In this document: positions 1-64,000 of the stretch, piece by piece
Numbering within the stretch: position 1 is the stretch's first letter
Layout: each line of letters begins with the position of its first letter
NCBI GenBank assembly: GCA_039683515.1
Contig: JBDKRG010000040.1
Span: 1,751-65,750, forward strand
Reading direction: 5' to 3'
Length of the DNA stretch: 64,000 bases
From: Candidatus Sumerlaeia bacterium
Lineage (GTDB): Bacteria; Sumerlaeota; Sumerlaeia; MVZB01
Notes under the pieces: generated by a model
Told to the model about the DNA's origin: nothing
The model's database searches: none
Seen by the model: only the letters and a program-made list of their open reading frames with translations
Translations under genes and position numbers: made by a program

Positions 1-481
1 GCTTCGTGATGACCAGGAACCCGACCGGGTGGACCGGCTGCAGCGTGCCCGGAGGCAACACCGGCCGCTGCACGCCCTTCTGGCCGCCGTCGGCGACGAA
101 CTTCGCCAGGTCGGTGAACATGCCGAATTCCTTTTGATACACGGCCGACTTTGCGCCGATCGGAAGCGCCTGCCCGACCTGGGCGATCACGACGCCGATC
201 TCGCCGGCGGGGACCTGCGCCCACGGGAATTTCTGGACTTCATAAACGATCCAGAATTTGAAGCGCCAGCCGGGCATCAGCATCTCGGCCTGGTAGCCGG
301 CCTCGCCGCCGAACGCCACCGGGTTGTCGTCCGAGAGCTTCTTGAGCGAGAAGCGTTTGATCACCAGGCCGACCTCGGTCGGGCCGATGATATGGATCGA
401 CGGCAGCACGAGCGCCAGCCCGATGAGGACCGCGCCCAGGATCCACGCGTAAGCCGGAATCGTAACCAGATACTCAAACAT
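1..481 (-). CDS. SPFH/band-7 (flotillin/YqiK-like) membrane protein, N-terminal part; the gene runs off the left edge
   Basis: Minus-strand translation from ATG (complement of 479-481) gives MFEYLVTIPAYAWILGAVLIGLALVLPSIHIIGPTEVGLVIKRF...: an N-terminal TM helix followed by an SPFH-type beta-rich region. The listed + ORF 29..502 is its antisense shadow. Not in the ORF track because there is no stop inside the window. Confidence 0.6.
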   Translation of the reverse strand, partial: MFEYLVTIPAYAWILGAVLIGLALVLPSIHIIGPTEVGLVIKRFSLKKLSDDNPVAFGGEAGYQAEMLMPGWRFKFWIVYEVQKFPWAQVPAGEIGVVIAQVGQALPIGAKSAVYQKEFGMFTDLAKFVADGGQKGVQRPVLPPGTLQPVHPVGFLVITK

Positions 482-731
482 GGTGTGTCATCCTTCGTGT
501 GAAATCCCAAAAATGGTTTGCGCGCACAACTTCAACCGACCACATCCAATTGGCTTACATGGCCGTTCCTTTCCCGAAGACTCCTCCAGCGGAGCCTCGA
601 AAAATAGCCAAGCCTGTCAGCTTGCCTTTAGTTTTGTTCGATTGTGTGCATTGGGTGTTTTGAACCGTCTTCCAATTCGACTTCGGGGCGGGGTATAATG
701 GTTTGGTGATTGCGCCGATTTTTGCCGGCGA

Positions 732-1823
732 TTGATTCCACGGAGCTTGCATCTGATGACCGATCCCACCACCACGGCCGGCCTGCCCGCCCTGCGGGGA
801 ATGGACCTTGCCGCGATGAGCGCGCTGCTGGCCGAGGGGGGCTTCCCGGCCTACCGCGCCCGCCAGCTCTACCAGTGGGTCTACCGCAACGGGGCCGAAT
901 CGCTGGACGAGATGGGCAACCTGCCCAAGCCGTTGCGCGCGTTCCTTGCCGGGCGCGCGCGGATGGGCGGCGTGACGCTCGTGCGCGCCCAGGGTCCGGA
1001 GGGCGGCACGCAAAAGCTCCTCATGCGGACCGACGACGGCAAATTCATCGAGTCGGTCGTGATGCGCGACGAAGGGGCCGGCCGCACGAGCCTGTGCGTG
1101 TCGTCGCAGATCGGGTGCGCGGTCGGCTGCGCGTTCTGCCTGACGGGGTTCGGCGGGTTCCAGCGCAACCTGCGCGCCGACGAGATCGTCGGCCAGGTGC
1201 TCAACGTCCGCAAACAAATCCTCGCCCCCGACGAGCCGCTCGCGCACGTGGTCTTCATGGGGATGGGCGAGCCGATGCTCAACCTGGGCGCCGTGGTCCC
1301 CGCCCTCAGGCTCCTGATCGATCCGGACGGGATCGCGCTGTCGCGGCGGCGCGTCACCGTCTCCACCGCGGGCATCGTCCCCGGCATCCAGAAGTTCGGC
1401 GCGGCGAACGTGGGCGTCGGCCTGGCCGTCTCGCTCAACGCGACGACCGACGAGACCCGCTCGCGGATCATGCCGATCAACGACACATACCCGCTCGCCG
1501 AGCTGCTCAAGGCCGTCGCGCGGTTCCCCATGGAAGCGCGCCGGCGGGTCACGATCGAGTACGTTCTTCTCAAGGATATCAACGACTCCCCTGCCGACGC
1601 CGAGCGGCTGGTCAAGCTGCTCGCGCGCATCCCGGTCAAGGTCAACCTCATCATGTTCAACCCGAACCCGAACCTGCCGTTCCAGCCGGCCACCGGGGAA
1701 CGGCTTGAGGCGTTCTCCTCCATCCTTTCGCGCGCGAACATGACCGTGACCGTCCGCTGGAGCAAGGGGCGCGAGATCGAGGCCGCCTGCGGCCAGCTCG
1801 CCGCCCACTACTTCGAAAAGTAG
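732..1823 (+). CDS. rlmN: 23S rRNA (adenine2503-C2)-methyltransferase RlmN (radical SAM, Cfr/RlmN family); the start could also be the ATG at 756
   Basis: Has the RlmN-type Cys triad CxxxCxxC (SSQIGCAVGCAFC) and the conserved N-terminal motifs RARQLYQWVY and GTQKLL. Confidence 0.9.
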   Translation: MIPRSLHLMTDPTTTAGLPALRGMDLAAMSALLAEGGFPAYRARQLYQWVYRNGAESLDEMGNLPKPLRAFLAGRARMGGVTLVRAQGPEGGTQKLLMRTDDGKFIESVVMRDEGAGRTSLCVSSQIGCAVGCAFCLTGFGGFQRNLRADEIVGQVLNVRKQILAPDEPLAHVVFMGMGEPMLNLGAVVPALRLLIDPDGIALSRRRVTVSTAGIVPGIQKFGAANVGVGLAVSLNATTDETRSRIMPINDTYPLAELLKAVARFPMEARRRVTIEYVLLKDINDSPADAERLVKLLARIPVKVNLIMFNPNPNLPFQPATGERLEAFSSILSRANMTVTVRWSKGREIEAACGQLAAHYFEK

Positions 1824-1852
1824 GCCGGGTTCGCCGAACAGATGGGCGTTCG

Positions 1853-2060
1853 TTTTTGCGCTGAAGGCGCAAGAGATAATAGCCTGGGGCAGAGCGAAGC
1901 GACGCCCCAGGTGATGAGCGAGAGTGAATAGAAGCTCTGAAAGAGCGGAAGAAAGTTTCTTTCGCGCCTTCAGCGCTTCGGTTGAATTTTCTCGACCTGA
2001 CCTGGGGTTTCGCTTCGCTCCACCCCAGGCTATATTATTTCGCGCTTTCAGCGCTTCGGA
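1853..2060. repeat. ~208-bp structured intergenic repeat element (family 1, copy A), MITE/REP-like
   Basis: About 85% identical to 21754-21960. It is built of modules that recur in inverted orientation: gcgctgaaggcgc / gcgccttcagcgc and cctggggc..gccccagg / its exact reverse complement. It sits immediately after the truncated post-stop hairpin motif of rlmN. Confidence 0.8.
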
Positions 2061-2074
2061 ACGAGCGAACTCAC

Positions 2075-2851
2075 ATGTTTCTCAATGATTGCCAGTTGAG
2101 CGATCTTGCCGTTAGCAGTTCCCGCTGGTCCGCCATCCCCGGCCTCATCCACGGCATCACGACGCGCTCCGCCCTTCCCTTGCCCGGCAAGGCCGATTTC
2201 TTTGATTCGATCGCGCGCGCGCGCGCGGCCGGCGCGTTGCCCGATCTCCTCGCGCTCGGCGCCGACCAGGTTCATTCGGATCGCCTCGTCCTGGTCGACG
2301 AGCCGATCGGCGACAACAACCGGCTCGACGGCTTCCGCTGGGACGACCGGCTGCGCGCGGGCGAATTCCCGCAGGCCGACGCGCTCGTGACCACCATCCC
2401 CGGCGTGCTCCTCATCATCCAGACCGCCGACTGCCTCCCCGTCTTTGCCATCGATCCCGCCAGCCGCGTCGCGGGCCTGGCCCACTGCGGCTGGCGCGGC
2501 TTGCGCGCGGGCCTGGCCGGCAAACTCGTCGCGCACATGATCGCCGCGGGCGCCTCGGCCGATAACATCCAGGCGTGGCTCGGCCCCTGCATCCATGCCG
2601 GCAATTACGAAGTCAGCCGCGAGCTGGTCGAGGATTTCCGCGCGGCGTTCCCCGGGGCCCCGGTCGCCGCCGACGAGCGCCACCTGGACCTGCCGGCCGT
2701 CGCGAGGCACCAGCTCGAACGGGCCGGCGTCCAAACCCAGGCCATTGCCGACAGCGGCCAGTGCACGTTCGCCAACCCCGGCCTCTACCACTCCTACCGC
2801 GCCCACGCCGCCCAGGCCGGCCGGATGCTCTCGTTCCTGGGATTCAAGTAG
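2075..2851 (+). CDS. pgeF: Peptidoglycan editing factor PgeF / YfiH (DUF152, purine nucleoside phosphorylase-laccase domain)
   Basis: Contains the HCGWRG signature and conserved His/Cys residues. Start chosen at the internal ATG 2075 (MFLNDCQL) because the upstream part of the ORF lies inside the repeat element. Confidence 0.85.
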   Translation: MFLNDCQLSDLAVSSSRWSAIPGLIHGITTRSALPLPGKADFFDSIARARAAGALPDLLALGADQVHSDRLVLVDEPIGDNNRLDGFRWDDRLRAGEFPQADALVTTIPGVLLIIQTADCLPVFAIDPASRVAGLAHCGWRGLRAGLAGKLVAHMIAAGASADNIQAWLGPCIHAGNYEVSRELVEDFRAAFPGAPVAADERHLDLPAVARHQLERAGVQTQAIADSGQCTFANPGLYHSYRAHAAQAGRMLSFLGFK

Positions 2852-2975
2852 GCCGGGTTCGCCGAACCCGGCATCGCGCGTTTGTCAAGCACGGCGGAAA
2901 ATGCATGACAGTCGGTGAATGTGCGGTTATATATATTCCCGCATTTGCGAATGAATTCATGTTGGAGCGGCGGTC

Positions 2976-3644
2976 ATGGTCAGAGCGGCGGTTATTTTGT
3001 CGGGTTGCGGCGTCCAGGACGGCACCGAGATCACGGAGGCCGTCAGCGTCCTGATCGCGCTCGACCGCGCGGGGGCGGAGATCCTCATGTGCGCGCCGGA
3101 CATGGACCAGAGCGAGGTCGTCGACCACGCGCGCGGCGAAGCCGTCCCGGGCAAGGTCCGCGGCGTCCTCTCGGAATCGGCCCGCATCGCCCGCGGCAAG
3201 ATCCAGGACATCAAGTCGATCACGTCGGCCGATTTCGACGCCCTGATTTTCCCGGGCGGGCTCGGCGCGGCCAAGAACCTGTCCAGCTTCGCCGACGACG
3301 GCGCGGGCTGCGTCGTGCACCCGGACGTCGAGCGCGTCATCCTGGAGGCTTTCGGCGCGCGCAAGCCGATCGCGGCGATCTGCATCGCGCCGGTCCTGCT
3401 GGCGCGCGTCATCGGCGGCCGCGGCGCCGTCCCGCTGCTGACGATCGGCAGCGACGAAGGGGTCGCCGTCGCGATGGAAAAGATGGGCGCCCGGCACCAG
3501 AACTGCGCGGCCGGCGACTGCGTCGTCGATGAAGCCAACCGCCTCGTCAGCACCCCGGCCTACATGCTCGCCTCGGGCCCGGCCGAGGTCTTCGAGGGGG
3601 TCGAAAAGACGGTTCAGGCCGTCCTGCGCCTCGCGGCCAATTAA
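2976..3644 (+). CDS. DJ-1/PfpI-family ElbB-like protein (glyoxalase III / isoprenoid biosynthesis ElbB homolog)
   Basis: Shows an ES1/ElbB-like pattern: the N-terminal motif AVILSGCGVQDGTEI plus the conserved nucleophile-elbow Cys in PIAAICIAP. Confidence 0.8.
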   Translation: MVRAAVILSGCGVQDGTEITEAVSVLIALDRAGAEILMCAPDMDQSEVVDHARGEAVPGKVRGVLSESARIARGKIQDIKSITSADFDALIFPGGLGAAKNLSSFADDGAGCVVHPDVERVILEAFGARKPIAAICIAPVLLARVIGGRGAVPLLTIGSDEGVAVAMEKMGARHQNCAAGDCVVDEANRLVSTPAYMLASGPAEVFEGVEKTVQAVLRLAAN

Positions 3645-3655
3645 GACGTCCGCGC

Positions 3656-4432
3656 ATGATCCCGATCCGCGACAACATCCCCTCGCGCACCCGGCCGTGG
3701 GTCAATTACGCGATCATCATCCTGACGTGCTGGATGTTCTTCCTGCAGCTCCGCGCCGGCGACCGCGGCCAGGATCCCTTCGCCGAAAGCTACGGCCTCG
3801 TGCCGCTTCGGCTCACCCACCCGGGCAAAACCATCCGCATCCCCGAACAGAAGTTTGACCCGCATCTCGGCGAGATCACGACGCGCTATCACGACATCGA
3901 GCCGGCGCCGTTCAACCCGTGGTGGACGCTGCTGACGTGCATCTTCATGCACGGCGGCTGGCTCCACCTGATCGGCAACATGTGGTTTCTTTACATTTTC
4001 GGCGACAACGTCGAGGACCGGCTCGGCCACGGCCGGTATCTGCTGTTTTATCTCGGCTGCGGCGTGGCCGCGTCGCTGGCGCATTTTGTGACGAACCTGG
4101 ACTCGCCCGTGCCGACGGTCGGCGCCAGCGGCGCGATCGCCGGCGTGATGGGCGCCTACCTTCTGCTCTACCCGCGCGCCCGCGTCCTGACGATCATCCC
4201 GATCATCATCCTGTTCTACACGGTCGTCGTCCCCGCCCCGATCTTCATCGGCATCTGGTTCGTCTTCCAGATCGTCAACGGACTGAACTCGTTCGGCTCG
4301 ACGGTAGCCGAAGGCGTCGCCTGGTGGGCCCACATCGGCGGTTTCGTGGCGGGGATGTTGGCTGTCATTTTTCTAAAAATGACAAAATGGCTAAACCCGC
4401 CGCCCCGCGCCGCCATTAACCCAAGATGGTAA
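3656..4432 (+). CDS. Rhomboid-family intramembrane serine protease
   Basis: Multi-TM protein with the catalytic GASGAIAG (GxSG) motif and a downstream AHIGGFVAG His motif. Confidence 0.85.
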   Translation: MIPIRDNIPSRTRPWVNYAIIILTCWMFFLQLRAGDRGQDPFAESYGLVPLRLTHPGKTIRIPEQKFDPHLGEITTRYHDIEPAPFNPWWTLLTCIFMHGGWLHLIGNMWFLYIFGDNVEDRLGHGRYLLFYLGCGVAASLAHFVTNLDSPVPTVGASGAIAGVMGAYLLLYPRARVLTIIPIIILFYTVVVPAPIFIGIWFVFQIVNGLNSFGSTVAEGVAWWAHIGGFVAGMLAVIFLKMTKWLNPPPRAAINPRW

Positions 4433-4469
4433 TGATGCCGTGGTCCGTGCCGGTCCGTGCCCGTCCGTG

Positions 4470-5846
4470 TCAGTCCGTGCCGGCCCCTTGAATCGGCAGC
4501 GCGAACGCGAACGTCGTCCCCACGCCGACGCGGCTCGTGACCCAGATCCGCCCGCCGTGCGCCTCGACGATCCGTTTCGCGATCGCCAGCCCCAGGCCCG
4601 TGCTGCGCTCGCCGGCGGTCGGCTGCGTGCTGGTCTTGCCGAAATCCGAAAACAGCCCCGGCAGCTCGGCCTGCGGGATCCCCTGCCCCTGGTCGATGAC
4701 CGAGATCACCACCTCTCGGTCCTGGCCCGCGCACGACAGCGTGATCTCGGTCTCGGGGTGCGAAAACTTGATCGCGTTGGTGATCAGGTTGCTCAGCACC
4801 TGGCCGATCCGGTCCGGGTCGAAACGCGCGGCCGGCGGCGCCGACTCCTCGTCCAGTTTGATCCGGATGAACTTGGCGCGCGCGAGCAGCTCGTGCGACT
4901 CGACCGCCTCGCGCAGGAATTCGCCCAAGCCGACGTCGCTCGGGTTCAGCTCGATCCGCCCCGATTCGATCATCCCGATGTCGAGCGTCGCGTCGATCAG
5001 CTTGGTCATCGCGATGCACTTGGCGTTCATGCGCTCGAGCAGCGCGCGCTGGTTGGGCGGCACCTCGCCGACGATCCCGTTCAGAAACAGATGCAGGTAG
5101 CCGCGGAAAATGCCGAGCGGGCTGCGCAGGTCGTGCGCCGTCATGGCCACGAACCGGTTCTTGACCTGGTTCAGGTTGTAGAGCTCTTCATACAGGCGGC
5201 TCTTTTCGATGGCGAGCGCGACCTGCCCGGCGATCTGGCGGAACAGCCCCACGTGCGCGTCGCGATACGTCCCGGCCGCGGTCGACGAGAAGAACAGGAA
5301 CCCGATCGGCTTGCCGTTGGCGACGAGCGGGCAGGTCAGGCTCGAGCGGATCCCCTCGCTCAGGATCCGGCGCGTCGAGTCGGACTCGGGGTGGGCGGCC
5401 AGGTGCGCCTCCAGGTCGTTGATGATGCGCGGCTCGCCGGTCTCGATGATCCGCCGCAGGCTGCTCCCCTCGAGCGGCGCCTTGTAGCCGGCCGGCAGCC
5501 GCACCTCGTCGTAGCCGGCGCGCGCCCAGCGCGAGTAGACGTTCTCGCCGCCCTCGTCGAGCAGCGCCAGCCCGATGCGCTGATACGGGATGATCGCGTG
5601 GCACGAGTCATAGATGTAGTTGAGCACGTCCTCGAGCATCAGCCCGGCGTTGATCCGCTCGGTGATGGCCAGCAGCCGGCTCATTTCCGCAAAGCGCGCC
5701 TGCATGATCTGGCCCAGGTCGATGAGGATCTGGCCGAGGCCGGCGAGGTCGTCGCGCGGGTCGAGCGGCAGGTCCAGGTTGAACTCGCCGCGCTTGAGCG
5801 CCATCGCCGCCTCGCGGTAGATCGAAATTTGCCGGTCCCGTTCCAT
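4470..5846 (-). CDS. GAF-domain sensor histidine kinase
   Basis: Has a HisKA H-box (AMTAHDLRSPL) and HATPase_c N/G boxes (NLITNAIKFS, DQGQGIP, GLGLAIAKRIVEAHGGRIWV). Start set at MERDRQ (complement of 5844-5846). The C-terminal codons are encoded by the (gtccgtgcc)n repeat. Confidence 0.9.
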   Translation of the reverse strand: MERDRQISIYREAAMALKRGEFNLDLPLDPRDDLAGLGQILIDLGQIMQARFAEMSRLLAITERINAGLMLEDVLNYIYDSCHAIIPYQRIGLALLDEGGENVYSRWARAGYDEVRLPAGYKAPLEGSSLRRIIETGEPRIINDLEAHLAAHPESDSTRRILSEGIRSSLTCPLVANGKPIGFLFFSSTAAGTYRDAHVGLFRQIAGQVALAIEKSRLYEELYNLNQVKNRFVAMTAHDLRSPLGIFRGYLHLFLNGIVGEVPPNQRALLERMNAKCIAMTKLIDATLDIGMIESGRIELNPSDVGLGEFLREAVESHELLARAKFIRIKLDEESAPPAARFDPDRIGQVLSNLITNAIKFSHPETEITLSCAGQDREVVISVIDQGQGIPQAELPGLFSDFGKTSTQPTAGERSTGLGLAIAKRIVEAHGGRIWVTSRVGVGTTFAFALPIQGAGTD

Positions 5847-6070
5847 GCTTCCCCCGTCGCGCCGAAATATGCGCCCATTATGCCGGGATGCGCCGCGAAA
5901 AGCAATCGGTCCCGCCCCCCCCGGCCGTCCCGCCACCCCCGTCTTTCCGGTTCTTTCACCCGCGCGCAACCGGATTTCATCGCAATTCACTCAGACAATA
6001 TGTTTATATTGGAGACGTATGCCATAGCCGGCCGGTTCATGCCGGCATCATGATTCAAGGAGCATCGAGA

Positions 6071-6754
6071 ATGAAACGGCTGATCCTGACGATGGTGTTG
6101 ATCCTTGCGCTCGCCCCGCTGGCCGGCGCGCAAACCACCAAAACAACTGCCCGCACCAAGGAGAAGAAGATGACCGAACAGACGACCGAGACGCTCAAGG
6201 CCCGCGACGGCCTGCACCCGCTGGTTGTGATGCAAACCTCCCTCGGCGACATCACGCTCGAACTCGACGCCGAAAAGGCCCCGATCTCGACCCTCAATTT
6301 CATCCAGTATGCGAAGGACGGCTACTATAAGGGCCTCATCTTCCACCGCATCGACCCCAACTTCATGATCCAGGGCGGCGGCTACTTCCCCGACAACCGC
6401 GAGAAGGGCGGCCAGCGCCCCCCGATCAAGAACGAGTGGAATAACGGCCTCAAGAACGTCCGCGGCACGATCGCCATGGCGCGCACCAACGCCCCCGACT
6501 CCGCGACCGCCCAGTTCTTCATCAACGTCGTCGACAACATGTTCCTGAGCGAGCCGCGCAGCGGCGCCGGCTACGCCGTCTTCGGCAAGGTCGTCAAGGG
6601 CCTGGACGTCGTCGAGAAGATCCGCAACGCCCAGACCACCTTCAGCCCGATCATGGGCGACAACACGATGCCGGCCACCCCGATCGTCATCAAGGACGTC
6701 AAGCTCGTCAGCGACTTCGACCAGGCCGCCGCCGAAAAGAACGTCAAGAAGTAA
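6071..6754 (+). CDS. Cyclophilin-type peptidyl-prolyl cis-trans isomerase, secreted
   Basis: Signal peptide MKRLILTMVLILALAPLAGA, then cyclophilin motifs (FHRIDPNFMIQGGG, RGTIAMAR, QFFIN). Confidence 0.9.
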   Translation: MKRLILTMVLILALAPLAGAQTTKTTARTKEKKMTEQTTETLKARDGLHPLVVMQTSLGDITLELDAEKAPISTLNFIQYAKDGYYKGLIFHRIDPNFMIQGGGYFPDNREKGGQRPPIKNEWNNGLKNVRGTIAMARTNAPDSATAQFFINVVDNMFLSEPRSGAGYAVFGKVVKGLDVVEKIRNAQTTFSPIMGDNTMPATPIVIKDVKLVSDFDQAAAEKNVKK

Positions 6755-6761
6755 GTTTGCA

Positions 6762-7082
6762 GTCCCGCCTTCAGGCGGAAACAAGCATCGTGGGTTGGTT
6801 CGTCACCCGTTCGACGAACCAACCCCCTCACGCCGATAAATGTATTGATTTAGAATTTTAAAATTTCTCCTTTGAATTTGTTTCGGATTTAGAAATTCTG
6901 ACTGATTCGGATTTTCTTTCGTTATGTCCCGCCTTCAGGCGGAAACAAGCATCGTGGGTTGGTTCGTCATCCGTTCGACGAACCAACCCACCTCACTCCG
7001 ATGGATTGATTTTGGATTTTTAAAAATTTCTCCTTTGAATTTGTTTCGGATTTAGAAATTCTGACTGATTCGGATTTTCTTA
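6762..7082. repeat. Tandem direct duplication, 2 x ~164 bp: a GC-rich double-hairpin module plus an AT-rich module
   Basis: Copy 1 is 6762-6925 and copy 2 is 6926-7082, nearly identical. Each copy begins gtcccgccttcaggcgg (hairpin), then ggttggttcgtc..gacgaaccaacc (hairpin), then an AT-rich block tttagaattttaaaatttctcctttgaatttgtttcggatttagaaattctgactgattcggattttct. Confidence 0.9.
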
Positions 7083-7086
7083 ATTA

Positions 7087-8079
7087 ATGCTTCCCCTCAT
7101 TGCCATCACCATGGGCGATCCCGCCGGCGTCGGGCCCGAGCTCTGCCTCAGGGCCGCGGCCGACCCGCGCGTCCTCGATGCCTGCCGCCCGGTCGTCATC
7201 GGCGACCGCAACGTGCTCGTGCAGTGCGCGGACAAGCTCGGCCACGGCCTGCCGCCGCTCACCCTGCGCTTCGACGACGACTGGGCGCCGCTCGACCGGC
7301 ACGACGGCGCCGCGCTGATCGACTGCGACGCCTTCGGCATGGCCGTCGAGCCCGGCCGCCCCTCCGCCGAGGCGGGGATGGCCACCTACCGTTACCTGAC
7401 GCTCGCGATCGACGCCGCCGTCTCGCGCCTGTTCGACGCCGTCACGACGGCTCCCCTCACCAAGGCCACGCTGCACATGGCGGGGATCGACGACCCGGGC
7501 CACACCGAAATCCTCGCCAGGCGCACGAACACCTCCAATTACGCGATGATGCTTTACAGCCCGCGCATCGCAGTCTCGCTCGTCACGATCCACCAGTCGA
7601 TCGCAAGCGTCTCCGCCTCGCTCACGAGCGATTCGATCGCGCGCGTCATCGACCTGGCCGGCCGCACGCTCGAGCGCATCCGCGGCCGCCGGCCGCGCCT
7701 GGCGGTCGTGGCGCTCAACCCCCACGCCGGCGAAGGCGGCCTGTTCGGCGACGAGGAAGCCCGCGCGATCATCCCGGCCATCGAGCGCGCCCGCTCGGCC
7801 GGCTGGCAGGTCGACGGCCCGCTCGTCCCGGACGCGGCGTTCACCCCGTCGGCCCTCGGCCGCTACGACGGCCACGTCGTCATGTATCACGACCAGGGCC
7901 TGATCCCGTTCAAGATGCTGTCGTTCCACGACGGCGTGAACGTCACGATGGGCCTGCCGATCATCCGCACCTCGCCCGACCACGGCACCGCCTACGACAT
8001 CGCCTGGACCGGCAAGGCCGATCCCTCCAGCCTGATCTCGGCGATCCTCCTGGCCGCCCGCATGGTTTTGAATCGATAG
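7087..8079 (+). CDS. pdxA: 4-hydroxythreonine-4-phosphate dehydrogenase PdxA
   Basis: Matches the PdxA family along its length: ITMGDPAGVGPE, HTEILA, ALNPHAGEGG, GLPIIRTSPDHGTAYDIAWTGKAD. Confidence 0.9.
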   Translation: MLPLIAITMGDPAGVGPELCLRAAADPRVLDACRPVVIGDRNVLVQCADKLGHGLPPLTLRFDDDWAPLDRHDGAALIDCDAFGMAVEPGRPSAEAGMATYRYLTLAIDAAVSRLFDAVTTAPLTKATLHMAGIDDPGHTEILARRTNTSNYAMMLYSPRIAVSLVTIHQSIASVSASLTSDSIARVIDLAGRTLERIRGRRPRLAVVALNPHAGEGGLFGDEEARAIIPAIERARSAGWQVDGPLVPDAAFTPSALGRYDGHVVMYHDQGLIPFKMLSFHDGVNVTMGLPIIRTSPDHGTAYDIAWTGKADPSSLISAILLAARMVLNR

Positions 8080-8205
8080 CATCCCACCATCCTCCCATCC
8101 GTCCTATTGGTCCTATCCGTCCTATTCCTTTCCCCCTTCCTATTGCCTCGCCAACCGGTTAGGATTGCCGGGAATTGATCACGAGCACGACCGAAGGCGC
8201 ATGTT

Positions 8206-9198
8206 TTGATTTCGGTTCTCTTCGTCACGAACATGTATCCCACCGCCGAGGCGCCGTATTATGGCATCTTCGTGCGCGAGCAGGCCGACGCCCTGCGCGC
8301 CCGCGGCGTCAACGTCGAGCTCGTCTTCATCAACGGCCGCGCCTCGAAGTTCGCCTACCTGGCCTCGGTCAAACAAATCGCCGATCGGCTTCGCGGCGGC
8401 GGGATCGACCTGATCCACTGCCACCACACGTTTGCCGCGTGGGTCGCCCTGGCGGCAAGGCGCCTTGCCGGCGTCCGGATCCCGCTCGTCCTTTCGTTCC
8501 ATGAGGGCGAGGTCTTCGCGCCGCGCGCCACCCCAGCGCCGCGGACGTGGAAGTGGCTGAAGCGATTCGCCCTTCGCCGCGCCGATTTCGCGCTCCCGGT
8601 CGAGCGCCGGATGCTCGCCGCCGTCCTGGGCGGCGACGCCTCCCTCGTCCGGCATGAGGTCATCCCCGCCGGGATCGACCTCGATGCATTCACCCCCGGC
8701 GATCGCGCGGCCGCGCGCCAAAAGCTGGGCTGGCCGCCCGGCGACCTCATCCTGTTTTTCCCGTTCGCCCAAAACAAGCCGGCCAAGCGCCACGACCTCG
8801 CCTCCGCCGTCCGCGGCATTCTCCGCTGGGAAGGCAAGCACGTGCGGCTCGTGACCGGCGGCTCGATCGCGCACGACGCCATGCCCGACGCCCTGCGCGC
8901 CTGCGACGTGCTCCTTTTACTCTCCGATTACGAGGCCTCGCCGACCGTCGTCAAGGAGGCGCTCGCCTGCGAGCGCCCGGTCGTCGCGACCGACGTCGGC
9001 GACATCCGCGAACGCTACGGCGACCTGCCCGGCGTGCGCGTCGTCCCCCCCGACATCGAGGAGATCAACGACGCGATTCAAGAATTGATCGAGATCGCCC
9101 CCCCCTTCGGCGGCCGCGAGCGCATCGAACGACTCGGCCTCACAACCGGCCTGACCGCCGACCGAATCATCGGAATCTATCGCGGAATCATGAGCTAG
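8206..9198 (+). CDS. Glycosyltransferase family 4 (GT-B fold)
   Basis: The C-terminal half has the EASPTVVKEALACERPVVATDVGD motif, which corresponds to the EGFGl..lEAmA.G.PVV.t..GG signature. The track start is a TTG codon, so the true start is uncertain. Confidence 0.75.
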   Translation: MISVLFVTNMYPTAEAPYYGIFVREQADALRARGVNVELVFINGRASKFAYLASVKQIADRLRGGGIDLIHCHHTFAAWVALAARRLAGVRIPLVLSFHEGEVFAPRATPAPRTWKWLKRFALRRADFALPVERRMLAAVLGGDASLVRHEVIPAGIDLDAFTPGDRAAARQKLGWPPGDLILFFPFAQNKPAKRHDLASAVRGILRWEGKHVRLVTGGSIAHDAMPDALRACDVLLLLSDYEASPTVVKEALACERPVVATDVGDIRERYGDLPGVRVVPPDIEEINDAIQELIEIAPPFGGRERIERLGLTTGLTADRIIGIYRGIMS

Positions 9199-9275
9199 TG
9201 ACGCGTTGACGGTCATCTGTCGGATTTGTTTTTGAACCGCGAAGCGGTTCGATCATCATACCGATCATTTGACGC

Positions 9276-9512
9276 ATGACACGACACGAGCCGGTCGCCC
9301 CGCCGTCAGATCAGGCCTTTTTCGCGGCGATGGTCGACGACTCGTTGCGCCTTGCCGGCGAACCGCTCGTGGGTTTGCGGGCGGACGAGTTCGACCTGAA
9401 GGTGCAGGCCGGTCACGACGTGGATCCGGTGCTCGATCTCGCGGCGGATCGACAGCATCTCGTCCATGCGGTCGCTGAAAAACTCGGGGCGCGGCGCCCA
9501 ACGATTGTTTGA
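9276..9512 (+). CDS. Hypothetical small protein (78 aa)
   Basis: Codon-position GC pattern (GC3 ~75%) weakly favours the + frame over the overlapping - ORF 9306..9551. No recognisable motif. Confidence 0.25.
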   Translation: MTRHEPVAPPSDQAFFAAMVDDSLRLAGEPLVGLRADEFDLKVQAGHDVDPVLDLAADRQHLVHAVAEKLGARRPTIV

Positions 9513-9574
9513 CCGCGCGGGCCTGGATTTGTTAGAAAACCCGCATTGCAATCCGACGGCATGACCGGGGGGCT

Positions 9575-10975
9575 TTGCCCCCGGGCTTTTTCGAGCAGGG
9601 AATCATTCAACGGATGAACGCAGGTTTTGCGTCCAAGGATTCTGAAATGGTGTCCGATCCAGCCACGGAAGCCCGCCGCGCCGAGACCCGGCTGAACGAG
9701 TGGCGCTGCAAGGCCGTCAACGTCTTCGCCACGGTCAGCGCGGCGGCCTTCCTGCTGGCCATCGGGCTGATGGTGGCCGGGCTGGCCCCACCCAGGGGCT
9801 GGCCGGCGCAATCCATCGTCGTCGCAGCCTACCTCAGCTTTATAGTCTGTGCGCTGCCGCATCGAATCAACCACCGGACGCGGGCGTGGGTGTTGCTGAC
9901 CGCCGGCTATGTGGTGGCCCTCATCCACCTGGTCACCATCCCGCAAGGCCCGTTCGGCCTGGCGCTGCCGGTCATGTTGCCGATCCTGGCGATCGTGATC
10001 CTCGGCGCCCGGGCGGGTTGGGCCGCCACCGTCGTCAGCACGCTCTTCTTCCTGCTCGGGCCGCTGCTGCAGAGAGTGCCGAGCCTGGTCGAGGCGCTCA
10101 CGAACGCCCCCCCGTCCGAGCCGACGCCGCTGAACGTGGTCCTGTATCAGGGCATCGCGCTCGTGGCGCTGGTGGTCGGTCAGATGATTTTGCTCGACCG
10201 CTTTTACGATTTTCTCATGCGGTCGCTGGCGGGCTTGCGGCGCGAGGCGCGCGAACGGGCCGCGGCCTTCGGAAAACTCGAACGCGAAATGCTCGAGCGG
10301 CGCCGGCTGGAGCGCGAAATCGCCCGGGTCGGCGACGAGGAACGCCGCCGCCTCGGCCAGGACGTCCACGACGGCGTCTGCCAGCAGCTGACGGGCGCGC
10401 TGCTGCGGAGCCATGCCCTGGAGCGGCAACTGGAGCGGGGCGAGGCCTTGAAACCCGGCGACCTGGAGGCGCTGTCGGCCCTGCTCGAGGAGAGCATCGA
10501 CGAGGCTCACGCCGTGGCCAAGGGGCTCTGGCCGCTGGAGTCGGATCCGGATGCCCTCGCCCCGGCCCTGCGGATCCTGGCCAAACGGGCACAGGGATCG
10601 GGCGACGTCCGGTGCGAGTTTATCGCCTCGGGCCAGGTGCGCGTCAGCGACCCGGCCACCGCCCGGCATCTCTACCGGATCGCCCAGGAAGCCCTCAGCA
10701 ACGCCGTCCGCCACGCGCGGGCCGGCCGCATCGTCGTGGAACTGAGCGGAGACGATGAGCAGTTGCGGCTGCGGGTGCAGGATGACGGCGTCGGCCCGCC
10801 CGCCGATATCCCGGGCCGCGGTTTGGGGTTGCGCACAATGACGTATCGGGCTCAGATGATGGAGGGCGAGCTGGCCGTGGAGCCGGCCGGGGAGCGGGGG
10901 ACGCGGGTCGTCTGCCGCGTTCCGCGCACCGAGCGTCCGCGCAAGGCCCCGGAAGGGGAAGTCGATGCATCCTGA
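9575..10975 (+). CDS. Membrane-bound sensor histidine kinase, HisKA_3 type (NarX/LiaS/DegS-like)
   Basis: Several TM helices, a coiled coil, the HisKA_3 H-box DVHDGVCQQLTGA and HATPase_c (EALSNAVRHA, DDGVGPP, GLGLRTM). Start could be 9575, 9614 or 9647. Confidence 0.9.
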   Translation: MPPGFFEQGIIQRMNAGFASKDSEMVSDPATEARRAETRLNEWRCKAVNVFATVSAAAFLLAIGLMVAGLAPPRGWPAQSIVVAAYLSFIVCALPHRINHRTRAWVLLTAGYVVALIHLVTIPQGPFGLALPVMLPILAIVILGARAGWAATVVSTLFFLLGPLLQRVPSLVEALTNAPPSEPTPLNVVLYQGIALVALVVGQMILLDRFYDFLMRSLAGLRREARERAAAFGKLEREMLERRRLEREIARVGDEERRRLGQDVHDGVCQQLTGALLRSHALERQLERGEALKPGDLEALSALLEESIDEAHAVAKGLWPLESDPDALAPALRILAKRAQGSGDVRCEFIASGQVRVSDPATARHLYRIAQEALSNAVRHARAGRIVVELSGDDEQLRLRVQDDGVGPPADIPGRGLGLRTMTYRAQMMEGELAVEPAGERGTRVVCRVPRTERPRKAPEGEVDAS

Positions 10976-11612
10976 ACATTCTGCCACGCCGCCCATCCGC
11001 ATCATGCTGGTGGACGATCATCCCTCCGTCCGCCAGGGATTGGCCCTGCTCCTTGCGCCCGAGGGCGTTGCCGTCTGCGCCGAAGCCAGCGACCTGGCCG
11101 GCGCGCTGAATCAACTGGAACAATGCCGCCCGGACCTGGCGCTGGTCGATCTGGCCCTGGCCGACGAAGACGGCGTGGAAGTGGTCGCGGCGCTGCACGC
11201 GCGGGCCCTGCCGTCGCTCGTCTACTCCATGCATGAGGACGGAAGCCATATCCGCGACGCCTTCGCCGCCGGGGCGCTCGGCTACGTCACCAAGCGCGAG
11301 CTGCACCGGGTGCTCGTGGACGCGATCATGGAAGTGGCCGCCGGCCGCCGCTTCGTCAGCCCGACAGCGGCCTCGGCCTTGGCCGAGCACCTGGCCGGGG
11401 CCCAGGCCCACCAGGCCGACTGCGAGCTGAGCGAGCAGGAGCGGCAGGTTTACCGACTGCTGGGCCGGGGCGAGGGCACGATCGAAATCGGCGCAGCCTT
11501 GAAGATCAGCACGCGCACCGTGGAGTCCTACTACGCGCGCATCCAGGACAAGCTGGGCCTGCGCGGGATGCAGGAGTTGCGCCGCCACGCCATCGGCCAC
11601 GCTCGCAAGTAA
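10965..11612 (+). CDS. NarL/FixJ-family response regulator (REC + LuxR-type HTH)
   Basis: Receiver signature (IMLVDDHP, DLALVDLAL, conserved Lys region) and a C-terminal LuxR HTH (LSEQERQVYRLLGRGEGTIEIGAALKISTRTVESYYARI). Overlaps the kinase gene by 11 bp. Confidence 0.9.
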   Translation: MHPEHSATPPIRIMLVDDHPSVRQGLALLLAPEGVAVCAEASDLAGALNQLEQCRPDLALVDLALADEDGVEVVAALHARALPSLVYSMHEDGSHIRDAFAAGALGYVTKRELHRVLVDAIMEVAAGRRFVSPTAASALAEHLAGAQAHQADCELSEQERQVYRLLGRGEGTIEIGAALKISTRTVESYYARIQDKLGLRGMQELRRHAIGHARK

Positions 11613-11862
11613 ATTCCATGAGCCGACCCCCATCCGCTCAAACCATGTAGGGGAATCCACGTACACGCGTGGGCAATTTCCCTTACGCAAAAGTACGTAA
11701 GGCTCGCCACAGACACGCCCGCCTTTCTTGCCTAGCATTCTCAACCGTACGTTTCAATCGTCTTCCCCCTGCCCCTGGCATTCGTGACACGCCGAAGCCC
11801 CGACCGACGCGGGGTCGGGCGATGGGGTTTCGGACACTGCCTTTTTGTTTGCGGAGGCCCAG

Positions 11863-12345
11863 ATGGCAACAGAACCTCGCCCACGCCCGGGGATCGTATT
11901 GGTCGATGATCACCAGGTCGTGTGCGATGCGCTGGCGCAGTTGCTTGAGGAGGAGGGGCTCTCCGTATGGGCCCAGGCCGGCAGCCGCGAGGAGGCGCTG
12001 GCATGCGTTTCCGAGCAGCGGCCGGACCTGATGCTCGTGGACCTGTCGCTGGGCGCCGACGACGGCATGGCGCTGGTGACCGAGCTGAGCGCCCTCGGCA
12101 TCCTGGTGGCGGTCTGTTCGAGCCACGAGGAGCCGGAGTACGTCCGGAAGGCGCTGGCGGCGGGCGCCCGGGCCTACATCACCAAGCGCGAGGCGACCCG
12201 CGACCTGGCGCGCGCCGTGCGCGACGTGCTCAAGGGCTGGATGCTGATCAGCCCGCGCGCCGCGGAGGATCTGCCCGGCCCGTTTCAAGCCGGCCCCGGC
12301 ATGGGCCAGGGAAAGGAGGCGTCGCACGAACGCAGCCAGGAATGA
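11863..12345 (+). CDS. Stand-alone receiver-domain response regulator (no output domain)
   Basis: Receiver signature IVLVDDHQ, DLMLVDLSL, SSHEEPEYVRKALAAGARAYITK, but no HTH follows. Start placed at ATG 11863 (MATEPRP); the track ORF begins at an upstream TTG. Confidence 0.75.
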   Translation: MATEPRPRPGIVLVDDHQVVCDALAQLLEEEGLSVWAQAGSREEALACVSEQRPDLMLVDLSLGADDGMALVTELSALGILVAVCSSHEEPEYVRKALAAGARAYITKREATRDLARAVRDVLKGWMLISPRAAEDLPGPFQAGPGMGQGKEASHERSQE

Positions 12346-12452
12346 GGATGGCCGGCCCTGAGCGTTCCCGCGTGTGCAGGCCGCCGAAGGCAAACACGAC
12401 GGCGAATGGAAGCGACTCAACATTGGAAGATTTTTCTGAAAGGAAGGATAAA

Positions 12453-14102
12453 ATGAACGCATCCAAGAAATGCTTCTTGCTTTGTATCGCGATGGCCTTG
12501 GCCATCGTCTGCGCGGCGGTCTCCCCCTGTTCCGCACAGGCTCCCAACGACCTCGGCGTGCTCGACGGCTTTTCGCATAGCGCCGCCTACGCGTCCAATG
12601 CCTCCGGCCAGACGGTCGGCATGAGCTTCGATAACGAAATCGACGGCGGTCGCGCGTTCCTGTGGCTGCCGCAGGCCGCCTGGGGCCTGTCGGCCGGGAT
12701 GCACGAACTGGGCGGGTCCAGCGGTTACGCCTGCAGCAAGGCGGTGGATATCAATACCCAGGGGGAGGTGATCGGCACCTGCTGGAATGGGGGCGATACC
12801 GACTCCCGGACGTTCCTCTGGCTACCCGAGGCCGCCTACGGCATGACGGCCGGATTCCATCTCCTCGACGGCCTTCCGGGTGAAGCGAAGAACTGGGTCG
12901 TCGACATCAACGACGCCGGCTACATCGTGGGCAACAGCGCCATCAACATTGGGGGCATTGAGGAGCCGTGGTTCCAAACGCGGGGCTTCCTCTGGTACAA
13001 CGGCACCGTGACGGCCCTTACCATGGACGACGGCGCCCCCATCACGTTCGATACGAATTACTCGTGCCATTACGTGAACCAAAGCGGCCAGGTCATCGGT
13101 CAATTCGATTACTACCCGTATCCGGACGCTTACTTTTCCATCAGGCGCGCGGTGCTCTGGGACGGCGGCGCGACCACGATCCTGGACGATGGCATGTCAT
13201 TCGGAGAAGCGATCGGCATCAACGATAACGGCGAAGTCGTCGGCCGCTGGGGCGAGGGACGTGAGGTCTTCCTGTACCTGCCGCAAGCCGCCTACGGTCT
13301 GGAAGCCGGCCTGCACCAACTGGCCGCCGAAGCCGACCGGACCGTGGTCAACCAGATCTTCACCTACGGCATCAACAATGCCGGCCAGATCGTCGGCTGG
13401 AATTCCCCGGGCAGCCAATACGTGCCCGACCCGAACGGTGAAGGAAGCTGGGTCAGCGCCCCGGGCGTGTTGTGGATCTGGCAGAACGGTTCGTTCACGG
13501 ACATCTCCACCGTTGATGTGGATGACGCCTACTTCTATATCAACAGCTCGGGCCAGGTGGCCGGCTCCATCATTGATGTCCTGTGGGATGACGACTGGAA
13601 TTACCTGGGTTGGTCCGTCCAGGGATGCTGCTGGAGCCAGGCCGACGGCTTCAAGGTCCTGGATACGCTCGGCGGCACAATGAACGAGGTCTACGGCATC
13701 AACGACGGTGGCCAGCCGTTGGGCTGCTCCTATCTGGCCGACGACGCCGCGTCCCATGCCTGCCTGTGGGGCGCCATCGCGCCGCCGGAGCCGGAGTCGG
13801 CGCTGACGGTCTCCGACGCGACCGTAACGATCCGCAACCCCAAGACCCTGTCCGTGACCGTCCTGATCGGCAACCCCTCCGCCACGGAAACGGCCTACGA
13901 CGTGACCGTGACGGCCGCCGGCCTGGGCGGCGTGGACACCAACTCGTCCCTGCCGCTCGTCTTCGGCGCGGTCAAGCCGGGCGCGACCAAGAAGTGCACG
14001 CTGCAGTTCAAGGGCGTGCCCTCGGGCGAGCAGACCCTGATCATCGGCGGAACCTCGTCGCTGGGTGATTTCTCATCCACCCAATCGACGTTGGTCCCCT
14101 GA
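12453..14102 (+). CDS. Secreted HAF-family extracellular repeat protein
   Basis: RBS-like aggaagga before ATG 12453. Signal peptide MNASKKCFLLCIAMALAIVCAAVSPCSA. Repeated units of the form R.FLWLP.AAyG ... (I/V)NdaGqiVG (AVDINTQGEVIGTC, VVDINDAGYIVGNS, AIGINDNGEVVGRW, TYGINNAGQIVGWN, VYGINDGGQPLGCS) match the TIGR03803 HAF repeat as I remember it. No PEP-CTERM tail. Confidence 0.7.
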   Translation: MNASKKCFLLCIAMALAIVCAAVSPCSAQAPNDLGVLDGFSHSAAYASNASGQTVGMSFDNEIDGGRAFLWLPQAAWGLSAGMHELGGSSGYACSKAVDINTQGEVIGTCWNGGDTDSRTFLWLPEAAYGMTAGFHLLDGLPGEAKNWVVDINDAGYIVGNSAINIGGIEEPWFQTRGFLWYNGTVTALTMDDGAPITFDTNYSCHYVNQSGQVIGQFDYYPYPDAYFSIRRAVLWDGGATTILDDGMSFGEAIGINDNGEVVGRWGEGREVFLYLPQAAYGLEAGLHQLAAEADRTVVNQIFTYGINNAGQIVGWNSPGSQYVPDPNGEGSWVSAPGVLWIWQNGSFTDISTVDVDDAYFYINSSGQVAGSIIDVLWDDDWNYLGWSVQGCCWSQADGFKVLDTLGGTMNEVYGINDGGQPLGCSYLADDAASHACLWGAIAPPEPESALTVSDATVTIRNPKTLSVTVLIGNPSATETAYDVTVTAAGLGGVDTNSSLPLVFGAVKPGATKKCTLQFKGVPSGEQTLIIGGTSSLGDFSSTQSTLVP

Positions 14103-14382
14103 TTCAGGAACCGATCCTGATCATCGGCGGGCCGGACGGTCAATCCCACGATCGCCCGGCCCGCCATCTCCCGATCCCCGCGCGCGACGTGATGAGGCAT
14201 CCGTTTCGGTGTCTGCCTCCGAATTTCCCGCCGAAATTCCTCGCCTCAAAAACCATCCATCTCTTCGGCAACATTTGGCGCGAGGCCATTCGCCCTTTTT
14301 TTTGCCGCAGAACCGCGTTGCGGTTCGATCTTGAATCGGGTAAGTTTGAACGGGAATATTTACCAGTCATCGACTAACACCA

Positions 14383-15702
14383 TTGAAACGCAAACGTAAC
14401 TCACTTACCTCGGAAGATCGTCAACAACGCCAGCGGCGAAAAGTGCCGCGCCGGCACGCTCGGGCGGAGGCTCCCACCACTTCGCGCCGACGCTATTCGA
14501 TCCTCAAAAAGTGTTTGCTGTCGGCGAGCGTCATCGTTCTGGCTCTCGGCCTGTGCGAGATGGGTCTGAGAGTCGCCATCTGGCTGCGCAGCGACGGCGC
14601 CGCTCCCCTCCTGGGCCGTGTCGTTTCCAACGACGAGTTTGAGCGGCCCGACCCGATCCTCAATCACGTGCTGCAGGCCGGGTGTTCTTTTATTGCGACC
14701 GGCTCCCCTCCGGGCCTGGAGTATTGCGTCTCGGGCTCGATCAGCTCTCAGGGGCTGAATGACGAGGAAATCCCGCTTGTCAAGCCCCCCAACGAAAAGC
14801 GGGTGCTCATCCTCGGGGATTCGTTCGTCGAGGCCCGGCAGGTCCCGCGCCGGGATAATTTCTGCTCGCTGCTGGAGAGGCGTTTATCCGAGGCCGCGGG
14901 AGGTCCCGTTCGGGTGATCAATGCCGGCGTGTCGTCTTATTCGCAAATCCTGGAGTATCTGTTTTACAAGAACCAGCTCGCCCAATACGGGGCGGACCTG
15001 GTCATCATGGTTTTCTTTGCCAACGACGTGTTCGACAATTTGCGCTACGCCAAGGACGCCGTAACCGACGAGGATGGGGTGATGGTGGCCGTTCCTCCGC
15101 TTGCCGCCGTTCCCTGGTTTAATTTTCAGCGCTCCGGCGTCCAGATGGAGGACCAACAACGTTGGGAGTATGAGGATCAACTCCGGTTCGCAAATGTCAC
15201 GACCATGCCTTGGCCGGCATCCCACTCCTATCTGGGCTCGATCCTGGTGACGCAATATCGTTCCTACAGCCTGCACCGGCGTTTTCCACAACCGCCTAAA
15301 AACGATGAATTTTTTATTCTCGAGGACAATCCGGAGCTGGCTTTCTTCCAGAACATGGGCTGGGATTTGACCTACCAGTACATCAAGCTGCTCAGGGACG
15401 AGTGCGCCGGCAATGGCGCACAGCTGATGATCACGACCGCGCCGATCGCCTCCCAGGTTTACGGGCAGACCTCGTACGACCATTTCTTCTTCAACGGCAA
15501 ATGCACCCAGGCCGATCAGCGGGAACTGCAAAAAATCTCCACCAACCTTGGCTTAAAGTTCGCGGACACATTGACGCCCCTCAAACAGGCGGGAACGGGT
15601 CTGTATTATCCGCGGGACGGGCACTGGACGAAAAAGGGCCACCAGGTCGTCGCCGACGCGCTTTTCCCACAGGTCCGGGATTTATTGCTGCCCAAAAATT
15701 GA
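14383..15702 (+). CDS. SGNH/GDSL-family hydrolase with an N-terminal membrane anchor
   Basis: Arg-rich N-terminus, TM segment ILKKCLLSASVIVLALGLC, GDS block (VLILGDSF) and the C-terminal catalytic DGHW (DxxH) block. Confidence 0.7.
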   Translation: MKRKRNSLTSEDRQQRQRRKVPRRHARAEAPTTSRRRYSILKKCLLSASVIVLALGLCEMGLRVAIWLRSDGAAPLLGRVVSNDEFERPDPILNHVLQAGCSFIATGSPPGLEYCVSGSISSQGLNDEEIPLVKPPNEKRVLILGDSFVEARQVPRRDNFCSLLERRLSEAAGGPVRVINAGVSSYSQILEYLFYKNQLAQYGADLVIMVFFANDVFDNLRYAKDAVTDEDGVMVAVPPLAAVPWFNFQRSGVQMEDQQRWEYEDQLRFANVTTMPWPASHSYLGSILVTQYRSYSLHRRFPQPPKNDEFFILEDNPELAFFQNMGWDLTYQYIKLLRDECAGNGAQLMITTAPIASQVYGQTSYDHFFFNGKCTQADQRELQKISTNLGLKFADTLTPLKQAGTGLYYPRDGHWTKKGHQVVADALFPQVRDLLLPKN

Positions 15703-15768
15703 GGCGGGTCGGGCTCCACCGGCAATTTCCGTTCAGGCCATGCTATCATTAGGCGAGGAGATCCGCCC

Positions 15769-16293
15769 ATGCCGGCCCGCGCCCGCAAAACCAAACCGAA
15801 TCCGGCCGCCATTGAAGCCATCATCCAGGCGCGCAAGCCGGCGGGGGTGAAGCGCATCGACCCGCGCCAGGTCCCGACGGCCGAGTGGGTGCGGATGAAA
15901 TGCCAGTATGGCTGCGGCGGCTACGGCGGCTGCCTGACCTGCCCGCCGCACTCGCCGACGCCCGAGCAGACGCGCCGGCTGCTCGACGGCTACACGGTCG
16001 GCTACCTGATCCACTGGGGCCACTCGATCCCGCGGCGCAAGGTGCTGGCCGCGATCGAGCGCGAGGTGTTCCTGTCGGGATTTTACAAGGCGTTCACGCT
16101 CGCCGCCGGCCCCTGCGACCTCTGCCGCGAGTGCAACCTGGAAACCTGCCTGCACCCCGAGGAGGCCCGCCCGGCGATGGAAGCCTGCGGCATCGACGTC
16201 TACGAAACCGCCCGCGCCGCCGGCTTCGAAATCGAAGTCATCAAAACCCCAACCACCCCCCCCAATTACTTCTCGCTGCTGCTGGTGGAATGA
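15769..16293 (+). CDS. Cys-rich predicted metal-binding protein (DUF2284-like)
   Basis: Cysteine clusters CQYGCGGYGGCLTCPPH and CDLCRECNLETC. The DUF name is from memory. Confidence 0.55.
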   Translation: MPARARKTKPNPAAIEAIIQARKPAGVKRIDPRQVPTAEWVRMKCQYGCGGYGGCLTCPPHSPTPEQTRRLLDGYTVGYLIHWGHSIPRRKVLAAIEREVFLSGFYKAFTLAAGPCDLCRECNLETCLHPEEARPAMEACGIDVYETARAAGFEIEVIKTPTTPPNYFSLLLVE

Positions 16294-16403
16294 AATTGAT
16301 CAATGTAATGTCGGGCCTTGAAAAAGGAATTAGTCACATGTCCCTGATATTCCCTCCCTGCTAATTCGGAGCATGAGAAATTGTTGGCAGACTCATTGGG
16401 ATA

Positions 16404-17111
16404 TTATTCGTTAGCTGATTCTGGGCATAGCATGGGAGCGCTTGGATCTTCAATGTCGTCAAAGACGCCTAAATATTGGGTCTTTGGTGGGTCGATATGA
16501 AGTTTTGTGCCAATTTCCAAAAGCAAGTCTTGTAACCAGTGATATTTGATTCTCACCCGTTCGCTCTTCTGTATGACAGATAGATTTGCGTCATGTGCTG
16601 CTTTCGCAGCAGTCCAAACCCGCTCAAAAGATTCAGTCGTAACAATGTTGAGAAACCACTGATTCCCACTTTTTAGAACCAGCAAATCTGATAGTAGACT
16701 TGGAAACATCTCAAGAATATTGGAATCTATCATAATTCGAGGAAACTCAGCGACTTGTGATTCTAGTTGATAGGCTTTAGTTAGGACTGGACTGTAGGTG
16801 ATATTCTGGTTTTTGAAGTGCTGCCCGAATGACACACCTCCACGGATCAGAAGTCCCTCCTCTAGGAAAGAAACAAATACGTTACGCAAGATCAATAAAA
16901 ATTCCCTTACCGCATCACGCTCAGGGCATGAAATAAACATTGAATCTGATATAGCTTGGTACGCATATCGGGATTGATTGATTTGATCAAAAACTCGAAA
17001 GGCCCGGACCATACGCTCCTTAAAGTCTTGTGTGCCGTTCTTGATATCAGCGTCAAGTGCTTCCTTGTACCCAAGGATATCCAGAAAAGCCATGTAGGCG
17101 TGATCAGGCAT
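16404..17111 (-). CDS. Cyclase-homology-domain (class III nucleotidyl-cyclase / mCpol-like palm) protein with an unknown C-terminal half
   Basis: Lies in the low-GC island. The N-terminal ~130 aa follow the order of the class III cyclase palm blocks: MAFLDILGY (FADIVGFT-like, metal Asp 1), AISDSMFISC (IGDAYM-like, metal Asp 2), LLIRGGVSFGQHF (RIGIHTGPV-like) and YSPVLTKAYQLES (GDTVNTASRMES-like, with the catalytic N and R replaced). Overlaps the upstream ParA-like gene by 8 bp. Confidence 0.5.
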   Translation of the reverse strand: MPDHAYMAFLDILGYKEALDADIKNGTQDFKERMVRAFRVFDQINQSRYAYQAISDSMFISCPERDAVREFLLILRNVFVSFLEEGLLIRGGVSFGQHFKNQNITYSPVLTKAYQLESQVAEFPRIMIDSNILEMFPSLLSDLLVLKSGNQWFLNIVTTESFERVWTAAKAAHDANLSVIQKSERVRIKYHWLQDLLLEIGTKLHIDPPKTQYLGVFDDIEDPSAPMLCPESANE

Positions 17112-18120
17112 CGATTACCACCTTGGCCAGCTTTTCTATTTCAGTTGCGTACTCCGCCGCTCTTTGAAGCCAGCTCTCAAGTGCTACACCGCTCCAGGTG
17201 GTTCCATCTGCAGAAGTAAGACTTGTGTCAGTCTTGTCGAGATCGAAGATCGCCTTTCCTGCAATGTGGGCAACAGGTGCAAGGCCTCCGAAGTCTTTGA
17301 TACTCGCAATATAATTCTCAGAACCGGGTCGTGTGGGCACAGATGGAATTAGATCCGTTTGGAGGACTGTTAGAATCTGTTGTTCCCAGTATTCATATGG
17401 CTTCTTCGTGCGACCGGCATATGCTTTAAAGTTCTCGCTTACCGCGCCAAGAAAGGTTGGTTGTCCTGGGAAGCAAGAAATCCCAAATGGTGGGAATGTT
17501 GCAATTGTGCGTTGATGGCGTTCAATCCAGAATTTTATTAGCTTTGCGAGTGCCTCAACCGCCTGGGTACAGAATCTATCTGGAGTAACAGGAATAAAAT
17601 AACCATCACAGCTAAGCAAAGCGAGGTTGGTAATCGCACCGCTAGACGGTCCAAGATCAACCAAAATATGATCGAAACTGTGTAATGCCAGTAAATCTTG
17701 GAGCAAATTGTAAAAAACAACGTATGTATGTTTTTCATGAACACTTTCGGTGATTGCCAAAGCGAGGGCGTTCGAGAAATACCGTTCGGCGAGACTGAAG
17801 TTCCAATCTCCTCTCAGAATATAAAGTCTCTTATACTTCTCATGGGATGGCAAGATGAGATCTTTAGGATTAATTCTGGCAGCCGCACCATCGAAACGCG
17901 GCCTAAGAGCTTCAAAGATTGTCGTCCCTGGAAGATCAGCATCTTGCTTTTCTACGGGCGGTGCAAAAAAATTTTCGGTAAGGTTGCTCTGGGGGTCGGC
18001 ATCTACCAATAGCACTTTACGACCCAAACGATCCGCCAAAAAGACCGCTAAGTTGAACGTTGTGGTCGTCTTGGAGACTCCACCCTTATGATTGTAGAAT
18101 GTCAACGTTCGGATAGACAT
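17104..18120 (-). CDS. ParA/MinD-family deviant Walker-A ATPase with a ~90-aa C-terminal extension
   Basis: Low-GC island. Deviant Walker A KGGVSKTTTTFNLA, the motif LLVDADPQSNLT and a Walker B-like HILVDLGPSSG. At 338 aa it is longer than Soj/ParA (~255 aa). Confidence 0.85.
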   Translation of the reverse strand: MSIRTLTFYNHKGGVSKTTTTFNLAVFLADRLGRKVLLVDADPQSNLTENFFAPPVEKQDADLPGTTIFEALRPRFDGAAARINPKDLILPSHEKYKRLYILRGDWNFSLAERYFSNALALAITESVHEKHTYVVFYNLLQDLLALHSFDHILVDLGPSSGAITNLALLSCDGYFIPVTPDRFCTQAVEALAKLIKFWIERHQRTIATFPPFGISCFPGQPTFLGAVSENFKAYAGRTKKPYEYWEQQILTVLQTDLIPSVPTRPGSENYIASIKDFGGLAPVAHIAGKAIFDLDKTDTSLTSADGTTWSGVALESWLQRAAEYATEIEKLAKVVIDA

Positions 18121-18357
18121 GGGGTTCTCTCTGGATCAAGTATCGGCAGCGCGACTATGTTTTTGCTCGTCGAGCCATCAATCATACATATAGTTCTTCC
18201 CGATACAATTCAATCAGAATCAACAACCCGCAATATTGACGCCCAAACGGGTGTTCATTTCTCATTTCTCATTTCTCATTTCTCATTTTATACTCGCAGT
18301 TTGGATCTCGTCGTGAATCACGCAGATCCTGACAACGCCATTTGCCGGAAGCCATTT

Positions 18358-21231
18358 ATGTCCATGCTGACCGCCGCCGACATCCGCCGCCTTTACGTCC
18401 AGTTCTTCGTGGAGCGCAACCACCGTCACGTCCCGAGCGCGCCGCTCGTGCCGCCCGACGACCCGACCCTGATGTTCACCTCGGCCGGCATGGTCCAGTT
18501 CAAGGCGCTCTACTCGGGCCAGGTGGCCCTGCCCTACACCCGCGCCACCACCGTCCAGAAGTGCCTGCGCGCCGGCGGCAAGGGCTCCGACCTCGAGAAC
18601 GTCGGCAAGACGCTGCGCCACCACACGTTCTTCGAGATGCTCGGCAACTTCAGCTTCGGCGACTACTTCAAGCGCGACGCCATCGCGTGGGCGTGGGACT
18701 TCTGCACCAGCGCCAAGTGGCTCGGCCTGCCCGCCGAGCGCATCTGGCCGACCGTCTACGGCAAGAAATCGAACGGCGACTGGATCGTCGACGAAGAGGC
18801 CCGCGACATTTGGAAAAAAGAAACCGGCAACATCAACCCGGTCACGCTCCTCGACGAGAAGGAAAACTTCTGGGGCCCGGCCGGCGAGACCGGCGCCTGC
18901 GGCCCATGCAGCGAAATCAAGTTCTTCATCGGCACCGACGAGGAGCTCAAGTATTACCAGGAGCTGGCGAAAAAAGGCGACCCGGCGTCGCTCAAGGAGA
19001 TCGCCCGCGACATCGTCGACAAGGGCGACCTGTTCCTCGAGATCTGGAACCTGGTCTTCCCGCAGTATGACCAGCAGCTCGACGGCTCGCGCCAACCGCT
19101 CAAGAACCGCGGCATCGACACCGGCATGGGCCTCGAGCGCACGACGACGTCGGTCCAGTTCATTCGCGGCGGCGGCCGAATCATGACCCCGTACGAGACC
19201 GACCTGTTCGCGCCGATGATCAAGGCCGTCAGCGAGATCGCCGGCATCCCGTACCCGACCGTGCACGATGACGCGAACGCTTCCGCGGCGATCGAGGCGC
19301 GCGGCATGAAACCCGCCGAAGTCCGCCTGGCGATGAATGCGATCGCCGACCACGCCCGCGCCCTGACGTTCACGCTCGCCGAAGGCCTGGTCCCGAGCAA
19401 CGAGGGGCGCGGTTACGTGCTGCGGCGAATTTTGCGCCGCGCGGCGCGGTTCGGCAAGAAGCTCGGCGTCAGCGAGCCGTTCATCTGGCGGCTCGTCCAG
19501 CCGGTCATCGGCGTGATGGGCGAGGCCTACCCCGAGCTCCTCAAGCACCCCGACATGATCGAGAAAACGATCCGCCTCGAGGAAGAGCGTTTCAACCGGA
19601 CGCTCAACCAGGGCAGCCAGCTCCTTGACGAGCTCCTTGCGAACATCGAGCCGGGCGGCACGCTCAAGGGCGACGACGCCTACCGCCTCTACGAGACCTA
19701 TGGCTACCCGATCGACCTCACGGTCGAGACGGCCGAGGAGCGCGGCATCAGCGTCGACACCGAGGGCTACGAGCTGGCGCTGGCCGAGGGCAAGTCGCGG
19801 GCGCGCGCCTCGTGGAAGGGCGGCGCCGGCGAGGCGCAGTGGGCCGAGATGCTCGCCGACCTCGGCAACGCGAACAAAACCGAGTTCATCGGCTACGAAT
19901 ACACCGAAGACGAGGCCGACGTGCTCGCCCTGATCTACAACGGCGAGCGCGTCGAGAAACTCGAGCCGGGGCAGTCGGGCATCGTTGTCCTCGACCGCAC
20001 GCCGTTCTACGCCGAATCCGGCGGCCAGATCGGCGACACCGGCCGCATCCTCGCCCTCATCGACCCCGAGCGCCACCCCGACCCGAACATGCGCATCGAG
20101 AACGACGACGTCAAGCTCGTCGGCGAACAGCTCATGGCGGTCGAGGACACGCAGAAGACGACCAACGGCTACACCATGCACTTCGGCGAGGCCGTCGACA
20201 CGATCGGCGTCAACCAGCGCGTCTACGCGCAGGTCGACGAGGCGCGCCGGCTCGCGACCGTCGCCAACCACTCGGCCACGCACCTCATGCAGGCGGCGCT
20301 CAAGAAGGTCATCGGCGCGCACGTCACGCAGCAGGGCTCGTTCGTCGGCCCCGAGGGCCTGCGCTTCGACTTCACCAACCCCGAGCCGGCCACGGCCGCC
20401 CAGCTGCGCCGCGTCGAGGAACTCGTCAACGAGATGATCCGCCGGAACGCGCCGGTCACAACCAAGGTAATGGACCTCGAAGAAGCCCGCCGCACCGGCG
20501 CCATCGCCCCGTTCGGCGAAAAATACGGCGCCCGCGTCCGCGTCATCACGATGGGCGCCGACGACGAAATCATTTCGCGCGAGTTCTGCGGCGGCACGCA
20601 CGCCGGCGCCACCGGCCAGATCGGGATGTTTGTCATTACGGGCGAGTCCTCGGTCGCCTCGGGCGTCCGCCGCATCGAGGGCCTGACCGGCGCGGCGGCC
20701 GTCGAGCGCGTCCTCAACGAGCGCGACATGCTCGCCGCCCTCTCGCGGCGGCTGTCGGCCCCGGCCGACCAGCTCGCCGACCGCCTCATCGCGATGCAGG
20801 ACGAGCTCAAGCACCTGCGCCGCCAGGTCGACGAGGCCCGCGCCGAAAAGGTCCGCGCCCAAGCCGCCGAGGCCGCCGGCGAGGCGCGCGAGATCAAGGG
20901 GATCAAGCTCGTCATCCAGCGCATCGACGGGGCCGACCTGGGCGCCCTGGCCCAGGCGTGGGACGCCCTGCGCCAGAAGAGCGACGCCAAAACCGTCGGT
21001 GTCTTCTGCGGCGTCGTCGACGACAAGGTCAACATGGTCGTCGGCGTGACGGCCGACGTCGCGACCAAGGAGTTCAACGCCCCGGCGATCATCCGCGAGG
21101 CGCTGGCCCCCTTGGGCGGCAAGGGCGGCGGCAAGCCGGTCATGGCCCGCGGCGGCGCCGGCCACCCCGAGCAACTCGACAAGACGCTCGAAGGGCTTCC
21201 GGCATTAGTTGAGCGCCTGATCAACAATTAA
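18358..21231 (+). CDS. alaS: Alanine--tRNA ligase
   Basis: Class II aaRS motifs (FTSAGMVQFK, HHTFFEMLGNFSFGDYFK), the editing-domain HxxxH (HSATHLMQAAL) and a C-terminal DHHA1 domain. Start at ATG 18358. Confidence 0.95.
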   Translation: MSMLTAADIRRLYVQFFVERNHRHVPSAPLVPPDDPTLMFTSAGMVQFKALYSGQVALPYTRATTVQKCLRAGGKGSDLENVGKTLRHHTFFEMLGNFSFGDYFKRDAIAWAWDFCTSAKWLGLPAERIWPTVYGKKSNGDWIVDEEARDIWKKETGNINPVTLLDEKENFWGPAGETGACGPCSEIKFFIGTDEELKYYQELAKKGDPASLKEIARDIVDKGDLFLEIWNLVFPQYDQQLDGSRQPLKNRGIDTGMGLERTTTSVQFIRGGGRIMTPYETDLFAPMIKAVSEIAGIPYPTVHDDANASAAIEARGMKPAEVRLAMNAIADHARALTFTLAEGLVPSNEGRGYVLRRILRRAARFGKKLGVSEPFIWRLVQPVIGVMGEAYPELLKHPDMIEKTIRLEEERFNRTLNQGSQLLDELLANIEPGGTLKGDDAYRLYETYGYPIDLTVETAEERGISVDTEGYELALAEGKSRARASWKGGAGEAQWAEMLADLGNANKTEFIGYEYTEDEADVLALIYNGERVEKLEPGQSGIVVLDRTPFYAESGGQIGDTGRILALIDPERHPDPNMRIENDDVKLVGEQLMAVEDTQKTTNGYTMHFGEAVDTIGVNQRVYAQVDEARRLATVANHSATHLMQAALKKVIGAHVTQQGSFVGPEGLRFDFTNPEPATAAQLRRVEELVNEMIRRNAPVTTKVMDLEEARRTGAIAPFGEKYGARVRVITMGADDEIISREFCGGTHAGATGQIGMFVITGESSVASGVRRIEGLTGAAAVERVLNERDMLAALSRRLSAPADQLADRLIAMQDELKHLRRQVDEARAEKVRAQAAEAAGEAREIKGIKLVIQRIDGADLGALAQAWDALRQKSDAKTVGVFCGVVDDKVNMVVGVTADVATKEFNAPAIIREALAPLGGKGGGKPVMARGGAGHPEQLDKTLEGLPALVERLINN

Positions 21232-21394
21232 AACACTTTTCAAGCAGTCGCGTTTTGCGCAATAAACTGTTTTTTTCTTGGCCATTGGAATTTACTGATG
21301 TATACATTTTAGTGGATCAAACGCATACTGGTTATCCTGCACCAGTTGCTGAAGCCGGCACGGTCGGCTTGACTTAGTTGGACAAAGGAGTCGG

Positions 21395-21574
21395 ATGATG
21401 AAGCGTTGGTTCACATATGTTTGCATTCTTGGTGTGATGGGTATCTCCGGGCTTGCCTGCCAGAAGCAGCCGGCGGCGCCGCAGTCGGCCCCTCCCGAGC
21501 CGACCAATGTTGAGGAGACGACGACCGGCACGACGACAACGGCCCCGGCCCCGGCTCCGACTGAGGCCCAGTAA
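21395..21574 (+). CDS. Small lipoprotein (59 aa), Thr/Pro-rich
   Basis: RBS aaaggag 6 nt upstream. Lipobox GISGLAC. Followed by a strong intrinsic terminator. Confidence 0.55.
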   Translation: MMKRWFTYVCILGVMGISGLACQKQPAAPQSAPPEPTNVEETTTGTTTTAPAPAPTEAQ

Positions 21575-21632
21575 AGCAAATCGTTTTTCTCGACCCGGCC
21601 GCCCCGGCGGTTTCGGGTCGATCATGGGATCC

Positions 21633-21673
21633 AAAGCAGGCGAACCCCACGGGGTGTTCGCCTGCTTTTTTTT
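21633..21673 (+). terminator. Rho-independent terminator
   Basis: Stem aaagcaggcgaac / gttcgcctgcttt with loop cccacgggg, followed by an 8-T run. Confidence 0.8.
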
Positions 21674-21753
21674 CCATCACGGCGCCATCGCCTCCAGTGC
21701 GCACCCATGCCCGCGGCCTAGTACCACTCTGCCACTCCGCACGATCAGCTTTC

Positions 21754-21960
21754 TTTTTGCGCTGAAGGCGCAAGAGATCATAGCCTGGGGCGGAGCGAAG
21801 CGCAGCCCCAGGTCACGAACCGCACCCAACCGGAGCTCTGAAAGAGCGAGAGAAATCGGCTTCTCCCGCGCCTTCAGCGCTCCAACGATATTGCGTCGTT
21901 TACCTGGGGCTGCGCTTCGCTCCGCCCCAGGCTGTACTCTTACGCGCTTTCAGCGCTTGG
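21754..21960. repeat. Structured intergenic repeat element family 1, copy B
   Basis: Aligns with 1853-2060 along its length: the same modules gcgctgaaggcgcaagagat..atagcctgggg, agctctgaaagagcg, cgcgccttcagcgc, cctggggytgcgcttcgctcc.ccccagg and cgcgctttcagcgctt. Confidence 0.8.
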
Positions 21961-22298
21961 GATCGCTTGCATCTCAAAACATACGACCTATGGCAGAGCA
22001 GTAATAGAGCACTTGACCAAAGTTATCGGTTCGCGTTCGTGCTCGTGCTCGTGCTCGTAATCGAATCAGCACCAAGCTTCGAAACCAAGCCCCGTCTCGA
22101 TTACGGCGATTGCCGTAAGACTTTCACTCGTTCCGGGTTCGCAATCCAAAGCCGGCTGTGTCATCGCTAGCCACCGCCGCACCGCCTCTGTGTCCTTTCG
22201 ATCCACAACGATCTCCCTGCCGCAACCCGTCTGCCTCCACCTCATCGTTTTTTCCTAATATATTCGTGCTTTTCGGCCCGCCGGCGCCTCCGCGCGAG

Positions 22299-22315
22299 TT
22301 GGCACTGAGTTTGCA
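22299..22315 (+). promoter_or_regulatory. σ54 (RpoN) -24/-12 promoter
   Basis: ttGGCACtgagtTTGCA matches TGGCAC-N5-TTGCW with correct GG/GC spacing, ~100 bp upstream of hsp20 at 22417. An NtrC-family σ54 activator gene lies at 50848-52230. Confidence 0.6.
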
Positions 22316-22416
22316 ATCTCCTATGCGCGTCGAGGCCGAATCAGCGGAGCACGCTCGAGGCCTCGGCCCTCGGGGACCGCCACCCGATGCACCCCTTGAT
22401 TCAGGAGGATTGGATC

Positions 22417-22884
22417 ATGTCATTCGCATGGGATCCTTTCCGTGAAATGGAGTCGCTCCATCGCGAGATCGACCGTCTGTTCAATCAGCCCCACTGGCAG
22501 TCCCACTGGCGCACGCCGCTGAGCCGCGTCTCGTTCCTGCCGGGGCTGTCGGCGCGGGCCTACCCGCTCCTGCGGCTCGACGACCAGGCCAACGAGATCG
22601 TCGTCGAGGCCCTGGCGCCCGGGGTTGACGTGGATTCGCTCAAGGTATCGGTCGTCAACCAGCAGCTGCGCATCGAGGGGACGAAGCCCGCCCCCGCGGG
22701 CATCGAAGCCGAGGCGTATCACCGCAACGAACGCTCGGCCGGCGCCTTCGTGCGCATCCTGTCGCTGCCGGCCTCGGTCAACCCCGACAAGATCTCGGCC
22801 GACTACAAGAACGGCGTCCTGTCGATCCGGATGCCGAAGGCCGAACACGCGCGGCCGCGCCAGATCTCGGTCAACGTCCAGTAG
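22417..22884 (+). CDS. Hsp20/alpha-crystallin small heat-shock protein
   Basis: Alpha-crystallin domain features: the WDPFREM start typical of bacterial sHSPs, and a C-terminal GVLSIRMPK pattern. Confidence 0.85.
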   Translation: MSFAWDPFREMESLHREIDRLFNQPHWQSHWRTPLSRVSFLPGLSARAYPLLRLDDQANEIVVEALAPGVDVDSLKVSVVNQQLRIEGTKPAPAGIEAEAYHRNERSAGAFVRILSLPASVNPDKISADYKNGVLSIRMPKAEHARPRQISVNVQ

Positions 22885-22918
22885 CCCGAGCGTAATCCTT
22901 CATACGGAGGTAATTAAC

Positions 22919-23323
22919 ATGGCAGAGAATACAATCCAAACCACGGGCAACGCCGTCGCCGAAGCCGCGCGCACCCCGTCCGTAACCCGCGACGAGGAAC
23001 GCTACCAGGTCCCGCCCGCCGACATTTTCGAGACCAACGGCGACCTGACCGTCGTGGCCGACCTGCCGGGCGTGGAGAAGGACGGCCTCAAGGTGCGCGT
23101 CGACGACGACGTCCTGACCATCGAGGGCAAGGTCCGCCACATGGAGAAACGGGCCAACCTCATCAACGAGTTCGAGCTGGTCGATTACTTCCGCCAGTTC
23201 CGGTTGAGCGAGGAAATCGACCGGGAGAAGATCTCGGCGGAGCTCAAGAACGGTGTCCTGACGCTGAAGCTTCCCAAGGCCGAAGCCGCCAAGCCCCGCC
23301 AGATCGAAGTCAAGATGGCGTAA
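22919..23323 (+). CDS. Hsp20/alpha-crystallin small heat-shock protein (second copy)
   Basis: PADIFETNGDLTVVADLPGVEKDGLKVRVDDDVLTIEGK ... AELKNGVLTLKLPK is the canonical alpha-crystallin domain pattern. RBS ggaggt upstream. Confidence 0.85.
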   Translation: MAENTIQTTGNAVAEAARTPSVTRDEERYQVPPADIFETNGDLTVVADLPGVEKDGLKVRVDDDVLTIEGKVRHMEKRANLINEFELVDYFRQFRLSEEIDREKISAELKNGVLTLKLPKAEAAKPRQIEVKMA

Positions 23324-23373
23324 GTAGATTGCGGATTTCGGATTGCGGATTGCGGAATTAATAATTCAATTGG

Positions 23374-23406
23374 AATGGCCGGTGCATTTGCCGGCCATTT
23401 TCTTTG
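23374..23406. terminator. Bidirectional intrinsic terminator between convergent hsp20 and FGE genes
   Basis: aatggccggtgcatttgccggccatt hairpin followed by ttttctttg. Confidence 0.6.
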
Positions 23407-23409
23407 CCA

Positions 23410-24222
23410 TTATTTCGTCATGACCACGCGCAGGCCCCAGCTGCCGAAGTGGGATGATGGGGCGTAGTAGGAGTAGCGGGCGGCAGGCCGGCAATACGCG
23501 GCGGGGCTGTCGTAGGAGCCGCCGCGAATCACGCGAAACGGCCCTCGTTTTGCCCCGTCGATCCACACGACCGCGACGGCCGGCGCGCCGGCATATTGAT
23601 CGTGCCAGTCGTCCTCGCACCACTCGCCGACGTTCCCCAACATGTCGTAAAGGCCCAACGCGTTCGGGAGCCGGCCGCCGACCGCGTGCGTCGTCTTCGT
23701 GGAATTGCCGTCGTACCACGCGTAATTCTTCAGGAGCTCCGGTCCATCGCCGAACGGCCAACGCGTCTGTGTTCCGGCGCGGCAGGCGTATTCCCACTCG
23801 GCCTCGGCCGGGAGCCGGAATTTCCCCCGTTTCAACGCGTTGAGCTTGGCGATGAATTTCCGGCAATCGTTCCACGAGACATTCTCGACCGGGCAGTTGT
23901 CATCGCCCTTGTGGTCGGAGGTATTCGTCCCCATGACCGCGAACCACTGCTTCTGGGTGACCTCGTATTTGCCCATGTAAAAATCGTTGCCGACGACGAC
24001 CGGGTGCCGGGGGGCCTCGTGCGGATTTTTGTAAGCCGCCTCCGGATCCGGCGCCGATCCCATCGTAAACGTCCCGGCCGGAATTTTGACCAGCTCGAGC
24101 GGAACATCGCCCGGCAGCATGACGGTCAACGTCGCGGTCCCGCCCGTTTGGCTGGATGGCACATTCGAGGCCGCATGCGCCGAGGCAATCAGCATCAGAA
24201 AGAGGGCCCAAAATCGAGTCAT
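23410..24222 (-). CDS. Formylglycine-generating-enzyme (FGE/SUMF1) family domain protein, secreted
   Basis: Signal peptide MTRFWALFLMLIASAHA. FGE-sulfatase blocks (RHPVVVGNDFYMGKYEVTQKQW, RLPAEAEWEYACRAG, GNVGEWCED, RVIRGGSY). Confidence 0.85.
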   Translation of the reverse strand: MTRFWALFLMLIASAHAASNVPSSQTGGTATLTVMLPGDVPLELVKIPAGTFTMGSAPDPEAAYKNPHEAPRHPVVVGNDFYMGKYEVTQKQWFAVMGTNTSDHKGDDNCPVENVSWNDCRKFIAKLNALKRGKFRLPAEAEWEYACRAGTQTRWPFGDGPELLKNYAWYDGNSTKTTHAVGGRLPNALGLYDMLGNVGEWCEDDWHDQYAGAPAVAVVWIDGAKRGPFRVIRGGSYDSPAAYCRPAARYSYYAPSSHFGSWGLRVVMTK

Positions 24223-24458
24223 GGTTGATTCCTCTGTGAGGCCATGATGCACCGATGATTTGATCGATGTCAAATGACACATTTCCCCCAAGCCGCCGGA
24301 CTCCGCGGCCAATCCCGGGATTTTCGGGAAATATTGCGTTTGTTCGGGTTTTAAGTTGACAGTTTGGCGAAGCTGGTGCATTCATGAACGCGGGTAGGCC
24401 CGTTCGCCCTGGCGGGTGGGCTGTGCCTTGTCGGCAGGCACTTGCTCGGAGGTTTCGG

Positions 24459-26096
24459 ATGACAGGCGGCAACGTTCTTAATCGTGTGATCAAAACGCTG
24501 GGCATCGGCTCGGCTCTGGCGGCCATGGCCATCAGTTCCATCATGGCCGGAGCCCAGGCGCCGACCACCGGCACCACGGCCGCGGCCAAGCCGACCACCG
24601 GCACGGCCGCCGTTGCGCCGGCCCCCTCGCTCGTCGCCGACACGATCACGATCACCACCGACACCAAGCCCCTGATCCAGAACATGCTCGAGGCGACCAC
24701 GGGCACCCAGACTCAGCCCCAGACGACCATCGGCTCGCAAATCGTCTCGGCCACCTCGGGGACGCTCAGCGGCGCCTCGCAGACGCTGGCCGACATTCTC
24801 GGCACGACCGGCACCACGCCGTCGACGACGGCTCCCGCCGAAGTCGCCGCCCCGCAGGCCCCGGCGATCCCGACGACCGGCGCCGCCGTCGCCCCGCCCG
24901 AGGGCGAAGAGCCGGTCTACATGCAGAAGCGCGGCGAAATGCGCATCTTCGACCCGGGCCGCGGCGAAGGCGTCAGCCCGCTGCAGCAGGCCGTCCAGCA
25001 GATGCGCGAGCAGACCCTGGCCGAGCGCAAGCCGATCCAGAGCCGCGTTTACGACATCGCCTCGTATCACTACGTGATCGAGGGCAAGGACGAGGCCAGC
25101 GCGGTCCGCGAGGCCGAGCTGCGCGCCCTGATGTCCGCCTCGGCGCGGCTTTATTTCGGCGACAAGATCATTATCGGCCGCGAGCTGCTCCGGCCGTACC
25201 TGGCCCGCTCCGGCGAGAAGGCGATCGCCGACGTGGTGATCGACCGCCGCCCGCACGTCCTGGCCGACGGCAAGCTCCAGATGCCGATCCGGGTCAGCGT
25301 CAACGTCCCGATGCTCTTCCAGGACCTGGCCGACAAGCAGTTCGTCGCCGAACCCAACATCCGCCCGCGCATGACGATCCACGTCCGCGAGATGGTCGAT
25401 GGCAAGCCGGCCTCCTCCACGCCGGGTGCCGACCGCCTGACCTCGACGATGGAAAACAACCTGTTCCGCATCCACTCCAAGGAGATGGAAAAACCCGCGC
25501 TCAACATCGACCTCTCCAAGGACGCCGGCCAGTTCCAGACCGCCCGCCTCGAGGCCGAGCGCAACAACATCGATGTCATCCTGACCGGCTCGATCAACAC
25601 CCTGCCGATCACCACCGGCCAGATCCTGTACGATACGTATCACTTCTGGAAGACCGACCTCGACCTCTACCTCTACCGCGTCGACAACGGCGAGTTGGTC
25701 GCCCACCTTCAGGATTCGTATTCGGCCGCCGGCGACAGCACCGAGCACGCCATCGCCAAGACGCTCGACGTCATGGTCGGGCGCACCGGCGGCAAGCTCG
25801 CGATGATCCTGCGCGACGTGTGGCCGAGCACGATGCTCAACGAGATGGATTACCGCCTGATGATCAGCGGCGTCGACCTCGCCCGCCTCGGCCACATCGA
25901 GTCGATGCTCAAGGCGCTGTGCCCGGAGATGCGGATCTACCGCAAGGCGTTCTACGGCGACGTCGCCGTGATCAACATCGTCCTGCCCGAGGGCAAGACG
26001 ATCGACCTCGGCGGCTTCCTGCGCCGCGCGACCGACCCGCAGCTCATCGTCCGCCGTTACGACGACCGCCACTACGAGATCGAACCGATCGGTTGA
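24459..26096 (+). CDS. Hypothetical secreted protein with a Thr/Gly-rich N-terminal low-complexity region
   Basis: Signal peptide MTGGNVLNRVIKTLGIGSALAAMAISSIMAGAQA, then T/G/A/P-rich spacer, then a ~350-aa globular region with no motif I recognise. Confidence 0.6.
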   Translation: MTGGNVLNRVIKTLGIGSALAAMAISSIMAGAQAPTTGTTAAAKPTTGTAAVAPAPSLVADTITITTDTKPLIQNMLEATTGTQTQPQTTIGSQIVSATSGTLSGASQTLADILGTTGTTPSTTAPAEVAAPQAPAIPTTGAAVAPPEGEEPVYMQKRGEMRIFDPGRGEGVSPLQQAVQQMREQTLAERKPIQSRVYDIASYHYVIEGKDEASAVREAELRALMSASARLYFGDKIIIGRELLRPYLARSGEKAIADVVIDRRPHVLADGKLQMPIRVSVNVPMLFQDLADKQFVAEPNIRPRMTIHVREMVDGKPASSTPGADRLTSTMENNLFRIHSKEMEKPALNIDLSKDAGQFQTARLEAERNNIDVILTGSINTLPITTGQILYDTYHFWKTDLDLYLYRVDNGELVAHLQDSYSAAGDSTEHAIAKTLDVMVGRTGGKLAMILRDVWPSTMLNEMDYRLMISGVDLARLGHIESMLKALCPEMRIYRKAFYGDVAVINIVLPEGKTIDLGGFLRRATDPQLIVRRYDDRHYEIEPIG

Positions 26097-26215
26097 TCCG
26101 ATTGCGGATTGGGGATTTCGGAATGCGGATTTCGGAATTGATTCCGGAATCCGCATTTTTCTTTCAATTCCGCAATCCGCAATCCGAAATCCGCAATTCC
26201 AATTGGCAGTCGTTC
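26096..26215. repeat. Palindromic array of (gcggatt)-type heptamers forming a long imperfect hairpin
   Basis: cgattgcggattggggatttcggaatgcggatttcggaattg | attccggaatccgcatttttctttcaattccgcaatccgcaatccgaaatccgcaattccaattgg. A related half-array occurs at 23328-23378. Confidence 0.85.
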
Positions 26216-26246
26216 CGCGGCTGCGTTATGATTCACATGCGGAGCA

Positions 26247-26780
26247 TTGACGATGACCGAGTCGCCACAGACCTCGCCCCAACCGACCCAGGCGCCCGCC
26301 ACGCCGCGCGTGCGCCCGGCCGTGCTGGCCGATGCCGACGCCATCTACGAGCTGATCGCGGAGGCCGCCCGCACCACCACCGTCCTGCCCCGCGACCGCG
26401 AAAACATCTGCCAGGCCGTGCGCGATTTCGTCCTGGTCGAGTGCGACGGGCGCATCATCGGCTGCGGCGCGCTGGGCCTGTTCACCCGGACGCTGGCCGA
26501 GGTCCGCTCGCTCGTCGTCGCCGCCGACTGGCGCGGCCGCGGCATCGGCCGGCTGCTGATCGGCGGCCTCGTCGGGGAAGCCACCCGCCTCGGCGTGCGC
26601 CGCCTGTTCGCCCTGACCGACAGCCGCGGTTTCTTCGAGGCCAACGGCTTCAAGCTCGTCTCCAAGGAAAGCCTCCCGCACAAGGTCTGGAACGAGTGCG
26701 TCTTTTGCCCCAAGTTCCTGCACTGCGAGGAAGAGGCGGTGGACATGCTGTTGACACCTGGCGAGAAAGCCGCCGAATGA
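26247..26780 (+). CDS. GNAT-family N-acetyltransferase
   Basis: Acetyl-CoA-binding motif A (RGRGIGRLL, i.e. Q/RxxGxG/A) and the overall GNAT fold pattern. Confidence 0.8.
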   Translation: MTMTESPQTSPQPTQAPATPRVRPAVLADADAIYELIAEAARTTTVLPRDRENICQAVRDFVLVECDGRIIGCGALGLFTRTLAEVRSLVVAADWRGRGIGRLLIGGLVGEATRLGVRRLFALTDSRGFFEANGFKLVSKESLPHKVWNECVFCPKFLHCEEEAVDMLLTPGEKAAE

Positions 26781-26884
26781 AAAACGGCTTCCCATGTCGT
26801 GCTCGTGTTATGACGAAAAGATGTTGGAAGTCCTCGTGCTCGTGCTCGTGCTCGTGCTCGTAATCGTAATCGAAGATCAAACTT

Positions 26885-28180
26885 ATGACAGACAAAACTG
26901 ACACCAACACCTTGCCCCGCGTCCTCATCGTCGACGACAACGTCAGCTACCGCGACGCCTTCCGCCGCAACCTGCTCCTGCAGGGCTACGAGGTCGCCGA
27001 GGCCGGCAACATGGACGAGGCCCTGGCCGTCCTGGGCGAGCACGCCGCCGACGTCGTCGTCACCGACCTCTCGATGCGCCACCCGACCGAAGGGCTCGAC
27101 CTGATCCGCCAGGCCCGCTCGATCAACCCGCACCTGCCGATCATCATGATTTCGGCCGTCGGGACGTTCGAGGAAGGCGCCGAGGCCTCGCGGCTGGGCG
27201 CGCGCACCGTCATCAGCAAGAGCAAGATCGACGAGGAGATGGACAACCTGTTCAAGGCGATCGACCAGGCCTGGGAGGAGTTCCGCAAAAGCTGCGAGCT
27301 CTCCGGCCGCATCGCCGAGCTTCGCCGCCAGGGCGAGTCCGATCCCGCCAGGGCGATCGAGACGCTCCGCCAGATCGTCGGCAGGCCCGAGACCCCGGCC
27401 TCGATCAAGGGCGAGGCGTTCGACGTCATCAGCGAGCTGAGCGCCGCCGACCTGATGCAGTCCTCGCGCAAGGACATGGACCGCGCCCGGGCCGAGGCCG
27501 CCAGCCGCGACATCTTCGAGCAGGTCGACCGCAACCTGGCCGAGGCGGTCGCCGTGTGGGCCGACCTCGAGCAGCAGACCCGCGAGGCCCTGCGCACCGC
27601 CGAGTTCCTCTACGTCCACGGCGAGCAGCTCGAATCCTCCGTCGACTTCTCGCGCTCGATCGGCTTCTCCTACTGCTTCGCGATCGAGAACGAGGTCAAG
27701 CACCGGCTCCGCAAGAAATTCCAGCGCTTCTTCGGCGATCCGAAAACGATCGATCTCGTCCATGCCCTGCTCGAGCAGAACCGCAGATCGATTTCGATCT
27801 TCTACCACCAGTACCTGCTTCGCATCCAGCGCGACCACACGCTCGACGTCACGATCGACAACGTCTACCAGACGCTGATGCGCATCACGGAGCACCAGGG
27901 CCGCTACAAGCCCGACGGCCTCAAGGCGCTCGGCATCGTGCTGCTGTGCTTCGGCCGCACCTACAGCTTCAAGAAGTTCAACCAGGAAGTCGCCGTCAAG
28001 AACCCGCTCGAGATCGGCGGCCTCGCCGACGGCGACATGGTCCGCTTCGCCAAGCTCCTCACCAACCTCCAGCATTACCGCAACCCATACATCCACCCCG
28101 AGATCAGCGAGATGGAAAAGCTCTCCAACATCCGCCAAACCAGCTTCGATTGCCTCAACATCATGGCCAAAATCGAGTAG
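26885..28180 (+). CDS. Receiver-domain protein with an uncharacterised ~300-aa C-terminal domain (possible HEPN-like Rx4H motif)
   Basis: Receiver: RVLIVDDN, VVVTDLSM, SAVGTFEEGAEASRLGARTVISK. The C-terminal domain has no motif I recognise except LQHYRNPYIHPE (R-x4-H) near the end. Preceded by the (gtgctc)n(gtaatc)n repeat ending 5 bp before the ATG. Confidence 0.7.
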   Translation: MTDKTDTNTLPRVLIVDDNVSYRDAFRRNLLLQGYEVAEAGNMDEALAVLGEHAADVVVTDLSMRHPTEGLDLIRQARSINPHLPIIMISAVGTFEEGAEASRLGARTVISKSKIDEEMDNLFKAIDQAWEEFRKSCELSGRIAELRRQGESDPARAIETLRQIVGRPETPASIKGEAFDVISELSAADLMQSSRKDMDRARAEAASRDIFEQVDRNLAEAVAVWADLEQQTREALRTAEFLYVHGEQLESSVDFSRSIGFSYCFAIENEVKHRLRKKFQRFFGDPKTIDLVHALLEQNRRSISIFYHQYLLRIQRDHTLDVTIDNVYQTLMRITEHQGRYKPDGLKALGIVLLCFGRTYSFKKFNQEVAVKNPLEIGGLADGDMVRFAKLLTNLQHYRNPYIHPEISEMEKLSNIRQTSFDCLNIMAKIE

Positions 28181-28184
28181 AATA

Positions 28185-28340
28185 AGTCCTGAGTCCTGCG
28201 TCCTGAGTCCTGAGTAAAAATATGTCCAGCACTCAGGACTCAGCACTCAGGACTCAGCACTCAGGACTCAGCACTCAGGACTCAGCACTCAGCACTCAGG
28301 ACTCACCACTCACCACTCAGCACTCAGGACTCAGGACTCT
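28185..28340. repeat. Heptamer array: (agtcctg)4, spacer, (sactcag)~16, forming an inverted-repeat hairpin and ending at the rnj start codon
   Basis: tcctgagtcctgcgtcctgagtcctgagt aaaaatatgtccag cactcaggactcagcactcagg...gactcaggactcttcATG. Confidence 0.9.
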
Positions 28341-28342
28341 TC

Positions 28343-30067
<1,725 letters not shown>

Positions 30068-30082
30068 TGTAATTCGGAAGTC

Positions 30083-30103
30083 CCGCCTTCAGGCGGGACA
30101 TCT
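30083..30103. terminator. Terminator-like hairpin shared by convergent rnj and the small minus-strand ORF
   Basis: gtcccgccttcaggcgggac. The same 17-nt core (tcccgccttcaggcgg) heads both copies of the 164-bp tandem repeat at 6762 and 6926. Confidence 0.5.
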
Positions 30104-30429
30104 CAGGCGTGGCGGATCGCCCAGGCGATCCACAGCGGCGATGAGTAGAGCAAGGCCGCATAGAATATCCAGCCGCTGCCGCGCTCGCGACGAAATCCCG
30201 CAATCGCCATTCGCAAGATAACCAACCCATCGAATATGATTGCGACGCGCATCCGGGCTTCTCCAATCTGGCAGAGACACGGGAGAAAGAGGCCTTGCAT
30301 CAAGAACGCAATGACCAGCGCGCATACTAGCCACCGAAAATTCCAGCCGGCCGCCTCCGCCGCGGAATGCCCCGCCGTATCAGTCGTAAATTTGTTCAGC
30401 AATGTCAGCAAATGAACGCTCCGTCGCAA
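30103..30429 (-). CDS. Hypothetical small membrane protein (108 aa)
   Basis: Three predicted hydrophobic helices. Lower local GC (~55%). Ends at the shared hairpin. No homology recognised. Confidence 0.35.
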   Translation of the reverse strand: MRRSVHLLTLLNKFTTDTAGHSAAEAAGWNFRWLVCALVIAFLMQGLFLPCLCQIGEARMRVAIIFDGLVILRMAIAGFRRERGSGWIFYAALLYSSPLWIAWAIRHA

Positions 30430-30593
30430 TCGATCTTAACTCGAGCAACCGGGCAATTTCAATTCGGACGGGCACTCAGGACTCAGGACTCGGCACTCAG
30501 GACTGTATTGACTCCCCCGCCGTTTTTAAGTCAAAATAGATTCGGCACGCCTTGATTTCCCTCTGCCACCAGCCATCCAGAAGGGCCCGGTCC

Positions 30594-31589
30594 ATGAACG
30601 AAGACGTCTTCCGCAAGATCCACAAGGTCGTGATCGCCGGCTCCGGCCCGGCGGGCCTGACCGCCGCCATTTACGCCGCCCGCGCCGACCTCGAGCCGAT
30701 CCTGCTCGAGGGCTCGCAGCCCGGCGGCCAGCTCACGATCACCACCGAAGTCGAGAATTTCCCCGGCTTTTCCGACGCCGTCATGGGCCCGGACCTGGTC
30801 GACTCGATCCGCCGCCAGGCGCTGCGGTTCGGCACGGTCATCCTGCCGCGCGACATCCAGCGCGTCGACCTCTCCGAGCGGCCGTTCCGGCTGCAGCTGG
30901 ACGAGGGCCATGTGCTCCGCACGCACACGCTGATCATCGCCACCGGCGCCCGCGCCCGGCTGCTCGGGCTGCCGTCCGAAAAGGCGCTCATGGGCCACGG
31001 CGTCTCGGCGTGCGCCACCTGCGACGGCTTCTTCTTCCGCGGCAAGAAGGTCCTCGTCATCGGCGGCGGCGACTCGGCCGTCGAGGAAGCCAACTTCCTG
31101 ACCAAGTTCGCCTCGAGCGTGACGATCGTCCACCGCCGCGACGAGCTGCGCGCCAGCAAGATCATGCAGCAGCGCGCCCTCGAAAACCCCAAGATCGACT
31201 TCCTGTGGAACTCCACGATCGTCGAATTCCTCGGCGTCGAGGAGAAGAAACTGCGGGCCGTCAAGGTTCAGAACACCGTCACCGGCGAGGAAAGCGAAGT
31301 GGCGTGCGACGGCGCGTTCATCGCCATCGGCCACACCCCGAACACCGCGTTCCTCGACGGCCAGATCAAGCTCGACCCCTCCGGCAACATCCTCGTCAAG
31401 GACCCGCGCACCGAGACCTCGGTCGAGGGCGTGTTCGCCGCGGGCGACGTCGCCGACCGCATCTATCGCCAGGCGATCACCGCCGCCGGCACCGGCTGCC
31501 GCGCCGCGATCGACGCCGAGCGCTACCTGCGGGACAAGAAGGACGAGCTGGAGGCCATCGACAAGGCCTTCGCCGCCCAAACGCGCTAG
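30594..31589 (+). CDS. trxB: Thioredoxin-disulfide reductase
   Basis: FAD motif VVIAGSGPAGLTAAIYAAR, redox-active CATCDG, NADPH motif VIGGGDSAVEEA. Confidence 0.95.
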   Translation: MNEDVFRKIHKVVIAGSGPAGLTAAIYAARADLEPILLEGSQPGGQLTITTEVENFPGFSDAVMGPDLVDSIRRQALRFGTVILPRDIQRVDLSERPFRLQLDEGHVLRTHTLIIATGARARLLGLPSEKALMGHGVSACATCDGFFFRGKKVLVIGGGDSAVEEANFLTKFASSVTIVHRRDELRASKIMQQRALENPKIDFLWNSTIVEFLGVEEKKLRAVKVQNTVTGEESEVACDGAFIAIGHTPNTAFLDGQIKLDPSGNILVKDPRTETSVEGVFAAGDVADRIYRQAITAAGTGCRAAIDAERYLRDKKDELEAIDKAFAAQTR

Positions 31590-31631
31590 GCATGCAGTAG
31601 CCCGAGCGTCAGCAAGGGATTCGACCGGTCA

Positions 31632-31672
31632 CCAACACAAACGCCGCTCCCCGCGAGCGGCGTTTGTGTTGG
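31632..31672. terminator. Bidirectional terminator hairpin between convergent trxB and the ABC exporter gene
   Basis: ccaacacaaacgccgctc..gagcggcgtttgtgttgg (18-bp stem) followed by an AT-rich tract. Confidence 0.65.
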
Positions 31673-31686
31673 GTCAATACGATATT

Positions 31687-33738
31687 TTATTCGGGCTGGT
31701 TTTCGGCGGTCGGTTGTGCGGTTTCCTCGGCCGGCCGCGCCGGCGGAGCGGGATGGTGTTCCTTCACGCTGTGGTCGGGCTTGAACTTGAACACCCGGTC
31801 GAAGCGGTCCAGGTACGAGTGCTCGTGCGTGATGTAGATGATCGTGACCCCCTGCCCGCGCAGCCGCCACACCGAATCCAGGAATTCGCTCAATGTCTCG
31901 CGATCGAGCCCCGTCGTCGGCTCGTCGAGGATCAGGATCGACGGCTTGCGCACGAACGCCCGCGCAAGCATCACCTTCTGGCGCTCGCCGCCCGACAGCA
32001 GCCGCCCGTTCTCGCCGATCAGCGTGTCGTAGCCGGCCGGCAGCTTCTGGATGAACCCGTCGGCTCCGGCCTGCCGCGCCGCTTCGCGGATCGCCTCGGA
32101 ATCGACCCCCTCCAGGCCGAACGCGATGTTTTCGGCCACGCTGCGGTTGAACAGGACCGGGTGCTGCGTGATCAGGCAGATCTGCCGCGCGAGCGATTCG
32201 AGCCGGATCTTCTTGAGGTGCGTCATCCCGATCCAGATCCGGCCCTTGGTCGGATCGTATAGCCGGCACAGCAGCTTCATGATCGACGACTTGCCCGCGC
32301 CGTTGGGCCCGATGATCGCCACCGACTCGCCGCGGTTGATCGTCAGGGTGGTCCGCTTGAGCGCCTCGCGCTCGGCCGGCGGCTTGTTGCGCCGATAGAC
32401 CGTGTATCTCAGCTCCACGCGCTCGAACCAGATGCGGTCCCAGTCGGCCGGGAAGTCGACCGCCTCGGCGGCGTCGCGGATCTCGGGAACGCGGTCGACC
32501 AGATCGAAGACCCGCTTGGCCAGCGCCCGCGCCCGGTGCATGTTGACGTCCATGCGCATGACGGTCGTCATCGGCTTGTAGAAGCGCTGCAGCGCAAGCA
32601 GGAACAGCGGCAGCGTCACGCTCATCGTGGTCATTTTGCCGGCGAACAGGTACAGCGCCAGCACGAACACCAGCAGCAGCGTGATCATGTTGAGCAGGTC
32701 GACCATCGGCGCCACGAGCGACTGCGCCGCGCGCCGCGACCGCGACGACGCCACGTAGGCCGCCACGGCCGGCTTGAGGAACTCCTCCTCCTTGCGCTCG
32801 GCGTTGAAGCTCTTGATCGCGAGGATCCCGTTGAGCCCCTGCGTCATGATGTCCATGACCATCGATTCCTCGCCGAGCTCGCCGCGCAGCGACCGCCGCA
32901 TCCAGCGCGTCACCAGCATCGTCGGCACGATCACGATCGGCATCAGCGTCAGCAGCAGCAGCGACAGGTAGAGGTTGATCGCCAGCAGCGTCCCGAACAG
33001 GATCAGCATCGTGATCGGCAGGATGATGCGCGTCGAGGCCAGCATCTTGATCAGCGGCTGCATGTTGAACACTTCGCGGTAACACAGGTTCAGCAGCGTG
33101 CCGGTCGGCGTGCGGTCGAAGAACGCCATCTCCTGGCGCAGCACGTTGCCGTAGACGCGGTTCATCAGGTCCGACGTGACGTTGATGCTGACCCGCGCCA
33201 TCAGGTAATCGCCCGCGAACTGGATCAGCCCCTTGATCAGGAACAGCGAGATCAGGAACACGGAATAAATCGTGTAAAACCGCGCCGGCGACTGCTTCAT
33301 CCAGCCGTCGAACGCCTTCCATTCGGCCTGCGCCTTGTGGATCGTCCCCGCCGTCCACTCGTTCTTCTCCAGCGTCTCGAGCGTCCCGGAATGATGGTTT
33401 TTCCCGGCCGGCGCCGGCTCCCCGGCCTGAACCGCGGCCGAATTGCCGATGGCGTAATTCATCAGCGGCAGCAGGGCCACCAGGCCCGCGCCCGTGAACA
33501 TCTGCGAGACCGCCAGGCAGATGTTGGCCAGCAGGATCGCCCGGCGATACGGCTTGAGCAGCCCCATCAGCCGCCACAGCGAGCTGTCCTGAAGCGAAAA
33601 TCTTTTCTTGAAGAATGCGAGGAGCGGGCTCGGCGGAGGCCCCTGCGGCTCGTTCGGCTCCGCTTTCGAGCTGAAATCGACATCCAACGAATCCTGGCGT
33701 GGCGGGGGGGTGGGGTTGTTTGAATTCGGTTCCGACAT
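31687..33738 (-). CDS. ABC exporter, fused permease-ATPase (MsbA/multidrug-exporter type) with a ~110-aa N-terminal extension
   Basis: Six-TM domain, then Walker A GPNGAGKS, ABC signature LSGGERQ, Walker B ILILDEPT and an H-loop. Start placed at MSEPNSNN (complement of 33736-33738). Confidence 0.9.
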   Translation of the reverse strand: MSEPNSNNPTPPPRQDSLDVDFSSKAEPNEPQGPPPSPLLAFFKKRFSLQDSSLWRLMGLLKPYRRAILLANICLAVSQMFTGAGLVALLPLMNYAIGNSAAVQAGEPAPAGKNHHSGTLETLEKNEWTAGTIHKAQAEWKAFDGWMKQSPARFYTIYSVFLISLFLIKGLIQFAGDYLMARVSINVTSDLMNRVYGNVLRQEMAFFDRTPTGTLLNLCYREVFNMQPLIKMLASTRIILPITMLILFGTLLAINLYLSLLLLTLMPIVIVPTMLVTRWMRRSLRGELGEESMVMDIMTQGLNGILAIKSFNAERKEEEFLKPAVAAYVASSRSRRAAQSLVAPMVDLLNMITLLLVFVLALYLFAGKMTTMSVTLPLFLLALQRFYKPMTTVMRMDVNMHRARALAKRVFDLVDRVPEIRDAAEAVDFPADWDRIWFERVELRYTVYRRNKPPAEREALKRTTLTINRGESVAIIGPNGAGKSSIMKLLCRLYDPTKGRIWIGMTHLKKIRLESLARQICLITQHPVLFNRSVAENIAFGLEGVDSEAIREAARQAGADGFIQKLPAGYDTLIGENGRLLSGGERQKVMLARAFVRKPSILILDEPTTGLDRETLSEFLDSVWRLRGQGVTIIYITHEHSYLDRFDRVFKFKPDHSVKEHHPAPPARPAEETAQPTAENQPE

Positions 33739-33912
33739 GCTCACGGGCCGCTCCAGAACAATCACTTTATGCTTTCCCGCAAATACTCCGCAAATGAAAA
33801 CGGCCGGGGCCAAGCCGCCGGGTTTCATGGCGCATCCGATGCGATCCGGATCTAATCGGGTTGTCAAATATCTTGAATAATATATACTTTCGCCGGGTGG
33901 CTGGAGTGGTTT

Positions 33913-35034
33913 GTGGTCATCGCAATAGGTTATATCAAAAAACACGCCGGGCGTTTTCGCCGCCTCGTGCGCGCCGGCAGGCCTTTCGCCCCACTTTACG
34001 TCAAATGCAAAGTGATCTGGGGATGCAATTTGCGTTGCGCAATGTGCAACCACTGGCGTAGCCGCTCTGAGCCGCCGCTTCCGACTGAACGTATTCTCAC
34101 ATTGCTCGATGAACTGGCCCAACTGGGTTGCAAGCGCATTAAATTCAGCGGCGGTGAACCGCTGCTGCACCCCGACCTCCCCGAACTCGTGCGCCACGCA
34201 ACTTCGCGCGGCATTTTTGTCAGCCTGGCCACGAACGGCACGTTGATGACGCACGACCTGGCAAAAATACTCGTCCAGAGCGGACTACAAACCGTCACGA
34301 CCTCCATCGACGCCCCGGAGGCGTCCCTGCACGACACAATACGCAGTGTCGACGGGGCGTTTGATGACACGGTCCGCGGCGTGCGCGAACTGACACGCCC
34401 CAAATTCCACCGCATCGTTCACGTCAATACGGTGGTTTGCGCGGAAAACTACGAATCGCTGATTGCCATGCCCAGGCTCGTTGGAAATATCGGCGCCAGT
34501 TCGCTCAAGTTGATCGCGGTTCAGGAAGTCGCCGGCGGACTGAAACGACTCGGCATCGAACAGATCAGCGACTATAACGCGCGTATCGCTCCCCGGATAG
34601 CCAGGCGGGCTCTCGCGCTTGGTCTTTTCAAACACCCGCGCGAGGCATATATCTTCGGCCCGACCCACGAGGAGAAACCTCAATGCATGCAATCCGGCGA
34701 AAAGGAAACCGAAAGCCTTTACAGCCGGATTCGCTGTTTCGCGCCCTTCACCCACGCCATGATCGAGCACGACGGAACCGTGAAGGTGTGCTGCATGCTC
34801 AGGCGCAAAGCGGTCATGGGTGATCTCAAAACCCAAAGCTTTCGCCAGATCTGGGAGTGTGACGAATATCGCCGACTGCGAGAATCCGAACGGCTCCCGA
34901 TTCACCGGCGCTGTCTTTCGTGCCGCGATTTTATTGAAACCAACAGAAAGCTGGCGCGCCTCTACGCAACGGATGAGCAACCGTCACGAATCGGCGGCCT
35001 CTACAGCCGAATCGCCGATTTCTTCCGGCAATAG
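33913..35034 (+). CDS. Radical SAM enzyme with a C-terminal SPASM domain
   Basis: CNLRCAMCNHW (Cx3Cx2C) and a C-terminal Cys cluster (CFAPF...VCCM...CLSC) typical of SPASM/twitch maturases. Substrate unknown. Confidence 0.8.
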   Translation: MVIAIGYIKKHAGRFRRLVRAGRPFAPLYVKCKVIWGCNLRCAMCNHWRSRSEPPLPTERILTLLDELAQLGCKRIKFSGGEPLLHPDLPELVRHATSRGIFVSLATNGTLMTHDLAKILVQSGLQTVTTSIDAPEASLHDTIRSVDGAFDDTVRGVRELTRPKFHRIVHVNTVVCAENYESLIAMPRLVGNIGASSLKLIAVQEVAGGLKRLGIEQISDYNARIAPRIARRALALGLFKHPREAYIFGPTHEEKPQCMQSGEKETESLYSRIRCFAPFTHAMIEHDGTVKVCCMLRRKAVMGDLKTQSFRQIWECDEYRRLRESERLPIHRRCLSCRDFIETNRKLARLYATDEQPSRIGGLYSRIADFFRQ

Positions 35035-35042
35035 CAGCCCGG

Positions 35043-35444
35043 CTATTCAGCCTGGCGCAGACTGACCGTCAGCGTCCGGATCGGCGCGCCGCCGGGCTCG
35101 TTCGAGATCCCGCCTTCGACCGCGAAAAGCGGGACACCCTCGACCATGTAGCCCCCCTTGCGGGCGGTCAACTGGGCCGAACCCTTCGCGTCTCCCCAGA
35201 ATCCCCGCCCGAACGGCACGTAGACCTTCAGCGGGGCCGATCCGACCACCTGGCCGTTGATCCTGATCTCGGCCCCCGTCGGGATGCTCTCGACCTGCAA
35301 CGGGACGTATGTGTAATTCTTGCTCATCGGGGCCGAGACACCGACTCCGATCGGCGTATATGGGATTCCGATCCCCACCGAGCCCCATGAACCGCATCCG
35401 GTCAACATCAACATCGCCAGCAATGTGCAAATCCACCTCTCCAT
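35043..35444 (-). CDS. PEGA-domain lipoprotein
   Basis: Start MERWICTLLAMLMLTGCGS with lipobox LTGC. The IPTGAEIRINGQVVGSAPL segment resembles the PEGA motif. The upstream region on the minus strand carries the (gattac)n(gagcac)n repeat. Confidence 0.6.
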   Translation of the reverse strand: MERWICTLLAMLMLTGCGSWGSVGIGIPYTPIGVGVSAPMSKNYTYVPLQVESIPTGAEIRINGQVVGSAPLKVYVPFGRGFWGDAKGSAQLTARKGGYMVEGVPLFAVEGGISNEPGGAPIRTLTVSLRQAE

Positions 35445-35656
35445 AAGCTCACCTCCCGAGAGATTATCCCCGCGCACCGTAATCGTGCTCGTGCTCGTGC
35501 TCGTAATCGTAATCGTAATCGTAATCGTGAGATTTCCCCACCATGATGCGCCCGGCATTCACTCCGGGGCAAGCCAAAATGCACCCCAATGCGCCCCAAA
35601 AAGAAATCGCCTCCAGCCATGCTGAAGGCGAACTCACAAACGGGTGACACTCGAAA

Positions 35657-36526
35657 TTATTTCCGGCGCAGGCGGACCATCATGCCGAGGCCCAGTGCGG
35701 CCAGGGCCAGCGTGCCGGGCTCGGGAATGATCGGCACCTCGGGGACCCTCGGGAACGGCACGCCGCCGGGTATGTCGCCGCCCTCATCGGGTGGGCTCGG
35801 GAACGAGCCGCTCAGCTTCAGGTCGGGGTATTTCGGCCCGGGCGGATTGTCATCGTCGTCGTCATCGTCATCGTTGTCGCCGCCCCAAAACATTCCCATC
35901 CCCTTGTAGCCGGGGCTGAGGACCGGCGGCTGAACCTGGTAGCCTTCGATCGCGTTCTTGAGCAGGAACAGGTTCGGGCTGCCCCCGGTTTTTCCGTAGG
36001 CGTTGTAGACCTTGAGTTCGAAGTTATAGAGTCCGCAGCCGTGGTCGTAGAAGAACCTGTCGGCGACCCCGCCCTCGTCGAACAGCGTCGCTTCGCCGCC
36101 GGGGGTGCTGCGGGCGACATCCGGCGTCAGGTGCTTCTGGCCGAAGATCACCGCCTGCGGGCCGTAAGAGCGTCCGTCGGCGTCGTTCTGGTCCATGACG
36201 TATTCGGGGCTGCGCGCCCCGTCCGGCGCGATCACGGTCAACACGGCGTAATCGTTCAGGCCGATGTTGCCGGCGTCGGGCCGATCGATCAGCGGTTGCT
36301 GCTCGATTTCCTGGGGTTCGCGGTACTGGCTCCACGCGATCCAGTTCGTCTTGAGCGGGTCGACCCACATGTGGAACTGGAGCGTGGCGTTCAGGCCGAT
36401 GGTGGCGGTCGTGAGCCGGTTGTCCTGCTTGGCGAGTTTCAGGATCTGCTCGTCATTGGCGAACGCCGGAGCGGACACCGCAAGCATCGCGAAAACATAG
36501 AGCGTTTTGAGCAAGAGCGTTCTCAT
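35657..36526 (-). CDS. PEP-CTERM sorting-domain secreted protein
   Basis: Signal peptide MRTLLLKTLYVFAMLAVSAPAFA. The C-terminus PEPGTLALAALGLGMMVRLRRK has the PEP motif, a TM helix and a basic tail. Internal poly-Asp (D10) tract. Confidence 0.85.
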   Translation of the reverse strand: MRTLLLKTLYVFAMLAVSAPAFANDEQILKLAKQDNRLTTATIGLNATLQFHMWVDPLKTNWIAWSQYREPQEIEQQPLIDRPDAGNIGLNDYAVLTVIAPDGARSPEYVMDQNDADGRSYGPQAVIFGQKHLTPDVARSTPGGEATLFDEGGVADRFFYDHGCGLYNFELKVYNAYGKTGGSPNLFLLKNAIEGYQVQPPVLSPGYKGMGMFWGGDNDDDDDDDDNPPGPKYPDLKLSGSFPSPPDEGGDIPGGVPFPRVPEVPIIPEPGTLALAALGLGMMVRLRRK

Positions 36527-36702
36527 GGCGCACCTTGGTTCATTCTTACGGCAAGAACATGAGCCAATCTCATGCCTAGCCCAAAATTCCATTCGGGGCA
36601 CGCATTTTTCTTCACGGATCAATTGCCAATTCGTCAGATAACTACATTTATATCAACACTTCACACCCCATGACGCCGCGATTCAAAAAACCGCCGGATC
36701 CC

Positions 36703-36741
36703 AACAAAAAACCCTTTGCGGCCTCAAAAAGACGCAAAGGG
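36703..36741 (-). terminator. Rho-independent terminator for the minus-strand gene ending at 36778
   Basis: On the minus strand: ccctttgcg-loop-cgcaaaggg followed by ttttttgtt. Confidence 0.7.
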
Positions 36742-36777
36742 TTGCAGCAATTTCATGAAAAGTTTAAATGATTTGCA

Positions 36778-38028
36778 TCACTGGGTCAGCCGAAGCACCA
36801 CGGGCGTGATTTCGCGTTCATCATCGCCGTCCGGGCTCGTGGCGTGAACCGGGAAGACGAAGAACCCCTCCGGCAGCGCGAACCGCAGCGAGAAGCTCCC
36901 GTCCTCCTTCAGCTCGACCGGCTCGTTCTGCACGGTCAGCTTGGAACCGGGGACGGTCGCACCGTAAAGGATCAGCTCGGTCTGCACCTGGAGCCAGAAG
37001 CCCTTCTGTTTCTCGGCGCCCATCTGGCTGCCCGGCTGTCCCATCAGGCTGCCGGGCTGTGCCATCAGGCTCCCCGGCTGAAGCTGTTCGACCAGGGCGG
37101 AGACGGGCTGCATCAGGCTGCCCGGCTGCCCCGTCTGCATGATCGGCAGCGGCGACATGACCGGCAGTTCGAACGATTGCGCCCACTGCCGAATCGCCTC
37201 GCCCCCCTCGCCGAACGGCACGGTGGCGACCCCTTCCTGGATCGACATGACCAGCGGCGGCCCCTGCAGGACCACCATGTTGGAGCTGGTGATCGCCTTG
37301 AACCGGCCGTCGCGGCCGATGAAGCCGATCTCGGCGCGCCACGTGCGGCCGCTCGGCGGCACCTGGACCGTCCAGCGCTCGGTGCTGGCGACGACGATCT
37401 GGCAGCGGTAAACCTCGCTGGAGCCGTTCCCCCCCTCGCGGTCGTAAAGCCGCAGCAGGAGCGGGGGCGCGCCGCCGGCCTTGTCGAGGCCGTACTTCTC
37501 GCGGTCGGCCGTCGAGATCGACCAGAACGCGTGCAGCGTCTGGGGATCGCGCATCATCAGGACCAGCCGCGATTCGCCCTCGGCCTCCCGGGCGACGGCC
37601 GGCTTGGACTTTGTGGAAACCCTGGGATCGGCGGCGGCGACCGCGGCCGCCGGCGACGCTTCGGCGGCAGGCGTGGCCGACTGCTTGACGGCCGCCGCGG
37701 CCCGCGTGGCCGACGCGGTCTTGCCGCTCCTCGTCGTGACGGCCTTGCCGCCGACGACCTTCTTGCGGGGAAGCACCTTGGCCACCCGCTTGATCAGTCC
37801 GCCCACCAGCTTGCCGGCCTTGGATTCCTCAGCGGGCTTGGGGGGCTTTGCGGCCTTTTCGGGCTTTTCAGCCTTGGCGGCTTTCACGGTCCTCGTGGTT
37901 TTGGGGGTTGCGGGCTTGGCAGCCTTTTCCTTGCGTGCCGTGGCGACGCCGGCCTTGGCCTTCGTCACCTTCTTTTTCACGACTTGTTGCCTGGCTTCTT
38001 CCTGTTCGATCTTTTTCTTGGCTGCCAT
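36778..38028 (-). CDS. Protein with a Lys/Ala-rich histone-H1-like N-terminus and a conserved C-terminal domain (possibly DUF4912)
   Basis: MAAKKKIEQEEARQQVVKKKVTKAKAGVATARKEKAAKPATPK... then RLVLMMRDPQTLHAFWSI.. and a globular domain. The DUF4912 assignment is from memory only. Confidence 0.6.
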   Translation of the reverse strand: MAAKKKIEQEEARQQVVKKKVTKAKAGVATARKEKAAKPATPKTTRTVKAAKAEKPEKAAKPPKPAEESKAGKLVGGLIKRVAKVLPRKKVVGGKAVTTRSGKTASATRAAAAVKQSATPAAEASPAAAVAAADPRVSTKSKPAVAREAEGESRLVLMMRDPQTLHAFWSISTADREKYGLDKAGGAPPLLLRLYDREGGNGSSEVYRCQIVVASTERWTVQVPPSGRTWRAEIGFIGRDGRFKAITSSNMVVLQGPPLVMSIQEGVATVPFGEGGEAIRQWAQSFELPVMSPLPIMQTGQPGSLMQPVSALVEQLQPGSLMAQPGSLMGQPGSQMGAEKQKGFWLQVQTELILYGATVPGSKLTVQNEPVELKEDGSFSLRFALPEGFFVFPVHATSPDGDDEREITPVVLRLTQ

Positions 38029-38323
38029 TTTGCATGTTCTCCGGGACTGCGGCCGCCCCGGCCGCGTTGTGATATCCGAACGCCGTGTGGACGTGTTTTC
38101 ACACTGAAAGTTTCGACTCAACCCTTCTCGCCACGATGACCGATTCTATGATGATAGCATACCCAACATTATGACCCCAAAGACTGATTGAAAAGCAAGA
38201 ATAAGTGACGCCGCATCGCGGAAAGCGGCAACGATGCATGTTTGCGAAGCGCATGCGGGCCGGATTCCACGCGTTGAGGATCCGATCGCCCCCGCATCGC
38301 GCCGAAATTGATTGTATTCGATT

Positions 38324-38707
38324 TTATGCTTCGGCCAGCTGCTGCCACGGCATGGCGGCGGCGTCGCCCCACAGCGCCTCGAGGTCGTAATACGCGCGCG
38401 CCTCGGCGTCCAAGATGTGCACGATGACGTCGCCATAGTCGATCAGCATCCAGCGCGCGTCGGCCGGCTCGTCACCGCTGATCGGCCTGAGCCCCTCCTC
38501 GCGCAGCTTCTCGGTGATGTTGCGCGAGATCGCCTGCATCTGCGTGCGCGAGCGCGCCGTGACGATCACAAACGCGTCGGCAAAATCGCAGACGCCGCGC
38601 ATGTCGAGCACGACAATGTTTTCGCCCTTGATCTCGTCGGCCAACTGGGCAATCCGTCCCACGCGGCCTTCCAGGGTCTCTAATCTCGGGCTGAGCGGTT
38701 TCACCAA
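38324..38707 (-). CDS. rsfS: Ribosomal silencing factor RsfS (Iojap/DUF143)
   Basis: IVVLDMRGVCDFADAFVIVTARSRTQMQAI...WMLIDYGDVIVHIL is the canonical RsfS pattern. Confidence 0.9.
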   Translation of the reverse strand: MVKPLSPRLETLEGRVGRIAQLADEIKGENIVVLDMRGVCDFADAFVIVTARSRTQMQAISRNITEKLREEGLRPISGDEPADARWMLIDYGDVIVHILDAEARAYYDLEALWGDAAAMPWQQLAEA

Positions 38708-38779
38708 AATGCGGCCTCCTTTTTTATTTAGGACTGAGTACTGAGTATTAATCGCTTAAATTCACTCAATCCTCAGTCC

Positions 38780-39427
38780 TCATGACTTACCTTGCGCCAC
38801 CGGCTCGGCAGTCGGTTCCAAGCCCAGCGCCTGCATCCCTTCGGTCCCGACCCAGGCCTTCAACGCGCGGATCGACCGCGGGTGAAGCCGGGCGTGCTGG
38901 TCCTCGATCATGTAGCGGATCTTGTGGACCAGCGCCTTGCGGAATCCCTCGTCCAGGTCCGCCTTTGCAATCGCCATAAGCCGCCCGGCCGCGGCGTTGC
39001 GGCGGCCGGGCTCGCATACATCCGCGATATAAAGCGCGCGGGTGAGCGGACCGATCTCGGCGTCGGTCGTCGAATGCAGCGCCGTCGCCTCGAGCACCGC
39101 CTCGTCGCGGATCCCCAGGTCGTGCCGGGCCCACGCCGCCGCGTGCAGCCCGTGCCAGACGCGCGGGAACTCGCGGTCGATCCCGTCCAGCGGCTCGCCG
39201 TAGCGGTTCAGGTCGTGTTCGATTTTCTCGGGTGTCAGTTCCTTGGACTGGTCGTGGACGAGGGCGGCCATGACGGCCGCTTCGCGGTCGAGCTTGTGGA
39301 TTTCGGCGAGGATGGTGATGACGTGCGTGACGCCGATGACGTGCATCAGACGCCTCTCGGACATCCGGGTGCGCGCCCGGTCGAGCAGGGTTTGAATCAG
39401 TTGCTCGTGGGAAGCTGTCAGAATCAT
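38780..39427 (-). CDS. HD-domain hydrolase, YqeK-type (bis(5'-nucleosyl)-tetraphosphatase family)
   Basis: HD motif (HVIGVTHV...HDQSKE). Linked to rsfS, as is typical of nadD-yqeK-rsfS neighbourhoods. Start at MILTASHEQ. Confidence 0.8.
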   Translation of the reverse strand: MILTASHEQLIQTLLDRARTRMSERRLMHVIGVTHVITILAEIHKLDREAAVMAALVHDQSKELTPEKIEHDLNRYGEPLDGIDREFPRVWHGLHAAAWARHDLGIRDEAVLEATALHSTTDAEIGPLTRALYIADVCEPGRRNAAAGRLMAIAKADLDEGFRKALVHKIRYMIEDQHARLHPRSIRALKAWVGTEGMQALGLEPTAEPVAQGKS

Positions 39428-39555
39428 CTTCGAGCGGCCCCTGCGGGAGCCGAAACCGAATCTCCTTAAACCGCCGTTTTCGCCCCGCGTCCAGCCGCGG
39501 CGCATGGTTTCACTATAGCCGTTTACGTATTCCCAAACAAGCCATGATCACAATT

Positions 39556-39650
39556 ATTATCGTGCGTCGTAATCGTGCTCGTGCTCGTGCTCGTAATCGT
39601 AATCGACTCGACTCGACTCGACTCGTAATCGAATCGAATCGAATCGAAAC
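39556..39650. repeat. Compound hexamer repeat (gtaatc)(gtgctc)3(gtaatc)2(gactc)4(gtaatc)(gaatc)3
   Basis: cgtaatcgtgctcgtgctcgtgctcgtaatcgtaatcgactcgactcgactcgactcgtaatcgaatcgaatcgaatcg. Same family as 22031-22060, 26826-26880, 35468-35530 and 42228-42272. Confidence 0.9.
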
Positions 39651-39655
39651 TCGCT

Positions 39656-41002
39656 CTACTTCTTCCCGGGCTTCCCGAACGTGCCTTCCACGACGACTTC
39701 GGCCTTGGTCATCTTGATCGTGACCCGGTCGCGCTCCGTCTTGCCCGACCACTCGTTGCCGTCACGGGAAAGCTTGAGCCCCTCGACGCGCGCCTCCATC
39801 GCCTGCGCCATGGCCTGGGCGAATTCCTCCGCGTCCGCCTCGGTGTCCCACTTGGTCGTCCACGAGAAGGCGTGGTCGCCCGCTTCGTCGAGCGCCAGCA
39901 GGATCCGGTCGCCGTTCCAGCCGGCCGCCGCCCTAACTGCCTGCTCGCGGCCGACCGACGGCTCGAGCAGCGTGCGGATCCCGAACTCGCCGAAGACGTT
40001 CTGGCCGAACGCGCCCTTGCCCGACGGCTTGAACGGCTCGATCGTGGCCGGCATTTCGCGCGCGAGGTATTTGTCGGGGTGGATGATCTGCTCCGTGGTC
40101 TCGGGCGGGTCCTGGAAGATCGATCCGCGCCACGCCGAATCCATCCCCACGGTCCAGTCGGCCGGGGCCTTGGGGTTCTGCCGCGTCCGCCCCGCCAGCG
40201 CCTGGAAGAACTTCATCCCCTCCAGATACGGGAACAACACGATCTGCTGGATCGCGACCGGCGCCTGCTCGAACTTGCTCTGGTCGATCAGCAGCATGCG
40301 CGGGATGTCCATCATCATCGTCACGGGATTGCCGTAGCGGCTGACGTATTCGCTCATGAGGAGCGTGGCGTCGCCCTCGGCCACCGCGAGCGCGGCCAGG
40401 GCGCGGTCGTCGTTCTCGATATCCTCGACCCCCATCCGGCGCAGGTCGTAATCCTGGTCCTGCATGGCGTGGCTGATCTCGTGCGCCAGAACCATCCGCC
40501 CCAGCGGCCGCTCCAGATCGAAGTTCGTGCTGACGTAGAGCTTCTTGGTGCCGGGGTGGTAGATCCCCGCGGCCTGCTCGCCCATCAGGTCCTTCAGGTA
40601 CCGGGGCAGGTCGATCCCGTCGGGCATCGCCCCCATCAGGACGTTGAACCAGATGTAGAGGTCGAGCCGGTGGCCGGGGTATTGCTTCTTGACCGAGTCG
40701 TCGACGATCCAGTTGAGCACCGCCGGCGTGAGCTCGGCGTATTCGACCGGCTCCTTCACGAGAAACGACCGCATCGCCGCGACCTGAAGCTGCGTCTCGA
40801 AGACGAGCCGCTTGATCCGGGCGTCGGCGAGCTGGTTCTGCGCCCGGTCGAGCCGCAACCTCAGCAGCTTGATCTCCCGGTCCTTGAGATCGTCCGAGGC
40901 GAATGATGAATGATGAATGATGCATGATGAACACACGAATAAAACCAGCAAAAGTCGATGAACGCATCGATTCATGATCATCCCCTTTTCATCACTCATC
41001 AT
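39656..41002 (-). CDS. Secreted zinc metalloprotease (HExxH)
   Basis: N-terminal signal-like hydrophobic segment and the LAHEISHAMQD zincin motif. The 5' end and the first codons lie in a (catcatt)n repeat, so the exact start is uncertain (41002 or about 40975). Confidence 0.7.
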   Translation of the reverse strand: MMSDEKGMIMNRCVHRLLLVLFVCSSCIIHHSSFASDDLKDREIKLLRLRLDRAQNQLADARIKRLVFETQLQVAAMRSFLVKEPVEYAELTPAVLNWIVDDSVKKQYPGHRLDLYIWFNVLMGAMPDGIDLPRYLKDLMGEQAAGIYHPGTKKLYVSTNFDLERPLGRMVLAHEISHAMQDQDYDLRRMGVEDIENDDRALAALAVAEGDATLLMSEYVSRYGNPVTMMMDIPRMLLIDQSKFEQAPVAIQQIVLFPYLEGMKFFQALAGRTRQNPKAPADWTVGMDSAWRGSIFQDPPETTEQIIHPDKYLAREMPATIEPFKPSGKGAFGQNVFGEFGIRTLLEPSVGREQAVRAAAGWNGDRILLALDEAGDHAFSWTTKWDTEADAEEFAQAMAQAMEARVEGLKLSRDGNEWSGKTERDRVTIKMTKAEVVVEGTFGKPGKK

Positions 41003-42156
41003 TCATCATTCATCATTTTCAAAACCGCGTCCACCACCTGGCTCGCCGGGATCAGGTCCTGGCAGCTCGGCGAGACGTCGCAGCCCCGGCGGTAGCAGGG
41101 CGCGCACCCGATCGGCGTCGTGATCTTCACGCCGCGGCCGTACATCTCGATTTCCTGCTGGCAGGTCGGCCCGAAGATCGCCACCGACTTGCGCCCGGTC
41201 GCCAGCGCCAGGTGCATCGCCAGCGTGTCGCCCGAGGCCACCACCGCGCAGCGCTCGACGAGCGCCGCGAACGTCCCGAGGTCGTAGCTGGATCCCGGCA
41301 GCAGGACCGGCGTCTGCGAGGACGCCCTGTGGGCCTTCTCCTGAATCCGCCCCATCAGTTCGGCTTCGTCCGGCCCGCCGAGCAGCACGACCGACACGTC
41401 CGGCCGGCGCAGCGCCAGCTGGTTGATCACCTCGACCCAGCCGTCCTCGCGCCACGCCTTCCGGGCGAAGACGCGCCCGGCGCCCGGGTTGATCCCGACG
41501 AGCGCGCGGCCTTCCCGCAGCCCCGCCGCGTCGAGCAGGCCGGCCGCCGCGCGCCGATCGGCCTCGGTCGGCGCGATCGTGTAGCCCTGGCCGGCATACT
41601 CCATCCCGAGCGCCTCGTACACCAGCTCCGGATAGCTTTTCCGGTTGCCGTGGAATTTCTCGTCGTTATCGAGCCCGAGCCGGAAGTAGTAGTGCGCCTC
41701 GGAATTGAGCGGGAAGACCGTCCCGTAGCGCGACACCCCGACGCCGAGCTTCTTTTCGGCCTGGACGCGCATCGCGACCGACGCCGGCCCCGGCTCCTTG
41801 TCCAGGCTGATCACGATCGCGAAGTGTTCCAGTTCCAGGTGCGCCAGCGCCTCGGCGTTGAACTCCAGGACCCGGTCCACCCCCGGCATGCGCTCGACGA
41901 GCGGCATGGCGGCCCGGCTCGTGAGCCACGTGATGTGCGGCGGGTCCGAGGAGTCGCGCAGCCCCGGGATGAGGCACGCCGTCCGCACGACGTCGCCCAG
42001 CGCCGCGAGCTTGATGATCAGCACGCGCCGCCCCATCGGCTCGTAGCTGGGGCACCCTTCGCACAGCCTCAAAAGCTGGCACGGCCTATCCCCGCGATAC
42101 TTCCGGCAGTCTAGATGGAGGAATAAGGATTGTGGTGACAACGGATCCATATGCAT
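40999..42156 (-). CDS. Glycosyltransferase family 9 (ADP-heptose:LPS heptosyltransferase-like) with an N-terminal Cys-rich extension
   Basis: RVLIIKLAALGDVVRTACLIPGLR..ITWLT and C-terminal GxGxxARKAW and GDTLAMHLALATG motifs typical of GT9. Overlaps the protease gene by 4 bp. Confidence 0.8.
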   Translation of the reverse strand: MHMDPLSPQSLFLHLDCRKYRGDRPCQLLRLCEGCPSYEPMGRRVLIIKLAALGDVVRTACLIPGLRDSSDPPHITWLTSRAAMPLVERMPGVDRVLEFNAEALAHLELEHFAIVISLDKEPGPASVAMRVQAEKKLGVGVSRYGTVFPLNSEAHYYFRLGLDNDEKFHGNRKSYPELVYEALGMEYAGQGYTIAPTEADRRAAAGLLDAAGLREGRALVGINPGAGRVFARKAWREDGWVEVINQLALRRPDVSVVLLGGPDEAELMGRIQEKAHRASSQTPVLLPGSSYDLGTFAALVERCAVVASGDTLAMHLALATGRKSVAIFGPTCQQEIEMYGRGVKITTPIGCAPCYRRGCDVSPSCQDLIPASQVVDAVLKMMNDE

Positions 42157-42277
42157 TAAAATGATGGTGACTTATTGCACAGGGCCAAGTAAAGACAAAT
42201 CAGAAGTATAGGGGCGGCCTTCATATTTTTCGTGCTCGTGCTCGTGCTCGCAATCGTAATCGTAATCGAATCAACAG

Positions 42278-42934
42278 TTGGCGGAGGATATCATGCCGGA
42301 CAGTTGGAAATGCAGGGGCAGGATTCTGCTGGCGCAGGCGCGCAATCTTTTCCTGAGCGGCCTGATCGCGCTGCTGCCGGTCATCGTCACGATTTACGTC
42401 GTCTTCAAGCTGGCCATACTCCTCGACTCGGTCCTGAAGCGCATCCTGCCCGCCCCGCTCGAATTCCCGGGCATCGGCATCCTGATGGCGATCGTCCTGG
42501 TCTTCCTGATCGGCCTGTGGACCAAGCTGTGGATCGGCCGCAAATTCCTCCACATGACCCAGTCGATCCTGGGGCGCATCCCGCTCGTCCGGGCGATCTA
42601 CGGCGCGGCGCGCGACCTCGTCGGGCTGTTTTCGAAAGGCGGCGCCCAGCAGTTCAACCAGGTCGTGATGATCGAGCCCCCCGGCCTGGGCTTTAAAATG
42701 CTCGGCTTCGTCACGCGCACGGACCTGAGCGACCTGCCGCCCGAGGTTTCGGACCAGGGCCGGGTCGCCGTCTACCTGCCGCTCGCCTACCAGATGGGCG
42801 GCTTCACGGTCCTCATCGACAAGGCGCACATCCGTCCGGTCGACATGCCGCTCCAGTCGGCGATCAAGTTCGTCATCACCGCCGGCGTGGCGAAGGAAAT
42901 CCACGACGCCCCCGGCAACGAGCAGAAACCATAA
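42278..42934 (+). CDS. DUF502-family membrane protein
   Basis: Two TM helices with FLSGLIALLPVIVTIYVV and PGIGILMAIVLVFLIGL, followed by the conserved RIPLVRAIYGAARD motif. Confidence 0.8.
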   Translation: MAEDIMPDSWKCRGRILLAQARNLFLSGLIALLPVIVTIYVVFKLAILLDSVLKRILPAPLEFPGIGILMAIVLVFLIGLWTKLWIGRKFLHMTQSILGRIPLVRAIYGAARDLVGLFSKGGAQQFNQVVMIEPPGLGFKMLGFVTRTDLSDLPPEVSDQGRVAVYLPLAYQMGGFTVLIDKAHIRPVDMPLQSAIKFVITAGVAKEIHDAPGNEQKP

Positions 42935-42973
42935 CGTCCGTGCCCGTCCGTGCGGGTCCGTGCCTGTCCGTGC

Positions 42974-44389
42974 TTAATTCTCCGCCTGCACCTGGCTCGG
43001 CGTAATCTCGATCATCCCCATATCCTCGGGCAGCGTTTTCTTGACCGCGATCCCGAGTTCTGGGAATTTGCGCGCCGTCACCATCAGCCGCGACTCGATC
43101 GACGAGACTGCGGCATTATAACTCTTCACCGCGTTCTCGAGGTTCGACCCGACCTTGCCGATGTGCTCGATCACGACCGCGAGCCGCTCGTAGAGCTGGC
43201 TGCCGAGCTCGCTGATCTGCTGCGCCTCGCGCGCGATGAGCTCCTGCCGCCACCCCATCGCCACCGTCCGCAGCAATGCGAACAGCGTCGCCGGCGTGGC
43301 GAGGATCACCTTGCGCTCGAAGCCCTTTTCGATCAGGTCGGGCTTGTGCTCGGCGGCCGCCGCGAGGAATCCCTCGCCGGGGATGAACATCACGACGAAC
43401 TCGGGCGCGGTCTTGAACTGCGCCCAGTAATCCTTCTGCGAGAGCTTTTCGAGGTGGCCCGCGACGTGCTCGGCGTGGCGGCGCATGTGCGCGCGGCGCT
43501 CTTCGGGGTCGGCCGAGTTGATCGCGTCCATGAACGCCACGAGCGGCGTCTTGGCGTCGATCACGATCGAGCGCGCTTCCGGCAGGTTCACGATCATGTC
43601 CGGCCGCAGGCGCCCGTCCCCGGTGCCGACGCTCACCTGCTCCTCGAAGTCGCAGTGCTCGACCATGCCGGCCAGCTCGACCGCGCGCCGCAGCGTGACC
43701 TCGCCCCACCGCCCGCGCACCTGCGGCGCGCTCAGTGCGTGGACGAGCTTGCGCGTTTCCTCATTCAACCCGCGCTGCGACTCGCCGAGCGACTGCACCT
43801 GCGCGCGCAGCTCGCCGTAGGCCGACTCGCGCAGCGTCTCCATGCCGCGGATCTGTTCCTCGTAGCGCTTGAGCTGCTCGCGCAGCGGCGCGACGAGCTC
43901 CGCGACCGCCTGCTGGCGTTTTTCCAATTCCGCCTTCGATACTTCCTGCGCCGCCCCGAGCCGCTCGCCCGCGAGCTTCAGGAACGACTCGCTGTTCTGG
44001 TCCAGGGCCTGCCGCGCGATGACCGAAAACGCCTCCGACAGCTTCTTCTTCGTATCCTCAAGAAGCGCCAGTTTTTCCTGCGCCGCCTTGCGCTCCTGCT
44101 CGAGCGCCGTCTGCAGGCTCGCAGCCGATTCAATCCGCAGCTTGAGCTGGCCGTCGAGATTCGCAATTTGATTTTCAAGCAATGGGATGCGGGATGCTTC
44201 GGTTTCAGCGACATGAACCTTGCCCAGTAACTCTTCGATGCGGGCGGTAAGAGCAGACGTGTTCTTTTCCTCTTCTACGAGCTGTACCGTGCGTTCGGCG
44301 AGTTCGCGGCTCATTGGTCGCATCAATAGGTAAACAATCACGCCCGTCACTAAACAACCGGCAATGAACAATCCCACGTAGATAACCAT
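42974..44389 (-). CDS. rmuC: DNA recombination protein RmuC
   Basis: N-terminal TM helix, long coiled coil, and the conserved RmuC C-terminal domain (RGRWGE..L.R, PDMIVNLP, VIDAKTPL, VVMFIPGEGFL). Confidence 0.9.
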   Translation of the reverse strand: MVIYVGLFIAGCLVTGVIVYLLMRPMSRELAERTVQLVEEEKNTSALTARIEELLGKVHVAETEASRIPLLENQIANLDGQLKLRIESAASLQTALEQERKAAQEKLALLEDTKKKLSEAFSVIARQALDQNSESFLKLAGERLGAAQEVSKAELEKRQQAVAELVAPLREQLKRYEEQIRGMETLRESAYGELRAQVQSLGESQRGLNEETRKLVHALSAPQVRGRWGEVTLRRAVELAGMVEHCDFEEQVSVGTGDGRLRPDMIVNLPEARSIVIDAKTPLVAFMDAINSADPEERRAHMRRHAEHVAGHLEKLSQKDYWAQFKTAPEFVVMFIPGEGFLAAAAEHKPDLIEKGFERKVILATPATLFALLRTVAMGWRQELIAREAQQISELGSQLYERLAVVIEHIGKVGSNLENAVKSYNAAVSSIESRLMVTARKFPELGIAVKKTLPEDMGMIEITPSQVQAEN

Positions 44390-44658
44390 TATTTCCCCAC
44401 CGTACCTGGATTTGAGATCTTGTTCAGCAGGTCGCGATACGTTTCGTCAAAAAGGGTGTTCGAGATGGCAAAAAATGCTATAAAAATGATAATACCTATC
44501 AGTCCAAAGATAATTCCAATCGGCAAACGCAGTTCAATCAAGCCAAACCCGATGAACATCGGAATGAACAAGACCGGGAACCAATTTGCACGCATTTCGA
44601 CCCGCGCCTGCTTCCGATCCGCATCATAAGTAATCATTCCATGATAAAAGGGCGTCAT
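44389..44658 (-). CDS. Hypothetical small two-TM membrane protein in a low-GC islet
   Basis: 89 aa with hydrophobic stretches (FPVLFIPMFIGFGLI, GIIFGLIGIIIFIAFFAI). Local GC ~40%. Its stop overlaps the rmuC start. Confidence 0.35.
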   Translation of the reverse strand: MTPFYHGMITYDADRKQARVEMRANWFPVLFIPMFIGFGLIELRLPIGIIFGLIGIIIFIAFFAISNTLFDETYRDLLNKISNPGTVGK

Positions 44659-44930
44659 TGAAAACCATCCAACCAGAACTTTATCGCGAAATCCAATCTC
44701 CTAGGGGCTGAAACGATGAATCACAATCGGCAACCCGCCGACAGTCGATTCAAGTCCACGGAATTGGTTTGGATCAATTGGCAGCAGGTGACAGCGCAAC
44801 AAAATTCCGGAACAATAATACAGTCGATTCCAGCCAAAATAAAGCACATGGTCGACAATCGCAATTACACAAAGTATTATGAAAATAATGAACATGAATT
44901 GAATCCGGACTTCTTCTCTGCGTTCTCGTC

Positions 44931-45347
44931 CTATCTCTGCGTCTCTGCGTTCGTATTTTGTTTTTTCTCCAGTTCGCCGACGCGCTCGCCGAGTTCCTCG
45001 ATCTGGCGCACGAGAATTTCGTTGGCCCGCCGCATCGCCTGCAGCCGGAAGATCACGAACTCGAAACCCATCACCAGCGACACGATCATCAGCGCGCCCC
45101 AGAAGAACGTCAGCCAGACGAACATGTTGGAGCGCAGCGACGTCAGCTGCATCAGCGACGCCAGCAGCCCGAGCGCCGCCGCGAACTGCACCACCGGCAG
45201 GAGCGTCTCCCACCAGCGCGGCGCCAGCCGCTCGCGCAGCCGTTCCTGGTCGCGGATGTCCTTGAGCCTGTCGGCCAGCGTCAGCTCGCGCAGCAGCTCT
45301 TCCTTGTCCTTCGGGTATTGCGGCTTTTCCTGCGGCTCTTCCATCAT
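44931..45347 (-). CDS. Hypothetical membrane protein with a coiled-coil C-terminus
   Basis: Strong GC3 bias in this frame. Two TM segments, then the heptad-like region LVRQIEELGERVGELEKKQ. Confidence 0.55.
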   Translation of the reverse strand: MMEEPQEKPQYPKDKEELLRELTLADRLKDIRDQERLRERLAPRWWETLLPVVQFAAALGLLASLMQLTSLRSNMFVWLTFFWGALMIVSLVMGFEFVIFRLQAMRRANEILVRQIEELGERVGELEKKQNTNAETQR

Positions 45348-45440
45348 GCGTGAAGAATAGATGACAACCGCCCGACGATAAAGCCAAATCAATCCGGATC
45401 AACCCTTGCGCGCCCACCCCGCCTGTGATTTGCTTTGGGT

Positions 45441-46112
45441 ATGTTTGTGCTCGAGATGCAACAGGTCAGGCGGGAGTTCGAGATCGCGGAGGGCGGCCGG
45501 CGCGCCGTGCTCGACGGCGTGAACCTCGCCCTGGAGCCGGGCAAAACCATCGCCCTGACCGGCCGCTCCGGCGCCGGCAAAACGACCCTGCTCTTCCTGG
45601 CCGCCGGCCTGTTGCGCCCCACCGCCGGCCGCGTCCTGTTCGAGGGGCGCGACATCGGCACGATGTCCGCCTTCGAGCTGGCCGATCTTCGCCGTCGCCG
45701 CATCGGCCTCGTCTTCCAGAACAACCTCAGCCTGAGCGCCCTGCCGGTCTGGGAGAACGCCGCCCTGCCGCTGCTGCTCGAAGGCCTGCCCGCCTCGAAG
45801 GCCCGGGGCGCCGCCATGGAAATCCTCGACCGCGTCGGCCTTGCCGAGTATGCCGGGCGCTCGACGACCGCCCTTTCCGGCGGCCAGCGGCGCCGGCTGG
45901 GCCTTGCGCGCTGCCTGCTTGGCCGGCCCGACCTGCTGCTGGCCGACGAGCCGACCGCCGACCTCGACGACGAGACCGCGGCCGAGATCGAGCGCTTTAT
46001 TTTCGAATGGCTCGCCGCCGACGGCCGCTCGGCGATCATCGTCACGCACTTCGAGTCGATCGAGCGCGCCGCCCACCGGGTCCTGCGCCTTCAGGATGGA
46101 ATCCTGAGCTGA
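45441..46112 (+). CDS. ABC transporter ATP-binding protein (LolD/FtsE/MacB-type), orphan (no adjacent permease)
   Basis: Walker A GRSGAGKTT, Q-loop, signature LSGGQRRR, Walker B LLLADEPTADLD, H-loop. Immediately followed by the IS630 element. Confidence 0.85.
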   Translation: MFVLEMQQVRREFEIAEGGRRAVLDGVNLALEPGKTIALTGRSGAGKTTLLFLAAGLLRPTAGRVLFEGRDIGTMSAFELADLRRRRIGLVFQNNLSLSALPVWENAALPLLLEGLPASKARGAAMEILDRVGLAEYAGRSTTALSGGQRRRLGLARCLLGRPDLLLADEPTADLDDETAAEIERFIFEWLAADGRSAIIVTHFESIERAAHRVLRLQDGILS

Positions 46113-46273
46113 CCATCGCCGTTTTTTTCTCATTTCCTGCATTTTAGTTTCCCATAAGACGCTTTAGGGTCGCCAAGGGAATACCCAAATCCAAATCTTC
46201 CATGTTACGCTTTTTCTCGCCCGGCAAGAACGGCCCGGCCAAGATTTCCGAACTAGAAACTATACACAGCGTC

Positions 46274-46735
46274 TTAAATAAATGCGCATAATCGGCGCAG
46301 CTGGAGATTCGGGTGAAACCATTTCGCAAACTGGTCGTGCACGACAGCGATGAGCGCCTGCAGCGTCTCGAAGTAGACGTTGTGCGTGCACAGCGTGCGG
46401 GTCAGTTTCCAGACGCGCTCGACCGGGTTCAGGTCCGGGCTGTACGGCGGCAGAAAATCCAGCCGCAACTCGTGCCGATGCTTGTGAAGCCACAGCCGCA
46501 GCGCCCGCGCATGGTGCCAGCGCGCGTTGTCGACGATCACAACTATCTTGCGCCCGGGCCGCCGGCGACGCAGCAACGCCTGCAGAAACACCTTGAAGCT
46601 TTTGGCGTCGAACGTATCGGCCGGCATTGTCAGCAGTCGCCCATCGGCCGGACAGACCGCACCGAACACGGCCGTCTGCTTGCGTGTCGAGGCATGCAGG
46701 ACCACCGGGTCCGCGTCCTCGGGAGGGATCCACAT
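46274..46735 (-). CDS. IS630 transposase OrfB (DDE catalytic part)
   Basis: DLWCQDECHF...VIVDNARWHH...SPDLNPVE are the IS630 DDE blocks. Its frame stays open upstream through the A7 site and is +1 relative to OrfA. The full-length transposase therefore needs a frameshift, or this copy is frameshift-inactivated. Confidence 0.8.
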   Translation of the reverse strand: MWIPPEDADPVVLHASTRKQTAVFGAVCPADGRLLTMPADTFDAKSFKVFLQALLRRRRPGRKIVVIVDNARWHHARALRLWLHKHRHELRLDFLPPYSPDLNPVERVWKLTRTLCTHNVYFETLQALIAVVHDQFAKWFHPNLQLRRLCAFI

Positions 46736-46787
46736 GGCGCAGCGTGAACCGTGCTGCTGGAAGTGGCATTCGTCCTGGCACCACAGG

Positions 46788-47312
46788 TCAATGTCCTTTC
46801 TTCGGGCCAGGCGGCGCAGTTTTTTTATATGCGCGCTGGGCGGCGGGGTCGGCTTGGGCGATCACCGGACGCGGTTTGCGGCGGCGGAACCCGAGCTCGC
46901 GAAACAGGCGTTGGCACTGGCGCACGCCGAGCTTGATGCTGTAGCGGACCTCGAGGTGATGCGACAGCAGTTTGCCGTCCCACAGGTTCTGGCCGTAGCC
47001 GAGTTTGCGCGGCGACTGGCGCAGGTCCTGACCGATACGCTGGCGCGTCTTGTCGTCGAGCGCCGCCGGCCGGCCGGGCCGCTCCTCATCCTGCAGGCCG
47101 GCAAAGCCGCTATGCTCGAAACGATCGACCCAGTACTGAATCGTGCGCGGGCTGTGGCCCAACAGGTCAGCCACTTCGTAGCAGGATTTGCCCGCGCACA
47201 CGAGCAGAACCCCGTGCAGACGATGATCGTAGCGGGATTCCTCGGATCGGACGATTTCCTGCTGTACGGCCACTTTCATGATCTCGGCATCTTGGATCTG
47301 AAGTTTTCGCAT
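46788..47312 (-). CDS. IS630 transposase OrfA (N-terminal HTH part)
   Basis: Carries a helix-turn-helix typical of IS630/Tc1 N-termini. It ends in YKKTAPPGPKKGH*, and the codons tat aaa aaa contain an A7 slippery run. Confidence 0.8.
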   Translation of the reverse strand: MRKLQIQDAEIMKVAVQQEIVRSEESRYDHRLHGVLLVCAGKSCYEVADLLGHSPRTIQYWVDRFEHSGFAGLQDEERPGRPAALDDKTRQRIGQDLRQSPRKLGYGQNLWDGKLLSHHLEVRYSIKLGVRQCQRLFRELGFRRRKPRPVIAQADPAAQRAYKKTAPPGPKKGH

Positions 47313-47679
47313 AGTCCGCCTCCTTGAGCTTGATCAAGGATACAGCGAGCCTTTTAGTATGCGCTATTACTTTTGTCGTTCTGTATATTTCAGAAATCCT
47401 GGCCGGGCCGTTCTTGCCTGGCGAGGAAAAGCGTAACATGGAAGATTTGGATTTGGGTATTCCCTTGGCGACCCTTACGACACTTGCGGGAAACTAATCT
47501 TTGGAAACTGCAAAAATAAGTAGCCTGAAGCACGCGATGAATCGCGGGAAGCTCGCGGTCCGCGTTGAGGCTTATCCATGAGATCGATTCCAGCTCTGCC
47601 CATCTCCGCCCCTCTGCGACAATTTTTTTTCGTGTATTTCTTGTTTGATCGTGTATCTCGTGTTTGATTGGATGTCCTC

Positions 47680-50550
47680 ATGGCCGGCATGACCGTCAAC
47701 TCCCTGCTCCGTTCCAAGATCCGCGGCGAGGTCCTCGACGACCCGGTTTCGCTTGGGCTCTATGCCACCGACGCCAGCATGTTCCAGATCATGCCGCTGG
47801 CCGTCGTCGTGCCGCGCGACCGCGAAGACGCCCTTGCCGCCATGGCGTGTTGCGCCGCCTGCAACGTCCCGATCCTGCCGCGCGGCGGCGGGACGTCGCT
47901 CTCGGGCCAGACCGTCGCGCGCGCGGTGGTGATCGACTGCTCGAAGTACATGCGGCGGCTCCTCGAGGTCAACGTCGGGGAGCGCTGGGCGCGCGTCGAG
48001 CCGGGGCTCGTGCGCGACGAGCTCAACGCGATGCTCAAGCCCCACGGCCTGCACTTCGCGCCCGACCCGGCGACCTCGAGCCGGGCCGCCATCGGCGGGA
48101 TGATCTCGAACAACTCGGCCGGCATGCGCTCGATCCTCTACGGCACGACGATCCACCACCTGCTCGAGGTCGAGCTGGCGCTTTCGACCGGGGACGTGTT
48201 GAAGCTCGGCCCGATCGGCCCAAACGAATACGAAGCCCAATGCGCGCGCCCGGGACGCGAGGGCGAGCTTTATCGCGGATTCAAGCATCTCATCGAATCC
48301 AACCGCGCCGAGATCGTCGCGCGCTACCCGAAAGTCATGCGCCGCTGCGGCGGCTACGCGCTCGACGCGTTCGCGCGCGACTGCCCGTGGAACATGGCGC
48401 ACATCGTCTCGGCGAGCGAGGGGACGCTCGGGCTGATCCTCGAGGCGAAAATCAATCTGGAGCCGCTGCCGAAGATGCGCGCGCTGTGCGCGCCGCATTT
48501 CGCCAGTCTCGCCGAGTGCCTGCGCGCCGTGGCGCCGATCGTCGAGTGCGGGCCGTCGTCGGTGGAGCTCATGGACGGGATCATCATCGACCGCGCGCGC
48601 GCCAACCTGCTGACCAGGAACATGTGCGGGTTCATCGAGGGGGAGCCGGCCGGCGTGCTGACGGTCGAGTTCTTCGGCGAGACGCGGGAGGAGCTTGCCG
48701 GCAAGATCGACCGCGTGGCCGCGCGGCTGCGCCAGGAGAAGCTCGGCTACGCCTGCCCGCGCATGCTCGACGCCCGGAGCATCGACGAGGCGTGGACGAT
48801 GCGCGAGAACGCGCTGGGGCTCATGACGACGGTCAAGGGGACGCACAAGCCGGTGCCGTTCATCGAGGACGCCGCCGTGCCGCTCGAGCACCTGCCCGGC
48901 TACGTCGAGGAGGTCGTGGCGATCTGCGCCAGGCACGGCCGGCGCGTGTCGGTGTTCGCGCACGCCAGCGTCGGCCTGATCCACATCCGCCCGCTCCTGG
49001 ACCTGCACGACCGCGCCGAGATGGAGGTGTTCAAAGCGATCCAGTCGGAGGTCTTCGAGCGCGTTTTGCATTACCGGGGCTCGTTCAGCAGCGAGCACGG
49101 CGACGGCCTCGTGCGCGGCGGGTTTAACGAGCGATTTTTCGGGGCGCGGCTTTACGCGGCGTTCCGCGAGCTCAAGGGGCTGTTCGATCCGGCCGGCCTC
49201 ATGAACCCGGGCAAGATCGTCGACACGCCGCCGGTCGACCAGAACATGCGGTTCTTCCCGGGCTACCGCCAGGTGTTCGACAAGCCGATGTTCCACTGGC
49301 GCGAGGAGGAGGGCTTCCGCGCCGCCGTCGAAATGTGCACGGGGGTCGGCGCATGCCGCAAGATGGCCGGCTCGATGTGCCCCTCATTCAAGGTGACGCG
49401 CGACGAGGAGCACTCGACGCGCGGCCGCGCCAACGCCCTGCGGCTGGCGATGACCGGCCAGCTCGGGCCGGGCGCGATCGCCAGCCCGCGCCTGATCGAG
49501 ACGCTCGACCTGTGCGTGGCGTGCAAGAGCTGCGCCAACGAATGCCCGAACAACGTCGACATGACGCGGCTCAAGGCCGAGGCGCTGCACCAGCATCACA
49601 TGAAGTACGGCTCGTCGCCGCGCGAGCGGCTGTTCGGGTTGGCGCCGCGGCGCGCGGCGTGGGCGGCCGGGCCGGCGGCCTCGCTCGCCAACGCGGCGAT
49701 GCGCAGCGGGGCCGTGAAGCTCGCGCTGGAAGTCATGTTCGGGATCGACCGGCGCCGCGCGCTCCCCTCGCTCGCCCAAGAGAAGCTGACAACCTGGTTC
49801 CGCGCGCGCCGGAGGAAAACCGGCGGCCGGCGCGTGGCGCTGTTCGCCGACACGTGGAGCGAGCATTTCGAGACCGGCGTCGGCCGCGCGGCGGTCGAGG
49901 TCCTGGAGGCCGCCGGCTACGAGGTCGAAGTCGTGCGGCCGGGCTGCTGCCAGCGGCCCGCGATTTCAAAGGGGTTCCTCGAAGACGCCAGGCGCGAGGG
50001 GACCAAGACCATGCGCGGCCTCGAGCCCTATGCGCGCGCCGGCGTCCCGATCCTGATGCTCGAGCCGAGCTGCGCGACCGCCCTCACCGAGGACCTCCCG
50101 GACCTGATCGATGACGCCGAACTGGGGAAAATCGTGCGCGCGGCGGTCCTTCCGATCGAAGACTTCCTGCTCGACGAGATCAAGGCGGGCCGCTGCAAAC
50201 TGCCTTGGCGCGCCTCCGGCGAGCAGATCGAGAAAGTTCTCGTCCACGGCCACTGCCACCAGAAGGCGATCTACGGCGTGCAGGGCCAGATCGCGCTCCT
50301 GCGCGCCGCAAGCCTCGAAGCCGACCTCATCGACGCCGGCTGCTGCGGGATGGCCGGCGCGTTCGGGTACGAGAAGACACACTATGACATTTCGATGAAG
50401 ATGGGCGAGGAGCGCCTCTTCCCCGCGATCCGCTCCGCCGGCCCGGGCACGCAAATCGTCGCCTCGGGCTTTTCCTGCCGGCATCAAATTCAACACGGCA
50501 CCGGCGCGCAAGCCCTGCACCCGATCGAAGTCGTGCGGAAATGCATGTAG
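47680..50550 (+). CDS. FAD-linked oxidase fused to 4Fe-4S and CCG cysteine-rich domains (YdiJ / D-lactate-D-2-hydroxyacid dehydrogenase-like)
   Basis: FAD-binding PCMH domain (RGGGTSLSGQ), two CxxCxxCxxxCP ferredoxin motifs (CTGVGACRKMAGSMCP, CVACKSCANECP) and C-terminal CCG repeats (CCQRP, CCGMAGAFG). The track ORF starts at TTG 47668; the first ATG is 47680. Confidence 0.85.
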   Translation: MAGMTVNSLLRSKIRGEVLDDPVSLGLYATDASMFQIMPLAVVVPRDREDALAAMACCAACNVPILPRGGGTSLSGQTVARAVVIDCSKYMRRLLEVNVGERWARVEPGLVRDELNAMLKPHGLHFAPDPATSSRAAIGGMISNNSAGMRSILYGTTIHHLLEVELALSTGDVLKLGPIGPNEYEAQCARPGREGELYRGFKHLIESNRAEIVARYPKVMRRCGGYALDAFARDCPWNMAHIVSASEGTLGLILEAKINLEPLPKMRALCAPHFASLAECLRAVAPIVECGPSSVELMDGIIIDRARANLLTRNMCGFIEGEPAGVLTVEFFGETREELAGKIDRVAARLRQEKLGYACPRMLDARSIDEAWTMRENALGLMTTVKGTHKPVPFIEDAAVPLEHLPGYVEEVVAICARHGRRVSVFAHASVGLIHIRPLLDLHDRAEMEVFKAIQSEVFERVLHYRGSFSSEHGDGLVRGGFNERFFGARLYAAFRELKGLFDPAGLMNPGKIVDTPPVDQNMRFFPGYRQVFDKPMFHWREEEGFRAAVEMCTGVGACRKMAGSMCPSFKVTRDEEHSTRGRANALRLAMTGQLGPGAIASPRLIETLDLCVACKSCANECPNNVDMTRLKAEALHQHHMKYGSSPRERLFGLAPRRAAWAAGPAASLANAAMRSGAVKLALEVMFGIDRRRALPSLAQEKLTTWFRARRRKTGGRRVALFADTWSEHFETGVGRAAVEVLEAAGYEVEVVRPGCCQRPAISKGFLEDARREGTKTMRGLEPYARAGVPILMLEPSCATALTEDLPDLIDDAELGKIVRAAVLPIEDFLLDEIKAGRCKLPWRASGEQIEKVLVHGHCHQKAIYGVQGQIALLRAASLEADLIDAGCCGMAGAFGYEKTHYDISMKMGEERLFPAIRSAGPGTQIVASGFSCRHQIQHGTGAQALHPIEVVRKCM

Positions 50551-50621
50551 GCCGGGTTCGGCGGACCCCCGGCATGCTCCTCGTGAAGTTTGGGTTCAGC
50601 GTGGTTGGCAAAAATGATGCG

Positions 50622-50716
50622 CCAATGGCCGGCGGGGGCGCCGGCCCCACATCGAAAACAGCTGTTCAGTAGCGAATAGCTCATCGCACTGTGGCGCCGG
50701 CGCCCCCGCCGGCGAT
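50622..50716. repeat. ~95-bp palindromic repeat element (family 2, copy 1)
   Basis: ccaatggccggcgggggcgccggcc...ggcgccggcgcccccgccggcgattcc. The reverse complement is ~85% identical to 55352-55447. The wider insert is bracketed by direct repeats gccgggttcggcggac at 50552-50567 and 50753-50768. Confidence 0.75.
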
Positions 50717-50847
50717 TCCTGTTGCCGTAAAACTTATGACACTCGCCCTCATGCCGGGTTCGGCGGACGCGGCCTACTTTCTCATTTCTCATTTTGCGTT
50801 TTAATTGCATGATAATGAGGAGCAGCCGGGCGGCTGCATCCTATTGA

Positions 50848-52230
<1,383 letters not shown>

Positions 52231-52251
52231 TTCTTCGCAGGAGGCCAGGGG

Positions 52252-53088
52252 ATGTCAGGCATGCTTCAGTTCACCGTCGACGAATCGCTCTGCACGCGCT
52301 GCGGCGAATGCGCGCGCGACTGCCTCGCCGGGATCATCCGGCAGAAGGGGAACAAGCTCCCCTCGATCAACGCGGACCTGGAGCCGCTGTGCATGAAGTG
52401 CCAGCACTGCCTCGCGGTCTGCCCGACGGGGGCGATTTCGATTCTCGGGAAAACCGCGGACGGCAGCGAGCCGCTCGATCTCGGCCGTTTTCCGAGCCTG
52501 GACCAGATGTCGCACCTCGTCCGCGGCCGCCGCAGCGTCCGCCAGTACAAGCAGGAAAACGTCAACGCCGCGCTGATCAAGCGCATCCTGACGACGCTCG
52601 CCCACGTACCGACCGGCGGCAACGCCTGCGAGCTGACGTTCACGGTGATGGGCGACATCGACGCCATGCGCCGGTTCGAGCGGGAGATGATCGCGGCGAT
52701 CCGGTCGGCGAACATGGGCGGCGGGCTGCCGGAGCGCTACCGGCCGATAATGGAGCTCGACGACGACAGGCTCGCCGCGCGGCTGTTCCGCGGCGCGCCG
52801 CACTTCATCGTGGCGTCGGCCCGGCCCGACGCGCCGTGCCCGGCCGAGGACGCCGCGCTCGCCATCGCCAACTTCGAGCTGCTGGCCCTCAGCGCGGGGC
52901 TGGGAAGCGTCTGGTGGGGGTTCTTCAGGATGTTCTCGACCGCGATCCCCGGGCTCAAGACGATGCTGGGCATCCCCGAGGACCACGTGCTGTCGGCGGC
53001 GCTGTTCGGCCACCCGGCGGTCCACTACGCCCGGACGGTGCAAAAAGCCGACGCGGCGGCGATAAGAGTCCTGAGTGCTGAGTGCTGA
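52252..53088 (+). CDS. 4Fe-4S ferredoxin domain fused to a nitroreductase-family domain
   Basis: CTRCGECARDC...CMKCQHCLAVCP (two Cx2Cx2Cx3C motifs), then a nitroreductase fold (RRSVRQY...). The last ~8 codons and the stop lie inside the (ctgagtg)n repeat. Confidence 0.75.
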   Translation: MSGMLQFTVDESLCTRCGECARDCLAGIIRQKGNKLPSINADLEPLCMKCQHCLAVCPTGAISILGKTADGSEPLDLGRFPSLDQMSHLVRGRRSVRQYKQENVNAALIKRILTTLAHVPTGGNACELTFTVMGDIDAMRRFEREMIAAIRSANMGGGLPERYRPIMELDDDRLAARLFRGAPHFIVASARPDAPCPAEDAALAIANFELLALSAGLGSVWWGFFRMFSTAIPGLKTMLGIPEDHVLSAALFGHPAVHYARTVQKADAAAIRVLSAEC

Positions 53089-53133
53089 GTCCTGAGTGCT
53101 GAGTGCTGAGTCCTGAGTGCTGAGTGCTGAGTC
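53066..53133. repeat. Heptamer array (ctgagtg/ctgagtc), about 9 units
   Basis: tcctgagtgctgagtgctgagtcctgagtgctgagtgctgagtcctgagtgctgagtgctgagtcg. It overlaps the 3' end of the nitroreductase gene. Confidence 0.9.
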
Positions 53134-53380
53134 GATGGGCGATTACGCTGTTACGGCTGAATTTGAACGTAAGATGCGCACAAATTTTCATGACCAACGC
53201 GGTAGGATCACAACCCAGCCCCGGCCGGGGCTTTGGTTTCAAAAATGTAATCCGCTCCACTCACATATGCGAGATGGTTATGGCCACGCCAGCTTAGGAT
53301 TCCAATATACGATCGATTTGACAATTGCGCGCGTCGGTTTTGTCGAACCGATCAATCGGTTCGGGTTGATGCGATCTTGA

Positions 53381-53419
53381 CCGTGGGTTGAATCGCGAAA
53401 ACAGCGATTCAACCCACGG
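53381..53419. other. Perfect 16-bp-stem hairpin in a 510-bp lower-GC intergenic region upstream of mreC
   Basis: ccgtgggttgaatcgc gaaaaca gcgattcaacccacgg. No flanking U-run on either strand. A second hairpin, cgaaccgat-caa-atcggttcg, lies at 53344-53363. Confidence 0.5.
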
Positions 53420-53598
53420 CTTTGGAGGTCGAACCGCTGACGCGGTTCTTGAGCAACGGTATTTGGTTCTGGCTATGCCAACTTACGATTGCGAGCACGA
53501 GGACGATTTGCAGCTTCACCTCGCCCTTTCCAATTCGGGCGCATTGATGGTATGAATGGGTCGGTCTGGATTCGAAGCGCCACGGCCGCGTTTGGGCC

Positions 53599-54804
53599 GT
53601 GCAGAACCGGTCGGGTATGGTTTCGCGGACCAATCGCCATCAGATACAGATCAAGATCTCAAGCTCGTGGCGCCGCCGCGCGCGGCTGGGGCTGCTTGCC
53701 GGGCTGATCCTTGCCGGGCTGGCGATCGCGGCGCTCGAAAAATACCGCAGCGCCGAGGCGTTCACGGTCTGGTCGCGCGCCTACGCGAAACTTTCGCCGG
53801 TGCTGGACCCGGCGCGCACGCGAACGCGCCAGTGGGTCATGACCGCGATCAAGCTCAACGAGCTGTGGGCGGTCGAGACCGAAAAGGAAAAACTGGACCG
53901 CGAGCTGACCCGCACCCGGCTGCAGAACGACCTGCTCGCCGAGCAGGTGGGGCGGCTGCAGAGGCTTTCGGGCCTGGGGACGTGGGCCGCGCCGCCGCAG
54001 CTCAGGTTCGTGCAGGCCGACATCACCGGCCTCATCACCAGCGACGAAAGCATGCTGCTGACGATCAACCGCGGGCGCGCCGACGGGATCAGCCCGCGCG
54101 ACCCGGTCGTGGCGCTCGACGGGCTGGTCGGCATGATCCGCTCGGTCCAGGACCACACGGCGCAGGTGCAGGCGATCACTGACCCGATGAGCGTGGTCGG
54201 CGCGGCGACGCGCGACACGCGCGCGCGGGGGGCGCTCTACGGCCGCGGCCGCGGCAAGCCGCTCGAGTTCCTCCCCGAAAACGAGGTCGAGAATTTCAAC
54301 ATCGGCTCGCGGCTGATCACGTCGCGGTTCGAGAATTCCAATTTCCCCAAGGGGATCACGATCGGCGTCATCGAGAAGCGCGACCTGAACCTCTACGGCA
54401 TCCCGGTCGGCGTGGTGCGGTCGGCGGTCTCGTTCGACACGCTGGAGGAAGTGCTCGTGATCATCCCCGCCCACGAGGACGCCCTGGGGACCGGCTCGCT
54501 CGGGGCGATCCGGATCGTCATGCCGCGCGGCGACGAACTGGCCGCCGAGACCACGGGCACGCTCGCGGCCGACCGCGCGACGACCGGGACGGCGTTGACG
54601 AGCCCGACGCTCGCCGCCGCGAACCCGACGAGCGCGACGCTGCGGATGCTGAAACATACGACGTCGACGCTGCAGCGCGCGCAAACGACTTCGGGAACGC
54701 TCGCCACGGGCCGCGACGCGCGGACGACAAAAACCCTTCGCCGCGACACGGCGACAACGCGAACGCGGCGCCGCGCGCGGCCCGCGCCGGAGGCCGCCCC
54801 ATGA
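53599..54804 (+). CDS. mreC: Rod shape-determining protein MreC with a Thr-rich C-terminal extension
   Basis: N-terminal TM helix, coiled coil (LTRTRLQNDLLAEQVGRLQRL), MreC beta-domain motifs (GLITSDESMLLTINRG, DGLVGMI) and a C-terminal T/A/R-rich tail. No mreB upstream. Confidence 0.8.
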   Translation: MQNRSGMVSRTNRHQIQIKISSSWRRRARLGLLAGLILAGLAIAALEKYRSAEAFTVWSRAYAKLSPVLDPARTRTRQWVMTAIKLNELWAVETEKEKLDRELTRTRLQNDLLAEQVGRLQRLSGLGTWAAPPQLRFVQADITGLITSDESMLLTINRGRADGISPRDPVVALDGLVGMIRSVQDHTAQVQAITDPMSVVGAATRDTRARGALYGRGRGKPLEFLPENEVENFNIGSRLITSRFENSNFPKGITIGVIEKRDLNLYGIPVGVVRSAVSFDTLEEVLVIIPAHEDALGTGSLGAIRIVMPRGDELAAETTGTLAADRATTGTALTSPTLAAANPTSATLRMLKHTTSTLQRAQTTSGTLATGRDARTTKTLRRDTATTRTRRRARPAPEAAP

Positions 54805-55322
54805 TCCGGTTCATCGTTTTCATCGTCATCTACCTGTTCGTGGCGCTCGAGATCGAGGCGGGGGTGCTCCCGCAGATCGAGTCGCTGCTGAGCGGCCGCT
54901 ACGAGCTGATGATCGGGCTGCGGATGCTCGCGCTCGGGGCGGTGCTCGCGGGGATGCTGCGCGGCGAGGTCGCGGGGATGCTCGCGGGGCTGGCCGGGGC
55001 GCTCCTGGCGGGGTGCTCGATGCAGGCCGGCTGGCTGGGGGCGGGGATCGTCAGCTTCGCCTTGATCGGTTACCTCGCCGGCCTGATGGCACGCCAGTTC
55101 CGGCTGAACGGGTTCATGTTCCGCTGGTTCACGATTTTCTTCCTGCTGGTTGTCGAGCGGCTGGCGTTCATCATGGCGCGCTGGTTCTTCTGGCGCGACA
55201 GCGGGCTCGTGATCCCGTGGCTGACGCTGATCCTCACGGGGCTGATCGGGAGCGTGATCTACCGGCTGTTCTCGCGCGCGCTGAAATCGAACAACCTATA
55301 CGGCGTGGACGTCGAAGCGTAG
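54801..55322 (+). CDS. mreD: Rod shape-determining protein MreD
   Basis: Polytopic 173-aa membrane protein whose start overlaps the mreC stop (ATGA). Confidence 0.65.
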   Translation: MIRFIVFIVIYLFVALEIEAGVLPQIESLLSGRYELMIGLRMLALGAVLAGMLRGEVAGMLAGLAGALLAGCSMQAGWLGAGIVSFALIGYLAGLMARQFRLNGFMFRWFTIFFLLVVERLAFIMARWFFWRDSGLVIPWLTLILTGLIGSVIYRLFSRALKSNNLYGVDVEA

Positions 55323-55351
55323 AGCGGGCGATAAAAGTTTTCCGGCAATAG

Positions 55352-55447
55352 GAAATCGCCGGCGAGGGCGCCGGCGCCACAGCGCGACAAACTATTCGGC
55401 ACTGACCAGCTGACTTCGATGTGGGGCCGGCGCCCCCGCCGGCCATT
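55352..55447. repeat. Palindromic repeat element family 2, copy 2 (inverted orientation)
   Basis: ggaaatcgccggcgagggcgccggcgccacag...gatgtggggccggcgcccccgccggccatt, matching the reverse complement of 50622-50716. Confidence 0.75.
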
Positions 55448-55476
55448 CACGCATCATTCTTGTCAACCACTCCAGT

Positions 55477-56457
55477 TCACCACTCCTGGCCGGCCAGGAG
55501 CATGACGTGGCGCGGGCAGGCGGGGTCGATCTGCAGGTGCGCGGGACGGCTCCCCCGGAGCAGGTGCAGGACGATCTGCGCGGCGCGGCGGCGCAGCGCC
55601 TCGGCGCACTGGCGGCTCGTGCCGGCGCGCCGGCGGTGATGACGCAGGCCGCTTTGGCTCAGGATCGGGTGAGCAGGACTCACGCGCGACGACAAATCGG
55701 AATCGAAAGCCGCGACGATCGGCCGGCCGCGGTCCATCGATTCGGCCAAGGCGGCCAGGTCGACGAGATCGGGCTGGGACGTGCAGATCAGAACCGACTT
55801 CTCCTTCATCAGCCGCAGCCTCGGGGCGGACAGGAATCCCGCGGTATCCTCCGTCAGCGGCAGGTGCAGCGAAACGATATCAACCAGCCCGAGCAGGTCC
55901 TCGAGAGGCGCCGAACGCACGCCTTCGTTCTCGAAGACGTCGCGGGGGGCGTAGGGGTCGCAGCCCCACAGCTCCATCCCGCAGGGACGCGCGCGCCGGG
56001 CGACGGCGCGGCCGACCTGGCCGAGGCCGATCAGACCAAGCCGCAGCCCGCCGAGCGAGCGCACCGGAAGGCCGGGCGTCTGCCGCAGGCAGTCGAGCAT
56101 GAGGTGCATGGTCTCGTCGGCCCAGTCGTCGGTGGCGAAATCCGGAATGCTCGTGACGTAAATGCCCAGCCGGCGCGCGGCCTCCATGTCGATCGGCGGC
56201 GCCTCGGGGCCGGCGCCGGGGCCGTACTGGACGACCATCAGGCAGCGGCGCGCTCGCTCGAGGATCGCGGCGTCGACCGGCGCATGCCATGTTTGAAGAA
56301 TGGTCGCGCCGGCAAGCTCGGCGCCAAGCTCATCGGCCGACAAGGATTTGGCCTCGACCACGCGCGTCGCAACGCCGCACGCGGCGTAGACCTCGAGCTC
56401 GGCGCCGACGGCGGCCGGCGGGGCGTCAAGGATGAGGATGGTCGGGATAGAGCTCAT
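55477..56457 (-). CDS. D-isomer-specific 2-hydroxyacid dehydrogenase family protein
   Basis: NAD-binding GLIGLGQVGRAVARRA and catalytic-domain pattern HLPLTEDTAGFL...MKEKSVLICTSQPDLVD. Confidence 0.75.
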   Translation of the reverse strand: MSSIPTILILDAPPAAVGAELEVYAACGVATRVVEAKSLSADELGAELAGATILQTWHAPVDAAILERARRCLMVVQYGPGAGPEAPPIDMEAARRLGIYVTSIPDFATDDWADETMHLMLDCLRQTPGLPVRSLGGLRLGLIGLGQVGRAVARRARPCGMELWGCDPYAPRDVFENEGVRSAPLEDLLGLVDIVSLHLPLTEDTAGFLSAPRLRLMKEKSVLICTSQPDLVDLAALAESMDRGRPIVAAFDSDLSSRVSPAHPILSQSGLRHHRRRAGTSRQCAEALRRRAAQIVLHLLRGSRPAHLQIDPACPRHVMLLAGQEW

Positions 56458-56574
56458 GTTGCAGTTTGCCACCGTTTCTCGTGCTCGCCTTGCCAGCCGA
56501 AGCCGCGGCGAAGCGAGCCATTCAAATTGTCACCCCGAAAGAGCGGCATCGTGGAGGATCGATCCGCGCTTTCT

Positions 56575-56700
56575 TGAACTATCTCGCCCTTTCAGGGCTC
56601 GCATCGAAATTTCCGCCCAACCCAGGGTTTCGCTTCGCTTCACCCTGGGCTTTTGAACTATACGACCCTTTCAGGGTCTCACCCCTCTTGAAAGTTTGCG
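56575..56700. repeat. Diverged partial copy of repeat family 1
   Basis: ctttcagggctcgc...ccagggtttcgcttcgcttcaccctgg...ccctttcagggtctcac. It shares the cctgggg-cgcttcgct-cccagg hairpin and tttcag modules with 1853-2060 and 21754-21960. Confidence 0.5.
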
Positions 56701-56743
56701 TGCATCTTGCATTCTAACCCCGCCGATCCGTACTCGTCATCGC

Positions 56744-57859
56744 TCACCAGCCGTTCTTGATTTCTTCGACCAGGCGGCGGTGGGCGGGGAGGGCCAGGAT
56801 GCAGTTGGTCAGGTTGCGCATCGTCCCCCAGTCGAGTTTCTGCTGCTCGCGGCGGCGCACGAGGCAATGCATCGAGCGCGTCCACTGCCGCGGGAACATG
56901 AGCATCGCCCTGAGCAGCGCGCGCTCGACCGGATCGAGCCGGCGTTCCTTTTCATAGACGTCGATCAGGCGGCGCAGCTTGTCGGGATTCCAGCGGTGCG
57001 CGAGACCGAACGTGGCCAGCGGCACGACCAGGTCCGACGGGGCCGGCTTGAGGCTCACCGATTCCAGGTCGAGGAGCCACGGCATCGCGTCGGAGTCCTT
57101 CGCGAGCATGTAGTTGTTCTCGTAGCTGTCGCCGTGGGCGAGGACGAGGGAGCATTGGGCCTCGGTGACGTCGCCGACCTGCGCGTGCAGGTAGGCGTCG
57201 GCCTCGATCGCGAGCTCCGCGAACGCGCCGTTGCGGTCGGCGAACAGCCTGCCGGCGGCGGTGAGCCCCTCGCCGCGGCGGCTGATCTTCGAACTCAGCC
57301 ATTCGAACGACTCGACCTGGCCGTGCCAGATGGTCGAGACCGATTGCGTGAGCGGCTCCTTGAGCGAGCGGCCAAGCTTCGCGGCGGCCTCGTGGCCGCG
57401 GGCGTGCAGGCGGCCGAGCGCGGCCAGGACCGCGGCCACTTCGCGCTCGCGGCGGAAGCTCGGCCGGCGCCCCTCGACGAGCGCCATCACGTAATAGAGC
57501 TGCTTGTTGTGCTTGAGGACGTGGCGGCCGTCGGCGACCGGCCGGATCACGGGGACGAAACTGGGATCGAGCCGGGCGCCCGCGCTCTCGAGCGCGACAA
57601 GCGTCGCATCGAGCTTGTGGCGGCTCATGCCGTCGACGCGGCAGTGCTTGAGGACCCACGCGCCGCCGTCGGCCGGGCGCAGCACGACCTGCGCGCCGTG
57701 ATGCTTGCGCATCGGCTCGACGGTGAGCGCGCCGAAACCCCACGTATTGCGGATCGTCTCGGCGTCGGGAAAATGGGCGTTGGATTCAAGCTCGAACGTC
57801 ATAACCACCCGGCCCAGCATGGCCCGATCCATTGAAATGGTTGGGGGGAATAAAAACAA
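56744..57859 (-). CDS. Phosphotransferase-family (APH/CotS-like) protein-kinase-fold enzyme
   Basis: Brenner-type motif LAHGDSYENNYML (HGDxxxxN) and the downstream LLDLES Asp. Start uncertain (57859 or about 57802). Confidence 0.65.
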   Translation of the reverse strand: MFLFPPTISMDRAMLGRVVMTFELESNAHFPDAETIRNTWGFGALTVEPMRKHHGAQVVLRPADGGAWVLKHCRVDGMSRHKLDATLVALESAGARLDPSFVPVIRPVADGRHVLKHNKQLYYVMALVEGRRPSFRREREVAAVLAALGRLHARGHEAAAKLGRSLKEPLTQSVSTIWHGQVESFEWLSSKISRRGEGLTAAGRLFADRNGAFAELAIEADAYLHAQVGDVTEAQCSLVLAHGDSYENNYMLAKDSDAMPWLLDLESVSLKPAPSDLVVPLATFGLAHRWNPDKLRRLIDVYEKERRLDPVERALLRAMLMFPRQWTRSMHCLVRRREQQKLDWGTMRNLTNCILALPAHRRLVEEIKNGW

Positions 57860-57988
57860 TCAGAAAGAATCGGAGATAATCAGAAAGAAATTCGAAACAA
57901 ATCGGAGGAAATAAAAAAAGAGATCTCTCGATACAGCTCAGAATGAATACGAAACGCAAACAGAATTCGTGCGGCGATGAAATGCGGT

Positions 57989-59590
57989 TTACGCCCGGGC
58001 GACGGCGCCGGGGCCGGGGGCGGGGGCGTGGGCGAGCTTGACGCCGCGGATGCGGAATCGGGCGCCGCCGCCGCCGTCGAGGCATTCGATCTCCCACTGG
58101 TGGGCAAGGGCGATCTGGCGCACGACGGCCAGGCCGAGGCCGGTGCCGTCCTCGCGGGTCGTGAAATACGGTCGGAAGACCAGCTCGCGCTGGTCGGGCG
58201 GGATGCCGGGGCCGTTGTCGCGGACCTCGATCTCCGCCTCGCCGAAACCGGTCGGCTTGAGCTCGACCTGAATGCGGCCGCCGCGGCCGACGGCCTGGAT
58301 CGAGTTGAGCAGCAGGTTGAAGAGCATTTGGCGCAGGAGGGCATGGTCGGCCTCGATCGCGCCCTTGAGGCCGATCGGCTCGAAGCGGATCTCCTTGTCG
58401 AGGATGTCGCTGTCGAGGGCGCGTACGACGTCGAGGACCACGGTGCGCAGGTTGAGCGGCGCGGGGCGCGGCTCGGGCGGCCGCGAGTAGTTGATGAACT
58501 CGTTGAGGCGGTTGGTGACGCGGTCGACTTCCTGCGTGATGTCGATGGCGCGCGTATGGATCTCGCCGGCGGCGGACGGATGCTGCGAGATGAGCTGGGC
58601 CAGGCCGCGAATGATGTTGAGCGGGTTGCGCGTCTCGTGGGCGAGGCCGGCCGCGGCGAGGTTCAGTTCCTGCAGGTGCAGGTTCATCTGGCTGGCGCGG
58701 GCGAGCCGAAGCTGCAGGCGCGAGGTCTTCTGCAACTGGTGCCAGGCGGCCGCGAGGCCGGCGGCGGCGAGCGCGGCGATGGCCGCGATGATGATGCGCT
58801 GCCACAGGTCGGCCCGGATGGAACGGTCGTACTCGGCGCGCGACAGGCTGATCACGAAGCCGTGGAGGCCGCGGCTCTTGAGCAACTCGTCATAGCGGGC
58901 CTTGTCCATCCAGAACGGGCGGCGGAAGGCGGGGCGCCCGCCGCCGCGCGGGCGCTCGGCGCCGGTCACCGTCGTCCGGCCGTCGCCGGCATGGGGGGCC
59001 ATGGCGACGGCCCGCTCGCCGGCGTGGCGGCCCGCGGTGGTTAAAGTGTCTTCCGGCCGGGAAGACCCGGGCTCGCGCCCGTGACCAATTTCGCCTCCGG
59101 GGGGAGGAGGAGGAGGCGGCTGAAGTCGGCCTTGCGGCACAGTGCCGCTGGTCTCACCCGGCCGGAAAGGGGGCAGCACGATGGTCGTGCTGCTCGGCAG
59201 ATCGCCGAAATCCACGAGATTGACAAACGTGACGCTGTCGGTGTTCCACTGCTCGCCCTGTTCGGGGAGGCTGGCCAGGTCGGGGGGGGCGCCCTTGCCG
59301 GCGCTGGCCACGACCTCGCCCTTGGAGTTTAACAGCGCGATCGAAACGAGGCCAGAGGTCTTCGCCAGCTCGCGCAGGTTGTCCTCGAGGCGCTCCTGGC
59401 GGATGACGAGGCCGCGCTGGCGCCCGGCCCGGACCGACGCGCTGAGGGCGATCGACGTGGCGCTGGACTGCGTGCGCAGGCCGGCCCGCTCGGCGTCGCG
59501 GACCCGCCGGTGCTCGACGCACTGCCAGCCGACCATCATCAGCCATGCCAGGCATAGCGCCGCGTAGACCGTGGCCTCATTTCTTCGCAC
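57989..59590 (-). CDS. Sensor histidine kinase (periplasmic sensor, HisKA + HATPase_c) cotranscribed after the secretin genes
   Basis: Two TM segments flank a ~250-aa periplasmic region with a poly-Pro stretch. H-box LAHETRNPLNII. N/G boxes LLLNSIQA, DNGPGIP, GTGLGLAV. Its start overlaps the secretin stop by 14 bp. Confidence 0.85.
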   Translation of the reverse strand: MRRNEATVYAALCLAWLMMVGWQCVEHRRVRDAERAGLRTQSSATSIALSASVRAGRQRGLVIRQERLEDNLRELAKTSGLVSIALLNSKGEVVASAGKGAPPDLASLPEQGEQWNTDSVTFVNLVDFGDLPSSTTIVLPPFRPGETSGTVPQGRLQPPPPPPPGGEIGHGREPGSSRPEDTLTTAGRHAGERAVAMAPHAGDGRTTVTGAERPRGGGRPAFRRPFWMDKARYDELLKSRGLHGFVISLSRAEYDRSIRADLWQRIIIAAIAALAAAGLAAAWHQLQKTSRLQLRLARASQMNLHLQELNLAAAGLAHETRNPLNIIRGLAQLISQHPSAAGEIHTRAIDITQEVDRVTNRLNEFINYSRPPEPRPAPLNLRTVVLDVVRALDSDILDKEIRFEPIGLKGAIEADHALLRQMLFNLLLNSIQAVGRGGRIQVELKPTGFGEAEIEVRDNGPGIPPDQRELVFRPYFTTREDGTGLGLAVVRQIALAHQWEIECLDGGGGARFRIRGVKLAHAPAPGPGAVARA

Positions 59591-60845
59591 GCTTGCGTCT
59601 CTCCGGGGCCGCCGGCGTCGTCACAACCTTGGCGGCGGAGGGCTGCTTGACGGTCGCGGCCTCGGCCGGAACCGCCGGCTTTGGCGTATTGTCGCTCTTC
59701 TCGTCGAGATTTACGAGGAACTTCTCCTTCTGTTTGCTGGTAAACGCCTCGTCGATCATACCGGCGCGATTTCTTTCGTCAAGGGAAACGGTGCGGGCTT
59801 CGTTGGAACGCTGGATGATCTGGGGGGTCAGGAAAATCAACAGCTCGGTCTTGACGGTCTTGGATTCGGTCCGCCGGAAGAGGGCGCCGAGCATCGGGAT
59901 GTCGCCCAGGAGGGGGATCTTGGTGACCTTCTCGGTCTTCGCGTCCTCCATCATCCCGCCGATGACGACGGTCTTGCCGTTCTGGACGACGACCTGGGTG
60001 TCGGCCGAGCGCACGTCGATGACGTTGGCGCCGACCGTGTCGGTGATGGCGACGGTCTCCGAGGTCAGCTTCGAGATTTCCGGGCTGATCTCCATCTCGA
60101 CCATCCCCTCCGGCGTGATGTGCGGGGTGACGCGCAGGATGATGCCGATGTCGCGCCACGAAATGTTGTTGATCGTCTGGCCGGAGTCGGTGACGCGGCT
60201 GCTGGTGACGTACGGGATCGTCTGGCCGACGGTGATGGTGGCGAGCTGGTTGTTGCGCGCCATGACCGAGGGCCGGGAGAGGACCTCGAGCTTGTTCTTC
60301 TCGGCGATGGCGCGGATCAGCAGCTCGATGTCGGTGTCGACGAGCTGGTAGATCCCGCCGTTGGTCTCGGAGGCGAGGCCGAAGTTGCTGAGGATGCTCT
60401 GCGTGCGGTCGCCGCTGACGTCCTTGTAGCTCGCCTGAACGCCCAGGTCCAGGTCATCGCTGTGCGTGACCTCGAGGAACAGGACCTTGATGAGGACCTG
60501 CGGGATCGGGCGGTCGAGGTGCTCGATGACCTGCTTGATATATTCATTGGTCTCCTCGTCGGCGATCACCACGACCTGGCCCGATTCCTGGTCGTACTGG
60601 ATGATGGCGTTCTGGCCGAGGCGGCTGGTCGGATTGGGCTGGACCGGCGCGCCGCTCTGGCCGTTCTCCTCCTCCTCGTCGATGACCGGCTCAACGCCGG
60701 CCTCGGCGCCGGCCATGTCCGGCGGAGGGGCCATGGCGTCCTGGGCCCAGGGGCGGCCCGGGAGAAGCAACAACGCCAGCGCGAAGATGAATGGATAGCG
60801 CGAGTGCGCGGTCAGCGGCTTGAGCATGCGGAAAAACAGGTTCAT
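59577..60845 (-). CDS. Secretin (GspD/PilQ family): one secretin_N domain plus the C-terminal secretin channel domain
   Basis: Signal peptide MNLFFRMLKPLTAHSRYPFIFALALLLLPGRPWAQ. N1-type domain (IKVLFLEVTHSDDLDLGV). C-terminal secretin motifs (VVIGGMMED..., IPLLGDIPMLGALF). Confidence 0.85.
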   Translation of the reverse strand: MNLFFRMLKPLTAHSRYPFIFALALLLLPGRPWAQDAMAPPPDMAGAEAGVEPVIDEEEENGQSGAPVQPNPTSRLGQNAIIQYDQESGQVVVIADEETNEYIKQVIEHLDRPIPQVLIKVLFLEVTHSDDLDLGVQASYKDVSGDRTQSILSNFGLASETNGGIYQLVDTDIELLIRAIAEKNKLEVLSRPSVMARNNQLATITVGQTIPYVTSSRVTDSGQTINNISWRDIGIILRVTPHITPEGMVEMEISPEISKLTSETVAITDTVGANVIDVRSADTQVVVQNGKTVVIGGMMEDAKTEKVTKIPLLGDIPMLGALFRRTESKTVKTELLIFLTPQIIQRSNEARTVSLDERNRAGMIDEAFTSKQKEKFLVNLDEKSDNTPKPAVPAEAATVKQPSAAKVVTTPAAPERRKRAKK

Positions 60846-60875
60846 GAGATCGATTCCTCGCCGATTCAAAGTGGG

Positions 60876-62537
60876 TTAATAGCGGCTGCTGCCCGAACGG
60901 TTGTAGGAGGAGCTGCTGCTGCCGTACGACGAGCCGTAGTTGCTGCTGCGGTTCGAGCTGCCGTAGTTGCCGCTGCTGTTGCGGTTGGAGGAGCGGTTGC
61001 TGCTGCTGTTGTTGTAGTTGCTGGTGGAGCGGTTGGTGCTGCTGTAGGAGGACGTGCTGCGCCGGGTGGTCCCGCCGTTCTGGAACATGTCCTGCAGCAT
61101 CGTGGAGACCTGCTCCCCGTCGGCGTTGTGCAGCTGGTAGACGAACACCTTCTGATGGCCCGCCGGGTCCTTGTCCAGGTTCGAGATGACCTGGGCGACC
61201 TGCTGCAGGACCGAATCGACGGCGATCACGATGACCGAGTTGGTGCGCGTGTCGGCGACGGCCGTGACGGTTTTCTGCTGCAGCTGGCGCTGCGTGGAGC
61301 CGCCGGCGCCGGCGGTGGACTGGCGCTGCATCCCCTGCATGCCGCCGGGGAACCGGCCGCCGCCGAACTGGTTGCGGCTGGTGGCGCCGGCGGTCTGGGC
61401 GGTGTCCTTGTACATGTTGGTGATGAGGTCGGTCATCTCGGTGGCGTCGGCGAACTGAAGCGGGAAGACCTGAATCTGGGTCTGGAGCTCCTCGGTCCTG
61501 TCGACCTCGGTAACAATTTCGGCGATCGTCTGGTGCAGCTCCTCGGGGGCGCTGACGACGACGGCGTTGGTGCGGGTGTCGGCGACGGCGAGGACGCGCG
61601 AGGCGGCCTGGCGCGCCTGGCTGTCCTGCTGCTGCTGGCCCATGCCGCCCATGCCGCCCTGGCCGCCGGGGCCACCCATGCCGCCGCCGAACCGCGCCTG
61701 GAACATCGCGGCCATGCCGCCGCGCATGTTGTTGCGGTTGCCCGAGCTGTTGGAGGTCGTGAACAGGTTGTTGATCATGTTCGTCACTTCGGTGGCGTCG
61801 GCGAACTTGAGCATGTAGACCCGGATCGTGGTGATCTCGGAGATCGAGGTGTCGAGGGCCTTGACGATCTGGGCGATGCGCTGGACGTTGGCCTGGGTGT
61901 CGGTCAGCACGATCGAGTTGGAGCTGACGTTGGCCGTCGCCGTCGCCCAGCTCGGCAGGAGCTGCTGGATGTCGTTGAGCATCGCGGTCGCGTCGGCGTA
62001 GCGGACCGGGATGATCTGCGTGATCATCTCGTCGGTCGAGGGGATCTTCTCGGGATCGTTGCCCTTCTTGACCGGGATGTTGTTGGTGCGGGCGTCGTCG
62101 CGCGAGACGATCTTGAGGACGCGGCCGTTGCGGATGGCCGAATACCCCTTCTCGTTGAGGACGGTGTTGAGCAGCTCGACCGCCTCGGCGCGGTTAAGCG
62201 GCTGGTGGCTGACGACGTCGACGCGGCCGTCGACGTTGACCGAGCGGACGATGACGAAGCCGCCGGCCTTGCTCATGTAATCGAGGACGGTGTCGAGCGA
62301 GGCGCCGCGGAAATTGAAGCTCATCATGCCGTCGCCGGCCGCGGCCTCGGCGGTGGCCGAGGTTGCGGCGGTCGAGGTCGTCAGGGCCGCGGAATCCGCC
62401 ACCATGAGCCTGGGCGCGGCAAGCTGCGCGATTTCGACATCGGCCGGACTGCGTTTGGTGATCGAGGCCGCCGACGCCAGGGTCGCGGCCGCGCCGAGCG
62501 CGACCGCCATCACGGTAATACCCATAAGCCGTTTCAT
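60876..62537 (-). CDS. Secretin N-domain protein (N0-like + 3 secretin_N repeats) with an Asn/Ser/Tyr-rich low-complexity tail
   Basis: Signal peptide MKRLMGITVMAVALGAAATLASA. Repeats IRVYMLKFADATEVTNMIN / IQVFPLQFADATEMTDLI / VFVYQLHNADGEQVSTML. C-terminal ~70 aa are S/N/Y/R-rich. It ends 6 bp before the next gene's start region. Confidence 0.8.
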   Translation of the reverse strand: MKRLMGITVMAVALGAAATLASAASITKRSPADVEIAQLAAPRLMVADSAALTTSTAATSATAEAAAGDGMMSFNFRGASLDTVLDYMSKAGGFVIVRSVNVDGRVDVVSHQPLNRAEAVELLNTVLNEKGYSAIRNGRVLKIVSRDDARTNNIPVKKGNDPEKIPSTDEMITQIIPVRYADATAMLNDIQQLLPSWATATANVSSNSIVLTDTQANVQRIAQIVKALDTSISEITTIRVYMLKFADATEVTNMINNLFTTSNSSGNRNNMRGGMAAMFQARFGGGMGGPGGQGGMGGMGQQQQDSQARQAASRVLAVADTRTNAVVVSAPEELHQTIAEIVTEVDRTEELQTQIQVFPLQFADATEMTDLITNMYKDTAQTAGATSRNQFGGGRFPGGMQGMQRQSTAGAGGSTQRQLQQKTVTAVADTRTNSVIVIAVDSVLQQVAQVISNLDKDPAGHQKVFVYQLHNADGEQVSTMLQDMFQNGGTTRRSTSSYSSTNRSTSNYNNSSSNRSSNRNSSGNYGSSNRSSNYGSSYGSSSSSYNRSGSSRY

Positions 62538-63133
62538 TGTCCCATCTCCCTTTTGCGTCGTTCACGCATACGTGCAAGCGTATCCGCGGTGTTTGTGTTC
62601 GATGTGTTGCCCTGCTGGACCGAGCTGCCCCGGCCGGTGCGGTTGCCGGAGCGGCCGGTGCGGAAGCTCGGCCTGGGTGACGAGGGGCGGGCCGGGCTGT
62701 CGGCCACGGTCCAGGCCTGGCCCTCCTGCCGGGTGAGGCGCTTGCCGACCGGCCACTCGACCGTGAGGTCGCCGGCCAGCATCTTGAGCCCCTCGGTGGA
62801 GATCGCCGCGACCTTCATGTCGGCGATGGTCTCGCCGAGCCTGAGCGTGCGGCTGTTGTCGGCGTTCGATCCCTCGGTGAACGCGACGGCCTCGCCGCCT
62901 TCGATGATCGTGCCGAGCAGGTCGATCGTGTCGAGGACCGGCGTGGTCGCGGAGGTGTCCTCGGCGCGCCGGCCGGCCCGGCGGTTCGGATCGAAAATGT
63001 TGCGCTGGACGATCAGCTCGAACTTCTCGAACGAGCCCCCCCCGGCGGGCGCGGCGGCATCGGCCGCGCGGGCCGCCCGGGGCAAGACCGCGCCCGCGAT
63101 CAACACCATGAGCATCAGGGCGGTCTTAGTCAT
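62534..63133 (-). CDS. PilP/GspC-like secretin-associated periplasmic protein (putative)
   Basis: Signal peptide, then ELIVQRNIFDPNRR, which resembles the conserved R-D/N-P-F-x-P motif of PilP. Its position between the PilO-like and secretin genes supports the call. Confidence 0.45.
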   Translation of the reverse strand: MTKTALMLMVLIAGAVLPRAARAADAAAPAGGGSFEKFELIVQRNIFDPNRRAGRRAEDTSATTPVLDTIDLLGTIIEGGEAVAFTEGSNADNSRTLRLGETIADMKVAAISTEGLKMLAGDLTVEWPVGKRLTRQEGQAWTVADSPARPSSPRPSFRTGRSGNRTGRGSSVQQGNTSNTNTADTLARMRERRKREMGQ

Positions 63134-63659
63134 TGCGCCCTCCCCGCAGGGTCACCCCGGTCAGGAGCATGTTGAGCGACAGGGTGCGTCCGGCGTCGTC
63201 GCGCGCCGAGATTTCGACGTCCTGCACGCGCAGGGCGCGGGGGTCCTGTTCGACGTCATAGAGAAACCGCGCGATCGAGCCGATCGAGCCGGTGGCCAGG
63301 ACGCGGAAGTCGACGTGCCTGGTCCCGTCCTTTTCGGTGACCCACGGCTGCGGCCGCTGCGAGTTGAACGACAGGCCCGACTTGGACCAGTCGTTGAGCG
63401 CGGCGTAGATCATCAGCTCGGCCTCGGACTGCTCGGCCGGCAGGCTGTTCTTGACCATCTCGTCCCAGCGCGCCTCGTAGCCGGCCTTGTGGCTCAGCAG
63501 CGCCTCGCCCTTGGCGATCTGGGTTTCCAGCTTCGCGATCTGAGCCTCGCGCTGCTTCCAGCCCTCGAGCATCGGCCCGAGCACGATCCGGTCCAGGATC
63601 AGCAGGCCAAGGCAGACGGCGACGGTGATCACCAGGAGTCGGTTGCGGTTATTCGCCAT
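63126..63659 (-). CDS. PilO/GspM-like pilus or secretion assembly protein (putative)
   Basis: Short cytoplasmic N-terminus, one TM helix (LLVITVAVCLGLLIL), a coiled coil (REAQIAKLETQIAKGEALL), then an ~100-aa periplasmic domain. Confidence 0.5.
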   Translation of the reverse strand: MANNRNRLLVITVAVCLGLLILDRIVLGPMLEGWKQREAQIAKLETQIAKGEALLSHKAGYEARWDEMVKNSLPAEQSEAELMIYAALNDWSKSGLSFNSQRPQPWVTEKDGTRHVDFRVLATGSIGSIARFLYDVEQDPRALRVQDVEISARDDAGRTLSLNMLLTGVTLRGGRND

Positions 63660-64000
63660 TGGCTCTCTCCCCTTTCCAGACGTAAGTCAGCGTGAACTGC
63701 TGCGGCGACTGGCCCTGGACGTCCATGTGGAGCTCCCTGACGCCCGAGGACTCCTGGAGCATGTTGGCCATCTCGCGCCACTTCGTGTCGCTCTTCGAGC
63801 TGCCCGTGCAGGTGACCTTGGTCTGGTCCTTGATCTGGACCATGCGCGCCCAGACGGAGCCGTCGGGCGGGAACGCCTGCGTCAGGCCGTTGAGGATCGT
63901 CAGGCTCGGGGCCGAGTCGTCGAACCACGGCCGGTAGCGGCGGATCTGCTCCTGAAGCCCCTCGATCCGCTTGACATCGGGCTCGATCTCCTTCCATTGG
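63649..64000 (-). CDS. PilN-like protein, C-terminal part (the gene continues beyond the window)
   Basis: The minus frame is open to the window edge (...WKEIEPDVKRIEGLQEQIRRYRPWFDDSAPSLTILNGLTQAFPPDGSVWARMVQIKDQTKVTCTG...). Its stop overlaps the downstream PilO-like gene's start by 11 bp. Confidence 0.45.
   Translation of the reverse strand, partial: QWKEIEPDVKRIEGLQEQIRRYRPWFDDSAPSLTILNGLTQAFPPDGSVWARMVQIKDQTKVTCTGSSKSDTKWREMANMLQESSGVRELHMDVQGQSPQQFTLTYVWKGERANGE

Follow-up and report, generated by a model that had tools for sequence, protein, structure and literature searches.

Inverted doublets of an Acido-Lenti-1-like structured unit in a Sumerlaeota bacterium and their relation to Y1 transposase genes

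Intergenic copies and their three-hairpin unit

In the window, i.e., the whole 64-kb stretch of Candidatus Sumerlaeia DNA analysed here, the spacer between rlmN (plus strand) and a Cu-oxidase_4/YfiH-like gene (plus strand) is filled by a structured repeat (copy c1) that starts 30 nt past the rlmN stop codon and ends ~8-15 nt ahead of the start of the YfiH-like gene. A second copy (c2) is located between a preceding 59-aa lipoprotein-like ORF and the following hsp20, and a third one (c3) downstream of a kinase-like gene and upstream (5') of a minus-strand 2-hydroxyacid dehydrogenase gene. The original prediction had placed one family of structured elements at these three loci, all of which are present, and had described each copy as lying immediately downstream of a gene; this is correct for rlmN and the lipoprotein-like ORF, but not for the dehydrogenase gene, at the 5' side of which c3 is found. 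The repeats are composed of a ~115-nt unit that comprises, in this order, a hairpin H2a, a ~22-nt spacer, the 29-nt hairpin H1, an invariant dinucleotide CT, a ~10-nt linker, and a hairpin H2b. Searching the window with a model of the unit (R1) returned five matches at 78-94 bits, and the density amounts to 5-6 units per 64 kb. The features are as follows (H1 pattern: CCYRGGGnnnCGCTTCGCTnnnCCCYRGG):

1845..2067, no strand: copy c1, head-to-head inverted doublet of the ~115-nt unit, filling the rlmN / Cu-oxidase_4 spacer
1845..1961, minus strand: c1 left unit, R1 89.2 bits; in minus-strand order H2a 1934-1946, H1 1883-1911, CT, linker, H2b 1858-1870
1949..2067, plus strand: c1 right unit, R1 94.1 bits; H2a 1964-1976, H1 2001-2029, CT, linker, H2b 2042-2054
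21746..21969, no strand: copy c2, inverted doublet whose two H1 are exact reverse complements
21746..21862, minus strand: c2 left unit, R1 90.1 bits; H1 21784-21812, outer H2b 21759-21771
21853..21969, plus strand: c2 right unit, R1 89.9 bits; H2a 21868-21880, H1 21903-21931, H2b 21944-21956
56571..56690, plus strand: copy c3, single unit (monomer) of a second subfamily, R1 78.3 bits; H2a GCCCtttcaGGGC (56586-56598), H1 CCCAGGG...CCCTGGG (56621-56649), H2b GACCctttcaGGTC
53332..53459, plus strand: probable divergent fourth unit, R1 19.8 bits, E ~0.008 by a rough calibration
1883 (minus), 2001 (plus), 21784 (minus), 21903 (plus), 56621 (plus): sites of the H1 pattern
1858 (minus), 1964 (plus), 2042 (plus), 21759 (minus), 21868 (plus), 21944 (plus), 56586 (plus): small GSSCYTTCAGSSC hairpins

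The five sites of the H1 pattern compare with none expected from 100 shuffles of the window. In an alignment of c1 (1853-2060) with c2 (21754-21960), 166 of 212 columns are identical, which corresponds to 78% and not to the ~85% over ~205 bp that had been judged by eye; an ungapped stretch of 102 nt reaches 82%. The limits set by the model (1845-2067 and 21746-21969) are slightly wider than those first proposed. Modules that reappear as their reverse complement, as had been noted, were confirmed, and the anticipated long stem-loops were recovered as well, with each doublet folding as a single strand into one long hairpin (c1: -68.1 kcal/mol, z = -9.8; c2: -86.4 kcal/mol, z = -15.2). Copy c3 had been regarded as a partial copy that shares the core hairpins. 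The hairpins are indeed shared, but c3 is a complete half-unit rather than a degraded remnant, and the alignment shows that each of its stems is altered compensatorily relative to c1 and c2. The probable fourth unit at 53332-53459, which is intergenic according to the ORF map, retains the layout H2a - H1 - CT - H2b with a 16-bp H1 stem (CCGTGGGTTGAATCGC/GCGATTCAACCCACGG) and H2 stems GAACCG/CGGTTC. Ahead of c2, a hairpin followed by a T-run is present at ~21637-21672, the loop of which is too long for the terminator scanner used around this copy.

Spread, covariation and the Acido-Lenti-1 motif

The part of the unit that consists of H1, linker, and H2b equals the Rfam family RF01687 (Acido-Lenti-1), a candidate sRNA described by Weinberg et al. 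2010 (PMC2864571), the function of which is still called unknown in a 2026 preprint. Two copies in the window score above the gathering score of 37, namely the right arms of c1 (2001-2055, plus strand; 47.6 bits) and c2 (21903-21957, plus strand; 44.2 bits), while both left arms remain below it (36.2 bits at 21758-21812, minus strand, for c2 and 18.6 bits for c1) and c3 is unreported by RF01687 even at E<=10. In the cmscan alignments, model positions 1-46 are covered and all pairs are formed, with an H1 loop that is 11 nt longer than the consensus. The family is recognised by an 8-bp hairpin, a conserved GCUA...UAU..CG linker, and a 5-bp hairpin followed by CU, all of which occur in the window matches. 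In Rfam, it spans 46 positions and is labelled as an sRNA gene without function, and its seed alignment already contains tandem arrays and genomes with multiple copies. The full unit differs from it by a third hairpin, H2a, ~22 nt upstream, by the inverted doublets and Y1-gene flanks (see below), and by a range of phyla that reaches far beyond Acidobacteria and Lentisphaerae.

Among the matches listed, more than 117 loci contain the H1 hairpin, and they represent at least 10 phyla. A local duplication, which had been named as the outcome that would undermine a mobile family, is therefore rejected. Many genomes contain monomers, doublets, and tandem or head-to-tail arrays of units. The arrays (periods of 53-79 nt) superficially permit a CRISPR-like reading, which was discarded because what would be the spacers corresponds to conserved parts of the unit itself, namely its linker and an H2 hairpin.

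The structure of the unit is conserved by covariation, a check that had been recommended at the outset. Across 132 units from many phyla, 93% of the stem cells are paired as compared to 81% in shuffles and 23-59% in slid controls, and 298 double-change cells were counted where 93 are expected. At the foot of H1, conservation above 90% is limited to AG (CT on the Rfam strand). Accordingly, the four bases ahead of H1 on the complementary strand read NNAG, most often AAAG (25 of the 132 units) and ATAG (24), followed by GTAG (12), TCAG (12), TTAG (10), and others. The H2 loops on the Rfam strand are often UUCG/UACG/UCCG-like. Strand asymmetry was dropped as an arbiter between RNA and DNA, as the counts of G-U and A-C pairs proved uninformative (10 vs 9 in H1, with A-C commoner in H2b).

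Units are coupled to Y1 transposase genes in a fixed geometry

The REP-associated, TnpA-type transposase that the original prediction had suggested to look for was found in the form of Y1 (IS200-like) genes flanked by inverted units. When all 2287 ORFs of 117 loci with the H1 pattern were clustered, the sole recurrent specific neighbour was a Y1_Tnp protein of ~150 aa, encoded in 7 of the 117 loci; in six of these seven, the gene is immediately bordered by units that point outward. The reverse test started from 81 metagenomic loci chosen solely by similarity of the Y1 protein, and 77 of them contain units. On the downstream side, a sense unit is present in 51 of 75 loci, mostly starting -7 to +25 nt from the gene end, and on the upstream side an antisense unit ends just ahead of the start codon in 52 of 77; both flanking units occur in 39 of 71 loci, and units in the wrong orientation in 7 and 5 loci only. 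In 46 of 70 loci, the two flanks of the Y1 gene match each other as inverted repeats, as compared to 11 in which direct repeats fit better. At the Y1 gene of locus L134, even RF01687 alone gives matches above the gathering score on either side, at distances of 55 nt and 51 nt. Close inverted pairs of the CGCTTCGCT H1 type are without exception in (-,+) geometry (7/7), but this is no rule for all doublets, since around Y1 genes (-,+) and (+,-) doublets are mixed (17 vs 12).

The exact CGCTTCGC core appears in only few of 80 Y1 loci. This sparseness could be mistaken for a failed reciprocal test, an interpretation that was overturned because the flanks consist of the unit with a lineage-specific H1. 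The sequence of H1 varies freely between Y1 lineages, as would be expected if each enzyme had its own cognate site.

For the organism of the window, the cognate transposase is inferred from a relative. A tblastn search of the 64-kb window revealed no Y1 gene, and a search for the organism's own genome matched only short Logan contigs. The closest genome relative, MAG bin.378 (RlmN 83% identical), contributes one of the Y1-bearing pattern loci (L066), and the H1 that flanks its Y1 gene is identical to the H1 of c2. The best Y1 relative, P0002, stems from a sample (SRR32314411) that also contains a 97%-identical rlmN locus; as the H1 flanking its gene is a shorter variant, it is at most a candidate for the cognate enzyme.

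The partner protein is ~150 aa in length (150-181 aa aligned) and carries the motifs DHVH and WQ(R/S/I)GY, the catalytic Tyr and Gln within (R)YIxNQEEHH, and a conserved tail that ends in Y(D/N)E(R/A)Y(V/L)W(D/E). All proteins score above the cutoff of Pfam PF01797 (Y1_Tnp; 44-88 bits). The NCBIfam model NF033573 (transpos_IS200, cutoff 55 bits) gave 71.6, 65.5, 53.3, and 26.1 bits, whereas the RAYT model NF047646 remained far below its cutoff (18.4 vs 80 bits). The closest solved structure is of IS200 type (2xma, E = 1e-7), and the protein resembles IS200 TnpA. Judged from published motifs, it matches TnpA_Y1 subclass 1.2 (Quentin, Siguier, Chandler & Fichant 2018, PMC6006769) in DH[IV]H, WQ, and a YIKNQKEHH-type Y...Q..HH signature as well as in length and C-terminus (~148 aa with a conserved tail there, ~150 aa with a ~30-aa tail here). 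This subclass was reported, mostly from Cyanobacteria and Bacteroidetes, to lack REPs and IS-type terminal structures (PMC6006769); here, in contrast, structured inverted units border the majority of such genes, and many other phyla are involved.

Origin of the window doublets and their closest known systems

The orthologous intergenic site is empty, occupied by a monomer, or occupied by a doublet across relatives. The rlmN-yfiH spacer measures 251 nt with a doublet in the window and in contig L200, 221 nt with one unit in L202, and, where no unit is present, 69 nt in L201 and 36 nt in L204/L205. The relatives with empty sites (~82% at the protein level) are too diverged for junction mapping. 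At c1 and c2, neither a clear target motif nor the target-site duplication that had been proposed as a diagnostic was consistently found. With an identity of only 78%, these copies give no sign of recent transposition in the window. Across c1 and c2, left arms resemble left arms (80% identity) and right arms resemble right arms (75%) more than left arms resemble right ones (69-74%), so that the doublet is the entity that was copied.

Units flank Y1 genes in inverted orientation, and the doublets of the window are thus arranged like the two flanks of a Y1 gene without the gene itself, just as REPINs relate to RAYTs. Since the unit flanks a small IS200-like Y1 gene in many phyla, the element is most likely a mobile element of the REP/REPIN kind and not an sRNA gene, and we consider it likely that each doublet is a gene-less counterpart of a REPIN, built from a structured DNA unit of ~115 nt that is tied to Y1 transposases. 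From the earlier suggestion of a MITE/REP/Correia-type element, the REP-type interpretation is hence supported, whereas a Correia MITE of the DDE type with terminal inverted repeats and target-site duplication is not.

By analogy to IS200/IS605 TnpA and to TnpA_REP acting on REPs, the hairpins may extrude where DNA is single-stranded, such as at replication forks. A Y1 protein encoded elsewhere in the genome could then bind H1 and would cut and rejoin the strand beside it, near CT. In this way, it might act in trans to excise or copy units or doublets, or to insert them between genes, mostly at gene 3' ends. Such a mobilisation of units by Y1 is what we infer. If transcribed, the hairpins would probably also affect mRNA ends as a side effect.

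It appears unlikely that the unit is primarily a structured RNA, i.e., an sRNA or an element of 3'-UTRs with a role in transcript stabilisation or termination, with only a secondary link to Y1. The two RF01687 matches above the gathering score, the strong covariation, and the consistent sense orientation of the unit downstream of Y1 genes would all agree with such a role, and so would the UNCG-type H2 loops, which fit selection on RNA, and the preference for gene 3' ends (23 of 60 units lie between convergent and 6 of 60 between divergent genes). However, next to co-directional neighbours units are sense in 13 and antisense in 18 cases by rough gene calls, hence without sense bias, doublets display both orientations, and c3 lies antisense to the genes on either side. 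Furthermore, G-U pairs are no more favoured than A-C pairs, a scan around c2 revealed no promoter- or terminator-like sites, and an RNA role leaves unexplained why units are arranged around a transposase gene in a fixed inverted geometry. The structured-RNA part of the original prediction has a known label in RF01687, to which the outer half belongs, although no sense bias is seen in how units are oriented towards genes.

Slightly less probable still is that the doublets are inert relics of full-length Y1 elements that lost their gene by internal deletion and are immobile for want of a cognate enzyme in the genome. The modest identity of the copies, the absence of a Y1 gene from the window, and a doublet geometry equal to the two flanks of such a gene are all compatible with this scenario. 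The doublet of bin.378, however, has the same arm-specific inner hairpins as c1 and c2, which suggests that a gene-less doublet was copied and not that three deletions occurred independently; stems maintained by compensatory change, the occurrence of monomers, doublets, and tandem arrays across many genomes, and a flanked Y1 gene with identical H1 in the closest relative likewise speak against mere relics.

A DNA element that is selected by the host, for instance because a nucleoid or topology protein binds to it or because recombination takes place there, and that spread by recombination as proposed for BIMEs is improbable: while a 29-nt H1 that is nearly invariant in at least 10 phyla and the intergenic, 3'-end-biased placement could be accommodated, no candidate host protein was linked to the unit, the Y1 transposase is its only recurrent specific partner, and H1 differs freely from one Y1 lineage to the next. 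A classical Correia-like MITE with terminal inverted repeats, a DDE transposase, and target-site duplication is hardly tenable despite the matching size (~210-220 bp), inverted termini, and intergenic location, given that no direct repeats flank c1 or c2, ORF clustering revealed no DDE transposase recurring near copies, monomers and head-to-tail arrays occur, and the partner gene encodes a Y1/HUH enzyme.

The REPIN-like mobile element favoured here has one of its closest counterparts in the REPtron, i.e., REPIN or REP together with a RAYT (TnpA_REP) (Nunvar 2010; Bertels & Rainey 2011, PMC3116915; Ton-Hoang/Corneloup, PMC8266576), in which RAYT genes have associated REPs at their flanks (PMC3116915, PMC3733652) and hairpins of single-stranded REPs are processed by the TnpA_REP of E. 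coli (PMC8266576). Shared features are short structured intergenic repeats that occur as singles, as inverted doublets forming long hairpins, and in clusters, their preferential location downstream of genes, a small Y1/HUH protein gene between inverted copies of the repeat, and NNAG ahead of the hairpin on the complementary strand (GTAG in Bryobacterales copies). REP/REPIN-RAYT systems comprise tens to hundreds of repeats per genome and a single-copy, vertically inherited transposase. The differences are a ~115-nt unit of three hairpins instead of a single 20-40-nt palindrome, the lack of a conserved GTAG 5' of it (see the counts above), a partner that is no class-2 RAYT (YIxNQEEHH instead of Y..NP, and the low NF047646 score), and hosts from Acidobacteriota, Planctomycetota, Verrucomicrobiota, Bacteroidota, Sumerlaeota-like bacteria, and others rather than mainly Proteobacteria.

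The TIRtron/TIRYT systems (Di Nocera, De Gregorio & Rocco 2013, PMC3733652) likewise place a tyrosine-transposase gene between long inverted repeats, which can belong to moderately abundant genomic families present as singles, dimers, or groups, and Acidobacteria are among their hosts. All TIRYTs aligned there (aba 1552, aba 3477, tsa 392, and others) nevertheless have the class-2 Y..NP motif (Tyr plus NPV), as opposed to Y...Q..HH in the partner protein, which on comparison of motifs is not equated with these TIRYTs; the three-hairpin unit is undescribed and Acido-Lenti-1 unlinked in that paper. With IS200/IS605 elements (subclass 1.1 TnpA; IS608, ISDra2), the system has the closest structure and, for those proteins that reach its cutoff, the IS200-type NCBIfam model in common, as well as hairpins beside the gene ends and, by analogy, an expected single-strand chemistry. 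Their left- and right-end hairpins, however, lie on the same strand without terminal inverted repeats, unlike the predominantly inverted flanks observed here, where gene-less copies are also dispersed.

With some reservation, we propose that Acido-Lenti-1, rather than being an sRNA gene, could be the end recognised in a second partnership of the REPIN/RAYT type, which would have evolved independently, involve the 'orphan' TnpA_Y1 subclass 1.2, and span at least 10 phyla. The REPIN-RAYT relationship has so far been worked out mainly in Gammaproteobacteria; if the proposal is true, it would also apply to another enzyme subclass with a more complex repeat and to many phyla that have received little study. 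An orphan Rfam family without an assigned function since 2010, which genome annotations still interpret as a regulatory ncRNA, would gain a concrete, testable candidate function. Likewise, a candidate DNA substrate would become available for the small Y1/HUH proteins of a widespread class that had been characterised as similar to IS200 but devoid of IS and REP properties. The near base-for-base identity of one H1 variant across phyla would point to either frequent transfer of the enzyme together with its site between phyla or recruitment to a conserved host function that involves single-stranded DNA. In the same reading, the partnership would range from Acidobacteriota of soil to Prevotella and Akkermansia MAGs of the gut. 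On the practical side, the units are open to mis-annotation as sRNA genes, and they break short-read assemblies, as illustrated by contig L200, which terminates within one.

One unit, singly and in doublets

The three repeat loci of the original prediction are all present in the window, where a probable fourth joins them:

1853-2060 (1845-2067 by model): c1, inverted doublet between the two plus-strand genes rlmN and Cu-oxidase_4
21754-21960 (21746-21969 by model): c2, inverted doublet after a 59-aa lipoprotein-like ORF and before hsp20
56571-56690, +: c3, single unit between two minus-strand genes, 5' of a 2-hydroxyacid dehydrogenase gene
53332-53459, +: probable divergent fourth copy, intergenic

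Aligned over their full lengths, c1 and c2 agree in 166 of 212 columns, that is, 78 % instead of the roughly 85 % estimated by eye, which is still far above chance. Rather than being assembled from unrelated modules, the repeat consists of a single kind of unit, about 115 nt long, which on one strand comprises a small hairpin (H2a, e. g., GCGCcttcaGCGC), a spacer of about 22 nt, the 29-nt hairpin H1, an invariant CT, a linker of about 10 nt, and another small hairpin (H2b) that shares its stem with H2a. In c1 and c2, two units face each other head to head, which places the H2a hairpins at the centre and the H2b hairpins towards the outer ends. The H1 pattern (CCYRGGGnnnCGCTTCGCTnnnCCCYRGG) is matched five times in the window as compared to zero times in 100 shuffles, and its two copies in c2 are exact reverse complements, as had been noticed for the modules of the element. 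The anticipated folding into long stem-loops likewise holds, since single-stranded c1 (-68 kcal/mol, z = -9.8) and c2 (-86 kcal/mol, z = -15.2) each form one long hairpin.

Locus c3 had been taken for a diverged partial copy; the repeat is indeed there, but as a complete single unit that represents a second subfamily, all its stems differing from those of c1 and c2 by compensatory changes (H1 stem, CCTGGGG/CCCCAGG to CCCAGGG/CCCTGGG; small-hairpin stems, GCGC/GCGC to GCCC/GGGC and GACC/GGTC). R1, a covariance model spanning the whole unit, returned exactly the five known units of the window (78-94 bits) plus one weak extra match, the probable fourth copy (19.8 bits, E about 0.008), which, read by eye, keeps the unit layout with a longer H1 (16-bp stem) and other H2 stems (GAACCG/CGGTTC). 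Between c1 and c2, left arms are 80 % and right arms 75 % identical, as compared to 69-74 % for left versus right arm within one copy, and in both copies alike each arm has its own type of inner hairpin; it was therefore the whole doublet that was duplicated.

The motif itself is already known and catalogued as Acido-Lenti-1 (Rfam RF01687). In the right arms, this family covers H1, linker, and H2b with 47.6 and 44.2 bits, above the gathering score of 37; the left arms, matched on the opposite strand, reach 36.2 and 18.6 bits. Its first description placed it in Acidobacteria and Lentisphaerae as a probable non-coding RNA, sometimes near group II introns, and went no further (PMC2864571 and supplement); a 2026 preprint still calls its function little known. 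Tandem arrays and many copies per genome are already visible in the seed alignment. Across 132 units, 93 % of the pair cells are standard versus 81 % in shuffles, 298 are changed on both sides versus 93 expected, and pairing falls to 23-59 % once partner columns are slid, so that the unit structure is under selection. Counts of G-U versus A-C favoured neither strand in these 132 units. The complement of the H1 tip includes GCGAAGC, a sequence described as forming an unusually stable mini-hairpin in DNA.

Y1 transposase genes between inverted units

Beyond the window, an exact scan with one genome per species found the H1 pattern in at least 117 loci of many phyla, among the matches listed Acidobacteriota (including Bryobacterales and Pyrinomonadaceae), Planctomycetota, Verrucomicrobiota, Lentisphaerota, Bacteroidota (Prevotella and others), Hydrogenedentota, Ignavibacteriota, Armatimonadota, Sumerlaeota, and others. 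Nearly all copies listed have the full three-hairpin layout. In the searchable literature, we found neither a description of the three-hairpin unit nor an account of this wide phyletic range. The 29-nt H1 with its CGCTTCGCT tip recurs near base for base in MAGs of at least ten phyla, including gut Prevotella and Akkermansia, unlike the small hairpins and linkers, which are genome-specific (L002-L118, loci from other genomes); this near-invariance points either to transfer of site and enzyme between phyla or to an unusually strong constraint on the tip. Head-to-tail arrays also occur (L022, 2473-2827; L070, 33-234; Lentisphaera, Rfam seed coordinates), where the H2b of one unit doubles as the H2a of the next with a period of about 79 nt; tighter arrays have a period of 53 nt, and the Rfam seed has periods of 74, 110, 115, and 192 nt.

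When all 2287 ORFs of the 117 H1-pattern loci listed were clustered, the sole recurrent neighbour besides three generic families (ABC-transporter-like, protein-kinase-like, and response-regulator-like) was a specific protein of about 150 aa, present in seven loci. It matches Pfam Y1_Tnp (PF01797, up to 88 bits), has ISDra2 and IS608 TnpA as its closest solved structures, and reaches the NCBI IS200 model in two of four members. In its alignment, DHVH (the HUH motif) and WQ.GY are seen together with RYIxNQEEHH, whose Tyr and Gln have a spacing of four residues, as in IS608 TnpA. These correspond to the key motifs of TnpA_Y1 'subclass 1.2' (Quentin et al. 2018, PMC6006769), described there as IS200-like, of low copy number, without IS-type terminal structures, and labelled 'REP: no', whereas most of the Y1 genes found here are flanked by structured units. 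A link between Acido-Lenti-1 and this subclass was not found in the searchable literature.

In six of the seven Y1 loci, the stop codon is directly followed by a unit in the same orientation as the gene, and wherever upstream DNA is available, a second one lies just 5' of the start on the opposite strand. One of the seven (L066) belongs to MAG bin.378, the closest available genome relative (RlmN 83 % identical); the H1 beside its Y1 gene is identical to that of c2, and a further bin.378 locus (L044) carries doublets with arm-specific hairpins matching c1 and c2.

The association also holds in reverse. A metagenome scan from the Y1 protein alone yielded 80 loci (with L199, 81 loci and 302 kb), in which 200 unit matches were found, 77 of the 81 having at least one. 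Units were assigned to a flank if they started within -15 to +80 nt of the gene end (mostly -7 to +25) or ended at equal distance from the gene start:

Unit starting at the Y1 gene end: expected orientation in 51 of 75 evaluable loci, opposite in 7
Unit ending at the Y1 gene start: expected orientation in 52 of 77, opposite in 5
Both flanks in expected orientation: 39 of 71

By chance, a unit of given orientation would fall into a 95-nt interval in an estimated 0.4 % of cases, at the window density of about 0.09 units per kb. With no model involved, one flank of about 100 nt is the inverted repeat of the other in 46 of 70 loci, and folding these flanks yields the three-hairpin unit, with an H1 sequence that is specific to the lineage. 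Rfam RF01687 matches adjoin Y1 genes as well, for example, 55 nt after and 51 nt before the gene in L134.

Evidence of gain and loss at the rlmN spacer

The rlmN/Cu-oxidase_4 gene pair is kept in relatives, and the spacer between them varies in length and content, the unit being present in some and absent from others:

Window: 251 nt, doublet
L200 (RlmN 97 % identical): contig stops inside the element; same doublet sequence as far as present
L202 (bin.378; RlmN 83 %): 221 nt, single unit
L201 (RlmN 83 %): 69 nt, without unit
L204 and L205 (RlmN 82 %): 36 nt, without unit

These spacers are too diverged for junction mapping, and neither c1 nor c2 shows an evident target-site duplication. The L200 contig (Logan SRR32314411, contig end, 3069-3153) stops within the first H1 of the doublet, and these repeats therefore break short-read assemblies. 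The source lineage is poorly sampled, with 64 % G+C: the nearest named relatives of its RlmN (732-1823) are Candidatus Sumerlaeota/BRC1 MAGs at only 50-59 % identity, and the closest genome by this protein (83 %) is the unclassified 'bacterium' MAG bin.378 (GCA_021372575.1).

Interpretation, gene context and other repeats

The evidence best supports reading the 208-bp repeat as a gene-less doublet of Y1-transposase unit ends, which relates to the Y1 unit as a REPIN (inverted REP doublet) does to a REP-flanked RAYT (REP-associated tyrosine transposase) gene. The system works like both REPIN/RAYT and TIRtron/TIRYT. It falls outside the RAYT family proper, because most copies lack the GTAG foot and the protein does not reach the cutoff of the NCBI RAYT model (18 bits versus 80), nor is it a classical IS200/IS605 element, because the Y1 flanks are inverted; TIRYT proteins (Di Nocera et al.) differ in their motif. 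The data show the coupling to Y1 genes and its geometry, the conserved structure, the duplication of doublets as wholes, and the presence/absence polymorphism; the mechanism is inferred. Judging from the precedents of IS200/IS605 TnpA and of E. coli TnpA_REP, which processes single-stranded REP hairpins in vitro (PMC8266576), the Y1 protein would bind H1 when this is extruded as a hairpin on single-stranded DNA, and would cut and rejoin the strand beside it.

The main rival is that the motif acts as an RNA. This may be an additional role, since UNCG-like sequences are found in many H2 loops on the Rfam strand; however, it leaves the transposase geometry unexplained. Moreover, 60 isolated units lie in convergent (23), co-directional antisense (18), co-directional sense (13), and divergent (6) positions by rough ORF-based gene calls, and thus favour gene 3' ends without a sense bias relative to neighbouring genes, which argues against an obligatory sense-RNA function. 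The preference for 3' ends is shared with REPs (PMC3733652).

As for gene context, c2 does follow the small lipoprotein-like ORF as first described, but c3 lies upstream, not downstream, of the 2-hydroxyacid dehydrogenase gene. About 80 nt ahead of c2 and 3' of the lipoprotein-like ORF, a strong hairpin followed by eight T (21637-21672, +; gcaggcgaac-cccacggggt-gttcgcctgc-tttttttt) looks like an intrinsic terminator, which a simple terminator scanner missed because of its 10-nt loop. Two adjacent hsp20-family genes (22387-22884 and about 22900-23323; family by Pfam) have a 97-nt stretch in common at 73 % identity.

Many intergenic regions furthermore contain short tandem repeats from a few recurring families, one hexamer array lying about 60 nt downstream of c2:

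28185-28345, 30470-30525, 53067-53140: heptamers CAGCACT/CAGGACT
22030-22063, 26820-26872, 35463-35527, 39553-39605, 42210-42262: hexamers GTGCTC/GTAATC
23327-23366, 26086-26139: GATTGCG-type heptamers
4443-4486, 42936-42979: GTCCGTGCCN decamers

A second structured repeat pair (50624-50718 and 55354-55448; 95 nt, 75 % identical), each copy a long GC-rich palindrome (AATGGCCGGCGGGGGCGCCGGC ... GCCGGCGCCCCCGCCGGC), is unrelated to the 115-nt unit and gives a weak miRNA-like Rfam match.

Follow-up and report, generated by a model that had tools for sequence, protein, structure and literature searches.

A long-form ParA/MinD-family ATPase and a protein with a class III cyclase-homology fold are encoded together by an operon that is self-contained and horizontally mobile, and that has repeatedly been acquired as a low-GC islet. 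ParA/MinD ATPases are familiar as machines for positioning, and enzymes of the cyclase fold as producers of signals. The libraries and literature that we searched contain no description of a conserved, mobile and translationally coupled pair of the two: neither Pfam, NCBIfam and PADLOC models nor any paper we found describes it, which agrees with a sequence-only reading of this DNA that knew of no such system. The interpretation we favour, to which we assign an even chance, is that of an undescribed mobile conflict module directed against phages or other mobile elements, in which a DNA-binding ParA-type ATPase would control a cyclase-fold nucleotidyltransferase.

The low-GC islet and its two genes

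The pair was analysed in the window, that is, the whole stretch of 64,000 nucleotides, where it occupies a sharply edged low-GC islet at approximately 16294-18340, between a DUF2284 gene and alaS. The features of the islet are the following.

17104..18120, minus strand: gene 1, long-form ParA/MinD-family ATPase, 338 aa (ORF and motifs)
16404..17111, minus strand: gene 2, 235-aa protein with a cyclase-homology palm and a helical C-terminal part (ORF)
17104..17111, minus strand: 8-bp start/stop overlap ATGCCTGA (read from sequence)
17118-17124, within the end of gene 1: Shine-Dalgarno sequence AAGGTGG (read from sequence)
18121..18357: divergent intergenic region of 237 bp, from the operon start to the alaS start (ATG at 18358)
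18255-18288, in the operon-alaS intergenic region: perfect heptamer array, TCATTTC x 4.9
16294..16403: low-GC 3' trailer, from the gene 2 stop codon to the convergent DUF2284 gene
16290-16309, at the 3' trailer of the islet: short palindrome ATGAAATTGATCAATGTAAT

Both co-directional ORFs proposed by the sequence-only reading were confirmed on the minus strand, and the 8-bp overlap that it reported was recovered. This overlap and the ribosome-binding site AAGGTGG indicate that the two genes are translationally coupled. The same 8-bp overlap was found in four independent loci (L001-L004; a fifth, L005, is a duplicate of L004), and a 4-bp overlap occurs in L006/L007 and L012.

The drop in GC content noticed earlier is pronounced. 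The gene pair has a GC content of 0.449 versus 0.648 ± 0.029 in equal-size windows elsewhere (z = -6.9), and GC3 of both genes is 0.42-0.43 compared with 0.73-0.93 in the adjoining genes. Furthermore, the drop is not common to the surrounding DNA: in 100-bp windows, GC drops at approximately 16300 from 0.74 to 0.45, and at approximately 18340 it climbs from 0.38 to 0.68. The islet is flanked by ordinary chromosomal genes (DUF2284, alaS, SGNH hydrolase, response regulator, Hsp20, and FGE-sulfatase), and no parB, integrase, tRNA, or plasmid genes were present among its neighbours, as had been claimed for parB, integrase, and plasmid genes. A search for insertion signatures (flanking direct or inverted repeats, att sites, and tRNA) returned chance-level short matches only and no tRNA, and the 3' trailer yielded no convincing candidate for a terminator or an attachment-site repeat. 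The operon promoter is presumably located within 18121..18357; promoter and terminator scans gave site numbers no higher than in shuffled sequence. The heptamer array in this region was considered as a centromere or operator and ruled out, as approximately nine similar arrays occur elsewhere in the window; such arrays characterise the host genome as a whole and have no special tie to the module. Upstream of the other loci we saw no conserved centromere-like repeats, and their upstream DNA is unrelated between loci.

The ATPase and its cyclase-fold partner

The gene 1 protein has the deviant Walker A motif K12-G-G-V-S-K17-T-T, the A' residues D40 and D42 (DADPQ), and the Walker B residue D155. 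These residues are invariant in homologs, so that the ParA-type motifs named in the earlier reading stand. With the KGGxxK[ST] motif and its signature Lys, the A' and B motifs, and a ParA fold, the protein belongs to the ParA/MinD (SIMIBI) superfamily. By fold, its nearest relatives are McdA, ParA, and the delta protein, and 3pg5 (DIP2308 of Corynebacterium diphtheriae), an orphan structural-genomics protein, is also among the closest known proteins. In comparison with ParA-ParB, McdA-McdB, and the pSM19035 delta protein, the gene 1 product is a long form (approximately 340 aa) that carries insertions and, at its C-terminus, a conserved helix (residues 312-337), in which W317 and Y324 are invariant. 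It probably binds DNA, and it may also bind the gene 2 enzyme.

In the gene 2 protein, a class III cyclase-homology (CHD-like) palm domain (approximately residues 1-155) precedes a helical C-terminal part that is specific to the family (helices 162-203) and has conserved K189 and W192. The palm shows the beta-alpha-beta-beta-alpha-beta fold with CHD-specific elaborations, and it is clearly less similar to mCpol (Panoptes), Cas10, and GGDEF palms than to CHDs, which upholds the cyclase-palm assignment made from the sequence; we are confident of the cyclase fold for the superfamily. At the sequence level, identity to class III CHDs (PF00211, including Pycsar pyrimidine cyclases) is only 8-18%. 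PF00211 did not match the gene 2 protein at E ≤ 1 and matched one of its 41 relatives (E = 0.0086). Searches of the protein against Pfam, NCBIfam, PADLOC, and, as a single sequence, the PDB returned nothing significant, and its match in PHROGs was to an unnamed family, phrog_23933.

The putative catalytic set comprises D11, D56, R90-G91-G92, and P124-R125. D11, D56, R90, G91, and R125 are invariant over 41 sequences whose mean column identity is 12%, and the catalytic residues are kept in standalone and fused relatives. The protein possesses the two metal-binding Asp of class III enzymes (end of beta1 and beta2-beta3 hairpin) and the phosphate-binding Arg (beta4); D11 aligned to the first Asp of Rv1900c, and D56 and R90 would take the other two roles, judging from their topological position. 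The transition-state N-x-x-x-R of helix alpha-4, which the earlier reading had described as replaced, is indeed absent. The segment reads V-L110-T-K-A-Y114-Q-L-E-S, and Leu and Tyr, at positions equated with Asn and Arg by motif alignment, are both conserved. Compared with class III CHDs, the protein also lacks the conserved base-specifying pair and has the extra C-terminal helical module (K..W). As the two-Asp metal site and the triphosphate-binding Arg are kept, the protein should bind Mg-NTP and perform 3'-OH or nucleotidyl transfer, and the enzyme is expected to be catalytically active; as the alpha-4 Asn/Arg and the base-specifying residues are missing, cyclase activity itself is uncertain.

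The pair is also distinct from known nucleotide-enzyme systems. Pycsar pairs a cyclase with a TIR or transmembrane effector, whereas the only conserved partner here is a ParA ATPase; no neighbouring effector joining a cNMP-binding domain to a TIR or transmembrane domain was found, and PADLOC gave no Pycsar match. In comparison with Panoptes, the gene 2 protein (235 aa) is about double the length of mCpol (approximately 119 aa), lacks a GGDD or GGDEF motif (the hairpin carries SDS), and is accompanied by neither a 2TM-beta nor a CARF effector; it has no match in PADLOC. The Panoptes arrangement of an approximately 120-aa palm beside a 2TM-beta or CARF-TM effector is absent. In contrast to Pycsar, CBASS, and Panoptes, nothing in the module can be recognised as an effector, whether nuclease, TIR, pore-forming, or transmembrane protein.

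Distribution of the pair and what it says about positioning and addiction

In every examined locus with a full-length gene 2 relative, a ParA-like gene lies immediately upstream (approximately 17 independent contigs, with identities from 76/69% down to 38/25%). The divergences of the two genes are correlated (r = 0.95, n = 13), and the two are co-inherited as the conserved pair that had been suspected. Their occurrence is patchy, covering Sumerlaeia, Melainabacteria, Verrucomicrobiales, and Alpha- and Betaproteobacteria, with four matches among 185,579 species genomes. The GC content of the pair was 0.39-0.57 versus 0.56-0.67 in the flanks in all nine loci measured. Decayed copies also exist: in L001 a truncated ParA-like gene accompanies an intact partner ORF, and in L011 decay hits both the ParA gene and the partner. 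Low GC, patchy distribution, and decayed copies together bear out the suggestion of horizontal acquisition. Most copies are solitary chromosomal islets without replication or integration genes; one sits on an 802-kb megaplasmid (L010) and another in a conjugative element (L006). We found one close match in 72,556 plasmids, none by tblastn in 50,697 phage records, and no close relative in a pattern scan of IMG/VR (2.9 million viral contigs) or a fold search of BFVD. A phage origin was ruled out on these grounds, and the plasmid count likewise ruled out an ordinary plasmid partition locus, one of the outcomes that would have overturned the earlier reading.

The pair could still be a positioning or partition system of the ParA-adaptor type, although we regard this as unlikely. 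The cyclase-fold protein would then be a ParB- or McdB-like partner that stimulates the ATPase, or the cargo, and the cargo spread over the nucleoid could be a mobile element, a protein assembly, or the cyclase-fold enzyme itself. The order of the genes, ParA first and partner second, and their translational coupling mimic parAB, the ATPase has McdA, ParA, and the delta protein as its nearest relatives, and the L006 and L010 copies reside on transmissible or extrachromosomal DNA. Furthermore, some gene 2 family members have C-terminal HTH (GerE) or Zn-ribbon-like tails, which suggest DNA binding and would also fit a ParB-like DNA-adaptor role. Nevertheless, the near absence from plasmids, phages, and viral contigs, the solitary chromosomal setting of most copies, and the genome-wide occurrence of the heptamer array argue against this explanation, and the family has no parS-like repeat. 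The ParABS combination of a ParB HTH or ParG RHH partner, adjacent repeated centromere sites, and a segregating replicon was not found. The partner in known ParA/MinD systems is a centromere-binding or disordered adaptor, whereas here it is enzyme-like with an invariant active site, relatives of it are present in defence islands with no ParA, and its N-terminus, as read from the sequence, shows no basic peptide of the kind with which adaptors typically stimulate ParA.

Somewhat less probable still is toxin-antitoxin-like addiction, in which the gene 2 product would be a toxin that arrests growth, either by depleting NTPs or by making a toxic nucleotide, and the ParA-like protein would restrain it; the pair would persist and spread because its loss is harmful. 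A compact, translationally coupled two-gene unit, foreign in composition throughout and patchily distributed, is consistent with this, as are the copies that adjoin other TA modules and a course of decay that begins with damage to the ParA gene and reaches the partner too (L011). On the other hand, an active ATPase of 338 aa that is highly conserved (67-79% identity) is atypical for an antitoxin, the intact partner beside the truncated ParA-like gene in L001 would be lethal as an unrestrained toxin, and standalone homologs have no neutralising partner.

Genomic company and the conflict-module reading

Neighbouring ORFs were called greedily, which is imperfect in GC-rich DNA, and the neighbour scans are therefore qualitative only. 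Pairs were found next to AbiJ-NTD4/PDC-S32 (L025), a type II MTase (L009), VapBC, MazE-Fic, and DUF2726 (L002), BrnA (L024), and a P4-cII-like gene (L023), and the L006 pair has ArdC and Mrr nearby within an ICE. Distant standalone relatives of gene 2 occupy clear defence islands: they adjoin QatABCD, DUF4062, an SLFN-type helicase, and RhuM, lie between an MmeI-type RM gene and RhuM, or stand beside AbiEii, PLD, and AAA+UvrD (Gabija-like) genes. Many pair copies, including the one in the window, are surrounded by housekeeping genes alone, and no conserved third gene or pathway accompanies the pair, its neighbours varying in every locus. PADLOC-DB 2.0, which the earlier reading had proposed as a check, gave no match to the gene 2 protein and only P-loop-level PDC-M28B matches to the gene 1 protein (E ~4e-5, ~40 residues); one of 41 diverse gene 2 relatives had a weak match.

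The lack of a constant neighbour, together with foreign composition and sporadic spread atypical for a host-wired circuit and a score below cutoff for Pfam CBP_BcsQ in the gene 1 protein, makes it improbable that the pair is a non-defensive second-messenger or regulatory module modelled on BcsQ-BcsE or FleN-FleQ, in which a MinD/ParA-type ATPase and a localised cyclase-like protein, either active or a degenerate ligand binder, might control the envelope or motility. BcsE, of the cellulose-secretion pair BcsQ-BcsE, has a degenerate palm domain that binds c-di-GMP, whereas the catalytic Asp is invariant in the gene 2 family and no bcs genes lie nearby.

The conflict-module reading draws on genomic context, which suggests a function in defence or signalling: the pair recurs in distant bacteria, its relatives lie among anti-phage genes, and no prior description was found, which makes it a good candidate for a new defence module. 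Gene 2 would provide the catalytic core, a divergent nucleotidyltransferase of the cyclase-homology fold that may synthesize a cyclic or linear nucleotide or consume NTP. Gene 1 would provide an ATP-dependent, dimerising ParA/MinD ATPase, probably binding DNA, and translational coupling would keep the two in fixed stoichiometry. The ParA-like protein may anchor the enzyme on the nucleoid and gate its activity, and a change in DNA state upon infection or element entry would switch the enzyme on. Both the defensive output and the product of the enzyme are what we infer for such a module. Weighing against a defensive role are the absent effector, the missing class III residues, the plain housekeeping neighbourhoods, PADLOC matches at the P-loop only, and the HTH (GerE) or Zn-ribbon-like tails of some family members.

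If the pair is a defence module, DNA-bound ParA would represent a new sensor type in bacterial immunity, and a new nucleotidyl-cyclase branch would join CD-NTases, Cas10/mCpol, Pycsar cyclases, and TIRs. A bolder and more doubtful possibility is a new class of immunity in which a nucleoid-bound ParA ATPase senses the state of DNA or the nucleoid and gates the enzyme, and in which the product of that enzyme or its use of NTPs would serve directly as the output, without a dedicated effector protein. Such a system would be novel in how it senses infection and possibly in its nucleotide chemistry, and the gene 2 superfamily would be a previously unrecognised family of defence enzymes. Regardless of function, a large unannotated superfamily is defined, with approximately 3,600 clusters at 50% identity and no Pfam, NCBIfam, or PADLOC model; its confident fold and clear catalytic-site residues, which can be mutated, make it directly testable.

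Composition and setting of the gene pair

The sequence-only reading had described a low-GC island of atypical composition, holding two overlapping, co-directional genes, and this description was confirmed. The two open reading frames are:

17104-18120, minus strand: gene 1, ParA-like ATPase, 338 aa
16404-17111, minus strand: gene 2, cyclase-fold protein (the partner), 235 aa

The two frames share 8 bp (ATGCCTGA), and the start codon of gene 2, the second of the operon, is preceded at 7 nt by an AAGGTGG ribosome-binding site. Both proteins are 100% identical to NCBI entries from a Candidatus Sumerlaeia metagenome-assembled genome. Both edges of the island are abrupt: in 100-bp windows, GC drops at ~16300 (0.74 to 0.45) and climbs again at ~18340 (0.38 to 0.68). 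GC of the pair is 0.449, compared with 0.648 ± 0.029 in same-size windows elsewhere (z = −6.9), and its GC3 is 0.42-0.43, where alaS has 0.93 and the DUF2284 gene 0.89. The flanks are ordinary chromosomal genes, namely DUF2284 and an SGNH hydrolase on one side, and alaS, Hsp20 and an FGE-sulfatase on the other. The window contains no tRNA, and neither repeats flanking the pair nor terminators were convincingly identified. Upstream of the operon, at 18255-18288, is a perfect heptamer array; it is a host-genome trait, being one of approximately nine similar arrays in the window.

Such heptanucleotide arrays, perfect or near-perfect, with differing units in 4 to 16 copies, also occur at 23327-23356, 26169-26197, 28185-28339, 40901-41017 and 53066-53133. 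They seem to characterise this Sumerlaeia genome as a whole, with phase variation or regulatory spacers as possibilities. There is a second low-GC dip at 44389-45392 (0.46-0.52), with a pair of short ORFs, of 89 aa and 153 aa, whose products read as hydrophobic and membrane-like. They lie just downstream of an ORF at 42974-44389 (minus strand) for a 471-aa coiled-coil protein that looks RmuC-like by eye.

Features of the two proteins

All tests applied identify gene 1 as a ParA/MinD ATPase. AAA_31 (1.9e-25) and CbiA of Pfam both scored above threshold, 34 homologs show no variation at K12, G13, G14, K17, T18, T19, D40, D42, Q44 or D155, and the AF2 model reached a pLDDT of 93 and a pTM of 0.92. 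While the family assignment stood, the single ~90-aa C-terminal extension initially proposed did not: the extra length relative to ~250-aa ParAs consists of scattered insertions and a conserved C-terminal helix (312-337), in which W317 and Y324 are invariant. The long-form family comprises more than 1,756 90%-identity clusters at E ≤ 1e-20, and matches stay full length down to 43% identity.

Gene 2 matched nothing in Pfam, NCBIfam, PADLOC or a single-sequence PDB search, and its one library hit was a PHROG with function unassigned (phrog_23933, 1e-23). Its 66 close homologs (47-70% identity) are all labelled hypothetical, as are the 114 relatives found by profile search, which carry no Pfam domains except fused GerE or methyltransferase modules. 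Exhaustive searching retrieved 3,602 50%-identity clusters at E ≤ 1e-3, 213 of them at E ≤ 1e-10. The proposed N-terminal likeness to the class III cyclase palm was recovered with a 41-relative profile, whose best PDB sequences are mycobacterial adenylate cyclases (E ~0.03), and the alignment pairs LDILGF of gene 2 with cyclase FADIVGF, the first metal-binding Asp motif. AF2 modelling with 30 homologs gave a confident structure (pLDDT 87, pTM 0.83). It runs from beta1 (3-13) through two helices to a beta2-beta3 hairpin (50-62), then includes a helix, beta4 (88-98) and a further helix, and it ends in a helical C-terminal part (162-203). Across the 41 diverse relatives (12% mean column identity), D11, D56, R90, G91 and R125 are invariant, and L13, G14, S55, A113, E117, A121, P124, K189 and W192 nearly so. 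In the model, D11 lies at the end of beta1, D56 at the hairpin turn and R90-G91 at the start of beta4; judging from topology, D11, D56 and R90 would sit where cyclase and GGDEF palms hold two metal ligands and the phosphate-binding Arg. As anticipated, the transition-state Asn and Arg of class III helix alpha-4 are replaced, by conserved Leu110 and Tyr114. Unlike PF00211 cyclases, gene 2 fails sequence membership and is without part of the canonical catalytic set. It is a divergent relative of the cyclase-homology domain that probably still binds metal and NTP.

Additional C-terminal modules occur on some partners: a GerE/LuxR HTH (P0028, L004 10001-10861), a CxxC...CxxC Zn-ribbon-like tail (P0005/P0013), a methyltransferase domain (P0336, PF13489/PF08242) or an unassigned ~120-aa extension (P0007/P0026). 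These may point to DNA association or further outputs.

Conservation and mobility of the pair

The ParA-like gene is directly upstream of the partner in every examined locus with a full-length relative, usually with an 8-bp or 4-bp overlap, so the pairing is conserved in other genomes. Close pairs (ParA-like 67-77% identity, partner 47-75%) were found in Caballeronia, Verrucomicrobiales, Leptothrix, a Hyphomicrobiales megaplasmid, a Pseudomonadota MAG and many metagenome contigs. Distant pairs had ParA-like/partner identities of 49/36% (Achromobacter), 45/32% (Leisingera) and 39/31% (locus L012); at locus L015, where the partner has 25% identity, the tail of a ParA-like gene is seen at the contig edge. 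The two proteins are inherited together, since the divergence of one closely tracks that of the other (r = 0.95, n = 13; r = 0.75 in the close clade alone).

The idea of a horizontally acquired accessory module was also strengthened. GC of the pair was below that of its flanks in 9 of 9 loci measured (0.39-0.57 vs 0.56-0.67), and a search of 185,579 species-representative genomes found the close family in only 4. Two copies are decaying: in Caballeronia CP084251 (locus L001, 9394-10663) the ParA-like gene is missing its first ~134 codons beside an intact partner ORF, and in a Leptothrix MAG (locus L011, 8126-10662) a ~880-bp insertion splits the ParA-like gene and the partner is frameshifted. 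Low GC, sparse distribution and decaying copies are the signature of a small mobile module, repeatedly acquired.

Homologous pairs are not confined to plasmid partition loci, and an ordinary partition locus was rejected: the close family was present in 1 of 72,556 plasmids, upstream DNA is unrelated across loci, with no iterons found, and the heptamer array of this window is a trait of its host genome. Nor was the close family detected in 50,697 phage records or 2.9 million viral contigs.

Genomic neighbourhoods and candidate function

Neighbours in the window and some other loci are housekeeping genes; many other copies of the pair sit among conflict or mobile-element genes.

Neighbours of the pair and of standalone partner relatives
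L002, pair: VapBC, MazE-Fic, DUF2726 protein
L003, pair: MNT-like nucleotidyltransferase pair
L006, pair: ArdC, Mrr-type nuclease, conjugative-element TraG and TrwC genes
L009, pair: type II DNA methyltransferase
L022/L023 (Achromobacter), pair: Phage_P4_cII-domain (P4-cII-like) gene and unannotated 315-aa gene directly upstream (5995-7887), reminiscent of the P4 gop-beta-cII defence hotspot
L024, pair: BrnA
L025, pair: AbiJ-NTD4/PDC-S32 protein directly upstream
L029, pair: phage baseplate gene
L016-L018, standalone: translationally coupled, between MmeI-type restriction/modification enzyme and RhuM; PemK toxin gene near
L021 (Agrobacterium plasmid), standalone: AbiEii, PP2C, PLD-like, AAA+UvrD (Gabija-like) genes alongside
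L032-L036, standalone: complete QatABCD adjoining; DUF2971, SLFN-like helicase/nSTAND3, DUF4062, RhuM, AAA_21

Distant superfamily members have no ParA partner, yet keep D..SD..RGG..PR..K..W, and three of the four standalone contexts examined are unmistakable defence islands. In the loci examined, these neighbourhoods are suggestive of a defence role, not conclusive, and we consider the chances evenly balanced that the pair is a conflict or defence module. What weighs most against this reading is the lack of an effector gene. The pair differs in this from Pycsar and Panoptes, and identity with either was rejected; PADLOC did not recognise the pair and assigned no known system. Among the alternatives, a positioning or partition-type system is unlikely, a toxin-antitoxin-like addiction module quite unlikely, and a pair with a second-messenger or regulatory role outside defence, on the model of BcsQ-BcsE, very unlikely.

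If the pair is a defence module, the cyclase-fold protein would be the catalytic component; that its Asp-Asp-Arg set stays invariant in a superfamily of such divergence speaks for an active Mg-NTP enzyme rather than a scaffold. Translational coupling would set the ParA-like ATPase in a fixed ratio to its partner. All characterised ParA/MinD proteins dimerise on ATP, bind DNA or a surface, and have their ATPase modulated by a partner. By analogy, the ParA-like protein may be an ATP-driven dimer of this kind, tethering the enzyme to the nucleoid and gating it, such that a change in DNA state caused by infection would set the enzyme free or switch it on. The HTH or Zn-ribbon-like tails that partners occasionally carry are consistent with a DNA-associated site of action. 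The output may be a signal, NTP depletion or modification.

As first supposed, no described system was found to pair a ParA-type ATPase with a cyclase-fold protein, either in libraries or in full-text literature searching; the cyclase-fold family is named by none of Pfam 2025, NCBIfam 20 and PADLOC 2.0, and is an unnamed family in PHROGs. The superfamilies of both components, and cyclase-based defence as a theme, are already known, and it is rather doubtful that the pair embodies a genuinely new kind of immune logic.

The standalone locus L032 is a dense defence island (378-6408 and 8202-14759), in which QatABCD comprises a KAP NTPase, QatB, a 453-aa QatC-like gene and TatD, and which also holds a metallophosphatase. 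Several of its unannotated genes could be further candidate systems.

Follow-up and report, generated by a model that had tools for sequence, protein, structure and literature searches.

The secretin of a type II secretion system (T2SS) in a Candidatus Sumerlaeia bacterium is encoded in two adjacent genes, and the cut between them falls in the α1-β2 loop of the last ring-building (Secretin_N) domain. The first gene encodes the N-terminal secretin polypeptide, DN, and the second the channel-forming polypeptide, DC. Both lie on the minus strand of the 64,000-nucleotide stretch of DNA analysed here (the window), in a region that forms the 3' half of a type II secretion operon of the Gsp type. The explanation that best covers the whole, to which we assign a probability of about 70%, is a two-part T2SS secretin that is rejoined in trans and is served by a dedicated two-component system. 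A preliminary description of this DNA had already recognized the division into an N-domain part and a channel part, which holds; the break, which it had placed between the N domains and the channel domain, actually passes through the last Secretin_N domain, whose second half is retained by DC.

DN (60876..62537, minus strand; 553 aa) is composed of a signal peptide, the domains N0, N1, N2 and N3, the first half of a further N domain and a polar tail, with a Gly-rich insert in each of N2 and N3. Pfam detects a GspD N0 domain (45 bits) and three Secretin_N stretches (138 bits), the profile search against the PDB matches N0-N3 of PulD, and the PF00263 channel domain is absent from all 120 DN homologues listed. 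The orphan β1-α1 half of a Secretin_N domain at aa 462-487 ('KVFVYQLHNADGEQVSTMLQDMF'; 61077..61154, minus strand) is supported by AF2, Pfam and conservation: the AF2 model has a helix at 474-487, after which it becomes disordered, and the β1 strand is deduced from how the segment aligns to Pfam and from the consensus of the family. This segment is among the best conserved of the family, with V464 invariant and Y467, A472, V477, L481 and F485 conserved in at least 90%. The Ser/Asn/Tyr/Arg/Gly-rich tail that follows (aa 488-553; 60879..61076, minus strand) is as long and Ser/Asn/Tyr-rich as first described (42% Ser, 17% Asn, 11% Tyr); it is predicted to be disordered (AF2, pLDDT <50), and 30 of 30 aligned DN homologues end in a polar, low-complexity stretch of 25-60 aa.

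DC (59577..60845, minus strand; 422 aa from its ATG) begins with a signal peptide and an acidic, Pro-rich linker, continues with half an N domain and the secretin domain, and ends in a variable Lys/Pro-rich C-terminus, with no recognizable S-domain. Pfam gives it 172 bits to Secretin and a partial Secretin_N, the latter formed by β2-β3-α2 at aa 78-125 ('NAIIQYDQESGQVVVIADEETNEYIKQVIEHLD'; 60471..60614, minus strand), which covers only positions 27-69 of the 69 in the profile and is preceded by no β1-α1. The comparison with GspD, PilQ, RcpA and InvG that had been proposed for the two proteins places DC closest to GspD (5wq7, 1.5e-42, N3 and channel region matched), ahead of PilQ, RcpA, pIV and InvG, and T2SS secretins are the best matches for both halves, by PDB profile search and by Foldseek with the AF2 model of DN. 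Against the NCBIfam GspD model TIGR02517, DN matches positions 1-335 (217 bits) and DC positions 291-600 (237 bits); each half stays under the cut-off of 351 bits, so that only both together span the model.

That the cut is internal to a domain is seen when the two fragments are examined separately and then joined. In isolation, the DN fragment matches positions 1-24 of the 69 in the Secretin_N profile and the DC fragment positions 29-69, and joined in silico they match positions 1-69 with 47.9 bits (cut-off 28.2), close to the 49-52 bits that N2 and N3 of DN reach once their inserts are removed. Joining the halves of three further gene pairs gives 35.6-51.8 bits, and the halves are exactly complementary on the Pfam model in all four pairs tested. 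This suggests that the two half-domains re-form one N domain in trans.

Between the genes lies a 30-nt spacer (60846..60875, minus strand) with a GAGGA Shine-Dalgarno sequence 9 nt upstream of the DC ATG, and the DN stop and the DC start share a reading frame, separated by one TAA and 10 codons. This frame is what would be expected if a single gspD gene had been broken by a spurious stop codon; in-frame pairs are also more frequent than expected among related loci (40 of 78 against 26 expected, uncorrected binomial p=8e-4), and fused relatives exist. An artefact or pseudogene is nevertheless very improbable. An independent Logan assembly (L001) carries the identical two genes, and the orthologous loci, to which the preliminary description had pointed for a fused secretin gene, hold none in 80 cases, with DN a separate ORF in 74 of the 74 that have enough upstream sequence, from several phyla. 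Of the 240 homologues listed for the two halves, every one is a single-part protein, with a length of 306-443 aa in 120 of 120 for DC. DC has a ribosome-binding site of its own and a family-conserved signal peptide, which a read-through product would bury midway in a periplasmic protein. By inspection, DN and DC each start with a basic n-region, a hydrophobic core and an AxA-type site, in agreement with the separate export signals described earlier, and the AxAQ of DC is kept in 18 of 18 aligned homologues. The split is thus natural and not an assembly error, and it is the rule in hundreds of genomes of Sumerlaeota, Omnitrophota, Verrucomicrobiota and Lentisphaerota; the surplus of in-frame pairs is more plausibly a legacy of a fused ancestral gene.

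The two genes belong to a run of six minus-strand ORFs, all present as previously described: a GspL-like C-terminus, a GspM/PilO-like protein, a PilP/GspC-like protein, DN, DC and a histidine kinase. Their tight junctions are confirmed by the ORF coordinates, with overlaps of 11 nt (GspL-like/GspM-like), 8 nt (GspM-like/199-aa gene), 4 nt (199-aa gene/DN) and 14 nt (DC/kinase), or the 30-nt gap between DN and DC. The first ORF, formerly called PilN-like, is real, although its identity is different: it encodes the C-terminal, periplasmic 116 aa of a GspL-like protein (63649..64000, minus strand), whose gene runs off the end of the window. The translation of 63649-63999 is identical to that of L001 3737-4087, where the full gene (2678-4087) encodes 469 aa with weak PilM-type matches at the N-terminus. 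A PilMNOPQ-type system is not borne out by the genes upstream, which are of gsp type: T2SSJ and T2SSK in L001, and T2SSE, T2SSF and T2SSG in related loci, some of which contain complete operons from gspE through the kinase and a regulator. The full operon order is gspE-F-G-H-I-J-K-L-M-(C-like)-DN-DC-HK, and the order H/I-J-K-L-M-C-like-DN-DC is kept in 59 of 62 loci, a conserved arrangement that shows more than chance. The layout, which had been regarded as non-standard for a T2SS or type IV pilus, is so in relation to model organisms but standard within a very large clade.

Two small genes lie between the GspL-like gene and the secretin genes. The GspM/PilO-like protein (63126..63659, minus strand; 177 aa) reaches 26 bits to Pfam PilO (cut-off 22), 41 bits to NCBIfam GspM_XpsM, under its cut-off of 60, and a weak match to Pfam T2SSM_b, and an orthologue holds the same position in related loci. 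The 199-aa secreted or anchored protein (62534..63133, minus strand), whose position between GspM and DN is conserved across related loci, contains, as seen in its family alignment, a conserved ERNIFxPNR motif, a β-domain and a C-terminal DILKRLMERR helix. Pfam and NCBIfam searches gave no match for it, and its profile finds in the PDB only PilP (2y4x/2lc4) as related-looking matches, at E=0.026-0.031, which is below threshold; judged by sequence and position, it is a probable connector of the GspC/PilP type.

In the reading that we prefer, DN and DC would be exported separately by Sec, DN would supply the periplasmic N0-N1-N2-N3 array, and DC the outer-membrane channel together with the domain half nearest the membrane. 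The half-domains would then complement each other in trans and fasten the DN ring stack non-covalently beneath the DC channel. In canonical systems, the N0-N3 array docks onto the inner-membrane platform via a GspC/PilP-type protein, and this platform-docking role probably falls to the 199-aa protein. It is also conceivable that DN and DC are both real proteins that share no domain, in which case DN would form a separate ring or scaffold in the periplasm, similar to a GspC/GspB-type adaptor, stacking loosely under a short secretin or held by its polar tail only, and the half-domains would be evolutionary remnants. DN alone has a complete N0-N3, complete N3 included, in canonical secretins the N-domain rings stack with no exchange of strands, and simple ring stacking could therefore join the parts; short secretins with few N domains, such as pIV (7ofh) and RcpA (8odn), both among the DC matches in the PDB, work elsewhere. 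This arrangement seems unlikely to us, since functionless remnants would be expected to decay, whereas the C-terminal β1-α1 of DN ranks among the best conserved parts of the family, β2-β3-α2 without its central strand is retained in every DC, and the exact complementarity of the halves recurs in each pair tested.

The last gene of the operon encodes a sensor histidine kinase (57989..59590, minus strand; 533 aa; Pfam HisKA and HATPase_c), consisting of TM1, a periplasmic α/β sensor with a disordered, Pro-rich insert, TM2, HisKA and HATPase_c. No start other than the GTG at 59590 precedes the first transmembrane helix, and the independent gene call in L001 agrees with it; the 14-nt overlap with the secretin stop that had been reported follows from the coordinates. 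The AF2 model of aa 1-300 is confident (pLDDT 77.9); sequence-profile and structure searches matched the sensor domain to no known sensor family, and the structural search returned no match at E<=1e-3, the weak best neighbours being the extracytoplasmic PDC domains of WalK, KinD and DctB. The sensor region has 95 homologues, all in kinases of the same architecture except three short sequences (192-427 aa) that look truncated; it is ~30-58% identical across phyla with very different niches and travels with the genes of the machine. The preliminary description had proposed a periplasm-sensing kinase tightly attached to the secretin and had named an unlinked kinase in relatives as a finding that would speak against it. 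The attachment is supported: an orthologous kinase directly follows DC in 53 of 75 loci, at 250-413 bits in most, spanning Sumerlaeota, Omnitrophota, Verrucomicrobiota and Lentisphaerota, with a median DC-kinase gap of 19 nt. The kinase is absent at this position in the other 22, and those with a lineage label are all Verrucomicrobiota or PVC-group (Opitutaceae, Limisphaerales, Chthoniobacterales and others), so the machine does not need a kinase encoded beside it.

An NtrC-type regulator adjoins the kinase on its 3' side in 37 of 47 related loci. In the Sumerlaeia genome it is displaced: an orphan σ54 response regulator of the NtrC/AtoC/ZraR type (50848..52230, plus strand; Pfam Response_reg, Sigma54_activat and HTH_8), with no adjoining kinase gene within the window, lies ~5.8 kb from the operon kinase and shares 48-67% identity with the regulators immediately behind the kinase in relatives, which makes it the probable partner. 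Kinase and regulator would form a two-component system inherited together with the secretion machine, and the kinase would switch on σ54 promoters outside the operon. A search for σ54 promoters gave none ahead of gspE in two relatives and none within the captured operons, which leaves autoregulation unsupported. The kinase could also be transcribed on its own, from a σ70-like consensus within the 3' end of DC (59782-59755).

Readings of the kinase differ in how closely they tie it to the machine. That it is a mere neighbour, functionally unrelated to secretion, agrees with the 22 loci that lack it, the possible internal σ70-like promoter ahead of it and the location of the regulator elsewhere in the window, and is still improbable in view of its position directly after DC in loci of four phyla, the overlap of the two genes in the window and the regulator that comes next in most kinase-bearing loci. 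A better candidate, although we would not bet on it, is a nutrient or substrate sensor that detects a small molecule, for example a product of a secreted hydrolase, and induces T2SS cargo and uptake genes. The small α/β fold with ligand-binding PDC domains as neighbours, the resemblance of the kinase and regulator cores to AtoS/AtoC as well as to ZraS/ZraR and the lack of an autoregulatory promoter at gspE in the two relatives are in line with it, but the structural matches are not significant. The conservation of the kinase's own periplasmic sensor across phyla of such different niches fits a machine- or envelope-intrinsic cue better (the secretin, a pseudopilin or the state of the envelope), which we think more likely than a nutrient cue, while holding it tentatively, at a little under even odds.

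Compared with canonical GspD (PulD, EpsD, XcpQ, E. coli GspD), the split secretin shows the same succession of domain types (N0, Secretin_N rings, channel), and its operon likewise contains gspE to gspM. It differs in being two polypeptides instead of one, each below the GspD equivalog cut-off, in having four Secretin_N-type domains where GspD has three, in the long low-complexity inserts of its α1-β2 loops and in the lack of a recognizable S-domain; the operons examined showed no pilotin gene. In fused secretins of 775-895 aa from related lineages (P0344-P0348, P0353, P0355), as well as in P0357 from a Tepidisphaeraceae (Planctomycetota), the counterparts of DN and DC follow each other in this order, with 44-49% identity in the DC part and, for P0345, 37% in the DN part; the additional N domain and low-complexity loops of a similar kind are present too. 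Precisely between 'AVFVYRLKNADAANLEQILNDLF' and 'QVYFVADEDTNSLLV...', these relatives run on in a single ORF through an uninterrupted Ser/Thr/Gly/Arg-rich loop, at the point where a stop codon, a spacer and a signal peptide occur in the split family.

The pairing of a sensor kinase with an NtrC-class σ54 activator is shared with PilS-PilR, which controls type IV pilin and in which PilS senses pilin, and with ZraS-ZraR, which, like PspF, is associated with envelope or secretin stress; in enterobacteria, secretin production induces the σ54-dependent Psp response. The cores here are nearest ZraS/AtoS (kinase, below their NCBIfam cut-offs) and AtoC/NtrC/ZraR (regulator), and both fall far short of all equivalog cut-offs. 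Whereas PilS is polytopic, this kinase spans the membrane with two helices and carries a distinctive periplasmic domain, and unlike in the PilS-PilR, ZraS-ZraR and PspF systems, its gene lies within the T2SS operon, immediately behind the secretin.

Split secretins are also found elsewhere. In the Rhc-family type III secretion systems (T3SS), the split is a family trait (RhcC1/NolW with RhcC2; HrcIIC1/HrcIIC2), and its functional meaning has been stated to be unknown (PMC3574062). As here, an N-terminal gene and a C-terminal gene encode the secretin, but there the two have other genes between them or belong to different clusters, and DC matches the T3SS secretin model with 120 bits, much more weakly than the GspD model (237 bits). 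The mitochondrial T2SS-derived system (miT2SS) of jakobids, heteroloboseans and malawimonads has its secretin in pieces, GspD, GspDL and GspDN1-3 (PMC8134430), among which GspDN3 comprises the N-terminal half of an N domain and, behind it, a tail that is polar or acidic (PMC8134430, Supplementary Data 1), and GspDN2 is the C-terminal half together with the start of the channel domain, 'FDRPPQQ..LEF.FVEV' (PMC8134430). The miT2SS is eukaryotic, is without N0 and GspC, has its channel domain fragmented further and shows weak sequence similarity to the split family, but the break point is the same, and the channel start corresponding to 'FDRPPQQ..LEF.FVEV' reads 'LDRPIPQVLIKVLFLEV' in DC.

The minus strand of the window carries six co-directional ORFs, running from position 64000 down to 57989. 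The first encodes the C-terminal 116 residues of a 469-aa GspL-like protein (63649-63999), whose gene exceeds the window end and which is identical to positions 3737-4087 of L001, an independent Logan assembly contig of the same locus. It is followed by the genes of a 177-aa GspM/PilO-like protein (63126-63659; Pfam PilO, 26 bits against a cut-off of 22), a 199-aa protein without a family match (62534-63133), a 553-aa polypeptide that combines a GspD N0 domain with three stretches of Secretin_N (60876-62537; here called DN), a 422-aa polypeptide in which a partial Secretin_N precedes a full Secretin domain of 172 bits (59577-60845; DC), and a 533-aa sensor histidine kinase with HisKA and HATPase_c domains (57989-59590). 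Successive junctions overlap by 11, 8 and 4 nt, DN and DC are separated by a 30-nt spacer, and DC overlaps the kinase gene by 14 nt; a GAGGA ribosome-binding site lies 9 nt 5' of the DC ATG. This layout agrees in every particular with that observed in the preliminary description.

The genes next to the secretin had been described as PilN/O/P-like; the locus is a Gsp-type type II secretion system (T2SS), not a PilMNOPQ pilus cluster. Aligned to domain models, both secretin parts score best on GspD, ahead of PilQ, MshL, SctC and HofQ, with 237 bits for DC and 217 bits for DN on the GspD model versus 181 and 63 on the PilQ model. A single GspL-like gene combines a PilM-like with a PilN-like part, unlike the separate PilM and PilN of PilMNOPQ, and no second, retraction-type ATPase is present in the operons seen in the related loci L082, L083 and L084. 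The 469-aa protein gives weak PilM-type matches alone, and its position and size fit GspL. Size and position likewise fit GspM for the 177-aa protein, which scores 41 bits on the NCBIfam GspM model, under the cut-off of 60.

Upstream, the 12.3-kb contig L001 extends the locus to the gspI/gspJ region and places an N_methyl+T2SSJ protein (244 aa) and a T2SSK_1st protein (471 aa) directly before the GspL-like gene. Since the contig reaches only this far, gspE, gspF and gspG are assigned to it by synteny with the orthologous operons of L009, L082, L083 and L084, in which Pfam T2SSE+MshEN, T2SSF and T2SSG are found. The upstream search proposed in the preliminary description thus yielded pseudopilin genes at the locus itself, and gspE, gspF and gspG from orthologous loci rather than from its own contig. 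On the long orthologous contigs, the order is gspE (MshEN+T2SSE), gspF, gspG, two further pseudopilins, gspJ, gspK, the GspL-like, GspM-like and 199-aa proteins, DN, DC, kinase and regulator. In the related MAG L082, gspE is preceded by a 480-nt region in which a ~95-nt repeat occurs twice (~400-495 and ~660-755); the repeat includes a GC-rich hairpin (GGCTCCTCCC...GGGAGGAGCC).

The division of the secretin into two genes is genuine and ancient, and a large group of relatives shares it. All 120 DC homologues listed are 306-443 aa long and contain a Secretin domain and at most one Secretin_N, and all 120 DN homologues listed contain N0 and Secretin_N, none of them with a Secretin domain. In a scan of one genome per species, which gave at least 542 confirmed relatives, DN and DC never shared an ORF in the 80 best loci, so that the fused orthologues that would have spoken against a genuine split did not appear. 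A separate DN gene ends just 5' of DC in all 74 loci with enough upstream sequence, and the order H/I-J-K-L-M-199aa-DN-DC is kept in 59 of 62. These loci belong to Sumerlaeota/BRC1, Omnitrophota, many lineages of Verrucomicrobiota and Lentisphaerota/Victivallales. An assembly error or a pseudogene, either of which would make the two ORFs remnants of one gene, is excluded by the separate DN and DC ORFs across related loci and by the signal peptide ending in AxAQ that is conserved among DC proteins. In the window, the DN stop and the DC start (60846-60878) lie in the same reading frame, as they do in 40 of 78 related loci against 26 expected (p=8e-4, uncorrected and ignoring phylogeny). This excess fits descent from a fused gene and is probably the trace of a fused ancestor.

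The cut runs inside a domain. On the NCBIfam GspD model TIGR02517 (600 positions), DN covers positions 1-335 and DC positions 291-600; each falls under the 351-bit equivalog cut-off for a single-polypeptide GspD, and jointly they span positions 1-600, with one N domain shared between their ranges. DC is a member of the Secretin superfamily: it scores 172.3 bits on PF00263 (cut-off 27.5) and aligns to positions 2-169 of this 169-position profile, and its Pfam Secretin_N match comprises profile positions 27-69 of 69 only. As modelled by AF2 with a mean pLDDT of 64.7 (75-90 where folded), DN contains N0, N1, N2 and N3, with a disordered Gly-rich insert between alpha1 and beta2 in both N2 and N3. 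Past N3 comes one more first-strand sequence, a modelled helix at residues 474-487 and then 66 disordered residues. The fragment at the DN end matches Secretin_N positions 1-24 with 20.9 bits and that at the DC start matches positions 29-69 with 23.7 bits; joined in silico, they match positions 1-69 with 47.9 bits (gathering score 28.2), and the N2 and N3 of DN itself reach 49-52 bits once their inserts are removed. Three more DN/DC pairs from other lineages, two with an Omnitrophota label and one without a label, give the same result when joined (35.6-51.8 bits); the two members of each pair apparently come from a single contig.

Fused proteins help to locate the cut. A search of 1.8 billion representatives returned short proteins as the nearest relatives, and directly after them come fused proteins of ~775-895 aa that are colinear with DN followed by DC. 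A Tepidisphaeraceae (planctomycete) is the source of one fused relative. Between '...AVFVYRLKNADAANLEQILNDLF' and 'QVYFVADEDTNSLLV...LDEPVPEVLIKVLLAEVTH', these fused relatives have an uninterrupted Ser/Thr/Gly/Arg-rich loop at the position of the cut. The split form thus departs from the fused one in having three elements inserted into this low-complexity loop, which belongs to the last N domain: a stop codon, a spacer of short length and a signal peptide. The relatives of the short secretin also include giant proteins of ~1,500-5,500 aa (P0402, P0406, P0412, P0417-P0420 and others) with the secretin domain at the extreme C-terminus, such as P0406 (5532 aa, secretin match 5162-5456).

The most likely way in which the two halves work together can be proposed from these features. 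DC would form the outer-membrane channel and DN the N0-N3 rings, while the polar tail of DN and the linker of DC would be left over from the former loop. Among the best conserved stretches of DN is the orphan beta1-alpha1 at its C-terminus, and beta2-beta3-alpha2 is kept without a partner strand in every DC; it is this conservation on both sides of the cut that leads to the proposal that the halves rebuild one domain in trans. From the sequences we infer that DN and DC would thereby re-form one ring-building domain. A simple stacking of DN and DC, without any complementation, is a live alternative, in which the two parts would be joined with no domain shared between them. The 199-aa protein would provide the link from DN to the inner-membrane platform. 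It has no Pfam or NCBIfam match; the profile of its family finds PilP (2y4x, 2lc4) as a sub-threshold top match in the PDB (E=0.026), and one family member matches Pfam T2SSC weakly (E=0.12). The protein is a putative connector of the type of PilP or of GspC, whose HR domain binds the secretin N0.

The kinase gene is linked to the secretin genes in most relatives. Of the 75 loci that extend far enough downstream, 53 have its orthologue directly 3' of DC, the gap having a median of 19 nt, and an NtrC-type sigma-54 response regulator is next in 37 of 47 such loci. The regulator of the window is encoded at 50848-52230, on the strand opposite to the T2SS genes, and is 48-67% identical to the operon-linked regulators. 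No kinase gene flanks it; upstream lies a 960-aa ORF, oxidase-like by eye, and an IS630-like transposase is nearby. The latter consists of two adjacent minus-strand ORFs (153 and 174 aa; 46274-47312), which by eye look like the two parts of an IS630-family transposase. Their location, ~3.5 kb upstream of the regulator and facing away from the T2SS end of the window, fits a local rearrangement. We take the regulator to be the probable displaced partner of the kinase. Between the T2SS end and the regulator, mreC-like and mreD-like ORFs (by eye; 53599-55322, plus strand) form an ordinary housekeeping context.

Neither protein reaches the equivalog cut-offs of ZraS/ZraR or AtoS/AtoC. The cytoplasmic core of the kinase is nearest to ZraS and AtoS (188 bits against a cut-off of 479 and 149 against 646), and the regulator is nearest to AtoC, NtrC and ZraR (AtoC 460 against 714, ZraR 417 against 760), all of these scores being far under the equivalog cut-offs. 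The AF2 model and the sequence of the kinase indicate two transmembrane helices around a periplasmic region of ~225 aa, unlike PilS, which has about six transmembrane helices and no periplasmic domain, so that the likeness to PilS/PilR is confined to the class of the regulator. The periplasmic region is conserved within the family; its confident model (pLDDT 77.9) shows a small domain of alpha/beta type that contains a disordered Pro-rich insert. Searches of this sensor domain against Pfam, the PDB (by profile) and with Foldseek gave nothing significant; the insignificant matches were to the sensor domains of WalK, KinD and DctB and to Roadblock proteins. A cue intrinsic to the machine or the envelope is weakly favoured over a nutrient, as the sensor accompanies the machine in different phyla.

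When 81 loci and the window were searched for sigma-54 promoters (TGGCAC-N5-TTGCW, at most one mismatch), no site recurred consistently within the captured operons, and the sequences preceding gspE in L082 and L083 had none. The only perfect consensus in the window, TGGCACTGAGTTTGCA at 22300-22315 on the plus strand, lies ~90 nt upstream of two tandem ORFs (22387-22884 and ~22920-23323) that by eye resemble small heat-shock proteins of the Hsp20 type; the orphan NtrC-type regulator may act on this site. On the minus strand, a sigma-70-like consensus (TTGACG-16 nt-TATGAT, 10/12; 59755-59782) lies within the 3'-terminal part of DC and ~165 nt before the start of the kinase gene, which may be expressed from it independently as well. 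A link of the kinase to Psp genes as a general feature was rejected: pspA and pspC occur 3 kb downstream in L084 only, and neither the remaining loci nor the window encode a homologue of PspA.

Two other kinds of element were also detected in the window. A hexamer repeat, (CGTGCT)n(CGTAAT)n, occurs at six sites (22038-22063, 26835-26872, 35484-35515, 39574-39605 and 42231-42262 on the plus strand, 53486-53505 on the minus strand), with 16 overlapping matches versus 0.01 expected. The same motif is found upstream of pspA in the related MAG (L084, ~17310-17345), and it may be a regulatory or REP-like element. The Rfam small RNA Acido-Lenti-1 is present in two plus-strand copies, at 2001-2055 (47.6 bits) and 21903-21957 (44.2 bits; gathering score 37).

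Secretins are regarded as 12- to 15-mers of a single chain. The one described here is a bipartite T2SS secretin that is clade-wide, cut inside a domain and accompanied by an operon-embedded two-component system; literature searches on split secretins and on the T2SS and secretins of Verrucomicrobia, PVC bacteria and Sumerlaeota found no description of this T2SS layout. A widespread natural form with its N-domain stack on a chain of its own would mean that the channel and the periplasmic vestibule can be made, exported and possibly exchanged independently, and a two-part secretin would offer a ready-made system for the structural study of N-domain ring docking. Public annotation names some members "secretin N-terminal domain-containing protein" and many "hypothetical protein"; as the halves also fall under the GspD cut-off, the T2SS is probably under-called in Verrucomicrobiota, Lentisphaerota, Omnitrophota and Sumerlaeota. 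The joint inheritance of the two-component system and the secretion machine suggests an inbuilt circuit for control or surveillance, of which, to our knowledge, no counterpart has been described in model T2SSs.

Split secretins are known from two other machines. The secretin of the Rhc-family type III secretion system is split as RhcC1 and RhcC2, which are encoded by non-adjacent genes and in which the role of the split is unknown (PMC3574062). The likeness ends with the split secretin itself: the Rhc machine is a different one, the context here consists of gsp genes, and SctC models score well below GspD. In the mitochondrial T2SS-derived system, GspDN3 corresponds to the N-terminal half of an N domain and GspDN2 to its C-terminal half together with the beginning of the channel domain (PMC8134430 and its supplement). 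The origin of the mitochondrial system was left unresolved, and Gcp16, a newly described family, was reported in PVC bacteria (PMC8134430).

In profile comparisons, the best GspDN2 domain scores are 19.0 bits for split DC proteins, 23.2 for a fused relative and 11.9 for canonical GspD from the PDB, weak values from unequal comparison sets, and hhalign of GspDN2 against alignment A1 gives E=2e-4 at 45% probability. The 15 best-scoring matches of the GspDN3 profile (9.3-11.5 bits, likewise weak) are without exception to the half-domain at the end of DN; in the PDB, this profile found nothing. These tests lean slightly towards the present clade, with scores too weak and sets too unequal to carry the relationship. 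The full reading, in which the secretin is a natural "split-domain" protein whose DN and DC are exported separately and locked in trans, and in which a PVC/Sumerlaeota-type bipartite lineage is possibly the bacterial source or closest living relative of the fragmented mitochondrial GspD, is improbable as it stands, at roughly one chance in eight. GspDN3 and GspDN2 break at the same point as DN and DC, between alpha1 and beta2, and this shared within-domain break makes a specific evolutionary hypothesis testable.
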